This document shows positions 1-32,250 of a stretch of 32,250 bases of DNA, one piece after another (within the stretch, counting starts at the first letter, position 1; every line of letters begins with the position of its first letter). The notes below the pieces were generated by a model. It ran no database searches, was not told the DNA's origin, and worked only from the letters and a program-made list of their open reading frames with translations. The stretch is from Candidatus Acidiferrales bacterium (GTDB lineage Bacteria > Acidobacteriota > Terriglobia > Acidiferrales > UBA7541). Made by a program: the position numbers and the translations under genes. The DNA lies in contig DATEME010000122.1 of assembly GCA_035275865.1 (NCBI GenBank), positions 1-32,250 of the forward strand. Reading direction: 5' to 3'.

Positions 1-75
1 CTCGAAGTGAGGCTTCGTATTGGCATCGCCAGCTTTCGGCGTGATCCGGATTGTGCCGTTCAGTTTTGGCGCCAT
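1..75 (-). CDS. 5' end of an unidentified CDS running off the left edge (partial)
   Basis: Complement ATG at 73-75 opens MAPKLNGTIRITPKAGDANTKPHFE... and stays open to position 1. Too short to assign a family. Confidence 0.25.
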   Translation of the reverse strand, partial: MAPKLNGTIRITPKAGDANTKPHFE

Positions 76-203
76 GTTTCCCGCTCCGTCGAAGCGGACT
101 AAAACTATTAGTTACTATATTTTGTGCGCATTCACAACAGTTTAAGGGGATTCTTTGAGGCGAATTGTCATTTCCCTAACTCTTTAACCTTGGCATCCGA
201 CCC

Positions 204-1751
204 TTAGTCCCATTGGATAAACCCGTGAGCCGTGAGTTTACGCACAAGGTCGATACACTGACTCTCGACCTTCTCCGGTGGCGCGTCCGCATTTGCGCTC
301 AGTTGCCGGATCAATTCGCCGAGCGGACGTTTCCCATTAAAACCGCCGACGAATTCCGCCACCGGCGTCTGCAAACCGAACGAGGACGGTATACCGCGTG
401 TCTGCTTCAGGGAAAGAGACTTCGTTTCCCACCCGTTTTCGGCCCTATGAAGCACCTGCTCCAGAAGTGAATGCGGCAACAGCAATGGCCGCTTCGAAAG
501 TATTTCAGTTGGCGACGGATTCGCGCTCAGAAAGTCGTGTGCCGCAAATCGCAAAAGGACCAGATCTCCGAATGGCCGCTCTACGAACTGGCTCGCCTCT
601 TCCAGGACGGCCCAGTTGTCTCCGGAGCGGCGCCGCATCGCCACGACGCCATTGTGAATCGCCTCCACGTTGCGCTCGGAGAAATACCGCGCGTAAGCGT
701 CGTAAGCGGCCGCATCCAGATTGTTCCCCACCGAAAGCTCGCGGAGCCGGTCCAGGCTGTATTGTTCGACGCTTCTCGTCTGCCCCTTCACCGCCCAAAC
801 GTCGCATCCCGTTCCGCGGAACCATCCGGTGAGCCGCTCTTGCCAGCTCTCCCCTTCGACCTGGGCCCACTCGCAAAGCATCTGGAAGTAACCGCCTTCT
901 TCCAAATGCGCCGCCGCGTCTCGCGCGATTTGTCCGCACAGGCAATCCAAATCCATTGAATTGTCGCAAAAGAGAAATTGATTCGAGGGGCCGATGAAAA
1001 AAGGTGGGTTCGAGACGATTAGATCGAATTTTCTCCCTCTCACCGGTCCAAAGGCATCCCCGCATAGCCACTCCACATCTTCGATTCCGTTGAGCCGTGC
1101 GTTGAAGGCGGCGAACTCGATCGCTCGGGGGTTCAGGTCCGTGCCGACGACTTTCCCGCTGTATGCCGCTGCCCCGAGCGCTTGCACCCCGTTCCCGGTA
1201 CCCAAATCCAGCGTCGCTCGGGAGCGACGGTTCACGGTGAAGCAATGAAGAAATCGAGTAGTCGTATTAGGCCAGATGACAAAATCCGGCGCACAAGCCT
1301 CGAATCGAGCGTTGGTATCCGAGGCGATCCACTGGTTCTCGAATGGAACTAGGAGTACCTCGGGAGTCAAATCACTTCCCTCGATGCGCAAAATCTTACT
1401 GGCGCAAGCGGTTTCGACGAACCAGCCAGGGACAATTTTCGTCACTTCCGCGCGATCCATCCGTAACCCCAAGTAAAACCACCGCAATAGCGCGTTCAAG
1501 GCCGTCGGTTCTTGCACGAAACGCACCAGCCGCCCAGCACTGGCCTGCCTAGGCGAAGGCAACTCGTCCGCGTTAAGCGTCTTGAGGATAGACTCCACAG
1601 TGAAGCCCGTCTCGAGCAAGAAATTCCGCAGGCGCTGGGCGTCGGCGCTGCTCGGCGGAACAATAGCAGGCTCCGTCATAAGCCGCGTTTCCTCTTCTAC
1701 TTCAGCAGATTTGGGTTGCGTCGCGGAGAATATCACACCTTCTCCTGCCAA
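204..1751 (-). CDS. Class I SAM-dependent methyltransferase, NPPF-type (HemK/PrmC-like N5-glutamine or N6-adenine MTase fold) with long N- and C-terminal extensions
   Basis: 515-aa ORF. SAM-binding motif I is LDLGTGNGVQAL and catalytic motif IV is LIVSNPPFF. The track start is TTG at 1751; an alternative ATG at 1679 gives MTEPAIV.... Transcribed divergently from the T6SS operon. Confidence 0.8.
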   Translation of the reverse strand: MAGEGVIFSATQPKSAEVEEETRLMTEPAIVPPSSADAQRLRNFLLETGFTVESILKTLNADELPSPRQASAGRLVRFVQEPTALNALLRWFYLGLRMDRAEVTKIVPGWFVETACASKILRIEGSDLTPEVLLVPFENQWIASDTNARFEACAPDFVIWPNTTTRFLHCFTVNRRSRATLDLGTGNGVQALGAAAYSGKVVGTDLNPRAIEFAAFNARLNGIEDVEWLCGDAFGPVRGRKFDLIVSNPPFFIGPSNQFLFCDNSMDLDCLCGQIARDAAAHLEEGGYFQMLCEWAQVEGESWQERLTGWFRGTGCDVWAVKGQTRSVEQYSLDRLRELSVGNNLDAAAYDAYARYFSERNVEAIHNGVVAMRRRSGDNWAVLEEASQFVERPFGDLVLLRFAAHDFLSANPSPTEILSKRPLLLPHSLLEQVLHRAENGWETKSLSLKQTRGIPSSFGLQTPVAEFVGGFNGKRPLGELIRQLSANADAPPEKVESQCIDLVRKLTAHGFIQWD

Positions 1752-1846
1752 CCGATGAAAGCGTCGCAGAAATGGTCATCCGCTTGCTAAAGAGCTAAAG
1801 ACCTGAACCAAGCCGGTACGCTGCGGCGAGAAAGCTTAGGCGTCCC

Positions 1847-1875
1847 TTGACACTTGTCGAAACTGTGTGATAAAT
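1847..1875 (+). promoter_or_regulatory. Candidate sigma70-type promoter for the T6SS operon
   Basis: Perfect -35 TTGACA (1847-1852), a 16-nt spacer, then TGtGATAAA (extended -10-like TGn plus GATAAA, 1866-1874), about 170 nt upstream of the tssB ATG. Pattern match only. Confidence 0.3.
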
Positions 1876-2047
1876 GCTTCGCTTCACTCACTTTGCAAAC
1901 CGGTCTGGCCGCGACTGTGCCTCATAGCCGTCGAGGACTCGTTGGACCGTACGATGAGTTTCGCCGCTCGGCGGTCAAGCCCGGTCTTAATTGCGCTGCG
2001 GCGCGACATCACAGAATCGGCCGAAATCCTGAAAGGAAGGTGCTTAT

Positions 2048-2572
2048 ATGGCAAGACAGAGCGCACAACACAAACTGGACCGTGTTCGCCCGCCCCGCGT
2101 GCAGATTACCTATGACGTTGAAGTCGGTGGTGCCATAGAAATCAAGGAACTGCCGTTCGTCGTCGGCGTGCTGGGAGATTTCACAGGCCAGCCTCAGGAA
2201 CCGCTCCCCAGACTGAAGGACCGCAAGTTCGTGGAAGTTAATCCCGACAACTTCGACAGCGTGCTCGAAGGCATGAAGCCCCACCTTTCCTACGCCGTGG
2301 AAAACAAGCTCAGCGAAGATCCCAATGCTCCCCAGCTCAAGGTCGATCTCAAATTCAAGAAGATGGAAGACTTCGAACCGGCAAACGTGGCGAAGCAGGT
2401 CAAGCCGCTGAAAGATCTCATGGATCTGCGGACCCGCCTCGCCGACCTCCGCGGCAGCATGCAAGGCAACGACAAGCTCGAGGAACTGCTCCTGGATGCG
2501 GTCGGGAATACTGAAAAACTTGAAAAGCTGAAGGGCGAAATCAAACCGGGCGATGGAGGCTCCAATGGCTGA
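2048..2572 (+). CDS. tssB: T6SS small sheath subunit TssB (VipA/ImpB)
   Basis: The 174-aa N-terminus MARQSAQHKLDRVRPPRVQITYDVEVGGAIEIKELPFVVGVLGDFTG is the hallmark TssB signature. GGAAGG RBS lies 7 nt upstream of the ATG. It overlaps tssC by 8 nt (ATGGCTGA). Confidence 0.95.
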   Translation: MARQSAQHKLDRVRPPRVQITYDVEVGGAIEIKELPFVVGVLGDFTGQPQEPLPRLKDRKFVEVNPDNFDSVLEGMKPHLSYAVENKLSEDPNAPQLKVDLKFKKMEDFEPANVAKQVKPLKDLMDLRTRLADLRGSMQGNDKLEELLLDAVGNTEKLEKLKGEIKPGDGGSNG

Positions 2573-4052
2573 CGCAAAAGTTGCAAACACACAAGCCGCT
2601 GCGGCGGCTGAAACGCAGGAGCAAAGCCTCCTAGACCAGATCGTAAGCGACGGCCGGCTGGGCACGGACGCCGTCTCGCGCGAGCGCGGAAAGAATCTCG
2701 TGAAGGAGTTCGTTTCACAGATTCTCGAAGGCTCGATGACTGTCGCGAAGGATGCCGAGATGATGATCAACGCGCGCATCGCGCAGATCGATCATCTCCT
2801 CTCGATTCAGCTCAACGAGATTATGCATCACCAGTCATTCCAAAAGCTGGAAGGCTCCTGGCGCGGCCTGAAGCACCTCATGGATCACAGCGAGACCGGT
2901 ACCGGCTTGAAAATTCGCGTTCTGAACGTCAGCAAGAAGGAATTGCTGCGCGATATCGAAAAGGCGCCTGAATTTGACCAAAGCGCGCTCTTCAAGAAAG
3001 TCTACGAGGAAGAATACGGCGTGTTCGGAGGCGCCCCGTTCGGCGCGCTGGTCGGCGATTATGAATTCGGCAAGCATCCCGAAGACGTGGCCTTGCTCGA
3101 GGGCATTTCGCATGTTGCGGCCCAAGCTCACGCCCCCTTTGTCAGCGCAGCTGCGCCGGACCTGCTCAATCTGGAGAGCTTCACTTCGCTCGATGCGCCG
3201 CGCGATCTGGCCAAGATTTTTGACAGCACCGAGTATGCGAAATGGAAATCGTTCCGCCAGGGGGAGGACTCCCGCTACGTGGCGCTTTGCCTGCCGCGCA
3301 CGCTGTCCCGAGTTCCTTATGGCAAGGACACCAAGCCGATCGAGGAATTTGCCTACGAGGAGCACGTTGACGGCACCGACCACTCCAAGTACCTCTGGAT
3401 GAACGCCGCCTATTCGCTCGCCACCCGCATGACGAATTCCTTCGCTCAATATGGAATGTGTGTGGCCATGCGCGGCGTCGAGGGTGGCGGCTTGGTCGAG
3501 GGTCTCCCAGTCCACAATTTTTACACGGACGAGGGCGACCTCGCGCTCAAGTGCCCAACGGAAGTGCCGATTACGGATCGTCGGGAAAAAGAACTGGCGG
3601 ACCTCGGTTTTGTGCCTCTCGTTCACTGCAAGGGCACGGACTACGCGGCGTTCTTTAGCGTACAAAGCGCGCAAAAACCTAAGGTCTACGATTCGGATTC
3701 GGCGAATGCCAACGCGCGCTTGTCAGGACAATTGCCGTATATCATGGCCGTCTCCCGCTTCGCTCATTACCTCAAGGCCATGATGCGCGACAAAATCGGA
3801 AGTTTTATGTCGCGTGACGAAGCGGAGTCGTTCCTGAATCGATGGATCACGAAGTACGTCACTCCGGACGATACAGCGTCGCCTGCCGTGAAAGCACAGC
3901 GGCCCCTCCGCGAAGCCCGCATCGACGTGGTGGAAGTTCCGGGAAAGCCTGGAGTCTATCGCGCCGTAGCCTTTTTGCGGCCTCACTTTCAGTTGGACGA
4001 ACTTACTGTTTCTTTGCGCTTGGTGGCGGAACTTCCTGCGCCGGCCAAATAG
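2565..4052 (+). CDS. tssC: T6SS large sheath subunit TssC (VipB/ImpC)
   Basis: TssC-typical blocks: APFGALVGDYEF, APFVSAAAP, RYVALCLPR, YLWMNAAY, LADLGFVPLV, SRFAHYLK, FLNRWITKYV, RPLREARIDVVEVPGKPGVYRAVAFLRPHFQLDEL. The track ORF opens at 2553. ATG 2565 is preferred because GGAGG sits 5 nt upstream and it is stop/start coupled to tssB. Confidence 0.95.
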   Translation: MADAKVANTQAAAAAETQEQSLLDQIVSDGRLGTDAVSRERGKNLVKEFVSQILEGSMTVAKDAEMMINARIAQIDHLLSIQLNEIMHHQSFQKLEGSWRGLKHLMDHSETGTGLKIRVLNVSKKELLRDIEKAPEFDQSALFKKVYEEEYGVFGGAPFGALVGDYEFGKHPEDVALLEGISHVAAQAHAPFVSAAAPDLLNLESFTSLDAPRDLAKIFDSTEYAKWKSFRQGEDSRYVALCLPRTLSRVPYGKDTKPIEEFAYEEHVDGTDHSKYLWMNAAYSLATRMTNSFAQYGMCVAMRGVEGGGLVEGLPVHNFYTDEGDLALKCPTEVPITDRREKELADLGFVPLVHCKGTDYAAFFSVQSAQKPKVYDSDSANANARLSGQLPYIMAVSRFAHYLKAMMRDKIGSFMSRDEAESFLNRWITKYVTPDDTASPAVKAQRPLREARIDVVEVPGKPGVYRAVAFLRPHFQLDELTVSLRLVAELPAPAK

Positions 4053-4141
4053 GTCCGGCTGGGGAAACTCGCTTCGCGCGTATCGTGCAGTCGGGCCCAG
4101 CGGTTGCCATACCTAAAATTCATCGAGCATAAGGAGACGAG

Positions 4142-4621
4142 ATGGGAAATCTGTTCTTGAAGATCAAGAGCATCCCGGGATCCAGCAAGATCCAGGGGAT
4201 GGAAAATGCAATTGAGATCTTTAATTTTTCATGGGGCGCCAGCCTCGCGGGGGTCGACTCGGCAACGAAAGGTGAAACGGTCGGGCATCCGAACTTGACG
4301 GATCTTTCCATCAGCAAAGCCGTTGACAAGGCTTCGCCCCTCCTGTTCGCGAATATGACCAGCGGAAAGAGGCTCACTGACGATGTGGAGCTGTTCGTTC
4401 AGAAGACTCTCGACCAAAAGTCCGTGACTTATTATCACCTCAAGCTTAAGGGAGCCGTCGTCAACTCTTACAACGCATCTGGCGCCAGAGACGATAGCCC
4501 AACGGAATCCGTGACTTTCAACTTCCAAAAAATCGAGTTCTCGCATGACGAGGAAGAGGGCGGCAAAATGAAGGGTGCCGTTACCAAGGGCTGGGATATA
4601 GTAACGCACAAAGCAAGCTGA
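4142..4621 (+). CDS. hcp: T6SS inner tube protein Hcp (TssD)
   Basis: 159 aa. MGNLFLKIKSIPGSS...IEIFNFSWGAS...LTDLSISKAVDKASPLLFANMTSGKRL...ESVTFNFQKIEF...KGWDIVTHK matches the Hcp1 family layout. AAGGAG RBS at 4131-4136. Confidence 0.93.
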   Translation: MGNLFLKIKSIPGSSKIQGMENAIEIFNFSWGASLAGVDSATKGETVGHPNLTDLSISKAVDKASPLLFANMTSGKRLTDDVELFVQKTLDQKSVTYYHLKLKGAVVNSYNASGARDDSPTESVTFNFQKIEFSHDEEEGGKMKGAVTKGWDIVTHKAS

Positions 4622-4640
4622 TCCCGGTTTGCCGATAAAC

Positions 4641-5378
4641 ATGGCGAGCCCAACCACAGCAAAGCGTCTCTTTGAGGAAGGAAAAGTTCGGGCGGCCGCG
4701 AAGGAGCTTACGGAATACCTTCGCGACCACCCAGCGGACTCCACGCAACGAACATTCCTCTTCGAGCTCCTTTGTGCTTCCGGCGATCTCGTCCGCGCCG
4801 AAAAGCAGCTGAGCGTTCTCTCTCAGGGCGGCGCAGAAACGGAGATGGGTGCCGTTCTCTACTACTCGGCTTTGAATGCTGAAAAGCTTCGTAACGAGAC
4901 GTTCAATAAGGCCGGCTTCTCAAAGCACACCTCGTCCGCGCCGGTGACGGGCAAGCTCAACGGCCGCCCGTTTCAATCCTTGTGCGATGCCGATCCCGAC
5001 CTCGGAGGACGCCTGGAGGTCTACGCAGCTGGCGCTTATCTCTGGATTCCTTTCGAGCACATCGAATCACTACAAATGGAGGCGCCGCGCCGCTTGCGTG
5101 ACACGCTTTGGGCGCCTGCCATGATTCGAACGGGCCCGGCGTTTGAGAGCACCGAGCTCGGCGAAGTGCTGATTCCGGTGATCTATCCGTTTTCATGGAA
5201 GAACGAAAACGAAGCCGTGTGGCTCGGTCGCGTAACCGAATGGGCCGCCGACGAAAACGGAACCGAATACCCGTCCGGCCAAAAGATTCTTCTCGTGGAC
5301 GGCGAGGAAGTCCCGTTCCTTGAAGTCCGTTCGATCGAGTTCGATAAGCAGATCGCGGCTCCGGCAGCCGCAAACTAA
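4641..5378 (+). CDS. tagJ: T6SS accessory protein TagJ (ImpE/SciE family)
   Basis: TPR-like N-terminus (LFEEGKVRAAAKELTEYLRDHPADSTQRTFLFELLCASGDLVRAEKQL). The C-terminal block GRLEVYAAGAYLWIPFEHIESLQMEAPRRLRDTLWAPA...GRVTEW...LLVDGEEVPFLEVRSIEFD closely parallels P. aeruginosa TagJ1 as I remember it. The track start is TTG 4629; ATG 4641 is preferred. Confidence 0.85.
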   Translation: MASPTTAKRLFEEGKVRAAAKELTEYLRDHPADSTQRTFLFELLCASGDLVRAEKQLSVLSQGGAETEMGAVLYYSALNAEKLRNETFNKAGFSKHTSSAPVTGKLNGRPFQSLCDADPDLGGRLEVYAAGAYLWIPFEHIESLQMEAPRRLRDTLWAPAMIRTGPAFESTELGEVLIPVIYPFSWKNENEAVWLGRVTEWAADENGTEYPSGQKILLVDGEEVPFLEVRSIEFDKQIAAPAAAN

Positions 5379-5394
5379 AACGGAACTGAAAACA

Positions 5395-7245
5395 ATGCCC
5401 CTCCGCGAAGGCTTGCTCGACCCTATTTCCGCCGAAAATCCTAGCGGCATCGATGTCCGTTACGACTCGAAGCTGCTTCTTTACGACAAGATCAAGGAAG
5501 CCCGCCGCGAAGACGACGGCCTCGACCAAGGCGAATGGCAGCAGGAACGAAAAACCGCCGATCTTCCCTTCGTCCTGAAAAGCACTCAGGAAGCTCTCGC
5601 TACCAAAACAAAAGACCTTCAGCTTGCCGCATGGCTCTGTGACGCGCTTTTGCGGACGGAAGGATTCGGCGGCCTTCAGCAGGGCCTCGCTTTGTGCCAA
5701 GGTCTTATCGCCAATTTCTGGGACACGCTCTTCCCTCCCATCGAAGACGGAGACCTGGAACTCCGCGCCGCGCCACTCGATTGGCTCGGAACCGCACTCG
5801 ACATTCCGCTGAAAAAAGTCCCTCTGGCTCGCGCTGGCTACGGCTTCTTCAAATATAAGGAATCCCGCCTCGTCGGTTACGACGCGCCCACCCTCGGCGA
5901 CAAAGAAAGAGAGCAGCGCGCACAGCGAATCAGCGAGGGCAAGCTCGCCGCTGAGGACTTTGATAAAGCATTCAATGAAACGCCGAAGGCATTTTACGTT
6001 CAGGCTGAAAAAGATCTCGACGGCTGCCTCGCCACGCTCAAGAGTGTCGACGAAACCTGCGATGAAAAATTCGGTAGTGCCGGCCCGTCCTTGGGCAAGC
6101 TAAAAACGACCCTCGAGGAGATTCGCCACACGGTCCACGGCCTGCTCCAGAAGAAACGCGAAACCGAACCCGACCCTGTGGAAGAAAGTGCCTCCACAGC
6201 GCCGGGTTCCGACGGCGCTGCCGTGGGCGGAGGCGGAGCGCAGGGTACCGGCCGCAGCGCGATTCCCAGCATCGTCATCTCGATAATGACGAGCTCCGAA
6301 CCCGCCGACCGCCGCGAAATGATCGCGAATGTCGCGAAGGCCGCCGCCTTCCTCCGTCAGCGCGAACCGCACAGCCCGGCTCCTTACCTGATGATGCGCG
6401 GCCTCCGCTGGGGCGAACTGCGCGCCGCAGCACGCCTCTCCGACGCCGCGCTTCTTGAAGCGCCGCCGACGGAACTTCGCCAGCAGATCAAACGCCTCGC
6501 CTTGGCCGAAAAATGGGCCGAGCTTCTCGAGACGGCGGAAAACGCGATGTCTCTGCCGTGCAGCCGCGCGTGGCTTGATTTGCAGCGACACGTCGTCGAA
6601 GCCTGTACCGCCCTGGGTGGCGACTACGAAGGGATCGCTGCGGCCATTCGCCTGGAACTGAAAGTTCTGCTCCACGATGTACCCGAGCTGCTTGACGCCG
6701 CCATGCTGGACGATACGCCCGCAGCCAATGCCGAAACGCGCGCATGGCTTCTGCAATTGATGCGCCCCGCCTCCAAGCCGCAGCCGGCCGCGGACGGCGG
6801 AGCCTCCACAGAAGCGGCTTCGGAGAGCGCTCCTTCGCCCGGCCGGTCCGCGCCCGAACCGTCCTGGCCGTCGAAAACCGCCGATAGCTACGACGTTGCG
6901 ACCGAAGCCCTCAAGGCCGGTCAGGAGAAAAAGGCGTTCGACATCATGCAGCAGGAGATCGCTCGCCAAACGTCCGGACGAGGCCGCTTCCAACGAAAGC
7001 TTCAATTGATTCAGCTCTGCGTCGCCTCGGGCAAGGACGCCATCGCCCAGCCTCTGCTTGAAGATCTCGCCGCCGCGATCGAAAACCACAAGCTCGACGA
7101 ATGGGAAGACCGGGAACTCGTCGCGGATGCGCTCACCGCGCTGATGAACCTGAGCAGGCGAATCCAGGAAGACCCGTCGGAGAAGCAGAAAATATTCGAG
7201 CGCATCTGCCGCCTGGACCCCGTGCGCGCGCTGAGCGCAGGATAA
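5395..7245 (+). CDS. tssA: T6SS TssA, ImpA-N plus VasJ-type C-terminal region, with two low-complexity linkers
   Basis: ImpA N-terminal signature MPLREGLLDPISAENPSGIDVRYDSKLLLYDKIKEAR. Middle block EPHSPAPYLMMRGLRWGEL. VasJ-like block LLDAAMLDDTPAANAETRAWL. ATG 5395 is chosen over track start 5320 because tagJ ends at 5378. Ala/Gly/Pro/Ser-rich linkers lie near 6180-6250 and 6770-6870. Confidence 0.85.
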   Translation: MPLREGLLDPISAENPSGIDVRYDSKLLLYDKIKEARREDDGLDQGEWQQERKTADLPFVLKSTQEALATKTKDLQLAAWLCDALLRTEGFGGLQQGLALCQGLIANFWDTLFPPIEDGDLELRAAPLDWLGTALDIPLKKVPLARAGYGFFKYKESRLVGYDAPTLGDKEREQRAQRISEGKLAAEDFDKAFNETPKAFYVQAEKDLDGCLATLKSVDETCDEKFGSAGPSLGKLKTTLEEIRHTVHGLLQKKRETEPDPVEESASTAPGSDGAAVGGGGAQGTGRSAIPSIVISIMTSSEPADRREMIANVAKAAAFLRQREPHSPAPYLMMRGLRWGELRAAARLSDAALLEAPPTELRQQIKRLALAEKWAELLETAENAMSLPCSRAWLDLQRHVVEACTALGGDYEGIAAAIRLELKVLLHDVPELLDAAMLDDTPAANAETRAWLLQLMRPASKPQPAADGGASTEAASESAPSPGRSAPEPSWPSKTADSYDVATEALKAGQEKKAFDIMQQEIARQTSGRGRFQRKLQLIQLCVASGKDAIAQPLLEDLAAAIENHKLDEWEDRELVADALTALMNLSRRIQEDPSEKQKIFERICRLDPVRALSAG

Positions 7246-7254
7246 TCCGTCAAA

Positions 7255-7752
7255 ATGGCGCGATCTCAAGGCGATCTTACCGTCACGTTGTCCGTGCTGG
7301 ACCGCTTGATCGATAAAGAGCCTAGGATGGCCTCCGAGGCTCCTCTCACGCGCTCCCAATCGGTTCGCATGATGAAGGCCGCTGTGCAACGCGACCTCGA
7401 GTGGCTCCTGAACAGCCGCAGAATTTTCCTCGAGCCCGATGAAAGCCTGAAAGAGGTGAATCGCTCGGTCTACGTTTACGGCCTGCCGGATTTTTCCAAT
7501 TATGGTGCCGCGTCCGCGCCCGATCGCGCGAAGCTGCTTCGCCAGTTGATGACGGCGATCAAGCTCTTCGAGCCGCGCCTTCTCAACGTTCGCCTCGTGC
7601 CCATCGAATCCGAAGACGCCGGTGTCCAGGAGCTTCGCTTCCGCATCGAAGGTCTGCTCGCCATGGATCCTGCGCCCGAGCCGGTTTCATTCGACACTGT
7701 AGTCGAGCTTCGCTCCAGCAATTGTCGCGTCTCCGGAGGACCAAATGCGTGA
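7255..7752 (+). CDS. tssE: T6SS baseplate wedge protein TssE (gp25/GPW-like)
   Basis: 165 aa with LSVLDRLID, DLEWLLNSRR, SVYVYGLPDF and IKLFEPRL blocks typical of TssE. Starts 9 nt after the tssA stop and overlaps tssF by 8 nt. Confidence 0.9.
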   Translation: MARSQGDLTVTLSVLDRLIDKEPRMASEAPLTRSQSVRMMKAAVQRDLEWLLNSRRIFLEPDESLKEVNRSVYVYGLPDFSNYGAASAPDRAKLLRQLMTAIKLFEPRLLNVRLVPIESEDAGVQELRFRIEGLLAMDPAPEPVSFDTVVELRSSNCRVSGGPNA

Positions 7753-9586
7753 CGATTTGCTCCTCTATTACGAGCGTGAACTCGATTACATCCGCAAGAT
7801 GGCGGCGCAGTTCGCCGAAAAGAATCCCAAAGTCGCCTCACGCCTCGTGCTCGAACCGACGAAATGCGAGGACCCTCACGTCGAGCGGCTTCTCGAAGGA
7901 TTCGCCTTTCTCGCCGCGCGCGTTCACTTGAAGCTCGACGATGAATTTCCCGAAATCAGCGAAGCGCTGCTTAGCGTCGTTTACCCGCAACTCGTCCGGC
8001 CTCTTCCCTCGATGTCCATCGTCGAATTTCAACTCGACCCTGAAAAAGGGAAGCTCACCACCGGCCTTCCGATTGCCCGCGGCTCTTCTCTCTTCTCGCG
8101 CCCCGTGGCTGGTGTTCCCTGCACCTTCAAGACGTGCTACGACACCACTCTCTGGCCCGTAAGCGTCGGCTCCGGTGAATTTCGCGCGCCGAGCCGCCTG
8201 CAGCCGCCGGTCAAGACTGTCGACTCGACAGCTGCCGTGCGCATCGAACTTCGCGCCGCGCCCGACGTAAATCTAAAGGAATTGAAGATCGACCGCCTGC
8301 GCTTCTATCTCGATGGCGAAGGCGGCCTGATCAACACGCTTTACGAATTGCTCTTCACACGCCTTACGCGCATCATCGTCCGCGATCCCACTCCCGGCTC
8401 GAAGGTGCCTCCCGTCGCGCTCCCCGTGAGCGCATTGCGCCCTGTCGGTTTTGAGTCCGACGAAACTCTGCTGCCTCACGTGGACCGCTCGTTTTTCGGG
8501 CATGCTTTGCTGATGGAATATTTCGCGTTTCCGGAAAAATTCCTGTTTATCGATGTCGCCGAACTCGAGGCTGTGTGGGAAGCCGGCTTCAAAGATGCCG
8601 TGGAATTCGTTTTTCTTATTTCGGAAGTCGAGGGCGACGAACGTCGTCAGCGCCTCGAACTCGAAATCTCGAAAAAATCTTTTCGCCTCGGCTGTACGCC
8701 GATAGTCAATCTTTTCACTCAGGTTGCCGAGCCGATTCAACTCAGTCAGCGCAAATACGAACACCCGATCGTCCCGGATGTCCGCCGCCCCTATTCCACG
8801 GAAGTCTTCTCCGTCGATGAAGTGGGCTGCATTAACACGGCCACGCAGCAGACCTCAACCTTCGAGCCTTTTTATTCCTTGCGCCATTCCACGCGCGGAC
8901 GCAAGCAAGCCGCGTTCTGGCTCGCGCGCCGCCGCCCATCGGAGCGTCCCAACGACGACGGCACGGACATGTTCCTTTCGCTCGTCGATCTCTCGATGCA
9001 GCCGATGAATCCCGATTCGAGCATCCTCTCGATAAAGACGACCTGCACGAATCGCGATCTCCCCTCTCGTCTGCCTTTTGGGAACGAAGACGGCGACTTC
9101 GAGCTGGAGGGTTCCTCGTCACTTAAGCGAATCGTCGCATTGCGGAAGCCGACTCCGACCGTTCGGCCCATATCCGGCAAAAGCACGATGTGGCGCCTCA
9201 TTTCACATCTGTCGCTAAATTATCTTTCTCTCGTCGAAGGCGGGCGCGACGCGCTCCAGCAGATTCTGCGCCTTTACGACATTGGCCGTTCGGCCTATTC
9301 CCAGAACGTAATCGAGAGTATCCTTCGGGTACGCAGTGCGAAGCATTTCACTCGGGTTTCCGGCAATAACAGCATTACGTTTGCGCGAGGCACGCGCGTC
9401 GAAATCGAGCTCGACGAATCGCAGTTCGTCGGCAGCGGAGCGTATCTATTCGCCGCCGTGCTCGAACGGTTTCTCGGCTTGAGCGTTTCGCTCAATAGCT
9501 TCACGCAATTAGTCGTCACTACACCGCAAAGAAAGGCGCCGTTGCACGAATGGCAACCGAGAGCAGGACGCAGGATCTTGGTCTAG
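7745..9586 (+). CDS. tssF: T6SS baseplate protein TssF (ImpG/VasA)
   Basis: 613 aa. MRDDLLLYYERELDYIRKMAAQFAEKNPKVASRL and DPHVERLLEGFAFLAARVHLKLDDEFPEI are classic TssF N-terminal blocks. Confidence 0.93.
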   Translation: MRDDLLLYYERELDYIRKMAAQFAEKNPKVASRLVLEPTKCEDPHVERLLEGFAFLAARVHLKLDDEFPEISEALLSVVYPQLVRPLPSMSIVEFQLDPEKGKLTTGLPIARGSSLFSRPVAGVPCTFKTCYDTTLWPVSVGSGEFRAPSRLQPPVKTVDSTAAVRIELRAAPDVNLKELKIDRLRFYLDGEGGLINTLYELLFTRLTRIIVRDPTPGSKVPPVALPVSALRPVGFESDETLLPHVDRSFFGHALLMEYFAFPEKFLFIDVAELEAVWEAGFKDAVEFVFLISEVEGDERRQRLELEISKKSFRLGCTPIVNLFTQVAEPIQLSQRKYEHPIVPDVRRPYSTEVFSVDEVGCINTATQQTSTFEPFYSLRHSTRGRKQAAFWLARRRPSERPNDDGTDMFLSLVDLSMQPMNPDSSILSIKTTCTNRDLPSRLPFGNEDGDFELEGSSSLKRIVALRKPTPTVRPISGKSTMWRLISHLSLNYLSLVEGGRDALQQILRLYDIGRSAYSQNVIESILRVRSAKHFTRVSGNNSITFARGTRVEIELDESQFVGSGAYLFAAVLERFLGLSVSLNSFTQLVVTTPQRKAPLHEWQPRAGRRILV

Positions 9587-10584
9587 ACAAGTCGACGCTC
9601 GAAGACGCGCTCCAAAAGGAGCCATGGTCGTTCGAGTTTTTTCAAGCGGTCACGCTCTTGCAGCGGCTTGCCACGGAGCGCCGGCCGGTTGGAAGATTCT
9701 CGAATCCTGACGACGAAGCCGTGCGCTTCTGCGGTAATGCCTCTCTCGGCTTCCCCGCAAGCTCGATTCAGAAAATCGAATGGCCTGAAGACGGTCCGCC
9801 CCGCATGACTGTTAATTTCATGGGACTCACCGGTCCGATGGGTGTGCTCCCTTATTGCTATACGGAGATGGTCCTTGAGCGCGAAAGAGCGAAAGATCGC
9901 TCCTTCCAGTCCTTCCTCGATATCTTTCACCATCGAATGGTTTCCTTTTTTCATCGTGCGTGGGAAAAGTACCGTTTCCCGGTCACTCATTCCAGCGGCC
10001 ATGAGGATCTCTTCGAACATCATATGCGCGACCTCATCGGTCTCGGCACTGCCGGGCTTAACGGCCGTCAATCGCTCGCGGACGACGGTTTGCTTCATTT
10101 CGCCGGTCTTTTGGCCCGTCAGTCTCGCTCCGCGCAGGCTCTCGAGCAGGTTCTAATGGCCTATTTTGATGTCCCGGTCGATATCGAGGAGTTCGTCGGC
10201 GGTTGGTACCGGCTCGATGCCTCCACCCAATGCGCGGTCGGCGAAGAAGCGGGCGATTCGGAAAGGCTCGGCATGGGCGCTGTCGTCGGCGACGAAATAT
10301 GGGACCAGCAATCCCGCGTTCGCGTCAAGCTCGGACCGATGCCGCTCGAAAAGTATCGCCAGTTTCTTCCTGACGGCGATGCGTACGAATCCTTGAAGGC
10401 CATCACACGTTTTTTTTCGAATGATGAATTCGATTTTGAAATTCAGTTGATCCTGGAACGCGATCACGTCCCGCGCTGCGAAGTCGGCGCCGCGGAAGCC
10501 ACAGCCCCTCGTCTCGGGTGGGTCACATGGCTAAAATCGGCGCCGCTTTCCCGCGATCCGGACGAAACGATTCTAAATCTCTGA
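9550..10584 (+). CDS. tssG: T6SS baseplate protein TssG (ImpH/VasB)
   Basis: 344 aa with PWSFEFFQAVTLLQRL and NFMGLTGPMGVLPYCYTE blocks. 37-nt overlap with tssF; no alternative in-frame start seen downstream. Confidence 0.9.
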   Translation: MATESRTQDLGLDKSTLEDALQKEPWSFEFFQAVTLLQRLATERRPVGRFSNPDDEAVRFCGNASLGFPASSIQKIEWPEDGPPRMTVNFMGLTGPMGVLPYCYTEMVLERERAKDRSFQSFLDIFHHRMVSFFHRAWEKYRFPVTHSSGHEDLFEHHMRDLIGLGTAGLNGRQSLADDGLLHFAGLLARQSRSAQALEQVLMAYFDVPVDIEEFVGGWYRLDASTQCAVGEEAGDSERLGMGAVVGDEIWDQQSRVRVKLGPMPLEKYRQFLPDGDAYESLKAITRFFSNDEFDFEIQLILERDHVPRCEVGAAEATAPRLGWVTWLKSAPLSRDPDETILNL

Positions 10585-10598
10585 CTGCGAGGTGTCTC

Positions 10599-13340
10599 AT
10601 GGGCCTGAACCTGAAAGCACTTATCGGCAAACTCAATGACCAGGCGCGCTCGGCGCTCGAAGGTGCCGCTGGCCTCTGCCTCTCGCGTACGCATTACGAC
10701 ATCGAAATCGAGCATTACCTCACGAAGCTGCTTGAGTCGCAGGCGTCCGATTTCGCAAAAATCGTAAAGCACTTCGGCGTCGACAAGTCCCGCCTCACGG
10801 GCGAGCTCATGCGCAGCATGGACAAACTAAAGTCCGGCAACGCTCGCACGCCCGCCATCAGCCCCAGCGTGCTCAAGATGCTCACTCAGGCCTGGACGAT
10901 CGGCTCGATCGATTTCAACGCCTCCGAAGTCCGAACCGGCTTCACGATCCTGGCTCTCGTGATGGACGACGAACTCGCCCGCATTACCCGCGAGATCAGC
11001 CGCGAATTCCAAAAGATCCAGCCCGAGGCCCTCCGCAACGAATTCGCCAAGATCGTTGCCGATTCCTCCGAGGAAACCGTCACCGCCGTCGCTGATTCCG
11101 CGGGCGCGCCCGCCGCTCCAGGTCGCGCAGTCGGCGGCAAGACGCCCAATCTCGATCAGTTCACCGTCAACCTTACCGAGAATGCCAAAAACGGCAAGAT
11201 CGATCCCGTTCTCGGCCGCGACTTCGAAATTCGCCAGGTCATCGACATTCTCACTCGCCGCCGCCAGAACAATCCGATCCTCACAGGCGAAGCGGGCGTG
11301 GGAAAGACGGCCGTGGTCGAAGGCTTCGCGCTCCGGGTCGCTCAAGGCGACGTTCCTCCACCGCTTCGCAACGTCACAGTCCGCACGCTGGACCTCGCCC
11401 TTCTTCAGGCCGGTGCCGGCGTAAAAGGTGAGTTCGAAAATCGCCTCAAGGGTCTCATCGAAGAGGTGAAATCTTCTCCGACCCCGATCATTCTTTTCAT
11501 CGACGAAGCTCACACGATGATCGGCGCCGGCGGCCAAGCCGGCCAGAATGACGCAGCCAATCTTTTGAAGCCTGCTCTCGCGCGCGGCGAACTTCGCACC
11601 ATCGCCGCCACGACGTGGGCCGAATTCAAAAAGTATTTCGAGAAAGATCCGGCTCTGGCTCGGCGCTTCCAGGTTGTAAAGGTCGAAGAGCCTACCGAGC
11701 AACAGTGCATGGTGATGATGCGCGGCATCGTTGGTTCGCTCGAAAAGCATCACAAAGTCCGCATCCTCGATGAAGCCGTTGCGGCAGGTGTGCGGCTCTC
11801 GCACCGCTATCTTGCAGGCCGCCAGCTGCCGGATAAGGCCGTCAGCGTCCTCGATACAGCCTGCGCGCGCCTTTCGCTCGGCCAGAACGCCACGCCGCCC
11901 GCCATCGAAGACGCAATTCGCCAGATCGACGATTTCGGCGTTCAACAACGCATCCTCGAACGCGAAATGGTCGTCGGCGTCGATCACACCGAGCGTCTCG
12001 CGCAACTTGCGAGCCAGAAAGCGTCAGTTCAGGCGAATCTCAAAGCCTTGCAGGATCGTTGGGACAAAGAACGCGGGCTCGTCGTTCAAATCCGCGACAT
12101 TCGCGAGAAACTAGAACGGGGCGCCGCCACCGTGGCCGCGGCGAAAACCTCTCCCGCCGAAAGCGGCAACGGCGATTCGGCCGCCGCCGCTGTAGCCTCC
12201 GCCGGAGGCGCGGCCGTAGCCACCGCCGCACCGGCCGCGGCTCCCGAGCAAACTCCCGAAGAGCTTCGCGGCCAGCTCTTGAAACTGGAAAATGAACTTT
12301 CCGCGCTGCAAGGCGAGACCGGTCTCATCCGCGTCTGCGTTGATGCGCAGATCGTCGGCGAAGTCATCTCCGGCTGGACCGGCATTCCTGTCGGCAAAAT
12401 GCTGAAAGACGAAATCGCCACAATTCTTTCGCTCCAGCAGCATCTCGGCAACCGCGTCATCGGCCAGCCATTCGCTCTCGACGTTATCAGCCAACGCATA
12501 CAGACCTCCCGCGCCAGTCTCGACGATCCAGTGAAGCCCGTCGGCGTCTTCATGCTCGTCGGCCCCAGCGGCGTCGGCAAGACAGAAACAGCGCTCGCGC
12601 TGTCCGATCTGCTCTACGGCGGCGAACACAATTTAATTACCATCAACATGTCCGAATTCCAGGAGGCCCATACCGTGTCGACGCTGAAGGGCTCACCTCC
12701 CGGTTACGTCGGCTATGGCGAAGGTGGCGTGCTCACGGAAGCCGTCCGTCGCCGGCCGTATTCCGTCGTACTTCTCGACGAAGTCGAAAAAGCGCATCCG
12801 GACGTGCTCGAACTCTTCTTCCAGGTCTTCGACAAAGGCCGTATGGAAGACGGCGAAGGCCGCGAAATCGACTTCCGCAACAACATCATCATTCTCACCA
12901 CCAACGCGTGCACCGATCAGCTCATGAAGCTGTGCGCAGATCCCGAGACGATGCCCAACGCTCTGGCGCTCGTCAACACGCTAAAGCCGGAGCTCAACAA
13001 AATCTTTAAGCCGGCATTCCTCGGCCGCATGGTGATCGTCCCGTATTACCCAGTCCGAGACGAGGCGCTCAAGAAGATCATCACGTTGAAGCTCGGCAAG
13101 ATTCAGCGCCGCATCCAGGAAAACCACAAAATCGCGCTGACCTACGATGACTCGCTGATCGACGAGGTCGCGAAGCGCTGTACCGAAGTCGAGTCCGGCG
13201 CACGCAACGTGGACAACATCCTTACCAATTCGCTTCTGCCTGACGTCTCGCGCCAGCTTCTCGGACGCATGGCCGAAGGCGAAAAACTGCAATCGATTCA
13301 CGTGTCCATTGGCGAAAATGGCGATTTTGTATATTCCTGA
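10599..13340 (+). CDS. clpV: T6SS AAA+ ATPase ClpV (TssH)
   Basis: Two AAA+ modules. The first has Walker [10 protein letters not shown] and Walker B ILFIDEAH. The second has Walker [10 protein letters not shown] and Walker [12 protein letters not shown]. Clp-N-like start [30 protein letters not shown] 10599 is chosen over track start 10518 because tssG ends at 10584. Confidence 0.93.
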
Positions 13341-13369
13341 CGCGAGCATCGCAGGCGATCGGAAATAGC

Positions 13370-14275
13370 ATGAGCAATCCACAAGCCCGCGTGCCGGGCG
13401 CGTTGGGCGTTGCACAGGTCGGCGAACGGGACCTCGGCTTCCTCGGTCAGGCGATGCAGACCATGCGTCTCGCCGCTGTCTCGTCCACAAGAGCCGGCGA
13501 TTTTACGCCTTGCGGCAATGGCGATAGCGCCAACGAGGCTCTGATTGCCGAATTGCAGCATGCCGTTACGGCTGCGTTGCCTCGTCTCCCGGCATTCGCG
13601 CGCGGCATGATTCTCACCACCCCCGCAGCTGTTCCCTTTCTGATCGGCCGGGCCGGATATCACGCGTATCACGAACTTCGCAGCGGTCTTCACCCCATCG
13701 ACGCCGCTCATCTGCCCGCTCGCGTCACCGAGGTCTTCGGCAACAGCATCGACTTCGCGCGCGTCTGGATCAACAACAAGACCGGCGCGCAAGGCCGGGC
13801 GTTTACCGCCACCATCGCGATCAACTATCCCCCGGGCATTTCCAGGCGCGTCAATGTGATGAATCTGGGCGCGTCATACGACGAAGACACGCTTGTGCAC
13901 GAACTCACCCACGTCTGGCAATCTCAACACCACTCTGATCCCTTGCATTACATGCGCAACTGCCTCGGATGCCAAGGTCTGGCGCTTTGGAAGAATCAGG
14001 ATCTCGTCAAGATGGCGCCCAATCCTGCCGTCACTTCCCATAGAGGCTTTCCGATGGATTTTCCCTATTCGGCCTACGCCTATGAGACGGACGCCAAGCT
14101 GCCCTTTTCCCACTACGGCGGCGAACAGATCGCTCAGCAGGTCATGAGAGGCGTGGACAAAATCATCAAGGTCGTAAAGGCCGCGCCCGCTAACACCGTC
14201 GTTTCGGACAATGTGGATTCCCTGAACAACAGTACTGCCGTTACCAATCGGCTCAATAGTGGAGTCGCCATTTGA
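13370..14275 (+). CDS. HExxH zinc-peptidase-like protein (DUF4157-like), candidate T6SS cargo/effector
   Basis: 301 aa with no signal peptide or TM segment visible. Contains GAQGRAFTATIAIN...DTLVHELTHVWQSQHH, with His spacing H-E-x-x-H-x5-H. Gaps of 29 nt to clpV and 30 nt to vgrG imply co-transcription. Start uncertain (weak RBS; in-frame ATG also at 13454). Confidence 0.6.
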   Translation: MSNPQARVPGALGVAQVGERDLGFLGQAMQTMRLAAVSSTRAGDFTPCGNGDSANEALIAELQHAVTAALPRLPAFARGMILTTPAAVPFLIGRAGYHAYHELRSGLHPIDAAHLPARVTEVFGNSIDFARVWINNKTGAQGRAFTATIAINYPPGISRRVNVMNLGASYDEDTLVHELTHVWQSQHHSDPLHYMRNCLGCQGLALWKNQDLVKMAPNPAVTSHRGFPMDFPYSAYAYETDAKLPFSHYGGEQIAQQVMRGVDKIIKVVKAAPANTVVSDNVDSLNNSTAVTNRLNSGVAI

Positions 14276-14305
14276 GAACTGCCGCTCAAGATCGGGAGGT
14301 GAAGT

Positions 14306-16306
14306 TTGGCTAGCTCGGGTAAGTTCACGCAGGAAAACAGGTTCATCTCGCTCAACACACCTCTCGGCGAGGATGTCCTCCTCTTGGCGAGCTTCACCGG
14401 CCATGAAGGTATCTCCCGCCTCTTCCAGTTCAACATCGACCTGCTCTCCGAGAAAAAAGACATCTCCTTCAAGGATATCGTCGGCCAGAAGGTCACCATC
14501 AAGATGGGACTGACCGACGGCTCTTCATTCCGCTATTGGAATGGTTACGTAAGCCGCTTCGCCCAGAGCGGCACTGACGCGCGTTTCGCTCACTATCAAA
14601 TGGAAGTCGTGCCTTGGCTCTGGTTTCTCACCCGCAGCGCCGATTGCAGGATCTTTCAGAAGGAATCGATACTCGATATCTTTGACGATGTCATTTCGGA
14701 CAACGGCTTCTCCTCTTCCGATTACAAGAAGTCCCTGAGTGGCGCCTACAATCCCGTCGAGTATTGCGTCCAGTACCGCGAGACCGACTTCAACTTTATC
14801 TCGCGCCTCTTCGAGCACGCCGGAATTTACTATTTCTTTGAGCACTCCGAGGACAAGCACACTCTCGTTCTCGGCGATGCCCCGAGCGCTCATCAGAATT
14901 GCCCCATGCAGTCTCCCGCGCGATACTCACCTAACTCTGCTAACCAGGTCGACGAGGTTATTACGAGCTTCCGGCTCGAACAGGAGCTTCGCACCGGCAA
15001 TTACACGCTTCGCGACTACAACTTCGAAACGCCCGCCGCCAATCTCAACGCCACCGATCCCACCATCTATCCCGTCGCCAAGAATACCGACTACGAAATC
15101 TACGACTATCCCGGCATGTACACGGCCGGCGCGGATGGCAATGCCCTCGCGAAAATCCGCATGCAGGAGGAAGAGGCGCCTCATGAAGTCGCTTCCGGTT
15201 CGAGCATCTGCCGCGCACTCGCTCCCGGTTTCAAGTTCGACCTCGAAGAGTTCGACCGCGACGACAGGAATAAATGCTACCTGCTCACGGATGTCCAGCA
15301 CGTCGCGTCCAATGCCGGGACGTACTACTCGGGCGCGGGCTCTTCATCGCACTATTCGAACCGTTTCTCCTGCATCGACGCATCGTTTCAATATCGCGCG
15401 CCTCGGCTGACTCCAAAGCCGTTTATTCAAGGATTGCAGACCGCCGTCGTCACAGGACCGAGCGGCGAGGAAATCTACACGGACAAATACGGCCGCGTGA
15501 AGGTGCAATTCTTCTGGGATCGCCTCGGTCAAAAGAACGAAGATACGTCTTGCTGGGTGCGTGTTTCGCAGCTCTGGGCTGGCAAGGGCTGGGGCGGCAT
15601 GTTCATCCCCCGCATCGGCCAGGAAGTCATCGTCAGCTTTCTCGAAGGCGACCCCGATCGCCCCATCATTACAGGACGCGTGTACAACGCCGATCAGAAC
15701 GTCCCCTACGTGCTGCCCGATAACGGTACTGTCTCAGCGATCCGCTCGCGCAGCTCCAAAGGCGGCGCCGCTGCTACTGCCAACGAAATTCGCTTCGAAG
15801 ACAAAAAAGGCAGCGAGCAATTCTTTATCAATGCCGAAAAAGACATGGACGTCTTCGTCGAAAACGATTCGCGCGAAAACGTAGGCAATAACCACAGCCT
15901 GACTATAAAAAAGGATCACATGGAAGACATTGGCGGCGACGCGCACCTCAACGTCACCGGCAACATCAATCAAAAAGCCGGCCAGAACGTCTCATTGCAG
16001 ATCGGCCAGAATCTCTACGAAAAATCCGGGATGAACTATGCGCACGAAGCCGGCACCGAAATCCATTTGAAGGCCGGCATGAACGTCGTCATCGAATCGG
16101 GCGTCGAACTGACGATCAAAGCGGGCAGCAATTTCGTCAACATCGGCCCCGCCGGCGTCGCCATCAGCGGCACGCTCGTCCTCATCAACAGCGGCGGCGC
16201 GGCAGGTTCGGGCGGCGGCGCAAGTACGACCAGCCCGACTAAACCGGAGGCAGCCGACGATGCCAACACATCCAGCGGAGGCAAATTCGGCATCAAGCTA
16301 GGCTAG
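14306..16306 (+). CDS. vgrG: T6SS spike protein VgrG (TssI), no C-terminal effector domain
   Basis: 666 aa. Blocks RFISLNTPLGEDVLLLASFTGHEGISRLFQFNIDLLS, YCVQYRETDFNFISRLFEHAGIYYFFEH, GRVKVQFFWDR and WVRVSQLWAGKGWGGMFIPRIGQEVIVSFLEGDPDRPIITGRVYN (gp27/gp5-like). TTG start with GGGAGG RBS upstream. Ends in a short Gly/Ala/Ser tail. Confidence 0.93.
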   Translation: MASSGKFTQENRFISLNTPLGEDVLLLASFTGHEGISRLFQFNIDLLSEKKDISFKDIVGQKVTIKMGLTDGSSFRYWNGYVSRFAQSGTDARFAHYQMEVVPWLWFLTRSADCRIFQKESILDIFDDVISDNGFSSSDYKKSLSGAYNPVEYCVQYRETDFNFISRLFEHAGIYYFFEHSEDKHTLVLGDAPSAHQNCPMQSPARYSPNSANQVDEVITSFRLEQELRTGNYTLRDYNFETPAANLNATDPTIYPVAKNTDYEIYDYPGMYTAGADGNALAKIRMQEEEAPHEVASGSSICRALAPGFKFDLEEFDRDDRNKCYLLTDVQHVASNAGTYYSGAGSSSHYSNRFSCIDASFQYRAPRLTPKPFIQGLQTAVVTGPSGEEIYTDKYGRVKVQFFWDRLGQKNEDTSCWVRVSQLWAGKGWGGMFIPRIGQEVIVSFLEGDPDRPIITGRVYNADQNVPYVLPDNGTVSAIRSRSSKGGAAATANEIRFEDKKGSEQFFINAEKDMDVFVENDSRENVGNNHSLTIKKDHMEDIGGDAHLNVTGNINQKAGQNVSLQIGQNLYEKSGMNYAHEAGTEIHLKAGMNVVIESGVELTIKAGSNFVNIGPAGVAISGTLVLINSGGAAGSGGGASTTSPTKPEAADDANTSSGGKFGIKLG

Positions 16307-16400
16307 GTCTTTGTGGTACAGCAAGTCTTGGGTGCAGGTTTGTACTTCCCATAGTTCATAGGGCGCTGCTCGCTGCGCCCCTTAGAGGAGGAGTAGCGAA

Positions 16401-16691
16401 ATGCCGCCAGCAGCCCGCGTGTCAGACATGCACACCTGCCCTATGGCAACCGGTCCAGTGCCTCATGTAGGCGGACCCATCCTGCCTCCCTGCGAGCCGA
16501 CCGTCATGATCGGAATGCTCCCCGCCGCCCGAGTCACGGACATGGCCACCTGTGTTGGCCCACCGGATACCATCGTGAAAGGCTCCAGCACCGTAATGAT
16601 CGGCAATCTGCCTGCTGCCCGCGTCGGCGATCAGACCGCCCATGGCGGCGTCATCATCCTGGGCTGCTTCACCGTCATGATCGGCGGCTAA
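16401..16691 (+). CDS. PAAR-domain spike-tip protein (minimal, no toxin extension)
   Basis: 96 aa with three PAAR repeats (PPAARVSD, LPAARVTD, LPAARVGD) and ...VMIG(G) strand ends. GGAGGAG RBS upstream. Confidence 0.92.
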   Translation: MPPAARVSDMHTCPMATGPVPHVGGPILPPCEPTVMIGMLPAARVTDMATCVGPPDTIVKGSSTVMIGNLPAARVGDQTAHGGVIILGCFTVMIGG

Positions 16692-16804
16692 CCAGCCTCG
16701 CTCGCGGAGCAAACATCCGGCACGTCCGCTAGCTTCAGGAAACACTCCTCGCCGAACGTTTTATCAGGATCGTCAAAACCCGGCCACCTACCGAATGATT
16801 CCGA

Positions 16805-16836
16805 TTAGTACTGGGTCGGCTCAAAAATAGTACTAA
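16805..16836. promoter_or_regulatory. Paired palindromic TAGTACT(A) boxes, possible operator upstream of the receiver gene
   Basis: TTAGTACT (16805-16812) and AGTACTAA (16829-16836) are exact reverse complements. Each contains the self-palindrome AGTACT, and centres are about 24 bp apart. Located in the 282-nt spacer between the PAAR gene and the response-regulator gene. Confidence 0.25.
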
Positions 16837-16973
16837 CCGCCTATTCTGGATCCTCTTGAAAAACGGTAAAAAGTCTTAAAAGGGGAAAACCTTATCTAAA
16901 TCCATTGCCATCAAGCCGTTCGGGCCCGATCGAACATGAAAAGCGCGCTGGTAGCGGGGTTGGAGGGCAAATC

Positions 16974-17351
16974 GTGCCGAAAATCCTCATCGTCGAAGAC
17001 AACGAGCCGAATCGCCAGATGCTCGCTCGCCGGCTTGAGCGCAAGGGATTCGCGGTTGTCACGGCGCCGGACGGCGAAGGGGGCTATTCGTTGGCCCGCG
17101 CGGAAGCGCCCGATTTGATTTTGATGGACATCAGCCTGCCGGGAATGGACGGCTGGCAAGTAATTGAACTCCTCAAGTCCGAAGCCTCGACGCGCGATAT
17201 TCCTCTGATCATTCTTACGGCCCACGCGCTGGTCGACGATCGCTCCAAAGCCGTCGCCGTCGGGTGTGACGATTATTTCTCCAAGCCCGCCGATTTTCAG
17301 CGATTGCTCGATGTGATCGGTCGCCTGCTGACGGAGAAGAAGCTGGCATGA
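16974..17351 (+). CDS. Single-domain response regulator (CheY-like receiver only)
   Basis: KILIVEDNEPN (acidic pocket), DLILMDISLPGMDG (phospho-acceptor Asp), IILTAHA (Thr) and DDYFSKP (Lys); no output domain. GTG 16974 is preferred over track TTG 16905 because GGAGGG lies about 7 nt upstream. Confidence 0.88.
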   Translation: MPKILIVEDNEPNRQMLARRLERKGFAVVTAPDGEGGYSLARAEAPDLILMDISLPGMDGWQVIELLKSEASTRDIPLIILTAHALVDDRSKAVAVGCDDYFSKPADFQRLLDVIGRLLTEKKLA

Positions 17352-18265
17352 ACCTCAGCCCGCATCGCCGCAGCATGATCGAGGCCAAGTTGCAGATGGC
17401 CGAGCAGGTTCTGGCCATTTCCGATCGGATCGTGCAGCTCACCGCTGAAGCCTTCATTCGCGGAGGCCGGGACGTAGAGTCCCTGGTACAGCGCCAGGTG
17501 GAATGTTTCGGCAAAATTCGCGCACTGGTTCAAAAAATCGAGGAACATCTCGAATCCAAGAAAGAAAAAGACCTCTTCACGTCCGCCGGTGCGCGATGGT
17601 GCTCGATCCACAGATACGAACAGTCACTTCACAACATTACCGCGTCGAACAAGCTTCTCCGGGCGGGCGCCACCACCACAGACGTGCTTCTGCCGTTTCT
17701 GCTCGACAATTTTTCCTGGCGCGCATTCATCGAATTTTTGCGCGCGGACCTCGAATCCTGCGGGAGTGACTGGGAGGGCAAGAACGAAATTGCCGCGCGC
17801 GCTGGCGACCTTATGCGCGCGAATCAGGAGCTTAAAAGCAAAATCGCCGAACGCAAGCGAATCGAGGAACGCCTCTCTCAATTGGCATCGATCATCGAGT
17901 TCTCCAGCGACGCCATTGTGATCCACACTCTGGCCGGCACGATCGTAAGCTGGAACGCAGGCGCGGAGCGCCTCTACGGCTACACGGCGAGCGAGGTGCT
18001 GGGCAAGTTCGGAAATCTTCTGCTGCCCCCGGACCGCTACGATGAACTGCAGGCCGTGCTCGAAAAACTCAATTCCAGCGAGGCCGTAGACTCGTACGAA
18101 ACGGCTCACCTCCGGAAAGACGGGGCCGAAATTCGCGTTTCGACCTCCGTTTCTCCCGTAAACGATTCTGAGGGCAACGTAGTGGGAGCCGCGGCAATCA
18201 CGCGCTCTCTCATGGACCACAAAAGCTCTGAGGATCTCTTGGAACACGTTCCGGGTAGATCCTGA
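17348..18265 (+). CDS. PAS-domain protein with helical N-terminal region and no kinase or other output domain
   Basis: 305 aa. The C-terminal ~120 aa (LASIIEFSSDAIVIHTLAGTIVSWNAGAERLYGYTASEVLGK...HLRKDGAEIRVSTSVSPVNDSEGNVVGAAAITRSL) is a canonical PAS fold, preceded by a coiled-coil (ELKSKIAERKRIEERL). Its start overlaps the receiver stop (ATGA at 17348-17351). Confidence 0.8.
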   Translation: MNLSPHRRSMIEAKLQMAEQVLAISDRIVQLTAEAFIRGGRDVESLVQRQVECFGKIRALVQKIEEHLESKKEKDLFTSAGARWCSIHRYEQSLHNITASNKLLRAGATTTDVLLPFLLDNFSWRAFIEFLRADLESCGSDWEGKNEIAARAGDLMRANQELKSKIAERKRIEERLSQLASIIEFSSDAIVIHTLAGTIVSWNAGAERLYGYTASEVLGKFGNLLLPPDRYDELQAVLEKLNSSEAVDSYETAHLRKDGAEIRVSTSVSPVNDSEGNVVGAAAITRSLMDHKSSEDLLEHVPGRS

Positions 18266-18283
18266 CCTGTTACTCTTCGACCG

Positions 18284-18559
18284 TCAATCCTTGATAGCCA
18301 TCTGTGACACACCGTCGTTGCCTGGATGCAGCAGACGGTCAAGGAAGCCAACGAGCGGCATTCGAGGGCCATCATGATTTTCTCGCAAGCCGATCCCGGT
18401 TTCGCCCAGGATTCGTCGCAGGGAGGCCCTTTGCGCGATCCTTAGACCCTTACTGAAACCGATGGCGCTCCAGACGGCTTCCAGGATTTCCTTCTCGCGC
18501 TGCGCACGGAAGCGATCACGTTCCGTAAGCCTGTCGCTTACGTCCATGGCGATTCGCAT
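18284..18559 (-). CDS. Hypothetical small protein (91 aa)
   Basis: ORF begins 21 nt downstream of the lipoprotein gene stop on the same strand. The sequence looks protein-like but I recognise no family, and there is no clear RBS. Confidence 0.35.
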   Translation of the reverse strand: MRIAMDVSDRLTERDRFRAQREKEILEAVWSAIGFSKGLRIAQRASLRRILGETGIGLRENHDGPRMPLVGFLDRLLHPGNDGVSQMAIKD

Positions 18560-18580
18560 TATTATTTCCGAATTTTCATT

Positions 18581-21355
18581 TTAGTGATTGAGGAGAATTA
18601 CGTCTGGGTGCTCGTTATTCGGATTGCTGTCGAGCGAGATCATGCGGATCTGGCTCGGCGACACCATGTAAAAGACAAGATTTGCCGGAAATCCAGGCGG
18701 CGGGCTGTTAGACATAGTCCCGCGACCGTTTGCGGCGAGACTATCGACATTCAACTGCAATCCCTGGCCAAGATGTGCTGGCTTTCCCGGCGGGTCCACC
18801 TCGTCGAGTGTGCCCACAAGTATGGGATTGGCGCCGCCGTTTGAAACGAGCTGACCGACGGTACTGGGGGTATTCGTATCCCGCGGGAGTGACGCGCTGA
18901 GGGCGTAACTGCCTTCGACTATGCTTGACGTGTAGCTCATGGGCGTCTGCAATTCGAGTCGGCCGGTCGTCACGGCTGCGTCTCCCCCAAGGATGAAACC
19001 CTGCCCAGAGCCCGTAAGATACGCCACGCCAAGGCGCGGGTCGACATTACCAAACGTAGCCCGGCCGTTGGACGCAACCACGCAGCGGGATGCGGCCGGA
19101 GTGACCGATGAAATCGTGCCGCCCGCGTTCTGGTCATAAGAGAGCGAAACATCCGCCGTGGTCCCGTCGCAGGTCGCCGCCGTGAGCAGACCCGCCATAA
19201 CGGTTGAATTCTTGCCGTCGAAACCTGTCCCTGTAACAACGCTGTTGCCCGCGAACGACGATGCGCCGAACGTGGTGCCGGTCTGTTGCAGGACGGCTTC
19301 GCCGCTCAACCGCGGGAACTGATCGGTGATCGAAGGAACGTCGGTTTCAACGAAATAAACGTCCGAAGACGAGACGAAATAAAACGCGAACTGAAGCTGC
19401 GTCTGCGATTTTCCGGCAAGCGAATAGAGCAGCGTAGCCGTTCCTCGCAAGTCGCTCGCCGTGAACGAGAATGTTCCCGAAGGCGATTGCAATTGCGAGA
19501 GAGTGCCCGCATCGTTGATATCGCTCGTGATCGGCGTAAGTTTGCTGACGCCGTCGGCATGCATCACGCCTGCAAGCGCCGCTGGTTTCGCATTGAAGTC
19601 CTGGCCTAAGAGTTCGAACGCGTAATTGCCGCTGAGGCTTCCGGCAGAAAACGTCGACTGCGAAACAGGTTTGATCACCCCAGCGCCGTGGGTCGAGTAG
19701 ACATCCGTATTGGTGTTCGTGTCGTTGTTCTCGATCATGCGGAGTGTTCCGTCCGATTCGAGCGCGAGCTGATAATCCACGTTCAACGCCGCTTGCACGC
19801 CCGGGTTCACAATCAGATGGAGCGCGCCGCGTCCATCGGCGCCGCTGATTCCGATCGAATACGTGCCGGTGAGCCGGGCATTTTGCACAATACCTTCCGT
19901 GCGGTTGCTGTCTTCAAAGCCTGATGTGATGTTGCCGTCCCCGTCGGACGTGAGCGTGCCCGCTATGGATACCGGACCGCCCGCATCGAAGCCCTGGAAG
20001 AAAAATGTATAGGTCCCGCTGAAAAGCGAATTCGTATTCGTGCCCGTGGCTACGGTGATCGAGTATGTTGCGGTCTGCGGAGCGTCGAGGCTATCCGAAT
20101 CGGTGGCCTGTACGGTGAAGCTGCTGGTGCCTGCGAGAATCGGATTGCCCGAAATCAAACCGGTATTGTTCGATTGGCTCGATAGAGACAGCCCGGCGGG
20201 AAGCTGGCCGGAGACCAGTGTCCAATCGTACGGCGGGATGCCGCCTTGCGCCTGAAGCAATGCACTGTAGCCCGCGGCCGTCGCGCCGTTTGGCAGCGAT
20301 GTCGTCGTGATGTGGAACGGGGGTGGACTGCTAATCGTGATTGAAGCGGGCACCGAGGCGCTCTGATGAGTTGGCACGGCGGAATCCGTCACGGAAACAG
20401 TGAAGGGATAGGAGCCTGCGGCAACATTTGTCGCGACAGTACCCGTGATTTGCCCGCTGTTGTTGTTCAAAGTAAGCCCGTCGGGCAAGCTGCCGCTGGA
20501 AAGTCCAAACGTGAGCGGCGGAACTCCGCCGTTCGATGTAACCGTCCCGCTGTAGCTGGCTCCGATGAACCCTTGAGGCAAAGAGGCAGACGCCGAGAGT
20601 GGCGGCGGTCCTGCAACCGTGATGGAAAGCGCGAGTGGCGTCGCAGCTGTTGATCCGTTGAAATCCTTCACCTGCACGACGAAATTCGACGTTTGCGAGC
20701 CGGGACCAGGAAACGTCGGCGTGCCGACGATTTGCCCGGAATTGGGGTTCAACGTGAGCCCACTCGGAAGGTTTCCGGATGCAATGTAATACGTCAGCGG
20801 AGCGGTGCCATATTGCGCGGCAACAGTAGCCGTGTAGGGAACGCCATTCATCGCGCCCGTGGGAATGCTCGTCGTGGTGAACTGCGGCGCGATATTCACC
20901 GTGATCGTCACGTTGGACGTGATCACGGGGTCGTAGACCGAAGTTGCCGTCAAAGTAAAAGAAGCCTGTGACGAAACACTCGGGGCGGTGTACGTGACCG
21001 AAGTATTCGTCACATTCGAAAGCGTGCCGCACCCCGCGCCCGTGCCGCTGCTGCACACGTTTCCGTTGAGCGTAAGCGACCACTTCACGCCCTTATTTGT
21101 CGTGTCCCCCGCAAGCGTAGCCGTGAAATTCAGTGAATGCCCCGAATCGACGAATTGAGTCGAATTCGGATTGATATTGACGGTTACAGCGGTAATGGAA
21201 CCCTTGTGGCAACCGGCCTCCACAATGAAAGCCACGCAGATTAAAAGCAAAGCTAAAAAGCGGAAAGAACTCACGTGCACAGGCGAGCGCTTGAGATTCT
21301 CGGCCCAGACGCTGAGGCTCTTGTGATTGTGGGCATACGTCTTCTGTATAGCCAT
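18581..21355 (-). CDS. Large surface lipoprotein: Ig-like domain, 3x He_PIG (putative Ig) repeats, 4x uncharacterised ~100-aa modules
   Basis: Lipobox LLLICVAFIVEAG-C. He_PIG signatures GNLPSGLTLNPNSGQIVGTP, GSLPDGLTLNNNSGQITGTV and GQLPAGLSLSSQSNNTGLISGNP at ~95-aa spacing. ATG 21355 (AAGGTG RBS-like) is preferred to track start 21445. In-frame GTGs at 21280 and 21274 would give a shorter, more typical signal peptide. Confidence 0.8.
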   Translation of the reverse strand: MAIQKTYAHNHKSLSVWAENLKRSPVHVSSFRFLALLLICVAFIVEAGCHKGSITAVTVNINPNSTQFVDSGHSLNFTATLAGDTTNKGVKWSLTLNGNVCSSGTGAGCGTLSNVTNTSVTYTAPSVSSQASFTLTATSVYDPVITSNVTITVNIAPQFTTTSIPTGAMNGVPYTATVAAQYGTAPLTYYIASGNLPSGLTLNPNSGQIVGTPTFPGPGSQTSNFVVQVKDFNGSTAATPLALSITVAGPPPLSASASLPQGFIGASYSGTVTSNGGVPPLTFGLSSGSLPDGLTLNNNSGQITGTVATNVAAGSYPFTVSVTDSAVPTHQSASVPASITISSPPPFHITTTSLPNGATAAGYSALLQAQGGIPPYDWTLVSGQLPAGLSLSSQSNNTGLISGNPILAGTSSFTVQATDSDSLDAPQTATYSITVATGTNTNSLFSGTYTFFFQGFDAGGPVSIAGTLTSDGDGNITSGFEDSNRTEGIVQNARLTGTYSIGISGADGRGALHLIVNPGVQAALNVDYQLALESDGTLRMIENNDTNTNTDVYSTHGAGVIKPVSQSTFSAGSLSGNYAFELLGQDFNAKPAALAGVMHADGVSKLTPITSDINDAGTLSQLQSPSGTFSFTASDLRGTATLLYSLAGKSQTQLQFAFYFVSSSDVYFVETDVPSITDQFPRLSGEAVLQQTGTTFGASSFAGNSVVTGTGFDGKNSTVMAGLLTAATCDGTTADVSLSYDQNAGGTISSVTPAASRCVVASNGRATFGNVDPRLGVAYLTGSGQGFILGGDAAVTTGRLELQTPMSYTSSIVEGSYALSASLPRDTNTPSTVGQLVSNGGANPILVGTLDEVDPPGKPAHLGQGLQLNVDSLAANGRGTMSNSPPPGFPANLVFYMVSPSQIRMISLDSNPNNEHPDVILLNH

Positions 21356-21586
21356 GGCACCTTTGTGAATTTTTCTCAGATCCGCCCCAACCGGGAAGGC
21401 GTCTGTAAGTCCAATGCTCACGCGGCGAATCGACTTGAATAACAAAACGGCCAGAGAGTGTCAACGAACATCTCCGGCCGAGCCATTTAGGTGTGCGCGC
21501 TCTCCCCTTGCACCGTTTCTGGATGCCAAGCCGGGCGGGGCCGTTGCCTGCGCGTTTTGGTACTCTGGAGCAGAAGGAGCAGGAAG

Positions 21587-23023
21587 ATGATACGCAATCA
21601 AATGACCTTATGCGAACTGTTTGACCGCTCCTTGGTGGCTCGCAAGGACGTAATCGGACTCGAATTTCAAGGCCGCACCTTCACCTTTGGCGAAATCGAC
21701 GCGCGGAGCAATCGCCTGGCAAATCTTCTCGCTGCGCGAGGGCTGAAGCCCGGCGACCGGATTTGCGTCTACCTCGTAAATTCCATCGAAACGATCGACT
21801 TTTTTCTCGCCTGCGCGAAACTCGGCCTCGTTTTTGTCCCGATCAATATTCTCTATCGCGACCGCGAAATCTCGCACATTCTGGGCGACGCCGAACCCTC
21901 TGCGGTTGTCACCGACGCGAAAATCGACACCTCTTTGCCGGTTTGGACTCGTGCAGAACTCGCCCGCGACGCCGAAGAGATGCCGAGCGCGCGTCCGGCC
22001 GCTTCTTTTGATGACCAGCACGCCGCGGGCATCATTTACACCTCAGGAACGACTGGTGCCTCGAAAGGCGCGGTCTTGTCGCACGCTAATTTTTCGGCGA
22101 ATGCCCTGACGCTGCTTGACGCCTGGCAGATTACCGATGCAGACCGCCTTCTGCTCGCGTTGCCTCTCTTCCACATTCATGGCTTGGGCAACGGCCTTTG
22201 CTGCTGGCTCGCCAGCGGTTGCCGCATGCGCCTGCTGGAGCGTTTCGAGCACCAAAAAGCCTCCTCGGAATTTCTGGATTTCGCGCCGACGCTCTTCTTC
22301 GGCGTCCCCACGATGTACGTCCGCATGCTCGATTTCGATGCCGACGCTGCGCGCAAGATCGGCAGCCGCATGCGCCTCTTTGTCTCGGGCTCCGCGCCCC
22401 TTTCCGCTCACGTGTTCGAGCAGTTTCGCGAAAAATTCGGCCACGCGATCCTCGAACGCTACGGCATGAGCGAGACGTTCATGATCGCTGGCAATCCGTA
22501 CACAGGCGAACGCCGCCCCGGCACCGTCGGCCTGCCTTTACCGGGCGTGTCGGTCGAACTGCTCAAGCCGGACGGCGCGCCGGCCGCTCCCGGCGAAACG
22601 GGCGAGATTCATGTGAAGGGTCCGAGCGTTTTTCGGCGTTATTGGCGCGGACAGGCATCGTTTGCGAGAGAATCCTTCCGCACGGGTGATATTGCCACGC
22701 GCTCTGAGGACGGCTACTACACCCTCTGCGGCCGCCAAAGCGACTTGATCATTTCCGGCGGCTTCAATATCTATCCGCGCGAAATCGAGGACTTCTTGCA
22801 GGAGCAGCAGGAAGTTACTGAGGCGGCGGTGGTCGGCCGCGCCGATCCAGTCCGCGGTGAGATCCCGGTTGCTTACGTCGTGTTGCGCAATCCGGCGGAC
22901 ACGGCCGAACTCGAGCGCCGTTGCCGCGAAGGCCTCGCCTCATTCAAAGTCCCGCGCCAATTCATCCCCATCGAAAAGCTCCCGCGCAACGCCATGGGCA
23001 AGATTCAAAAGCACCTTTTGTAG
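21587..23023 (+). CDS. AMP-dependent synthetase/ligase (acyl- or malonyl-CoA synthetase-like adenylate-forming enzyme)
   Basis: AMP-binding motifs IIYTSGTTGASKGAVLSH, ERYGMSETF, GEIHVKGPSVFRRYW, FRTGDIA...GRQSDLIISGGFNIYPREIE and C-terminal PRNAMGKIQK. ATG 21587 with AGGAGCAGGA RBS is preferred to track start 21491. Substrate cannot be read from sequence. Confidence 0.85.
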   Translation: MIRNQMTLCELFDRSLVARKDVIGLEFQGRTFTFGEIDARSNRLANLLAARGLKPGDRICVYLVNSIETIDFFLACAKLGLVFVPINILYRDREISHILGDAEPSAVVTDAKIDTSLPVWTRAELARDAEEMPSARPAASFDDQHAAGIIYTSGTTGASKGAVLSHANFSANALTLLDAWQITDADRLLLALPLFHIHGLGNGLCCWLASGCRMRLLERFEHQKASSEFLDFAPTLFFGVPTMYVRMLDFDADAARKIGSRMRLFVSGSAPLSAHVFEQFREKFGHAILERYGMSETFMIAGNPYTGERRPGTVGLPLPGVSVELLKPDGAPAAPGETGEIHVKGPSVFRRYWRGQASFARESFRTGDIATRSEDGYYTLCGRQSDLIISGGFNIYPREIEDFLQEQQEVTEAAVVGRADPVRGEIPVAYVVLRNPADTAELERRCREGLASFKVPRQFIPIEKLPRNAMGKIQKHLL

Positions 23024-23026
23024 CTA

Positions 23027-23054
23027 CTGCGTCATTAGGCGTACCTAGACGCAG
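23027..23054 (+). terminator. Stem-loop immediately after the synthetase stop (non-canonical terminator candidate)
   Basis: CTGCGTC (23027-23033) pairs with GACGCAG (23048-23054). An inner TAGG/CCTA pairing surrounds a CGTA loop. No U-tract follows. Confidence 0.3.
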
Positions 23055-23255
23055 CCCCAGTCATGCAAATCGCACGAGGCATTTTCCCAGCTCTCAATGC
23101 TAACCTTCGCGCCTCATATCGGTCTAAAATGATTTGCGCTATATTATTTTTCACAGCGTTTTACCGTTGGAGCCGCTTTTTTGATATAAGAGTTCCTTTG
23201 ATTTGGCATCGTAAGCAGACAATCTGCTGGGTCCCCCTTTGCATGGAGGCAAGCA

Positions 23256-24215
23256 TTGATAGAAGTAAAGGATCTAACGAAGTCCTACGGCCAGGTTACC
23301 GCAGTCGATCACATCTCATTTGGCGTAAATAAGGGCGAAATCCTCGGCTTTCTCGGCCCCAACGGCGCCGGGAAGACCACGACGATGCGCATCCTGACGG
23401 GCTTTATGCCGGCCACCTCTGGCACCGCCAGCATCGCCGGTTTTGACGTCACAAATGAGTCGCTCGAAGTTCGCCGCCACATCGGCTACCTGCCGGAAGC
23501 GCCACCCGTTTACCCCGATATGAGCGTCGAATCTTATCTCGACTTCGTCGCGCGCATTAAAAACGTCCCGGCGGAAAAGCGCCGCGCGCGTGTTGACGAC
23601 GCAATGGCGAAAACGAATCTCAGCGAGCGCCGTCACGAGTTGATCAAGCGCCTCTCACGTGGGTACAAGCAGCGCGTCGGCATCGCGCAGGCGCTCGTAC
23701 ATGATCCGGACGTAATCATCCTCGATGAGCCGACCGTCGGCCTCGATCCAAAACAAATCATTGAAGTGCGCCACTTGATCAAAAGCCTCGCGGGCAATCA
23801 CACGATCATCTTGTCCACGCACATCCTGCCCGAAGTAAGCATGACGTGCGACCGCGTCGTGATCATCAACAAAGGCAAGGTCGCCGCCGTCGATACGCCG
23901 CAGAATCTCACGTCGCAGCTCAAAGGCGGCCTTCGCGTTCGGGTCGAAGCGCGGGCGCCCGAAGCCTCATTGAAAGACCTGCTCGCCAAAGTGCCCGGCG
24001 TGAAAGGCGTGCAGATCGAAGGCGCGCACAACGACGGCCACACGATCGCCACGGTCGAAGGAACGCAAGGCAAGGACATCCGCAGCGAAATCGCCGCTGG
24101 AATCGTCGGCAAGGGTTGGCCGCTTTACGAATTGCGCGGCGTCAGCATGAGTTTGGAAGACATCTTCCTTCAGCTCACCACTGATGATGCCTCGCACGCG
24201 CAGCCGGCAAATTAA
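23256..24215 (+). CDS. ABC-2 type transporter ATP-binding protein (GldA-like)
   Basis: Walker A GPNGAGKTT, signature LSRGYKQRVGIAQAL, Walker B VIILDEPTVGLD and H-loop LSTHIL. TTG start with GGAGG 6 nt upstream. Confidence 0.9.
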   Translation: MIEVKDLTKSYGQVTAVDHISFGVNKGEILGFLGPNGAGKTTTMRILTGFMPATSGTASIAGFDVTNESLEVRRHIGYLPEAPPVYPDMSVESYLDFVARIKNVPAEKRRARVDDAMAKTNLSERRHELIKRLSRGYKQRVGIAQALVHDPDVIILDEPTVGLDPKQIIEVRHLIKSLAGNHTIILSTHILPEVSMTCDRVVIINKGKVAAVDTPQNLTSQLKGGLRVRVEARAPEASLKDLLAKVPGVKGVQIEGAHNDGHTIATVEGTQGKDIRSEIAAGIVGKGWPLYELRGVSMSLEDIFLQLTTDDASHAQPAN

Positions 24216-24254
24216 TCGTCAAAGGTCGCTGGAATCATCGGGGCGGAGGTAAGA

Positions 24255-25028
24255 ATGCAAGGGATGTACGCGATTTATCGCAAGGAACTGAGCCATTATT
24301 TCGTATCGCCGATGGCTTATGTCGTCATCGGTATTTTCATCCTGTTTTGCGCGTTCGTCTTCAACTACGACACGCAGGCGGTCATATTCCAGTCGACGCA
24401 GGCGCAGATGCAGGGCATGAGCATGCCGATGGACCTGCCCGGCCAGGTGATGACAGGCTTCTTCATGTTCCTCGCCACAATGCTCCTCTTCGTTACGCCG
24501 ATGCTCACCATGGGCATCTACGCCGAAGAACGCAAGCGCGGCACCATGGAACTGCTCATGACGTCGCCCGTCACCGAAATCCAAATCGTCCTCGGCAAGT
24601 TCTTCGCCGCATTCACATTGTTTATCGCAATGTTGGTTCCCACGCTGGTGCCGGTCACGTTCCTGTATTTCACGAGTGAACCGCACTTCCCTCTCCGCAT
24701 CATCGCGTGCGGTTACCTCGGCGCGATTCTCGTGGGCGGCTCGCTGATAGCGCTGGGGACGTTCATTTCATCACTGACGGAGAACCAGCTGATCGCCGCC
24801 GTGCTCACGTTCGCCGTGTTTCTCATCATCTGGATTATCGATATCCTCGGCAGCCCAACGGGCAATTCCGCCACGGTGCTCGGATATTTTTCCGTCGTGC
24901 GCCACTTCCAGGATTTCGCACGCGGCGTGATCGACACTTCAAGTTTGGTCTACTTCGCCAGTCTGATGGTCTTTTTCGTTTTTCTCACCGTGCGCTCGGT
25001 CGATTCGATGCGCTGGCGGCGGGCATAG
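24255..25028 (+). CDS. ABC-2 family transporter permease (GldF-like)
   Basis: 257 aa and multi-pass hydrophobic. The N-terminus YRKELSHYFVSPMAYVVIGIFILF is typical of ABC-2 permeases. GGAGG RBS upstream. Confidence 0.85.
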   Translation: MQGMYAIYRKELSHYFVSPMAYVVIGIFILFCAFVFNYDTQAVIFQSTQAQMQGMSMPMDLPGQVMTGFFMFLATMLLFVTPMLTMGIYAEERKRGTMELLMTSPVTEIQIVLGKFFAAFTLFIAMLVPTLVPVTFLYFTSEPHFPLRIIACGYLGAILVGGSLIALGTFISSLTENQLIAAVLTFAVFLIIWIIDILGSPTGNSATVLGYFSVVRHFQDFARGVIDTSSLVYFASLMVFFVFLTVRSVDSMRWRRA

Positions 25029-25060
25029 TGCGCAGGAATTAGGCGCCGGAGGGATTAGGA

Positions 25061-26593
25061 ATGAAGCGGAATTTGCAAACGACGGGAGAAGTTACCCTCA
25101 GCCTCGGCGCGGCGCTGCTCGTTGCCGGCTACCTGCGCTATTCGATTCAAGGCGATCTCGAAAGGCTGAGCGAGGTGCTGCTTATCGCGGGCGGAGTGAT
25201 GTTCCTCGCAGGCCTCGGAATGTGCTATCGCGGAATCATCCGCTTTTTCTCGAAGCGCTCTTCGCAGTTAGGCACCAACACAATGATCCTGTCGGTGTCT
25301 ATTCTCGCCATCCTTGTCGTCGCCAATTATCTCGGCTACCAGTATCACAAGCGTTTCGACCTGACCACCGAGAAGCTCTTCACTCTTTCCGACCAAACGA
25401 AAAAGATCGTCGGCGGCCTAAAGACCGACGTGAACGTGGCGCGCTTCGCAAAGTCTCCGGACACGACTTACGACGAGTTGCTCCCGGAATACCACAGCCT
25501 CAGCTCGCACTTGAAATTTCAAACGGTTGATCCTCAGCAAAAGCCTGACGTGGCTAAGGACTACGGCGCCACCCAAATGGGCGACGTGATCGTCAGCTCC
25601 GGCGATAAGAAACAAACCGTCCAGGGCGCCGCCGAAGGCAATCTCACCGAGGAAAATCTCACGAGCGCCATTCTGAAAGTCACGCAGAGCGAAGTAAAAA
25701 CGGCGTGCTTCATTACCGGTCACGGCGAAAAATCCACGGCTGATACAGGCGCGCACGGCTACAGCACCGTTTCCGACGGCCTGAAAAAAGAAGGCTACGC
25801 GTCAAAGGACGTTAACCTCGTCCAATCCAACGGCGTCCCGTCTGATTGCAGCCTGGTCGTAATCGCGGGTCCGACCAAGCCGTTCTTCCCGCAAGAAGAG
25901 CAGATCGTCTCGAAGTACATCGGCAGCGGTGGCAAAGCGCTGATCATGGTCGATCCGCAGACCGATCCGCAGCTCAACGATATCTTTACCGCCTGGAATA
26001 TCAATGTCGGGAACAACGTCGTCATAGACGCCAGCGGCATTGGCCGCTTGCTCGGTGCGGGCCCGGCGATCCCGCTCGTGGCCGACTATGGCGATAGCCC
26101 GATCACGAAGACTCTCGAGCGCCAGATGACTTTTTTCCCGCTGGCTCGCACCGTTTCCCTTGCGGATAAATCGAAGACGGATCCCCAAGCCGTGGAACTG
26201 CTAAAGACTTCCGCGCAAAGCTTCACCACGCCGAAACTCGCGTCACAAGTGAAGTACGATTCGAAGACCGATCAGCTCGGCCCGCTGTCACTTGGCGTCG
26301 CCGCCAGCGGCCTCGGCAGTGATTTGAAGGCACGACTCGTCGTCATTGGCAATTCCGATTTCGCTTCCAATTCCGGCGTGAACGGTCCTGGCGACAATAG
26401 CGACCTCTTTTACAACACTATCGACTGGCTCGCGCAGCAGGAGAATCAAATCTCGATCCGGCCGAAGGAGCCGACCGACCGCCACATCACCATGACCGAA
26501 GCTCAAAAGAGCGCGTTGACGTGGCTCGACATCTTCTTGATTCCAGGACTCATCGTCTTTTCCGGCATTTCCATCTGGTGGAGGCGCCGGTAA
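25061..26593 (+). CDS. GldG-like auxiliary component of ABC-2 transporter
   Basis: 510 aa. N-terminal TM helices, a large soluble middle region and a C-terminal TM anchor (WLDIFLIPGLIVFSGISIWWRRR). The position after the ATPase and permease matches the GldA/F/G arrangement. Confidence 0.75.
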   Translation: MKRNLQTTGEVTLSLGAALLVAGYLRYSIQGDLERLSEVLLIAGGVMFLAGLGMCYRGIIRFFSKRSSQLGTNTMILSVSILAILVVANYLGYQYHKRFDLTTEKLFTLSDQTKKIVGGLKTDVNVARFAKSPDTTYDELLPEYHSLSSHLKFQTVDPQQKPDVAKDYGATQMGDVIVSSGDKKQTVQGAAEGNLTEENLTSAILKVTQSEVKTACFITGHGEKSTADTGAHGYSTVSDGLKKEGYASKDVNLVQSNGVPSDCSLVVIAGPTKPFFPQEEQIVSKYIGSGGKALIMVDPQTDPQLNDIFTAWNINVGNNVVIDASGIGRLLGAGPAIPLVADYGDSPITKTLERQMTFFPLARTVSLADKSKTDPQAVELLKTSAQSFTTPKLASQVKYDSKTDQLGPLSLGVAASGLGSDLKARLVVIGNSDFASNSGVNGPGDNSDLFYNTIDWLAQQENQISIRPKEPTDRHITMTEAQKSALTWLDIFLIPGLIVFSGISIWWRRR

Positions 26594-26622
26594 ACGGATT
26601 CCGGCAGGCGGCAGGCAAACGT

Positions 26623-27969
26623 ATGATTAGCAGATCGACCCTAATTGTTCTCATACTCGCAGTACTCATTGGCGGTGGAACGTACTACTACCAGAAGAAG
26701 CATTCGACGACGCCGGCGCTCACGGATACCTCCAAGCCGGTCTTCCCGTCGATGCAGTCGTCCGACATTCAGTCCGTCACGTTGCATCACCTGCCCGAGG
26801 GCAAAGACACAACCATCGTGCTGAACCGTAAAGGCGATGGATGGGAAATGACCCAGCCGCTCGACACGCCGGCCGACATGTCCTCGGTCCAGGGCATCGC
26901 CGACGGCCTCGCCGAAGCAAGCTCATCGCAGTCCGAACCGGGCACTCCCGATCGTCTGAAGGCCTACGGCCTGGATCCAGGTTCTGTCGCGATCGATTTC
27001 ACAACGAAAAACGGAACGAAGCACACGGTTTTACTAGGGAATAAGGACTTCACAGGCGACGATGTCTACGCCGTCGTCGACTCGCAGCAAAAAGTAACTC
27101 TACTGCCCAATTCTCTTCTCACCAGTGCTGATAAGACCGCGGACGACCTTCGTGATAAAGCTGTCCTCCACGTCGATACCGATCAGGCTGCTTCCGCCGA
27201 ATTAAAAAACCCATCCGGCGATATCGTAATGAAAAAGACTTCAAGCGGCTGGAATATGACCAAGCCCGATACCGCCGCGGCGGATTCCGACGCTGTCTCA
27301 TCGTTGCTTTCCGCCGTTTCCACAGGCAAATTCGCTGGCATCGCCAGCGAAATTCCTAACGATCTCGCCAAGTACGGACTTTCCAATCCAGCCGTCACGT
27401 TCACTGTAACCAACGACATTGGCAAGTCCTCCACCCTGATCGTAGGTGGCAAGAAAGGCGAGGATTATTACGCCCGCGATACCTCCCGCCCCACGATCTT
27501 CGAGATCGGCGCCGATCTTTATAAGAAACTTACACAAACTCCCGGCGAATTGCTCGATAAAGAGCCGCTGCACGTCGATGAGTCCGACATAAACGAAATT
27601 CAGATCCAGGATTCTAACGGCGATATCGTTGCCGACCGCAAATCCGGCGGCGGCGAAGAGTGGGTCATGACCGCGCCTGCCGCCCAAAAAGGCAAAAGCG
27701 CAAGCGCATGGAAGGTCTTCAGCGTTCTTTCGGAGCTTAAAGCCGACGAGGTAATCGAAAAGCCCACTGCCGCCGTATTGGCCGGCTTCGATCATCCCGC
27801 CTACCAGCTGACGCTCGTCGATAGCAAGGGCAAGAAGCGCACCCTCAAAGTGTCTAAGCCGGCCGGCGATTTCATCTATGCCCAATCCAGCGACGGCCCG
27901 GCAGTTTTCAAGATCAAAAAGGCAAGCCTCAGCGATCTCAATATCGCTCCCGCCGATCTCGCCTCCTGA
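26623..27969 (+). CDS. DUF4340-like membrane-anchored protein
   Basis: N-terminal TM LIVLILAVLIGGGTYYY. Three internal repeats share a GW-x-MT-x-P motif (KGDGWEMTQPLD, SSGWNMTKPDT, EEWVMTAPAA). ATG 26623 is preferred to track start 26521, which overlaps the upstream gene. Family call is from memory of the usual GldG-DUF4340 pairing. Confidence 0.65.
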   Translation: MISRSTLIVLILAVLIGGGTYYYQKKHSTTPALTDTSKPVFPSMQSSDIQSVTLHHLPEGKDTTIVLNRKGDGWEMTQPLDTPADMSSVQGIADGLAEASSSQSEPGTPDRLKAYGLDPGSVAIDFTTKNGTKHTVLLGNKDFTGDDVYAVVDSQQKVTLLPNSLLTSADKTADDLRDKAVLHVDTDQAASAELKNPSGDIVMKKTSSGWNMTKPDTAAADSDAVSSLLSAVSTGKFAGIASEIPNDLAKYGLSNPAVTFTVTNDIGKSSTLIVGGKKGEDYYARDTSRPTIFEIGADLYKKLTQTPGELLDKEPLHVDESDINEIQIQDSNGDIVADRKSGGGEEWVMTAPAAQKGKSASAWKVFSVLSELKADEVIEKPTAAVLAGFDHPAYQLTLVDSKGKKRTLKVSKPAGDFIYAQSSDGPAVFKIKKASLSDLNIAPADLAS

Positions 27970-28217
27970 GGCGGTTCCCGAAGCTTTCGGGCGCGGATGT
28001 GTGACATAATCGGCTTTATTCGTCTAAATAATGCAACTACGGCCGATTGTTGCCTTGCATTTTCCTGTTTGTCGAGTAGTATACCAACGTGTTCCCTGTC
28101 TTTGGGTGCGTTGAGAAATCGGCCGATAATATAGTGAACGTCAACCTTTAAGTTGCTACTTGCGCGCGCCGCGGGAACTTGCCATATTGCCCGCAGCCAT
28201 GGGGGGCGAAAAATATC

Positions 28218-28421
28218 GTGAGCAAGCAGAAAGCTGGGAATTCCATCCGTTTCCATAAGGACCGCAGGCGAAAGCACCGCCATTGGCAGGTGACCGTTTA
28301 CTACCACGACGGTGAGAAATTCGCGCGCGTTTATATCGACCGCGAACGCGCCGAGCACTTTGCCGAACGGCAGAAAAAATCGCCCATCGTTAAAAGCACC
28401 CGTATCGTCGAGGTCGATTGA
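28218..28421 (+). CDS. Hypothetical small basic protein (67 aa)
   Basis: GTG 28218 is preceded by a GGGGGG run at 28201-28206. The sequence ...HRHWQVTVYYHDGEKFARVYIDRERAEHFAERQKKSPIVKSTRIVEVD looks protein-like. The overlapping 237-aa antisense ORF does not. Confidence 0.4.
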   Translation: MSKQKAGNSIRFHKDRRRKHRHWQVTVYYHDGEKFARVYIDRERAEHFAERQKKSPIVKSTRIVEVD

Positions 28422-28746
28422 CCCTCGGCTCCATCGCGCCATAGAATTGGCGGGCATGATATTGCTCGCCCGAAATGAGCGTTCGTTTGCCTGCCCGCTC
28501 TTCGAATCCTCCTTGTTGCCGATTCTGCATAGCTTCATGGTCACTTGCACGCCTCGCCGCTGAACCCCAGGCGCTCTACAGTGATCCATGTACGTATCTA
28601 TGTGTAGTCCTACCTACAGTTCTCCTTGTACGAACTTTTACTATTTAGCAATCGTAGAATCCCGCCAAAAATAACGGCCAAATCTGTTTTCAATCCGGTC
28701 CGAGAAACTGTAAAAGTTAATCAGAGAGAGAACCTAATCCCAAGGA

Positions 28747-28787
28747 GGGCCGCTCTCACTTCTCCTTCATAGAGGAGCGGCCCTTTT
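28747..28787 (+). terminator. Intrinsic terminator-like hairpin with T-tract
   Basis: GGGCCGCTC (28747-28755) pairs with GAGCGGCCC (28775-28783) and is followed by TTTT (28784-28787). The loop is long (19 nt) and carries CTCCTT. Confidence 0.45.
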
Positions 28788-28929
28788 CCATGGGACTGGA
28801 GGCGTGCAGCCGCATGGCCGAGGCCAACGTTTTGTTCGGAGAATATACGTGCCACAGTTCGCAGTGATTACGAGATCCTTCCGCCGCCTGGCTCCATTGG
28901 AGGCCGCGGACGGTGTCCCCGTCGTTCGC

Positions 28930-29145
28930 ATGAATTTTGAACGCCGGAAGACAACGAGATGCGTGTTCGAAAAGCCGAAAGCGTATTTGATCGGCGCCGC
29001 CGACGCCGATGCCGCAATGAGTCTTGTGAAGCGTTTTGCGGCCAGCGCAGGCATTGAACTTATCGTTCATCGTGCGGTTGAGGTGTGCCAGGCGCTGCCG
29101 TGCGGTGACGAACTTGCCGAGTGTTTGGCAAAAGACGTTAGATGA
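28930..29145 (+). CDS. Hypothetical small protein (71 aa; could extend to GTG 28804)
   Basis: The plus-strand frame (…KPKAYLIGAADADAAMSLVKRFAASAGIELIVHRAVEVCQAL…) looks more protein-like than the Cys/His/Trp-rich antisense 131-aa ORF. No family recognised. Lies 78 nt upstream of the PilZ gene. Confidence 0.3.
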   Translation: MNFERRKTTRCVFEKPKAYLIGAADADAAMSLVKRFAASAGIELIVHRAVEVCQALPCGDELAECLAKDVR

Positions 29146-29223
29146 CGGCATTGCATCTGTATCAAGACTTGTACCTCATGAATGCGGCGGTGAACCGCCC
29201 CGCAAGACAGCCAAGGAAAAAGA

Positions 29224-29583
29224 ATGCTTTCACAGCGAACTGTGGCGGCTGGGCAACGCTATCCTGAAGCGAGGATAGCCCCGCGATATCCGATCTCCGC
29301 TCTCACGCACGCGATAGAGCCTTTGAGCGGGCGGAAGATATCGGGATGGGTTTCGGTCATCAGCCGCAGCGGCTGCTATTTCCGGACGGCGGAGACGCAA
29401 CAGGCCGAGACCATATTGCAGCTCCGGATCGAGTGGCACGAATCGACGTTCGAGACCTGGGCGCGAACTGTCCACGCGATAGCGGGCGACGGAATGGGAA
29501 TAGCTTTCATCGACACTAAACCGGCACAAATGGAGATTCTGGCACGCTGGATCGCAGACCTCGCAAAGCAATCGTCGCAATGA
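29224..29583 (+). CDS. PilZ-domain protein (putative c-di-GMP receptor)
   Basis: 119 aa with RxxxR (RIAPR) followed about 25 aa later by a [D/N]xSxxG-like element (VISRSG), the PilZ c-di-GMP binding arrangement. Confidence 0.65.
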   Translation: MLSQRTVAAGQRYPEARIAPRYPISALTHAIEPLSGRKISGWVSVISRSGCYFRTAETQQAETILQLRIEWHESTFETWARTVHAIAGDGMGIAFIDTKPAQMEILARWIADLAKQSSQ

Positions 29584-29890
29584 CGCCTCAGGAAATCGCA
29601 AATGTCGCATCCCCGAGCGGATTCAAGCCGATTCTTCTGGACAACGCTGACCGCACCTCCTCATTGCGGGCGGACCGAGAACGCTGGTGGTGCATCCGGA
29701 TGGCAATTGGACATGCAAGCGCGCCGGGCAAACCGGCGTAGATTTCGCTTCACTCCGCGATTTCTTGCAATCGGAGCCCCCGGCCGCCGCTCCTAGTAGT
29801 CACGTTTGAGGCGACAACCAAACGGCAATACACGCTGCAACCTGGCGTCAGAGAACTCGCTTTTTATGGTAGAGTGAGAATTCGTCGAAC

Positions 29891-29964
29891 GCGGGATTCG
29901 TATAGTGGTAGTACGCCACCTTGCCAAGGTGGAGGCGAGGGTTCGATTCCCTTATCCCGCTCCA
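29891..29964 (+). tRNA. tRNA-Gly (anticodon GCC), CCA encoded
   Basis: Hand-folded cloverleaf. Acceptor GCGGGAT/ATCCCGC, D-arm GTAT-AGTGGTA-GTAC, anticodon stem CCACC/GGTGG with loop TTGCCAA, T-arm GAGGG-TTCGATT-CCCTT, then discriminator T and CCA. Confidence 0.95.
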
Positions 29965-30001
29965 TTTTCCTCTTCCCTTGCGAACTGTCGACCGCTAGCC
30001 T

Positions 30002-30600
30002 ATGTCTGTTATGTCCCTGCTTCAAGTAGTCGTGGGCAGCCTTCGCGCGCCGAAGCTCAACGCGGTGCGCTGCGCGCTCGAAGCGTGCCGACCGTGGCTG
30101 TCACCCGAATGTCCTTTAGAGATCATAGGGATCGACGTGCCGAGTGATGTTCGGCCAACTCCACTTTCGCGCGTCGAGACGATGAGGGGTGCCCGAAACC
30201 GCGCCCAATCCCTGCAAAAAATCGCCAGCCAGCGCACGAGCCGTGGCAATTTTTCGTTGGTCTCGAAGGCGGCCTCGACGTCGTCGACTTGGATGGCGAG
30301 CGCCGCGTATTCCTCGAAAGCTGGGTTTACGTGGCCGACCGGACGGGAGTAGGCCACTACGGTCAGTCGGGTGCCATCGCGCTTCCTGAAGATCTTGCTA
30401 CGCGAGTAGTGGATGACGGAATCGATCTTTCTGACGCCATCGACGCCTACGCCAGCGTTCAGGGCATCCGCAATAGTCTCGGCGCTTGGGGCATTCTCAC
30501 TCGCGGTCTGATCACCCGCGAAGATGCCTTCCGCATCGCGACCATCAACGCATTCTCCCCGTTTTTCAAGTCCCAGTCGTCAGTGGCCGCAAGCGCCTGA
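30002..30600 (+). pseudogene. yjjX: yjjX-like inosine/xanthosine triphosphatase (DUF84 NTPase) interrupted by a frameshift
   Basis: Frame A (30002-) gives LLQVVVGSLRAPKLNAV...SRVETMRGARNRA. Frame B, open from 30148, gives FFVGLEGGLDV...ALPEDL...LGAWGILTRGLITREDAFRIATINAFSPFF. Together they parallel E. coli YjjX. The shift must lie between about 30208 and 30255, which contains an A6 run (30216-30221) and a T5 run (30250-30254). Confidence 0.7.
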
Positions 30601-30622
30601 CCGTCCCTCCTCAGGTTTCGCG

Positions 30623-30650
30623 ATTTTAAGGCGCCAAATGCGCCATTTTT
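30623..30650. repeat. Left copy of an imperfect inverted repeat bracketing the OMP/small-ORF pair
   Basis: ATTTTAAGGCGCCAAATGCGCCATTTTT. Its reverse complement matches 31942-31969 at 22 of 27 ungapped positions (hand count). Confidence 0.4.
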
Positions 30651-30929
30651 GCGTCATTTAACGTGATTTATATGGCATTTTGCGTCAAAGCGCCTGTCGC
30701 TGTTGCTGCAGTTTTTGGCGCGTCATATGTGCCAGCTAACCTGCCAATAAGTTTGAACGGATTTGCGGCGGGGCCGGTAAATCCAACTAAATCTTGCGTT
30801 CGCCGCATCGAAGATGCTGACACCTAGTTATCCCCAGCCGGGGTCGGTGGAAATATGGGTAGACATGCCGACTTGTCTTAACGCAAAGTAACTTAAGGCA
30901 GTTGAAGTCTTTGGCTTGGGAGATAGTCG

Positions 30930-31595
30930 ATGAGATTCTTCGGATTCCTTCTAGCGGGCGTCCTGCTCGTAGGATCCAGCGCTACTGCGCAAGTTAGCTC
31001 TTCCACTTCACTTTTGACCTCGACCACCACTACAACGTTAGCGCTCAACTCCTCCTCGGCGGCTGCCCAGCCTGTCTCGTTTCGGTTGCCGGCGAGGCCA
31101 GCTCCACAGCCCCAGGTTCCAGTGATCGGCGTCTACGAACGCTATAGTTTTCAAGCATATGTGGGCTACACGTTCATGCGGTTCTACGAGGTGCCTCACC
31201 AGATACACAGTCAGAACGGATTCGATACTTCCATCAGCTACTACCCGGAGTCGGGTTGGCTGGGCGGAGATGGCGAATTTCTAGGCGCGTTCGGCCACCA
31301 GGGCGGCGTCACATCGAAGTTTGCGTTTGCCGCAGGCGGTTTGAGAGCACGTTGGGCGGCGCCGCGCGGTCTTGAAATCTGGACGCACGGACTTGCCGGA
31401 AGAGCGCATTACATGCCCCAGACAGCATTCGGACCCCAGGGGGCCTTTGCGTACGAAGTCGGACTTGGCGTTGATGCGGCCGGAAACCGGCAACGGCTCG
31501 CATACCGTCTCGAGCTGGATATGGTCGGGACCAAGTTCTTTGGCACGTATCAGTTGAGCCCGAAAGCGTCGATCGGAGTGGTGTTTAAGTTCTAA
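30930..31595 (+). CDS. Outer-membrane beta-barrel protein (small OMP family)
   Basis: Signal peptide MRFFGFLLAGVLLVGSSATAQ, a Ser/Thr/Ala/Pro-rich linker, then alternating aromatic/Gly-rich strands. The C-terminus ...IGVVFKF ends in Phe, as is typical for BAM substrates. GGGAGA RBS upstream. Confidence 0.6.
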   Translation: MRFFGFLLAGVLLVGSSATAQVSSSTSLLTSTTTTTLALNSSSAAAQPVSFRLPARPAPQPQVPVIGVYERYSFQAYVGYTFMRFYEVPHQIHSQNGFDTSISYYPESGWLGGDGEFLGAFGHQGGVTSKFAFAAGGLRARWAAPRGLEIWTHGLAGRAHYMPQTAFGPQGAFAYEVGLGVDAAGNRQRLAYRLELDMVGTKFFGTYQLSPKASIGVVFKF

Positions 31596-31633
31596 CATTT
31601 CTCCGCGCGCTTGATATTTTGAGGAAGGCCGCC

Positions 31634-31816
31634 ATGCCTTCAGACAAGAACAAATCGGCAGGAGAATCCGAAAAGACGCTGAAGCCTGTAACCTCTTCTG
31701 AAAAATGCACTTGCGATGCGGTGGAAGAGGCCTCGCAGGAGTCATTTCCAGCAAGCGATCCTCCCGCGTGGACGACGGGCCCAAGCGAATCCGAGCGTGA
31801 AAGCAGCAAACCCTGA
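31634..31816 (+). CDS. Small hydrophilic protein (60 aa) with an ESFPASDPPAW motif
   Basis: ATG 31634 lies 5 nt after GAGGAAGG. The SFPASDPP motif resembles one I recall from small hypothetical proteins in other soil bacteria (memory only). Confidence 0.45.
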   Translation: MPSDKNKSAGESEKTLKPVTSSEKCTCDAVEEASQESFPASDPPAWTTGPSESERESSKP

Positions 31817-31903
31817 CTACTTTTTCCGCCCGCCAGCGTCCTTTTGTGCGTATTTTTACGTGCGCTAATCGCAACAACATCGACAGGGGACTGTCGACAA
31901 ATG

Positions 31904-31972
31904 CCACTTAAAAGTGGCTTAAAATGCCAAAAAGTGCCTCAAAATGGCCGATTTGGCACCCTAAAAATGGCT
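31904..31972. repeat. Palindrome plus a 10-bp-phased A-tract/GGC array
   Basis: GCCACTT-AA-AAGTGGC (31904-31919), then units in exact 10-bp register: AAAAGTGGCT, TAAAATGCCA, AAAAGTGCCT, CAAAATGGCC (31911-31950), then GATTTGGCAC and CCTAAAAATGGC. Confidence 0.6.
31942..31969. repeat. Right copy of the imperfect inverted repeat
   Basis: AAAATGGCCGATTTGGCACCCTAAAAAT. See the left copy at 30623-30650. Confidence 0.4.
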
Positions 31973-32067
31973 TAATTCTCAAGAGCCATTTCACCGCAGA
32001 GTTCCCGCCGGATAGTGGCGGGCAGGCGAACGGTTGCTGATTGCGGAAATACGAAAACACGTACCTC

Positions 32068-32121
32068 AGGGGCTAAAGCCCTTCATAGTGTCGCGCTCAC
32101 GGCGGGGCTAAAAGCCCCGCC
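32068..32121. repeat. Two related GC-stem hairpins (GGGGCTAAA(A)GCCCC core), REP-like or terminator-like
   Basis: AGGGGC-TAAA-GCCCTT (32068-32083) and GGCGGGGC-TAAAA-GCCCCGCC (32101-32121). They lie between the convergent ends of the 31634 ORF and the partial minus-strand ORF. No U-tract on either strand. Confidence 0.5.
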
Positions 32122-32151
32122 CTTCCGGACCGACTATCTATGAGATGGCTT

Positions 32152-32250
32152 CTAATGGCCGAGGAAAGTCTCTAGCTTTTCCACATCCGGTTCGGCCAGG
32201 TCCATATAGTGCTTCGCCTGAGCCGCGTCTTGCGCCTGAAGGGCGTTCTC
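32152..32250 (-). CDS. 3' end of an unidentified CDS entering from the right edge (partial)
   Basis: The complement frame reads ENALQAQDAAQAKHYMDLAEPDVEKLETFLGH then stop (TAG, complement of 32152-32154). Only 32 codons are visible. Confidence 0.25.
   Translation of the reverse strand, partial: ENALQAQDAAQAKHYMDLAEPDVEKLETFLGH

Follow-up and report, generated by a model that had tools for sequence, protein, structure and literature searches.

The window analyzed here, a stretch of 32,250 nucleotides taken as a whole, carries an acidobacterial T6SS operon on its forward strand, in which a series of core and accessory genes is followed by clpV, a 301-aa ORF, vgrG and a gene for a minimal PAAR protein (Table 1). 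Annotation with Pfam and NCBIfam found no tssJ, tssK, tssL or tssM in the operon within the window. The 301-aa ORF, which a sequence-only reading had singled out between clpV and vgrG, was recovered in the ORF list as claimed, with an ATG start; it is separated by 30 nt from the clpV stop (13340) and by 30 nt from the vgrG start (14306), the latter preceded by GGGAGG. Orthologues with 63–78% identity, together with about 150 more distant relatives, clearly argue for a real gene. Orthologue lengths suggest that clpV probably starts some 80 nt further downstream than the GTG given in the ORF list. The 301-aa ORF had been considered the only non-core gene of the operon, which is incorrect, since tagJ/impE (4629–5378) is accessory too. 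The description of VgrG and PAAR as free of toxin domains was borne out: VgrG consists of Phage_GPD, Phage_base_V and Gp5_trimer_C only, and the minimal PAAR protein matches NCBIfam T6SS_PAAR_dom at 33.8 bits (cut-off 124, E = 2.7e-8). A sub-threshold match to DUF6484 was also observed within the OB domain of VgrG. In agreement with the earlier description, neither a signal peptide nor a TM segment is evident in the 301-aa protein (maximum 17-residue Kyte–Doolittle mean, 1.42), and neither a GC anomaly nor a horizontal-transfer signal was found around its gene.

Table 1. Features of the T6SS operon and of the 301-aa protein, with positions in the window
Feature	Position	Strand	Basis
tssB, tssC, hcp, tagJ, tssA, tssE, tssF, tssG (core and accessory T6SS genes belonging to this operon)	2048..10584	+	Pfam, NCBIfam
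clpV (tssH), directly upstream of the 301-aa ORF	10518..13340	+	Pfam AAA_2, AAA_lid_9, ClpB_D2-small
301-aa ORF; product a putative zinc peptidase and T6SS cargo, Tpe/VgrG2b-C-ter-like	13370..14275	+	ORF list; same-position orthologues, 63–78% identity
Residues 1–47, N-terminal segment	13370..13510	+	AF2 model, region-wise identity, alignment A1
C48-G-N-G-D motif, lone near-invariant Cys	13511..13525	+	Cys statistics of representative proteins
Catalytic domain, residues 105–301 (alignment A2)	13682..14272	+	hmmsearch, hhalign, AF2
HELTHVWQSQHH (H177, E178, H181, H187, H188), putative zinc-binding and catalytic helix	13898..13933	+	Conservation; VgrG2b alignment
YGGEQIAQQV, residues 249–258, with E252	14114..14143	+	E252 kept in 150/157 members; hhalign
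vgrG without toxin extension	14306..16306	+	Pfam Phage_GPD, Phage_base_V, Gp5_trimer_C
Minimal PAAR protein, 96 aa	16401..16691	+	NCBIfam T6SS_PAAR_dom sub-threshold; PF05488 on orthologues

The order clpV–gene–vgrG–PAAR is kept in six acidobacterial loci (L001, L003, L009–L012), and the 301-aa gene was found in every orthologous operon, inside the core operon upstream of vgrG. Between orthologous loci, most core T6SS proteins are 93–97% identical (TssE 90–93%, TssA 85–87%), whereas the values are 63–78% for the 301-aa protein, 65–90% for VgrG and 62% for Hcp, a pattern typical of secreted, fast-evolving parts. A clean correlation between the divergence of the effector and that of VgrG was not found. 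The universal presence of the gene in orthologous operons and its position between core genes weigh against a cargo effector in that they would fit a conserved accessory factor as well, for instance an enzyme that is not a toxin but remodels the producer's wall for insertion of the apparatus (TagX/MltE-like), or that processes or loads a T6SS component. We consider such a role quite unlikely, as the 301-aa protein evolves far faster than the machinery and lacks both a signal peptide and a TM anchor that would take it to its own periplasm. TagX-type enzymes have a signal peptide or TM anchor.

The catalytic domain links the protein to a known system. Its AF2 model reached a pLDDT of 94.5 and a pTM of 0.91, and a search of the PDB with the domain profile gave one significant match only, the VgrG2b effector domain (6h56_A; hmmsearch, E = 8.4e-9, 38.5 bits). 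With hhalign, residues 105–301 matched 6H56 with 97.8% probability over 116 columns (E = 1.3e-12), pairing FGxSIDFS, HExTHVWQxQH and YxxEQ; a single sequence without a profile reached only E = 0.057. These profile comparisons show residues 105–301 to be a predicted zinc-peptidase domain homologous to the toxin domain that was crystallized from the C-terminus of VgrG2b in P. aeruginosa (Tpe1 family), and in our reading the 301-aa protein belongs to the Tpe/VgrG2b family as a divergent variant. Experiments have shown the VgrG2b C-terminal domain and Tpe1 to be antibacterial T6SS toxins that depend on HExxH and kill from the periplasm only (PMC6899460); having toxins as its nearest characterized homologues argues further against an accessory enzyme. 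Foldseek searches of the PDB with two AF2 models (pLDDT 76 and 94.5) returned no match with E < 0.6 and did not list 6H56, a null result that, with one model at a pLDDT of 94.5, may count against the cargo-effector reading. Against BFVD, Foldseek gave weak matches to SprT-like, IrrE and M34 zincins, none of them significant.

As had been reported, the motifs GAQGRAFTATIAIN and DTLVHELTHVWQSQHH are present within this domain, where 20 aa separate them, as is the HExxHxxxxxH spacing (H177/E178/H181/H187), in which Q184 occupies the metzincin Gly position. The HELTHVWQSQHH helix is invariant in alignments A1 and A2 and nearly so in the family (156 of 157 members), its counterpart in VgrG2b being HEMTHVWQHQH, and H177, E178, H181, H187, Y236 and E252 are essentially invariant among orthologues and about 150 distant relatives. 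The spacing had been read as that of a metzincin, an assignment that has to be revised. VgrG2b, the closest solved homologue, is a gluzincin with the same spacing that takes a Glu and not the third His as ligand, namely E983, the third zinc ligand in its crystal structure (PMC6899460). In the hhalign alignment, YGGEQ lies opposite YNIEQ of 6H56 and the invariant E252 opposite E983, which makes gluzincin the likelier class. E252 is the probable third zinc ligand, and the invariant H187 might conceivably still act as a ligand. The metzincin class was also rejected on the replacement of Gly by Q184 in all members, and no metzincin Pfam family scored above threshold.

The protein had also been described as DUF4157-like, a view that survives as remote homology and fails as membership. 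The Pfam profile PF13699 scored 12.9 bits (cut-off 22, E = 0.13) and covered only profile positions 55–77 (23 of 79), while the best family member reached E = 0.0069. By hhalign, alignment A2 matched A5, which comprises seven genuine DUF4157 domains, with 91.2% probability over 62 columns (E = 1e-6), indicating relatedness at the superfamily level only. Straight DUF4157 membership was rejected both on the sub-threshold Pfam score and because the domain coexists with a true DUF4157 in one polypeptide; in eCIS proteins the catalytic domain lies C-terminal to a genuine DUF4157, and the two are thus distinct modules. The locus in the window is a T6SS and not an eCIS, and the domain of the 301-aa protein does not stand N-terminally before a toxin domain. 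No NCBIfam or PHROG family matches the 301-aa protein. An endolysin or prophage origin was rejected, as the catalytic domain matched nothing among PHROG families, phages or plasmids: tblastn with this domain as query was negative for all 50,697 phage records, and PHROG matches in relatives are confined to their PG_binding_1 part.

By analogy with the role proposed for DUF4157 beside eCIS toxins, the remote homology (91%) could be taken to mean that the 301-aa protein is a DUF4157-type adaptor, which would recruit orphan effectors encoded elsewhere to the spike without itself being a toxin. Its gene lies directly upstream of vgrG, and DUF4157 genes are often found beside, rather than within, eCIS toxins (PMC11297309). 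We nevertheless regard an adaptor as highly improbable: the VgrG2b toxin domain is closer than DUF4157 (97.8% vs. 91%), the catalytic set H177, E178, H181, H187 and E252 is invariant in 150–156 of 157 members, and in eCIS proteins the position after a genuine DUF4157 is the toxin slot, not the adaptor slot. A chaperone/loader role has also been proposed for eCIS DUF4157 (PMC11297309), which would fit the accessory enzyme discussed above.

Across 70 genomic loci, the catalytic domain is usually fused to PG_binding_1 (about 35 loci); one protein (L041) carries an OmpA domain besides PG_binding_1, and another (L052) combines Amidase_2, PG_binding_1 and OmpA with the domain. An N-terminal eCIS_core/DUF4157 followed by the catalytic domain was observed at eight loci, with the DUF4157 recognized by Pfam in seven (E = 1e-29 to 1e-35) and by a custom HMM in the eighth; the seven Pfam-confirmed fusions, the ones whose surroundings were checked, all reside in eCIS operons, among genes for Pvc16_N, sheath, gp19 tube, baseplate and AAA+WHD. 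At several loci, the domain forms the C-terminal end of multidomain proteins of 900–2200 aa, and two loci adjoin clpV of a Bacteroidota-type T6SS. Since in other lineages it forms the payload at the C-terminal end of eCIS proteins tagged with DUF4157, the domain appears to be a toxin module common to contractile injection systems; its use as payload both there and in giant polymorphic proteins is hardly what an accessory enzyme would predict, although the association of relatives with peptidoglycan-binding modules is compatible with one. Homologues lie mostly outside contractile-system loci (54 of 70), an outcome that the sequence-only reading had named as refuting its proposal and that counts against the cargo-effector reading. 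The remaining 16 lie beside T6SS or eCIS/DUF4157 genes, a share that, judged informally, looks far above chance, and for this reason the 54 loci were not treated as refuting an effector.

The search for an immunity gene took in every ORF of 35 aa or more, on either strand, between the end of clpV and a point beyond PAAR in six loci, as well as the downstream ORFs in all 70 loci. In accordance with the sequence-only reading, the gene has no plausible small same-strand ORF beside it, either in the window or at five orthologous loci, and none was detected within the 30-nt gaps or behind vgrG or PAAR (window, L003, L009–L012). Antisense ORFs overlapping the 301-aa gene were judged spurious, because their length and start vary. 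No neighbour gene recurs across the wider family (70 loci); a conserved downstream ORF of 136–150 aa, apparently a multi-pass membrane protein, was observed only in a closely related Acidobacteriaceae subgroup (L035–L039, L060) and has no homologue in the window. A small downstream ORF for a periplasm-targeted immunity protein (Tpi/PA0261) is reported to adjoin VgrG2b-type genes invariably (Wood et al., 2019; PMC6899460), and its absence from the window and five orthologous loci counts against the cargo-effector reading and is a possible argument against an antibacterial role. The producer may owe its protection to an immunity gene that is not linked to the locus, to intrinsic resistance or to an enzyme that stays latent.

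Two of the alternatives would need no immunity gene at all. An accessory enzyme for wall remodelling or for processing and loading would require no immunity protein, in line with the six loci. Likewise, an effector directed at non-kin targets, be they fungal or protist cells or other eukaryotes, the walls of Gram-positive bacteria or extracellular matrix, would leave the producer unharmed. The host is a soil-type acidobacterium, immunity genes are missing for many eCIS toxins too (PMC8213781), and the first description of VgrG2b itself concerned an action on eukaryotic cells that involves the microtubule network (PMC4453011). However, the PG_binding_1, OmpA-like and Amidase_2 partners of the relatives indicate bacterial peptidoglycan, the characterized homologues kill bacteria, and from the periplasm (PMC6899460), and Pfam found no eukaryote-like domain or motif in the 301-aa protein, so that we regard a non-kin target as unlikely.

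Latency of the enzyme may be considered in view of the N-terminal part of the protein. Residues 1–47 are disordered in the AF2 model (pLDDT < 50), yet they are usually the best-conserved part (83–89% identity in four of five orthologues), and we infer that they form a loading or recognition segment in place of the PG_binding_1 domain of distant relatives. The N-terminal 105 aa used as a query for effectors sharing them gave zero matches, with even the orthologues not recovered, which makes this search uninformative. Among representative proteins combining PG_binding_1 with the catalytic domain, 71 of 72 have a Cys about 13 residues past the PG domain, with the consensus C-G-N-G-D-P; the underlying search used the full-length alignment, its list is diluted by multi-PG_binding_1 proteins, and it serves for architecture and Cys statistics only. 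C48 does not co-vary with C198/C201, and a disulfide was rejected as the sole reason for C48, given that the upstream Cys is kept without C198 and C201 in 57 members. Pro-enzymes of matrix metalloproteinases carry the cysteine-switch motif PRCGxPD. It is imaginable, but very unlikely in our estimate, that the WQSQHH domain is a latent, zymogen-type envelope metallopeptidase payload of T6SS-i, T6SS-iii and eCIS, with an intramolecular C48 switch, placed just past the PG_binding_1 domain as in those pro-enzymes, that protects the producer and replaces the immunity protein. If so, the cysteine would block the zinc site up to the moment when the protein is delivered or becomes oxidized in the target, which would explain the missing immunity neighbour in the window operon and in most relatives.

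Taken together, the T6SS operon, the conserved synteny, a divergence far above that of the core genes and the homology to the VgrG2b C-terminal domain and Tpe1 uphold the earlier proposal of a candidate T6SS effector. In our view the 301-aa gene rather probably encodes a secreted cargo effector of the acidobacterial T6SS, an envelope-acting zinc peptidase loaded on VgrG/PAAR, with the adjacent vgrG product as its presumed carrier. The protein, having no Sec signal, would probably be loaded on the toxin-less VgrG/PAAR spike via its conserved disordered N-terminal segment and fired into a neighbouring cell, where the peptidase may attack the recipient's envelope, its target being peptidoglycan as such, a component associated with it or a lipoprotein. 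An envelope target is suggested by the PG_binding_1, OmpA-like and Amidase_2 fusions of relatives and by the killing of VgrG2b C-ter/Tpe1 only from the periplasm.

On this cargo-effector reading, the VgrG2b/Tpe class, so far known from Proteobacteria with an obligatory immunity partner, would extend to Acidobacteriota and to a large unannotated domain family without a Pfam, NCBIfam or PHROG model. The family recurs as payload across three types of contractile injection system and may account for some of the many DUF4157-tagged eCIS toxins reported without a recognizable toxin domain. In addition, the repeated occurrence of the domain together with peptidoglycan-binding modules offers a concrete starting point for finding what these effectors cleave, and the consistent absence of immunity genes raises a testable question of self-protection.

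Several known systems can be compared with the 301-aa protein. Like matrix metalloproteinase zymogens, the family typically arranges a three-helix PG_binding_1 domain, a lone C-G-x-x-D Cys and a zinc peptidase in this order. The catalytic domain, however, is probably not a metzincin, the Cys lies about 55 and not about 10 residues from it, the PG domain of the family matches bacterial and phage PG-binding domains in the PDB search and not MMP prodomains, and the 301-aa protein has lost the PG domain and is modelled with low AF2 confidence around C48. T6SS peptidoglycan effectors and accessory hydrolases (Tae/Tse1, VgrG3 with PG_binding_1, TagX) are alike in T6SS delivery and in the link to peptidoglycan-binding modules, and a V. 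cholerae VgrG3-type structure (4nso_A) was matched weakly via the PG domain; the catalytic domain is unrelated in sequence to amidase, muramidase and L,D-endopeptidase families, and Tae/Tse1- and VgrG3-type effectors have adjacent immunity genes, unlike the 301-aa gene. DUF4157/eCIS_core (PF13699), which marks the N-terminus of toxins associated with eCIS (Geller et al., 2021; PMC8213781), shares FGxDFSxV, a beta-strand with (A/P)FT followed by the HELTHVxQ helix, and the association with contractile injection systems; the 301-aa protein has an additional C-terminal half bearing the conserved Glu, and its family an invariant WQSQH(H) extension missing from DUF4157.

The Tpe–Tpi effector–immunity pairs, with VgrG2b C-ter and Tpe1 (ACIAD0053) as members (Wood et al., 2019; PMC6899460; 6H56), differ from the 301-aa protein in several respects. 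Identity is only about 25%, and the 301-aa protein has, relative to VgrG2b, an insertion of about 25 residues that sets the Glu helix apart from the HExxH helix, a C-terminal extension of about 45 residues (DNVxSL motif) and the N-terminal CGNGD cysteine motif. Its gene lies upstream and not downstream of vgrG, without an adjacent immunity ORF, and its relatives are mostly PG_binding_1 fusions from many phyla rather than from Proteobacteria. The Tpe proteins are nevertheless also T6SS-linked, occur likewise as both stand-alone cargo and fused forms, fall similarly below the Pfam DUF4157 threshold (13.3 bits), and have in common with the 301-aa protein the FGxSIDYS...HExTHVWQxQH...YxxEQ skeleton, with a Glu opposite the third zinc ligand.

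The WQSQHH-domain protein is encoded by a genuine ORF embedded in a T6SS operon between clpV and vgrG (table below), and neither VgrG nor the PAAR protein carries a toxin extension, as the sequence-only reading had stated. The same reading took the gene to be the only non-core gene in the operon, which is wrong, as tagJ is accessory too. No tssJ, tssK, tssL or tssM was found in the whole 32-kb window (1-32250); the genes for TssK and the T6SS membrane complex must lie outside it or be lacking. The listed clpV and tssA genes each overlap the preceding gene by ~60 nt and exceed the called orthologues in length by ~30 aa, indicating that their true starts probably lie downstream. The operon is bordered by a divergent methyltransferase gene upstream and by genes for a response regulator and a PAS protein downstream. 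In addition, a predicted lipoprotein gene is kept beside the T6SS in two orthologous acidobacterial loci, L001 and L003, and is directly convergent with the PAAR gene in L003. An ABC transporter cluster, which we take to resemble the GldA/F/G-type gliding-associated transporters, is mostly syntenic in these two loci, both of which stop short of the DUF4340 gene.

Coordinates of the features discussed (positions in the window unless a locus handle is given)
Feature	Position	Strand	Remarks
T6SS operon, tssB through PAAR	2048-16691		tssB, C, hcp, tagJ, tssA, E, F, G, clpV, vgrG, PAAR
tssB, tssC, hcp, tagJ/impE, tssA, tssE, tssF, tssG			upstream of WQSQHH-domain gene, same strand
hcp	4142-4621		
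hcp of L001	L001:778-1266		
Listed tssA, start region	5320-5410		TTG, 641 aa
Listed clpV, start region	10518-10600		GTG, 940 aa
clpV	10518-13340		ends 30 nt before WQSQHH-domain gene
WQSQHH-domain protein gene	13370-14275	+	ORF, 301 aa
C48-G-N-G-D	13511-13525		
vgrG	14306-16306		begins 30 nt after WQSQHH-domain gene
PAAR gene, minimal	16401-16691		after vgrG
Predicted lipoprotein gene	18581-21445	-	954 aa, He_PIG/Ig-like repeats
ABC transporter cluster	23256-27969		after T6SS locus; ABC_tran, ABC2 membrane, ABC_transp_aux/DUF7088, DUF4340
PG_binding_1 + WQSQHH-domain gene	L030:7470-8513		divergent from adjoining clpV
PG_binding_1 + WQSQHH-domain gene	L031:7584-8555		~2.4 kb from clpV, small ORFs between
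Another HExxH protein gene	L031:8807-9463		IIHEATHAIND; downstream of WQSQHH-domain gene
Membrane-protein ORF, 136-150 aa	L035-L039, L060: about 8535-8960 in each		9-89 nt downstream of PG_binding_1 + domain gene

With the 301-aa protein as query, NCBIfam and PHROGs gave no match, and the Pfam matches were sub-threshold, namely WLM (E 0.068) and eCIS_core/DUF4157 (12.9 bits against a cut-off of 22, profile positions 55-77 of 79). Among 5.8 billion proteins searched, only 26 relatives came up, including five orthologues of the same length (63-100% identity) and about twenty distant proteins (33-45% identity) with an N-terminal PG_binding_1 domain. Hydropathy revealed neither a signal peptide nor a membrane segment, in agreement with the earlier observation, and the motif noted there, GAQGRAFTATIAIN-20 aa-DTLVHELTHVWQSQHH, is present and holds H177, E178, H181 and H187; the glycine position of metzincins is taken by Q184. 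H187 is invariant across the family (156/157), as are H177, E178, H181, Y236 and E252.

A profile (A2) built from the common C-terminal domain (window residues 105-301) retrieved just one PDB entry at a significant score, 6H56 (E 8.4e-9), which is the VgrG2b effector domain from P. aeruginosa, and profile-profile comparison of the two (97.8% probability, E 1.3e-12) paired FGxSIDFS with FGDSIDYS, HELTHVWQSQH with HEMTHVWQHQH, and YGGEQ with YNIEQ. The Glu of YNIEQ is E983 by residue count along the chain, the third zinc ligand in the VgrG2b C-ter crystal structure, which is therefore a gluzincin; VgrG2b also has the HExxHxxxxxH spacing, but its third His is not a ligand (PMC6899460). The proposed metzincin assignment is thus not supported, as VgrG2b takes a Glu rather than the third His despite equal spacing. 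The domain-only AF2 model was very confident (pLDDT 94.5, pTM 0.91). Foldseek found no significant match in the PDB, with 6H56 unlisted, and weak minimal-zincin matches in BFVD, which were SprT-like (probability 0.8, E 0.07), IrrE-like and M34.

The suggested resemblance to DUF4157 stays below the Pfam cut-off and reflects a real, though distant, kinship: comparison of A2 with seven bona fide DUF4157 domains (91% probability, E 1e-6) aligned 62 columns, from FGxDFSxV through the (A/P)FT strand to the HExxH helix. The VgrG2b domain is equally sub-threshold against PF13699 (13.3 bits). Eight relatives carry a true N-terminal DUF4157 domain (seven confirmed by Pfam, E 1e-29 to 1e-35, and the eighth, L057, by a custom HMM), followed by a linker and the WQSQHH domain at the C-terminus; as both occur in one polypeptide, they are separate modules, and the WQSQHH domain fills the toxin slot. 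Toxins associated with eCIS have been described with this build, DUF4157 followed by a C-terminal payload (PMC8213781, PMC11297309). The seven Pfam-confirmed fusions are adjoined by Pvc16_N, sheath, gp19 tube, baseplate, VgrG-like and AAA+WHD genes, indicating that they sit in real eCIS operons. Three eCIS loci (L041, L059 and L064) have 3-4 DUF4157 paralogues each, and the L041 fusion, which comes from the MAG of a Methanotrichaceae archaeon, additionally contains an OmpA-like peptidoglycan-binding domain, odd for an archaeon.

Scanning one genome per species for the pattern yielded 70 loci, in Acidobacteriota, Planctomycetota, Proteobacteria, Actinomycetota, Chloroflexota, Bacteroidota, Nitrospirota, Verrucomicrobiota and the one Methanotrichaceae MAG. 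About 35 encode PG_binding_1 plus the WQSQHH domain without a signal peptide and 8 the DUF4157 fusion; in several the domain stands alone in short proteins, and in several it forms the C-terminal end of 700-2200-aa proteins, among them L052 (Amidase_2, PG_binding_1, OmpA and the WQSQHH domain) and L041 (DUF4157, OmpA and the WQSQHH domain). The neighbourhood survey, which the sequence-only reading had named as a possible refutation, placed most relatives (54/70) outside contractile systems, that is, with no T6SS operon, clpV or DUF4157 of the kinds found at the other loci. These others comprise 4 window-like acidobacterial T6SS operons, 2 loci beside clpV of a Bacteroidota-type T6SS, and 10 with DUF4157 in cis or nearby; judged by eye, 16/70 looks far above chance. 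The two Bacteroidota-type loci, L030 and L031, are T6SS-iii loci with TssC PF17541, TssD PF17642, VipA and VgrG, and link the family to T6SS a second time, independently. No recurrent neighbour was found in the 59 loci left once the T6SS operons of acidobacteria and the seven eCIS fusions confirmed by Pfam were set aside, where immediate neighbours span 100 Pfam families, and the catalytic domain had no match in phage and plasmid collections.

The clpV-gene-vgrG-PAAR order is invariant in the orthologous loci L001, L003 and L009-L012 (Acidiferrales and other acidobacterial MAGs). Identity to the window is 93-97% for the sheath, baseplate and ClpV proteins (TssC, TssF, TssG, ClpV), 63-78% for the WQSQHH-domain protein and 65-90% for VgrG, a sequence pattern that would be expected of secreted, diversifying components. 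The secreted tube protein Hcp diverges likewise (62% between the window and L001). Within the WQSQHH-domain protein, residues 1-47, which replace the PG_binding_1 domain of the distant relatives and are disordered in the AF2 prediction, are usually the best conserved part (83-89% in 4/5 orthologue comparisons), from which we infer a recognition or loading segment.

A small downstream ORF is described as invariable at VgrG2b-type genes (Wood et al.), and it is absent from the window and all orthologues. No credible small flanking ORF exists in the window, and the proposal of a T6SS-embedded effector candidate with no adjacent immunity gene holds. In a narrow Acidobacteriaceae MAG subgroup of distant relatives (L035-L039, L060), a conserved ORF encodes an apparently multi-pass membrane protein, possibly the immunity protein of that subgroup; it is conserved there only, and the window contains no homologue of it. 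Possible explanations for the missing immunity gene include an unlinked gene, intrinsic insensitivity, a non-kin target and enzyme latency. A lone Cys that opens a C-G-N-G-D-P motif, ~13 residues beyond the PG domain, is found in 71/72 representative PG_binding_1 + domain proteins; it is kept as C48 in the window protein although the PG domain is lost, does not co-vary with other cysteines, and lies in a region of low AF2 confidence (pLDDT 42-53). The family order of PG_binding_1-like bundle, C-G-x-x-D and zinc peptidase is like that of the matrix metalloproteinase cysteine switch, and latency by a similar switch may be speculated upon by analogy.

The gene is embedded in a T6SS, its product has a complete invariant zincin catalytic set, and its domain is homologous to a toxin domain with demonstrated HExxH-dependent periplasmic killing (PMC6899460). 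We hold with moderate confidence that the 301-aa protein is a T6SS effector. It would be exported on the toxin-less VgrG/PAAR spike, as there is no adaptor gene and the protein lacks a Sec signal and, at 32 kDa, is large for the lumen of Hcp, and the peptidase would then act on the recipient's cell envelope. Repeated fusions to PG_binding_1, OmpA-like and Amidase_2 domains argue for peptidoglycan or peptidoglycan-associated targets as candidate substrates. For VgrG2b, peptidoglycan hydrolysis was not detected; what was reported instead is that membranes were depleted of lipoproteins and that it interacts with MltC/PBP5/PBP6a. The window protein belongs to an unannotated family whose domain is used as a payload by T6SS-i, T6SS-iii and eCIS, and it is best placed in the Tpe/VgrG2b-C-ter metallopeptidase effector class, as a divergent, immunity-less variant.
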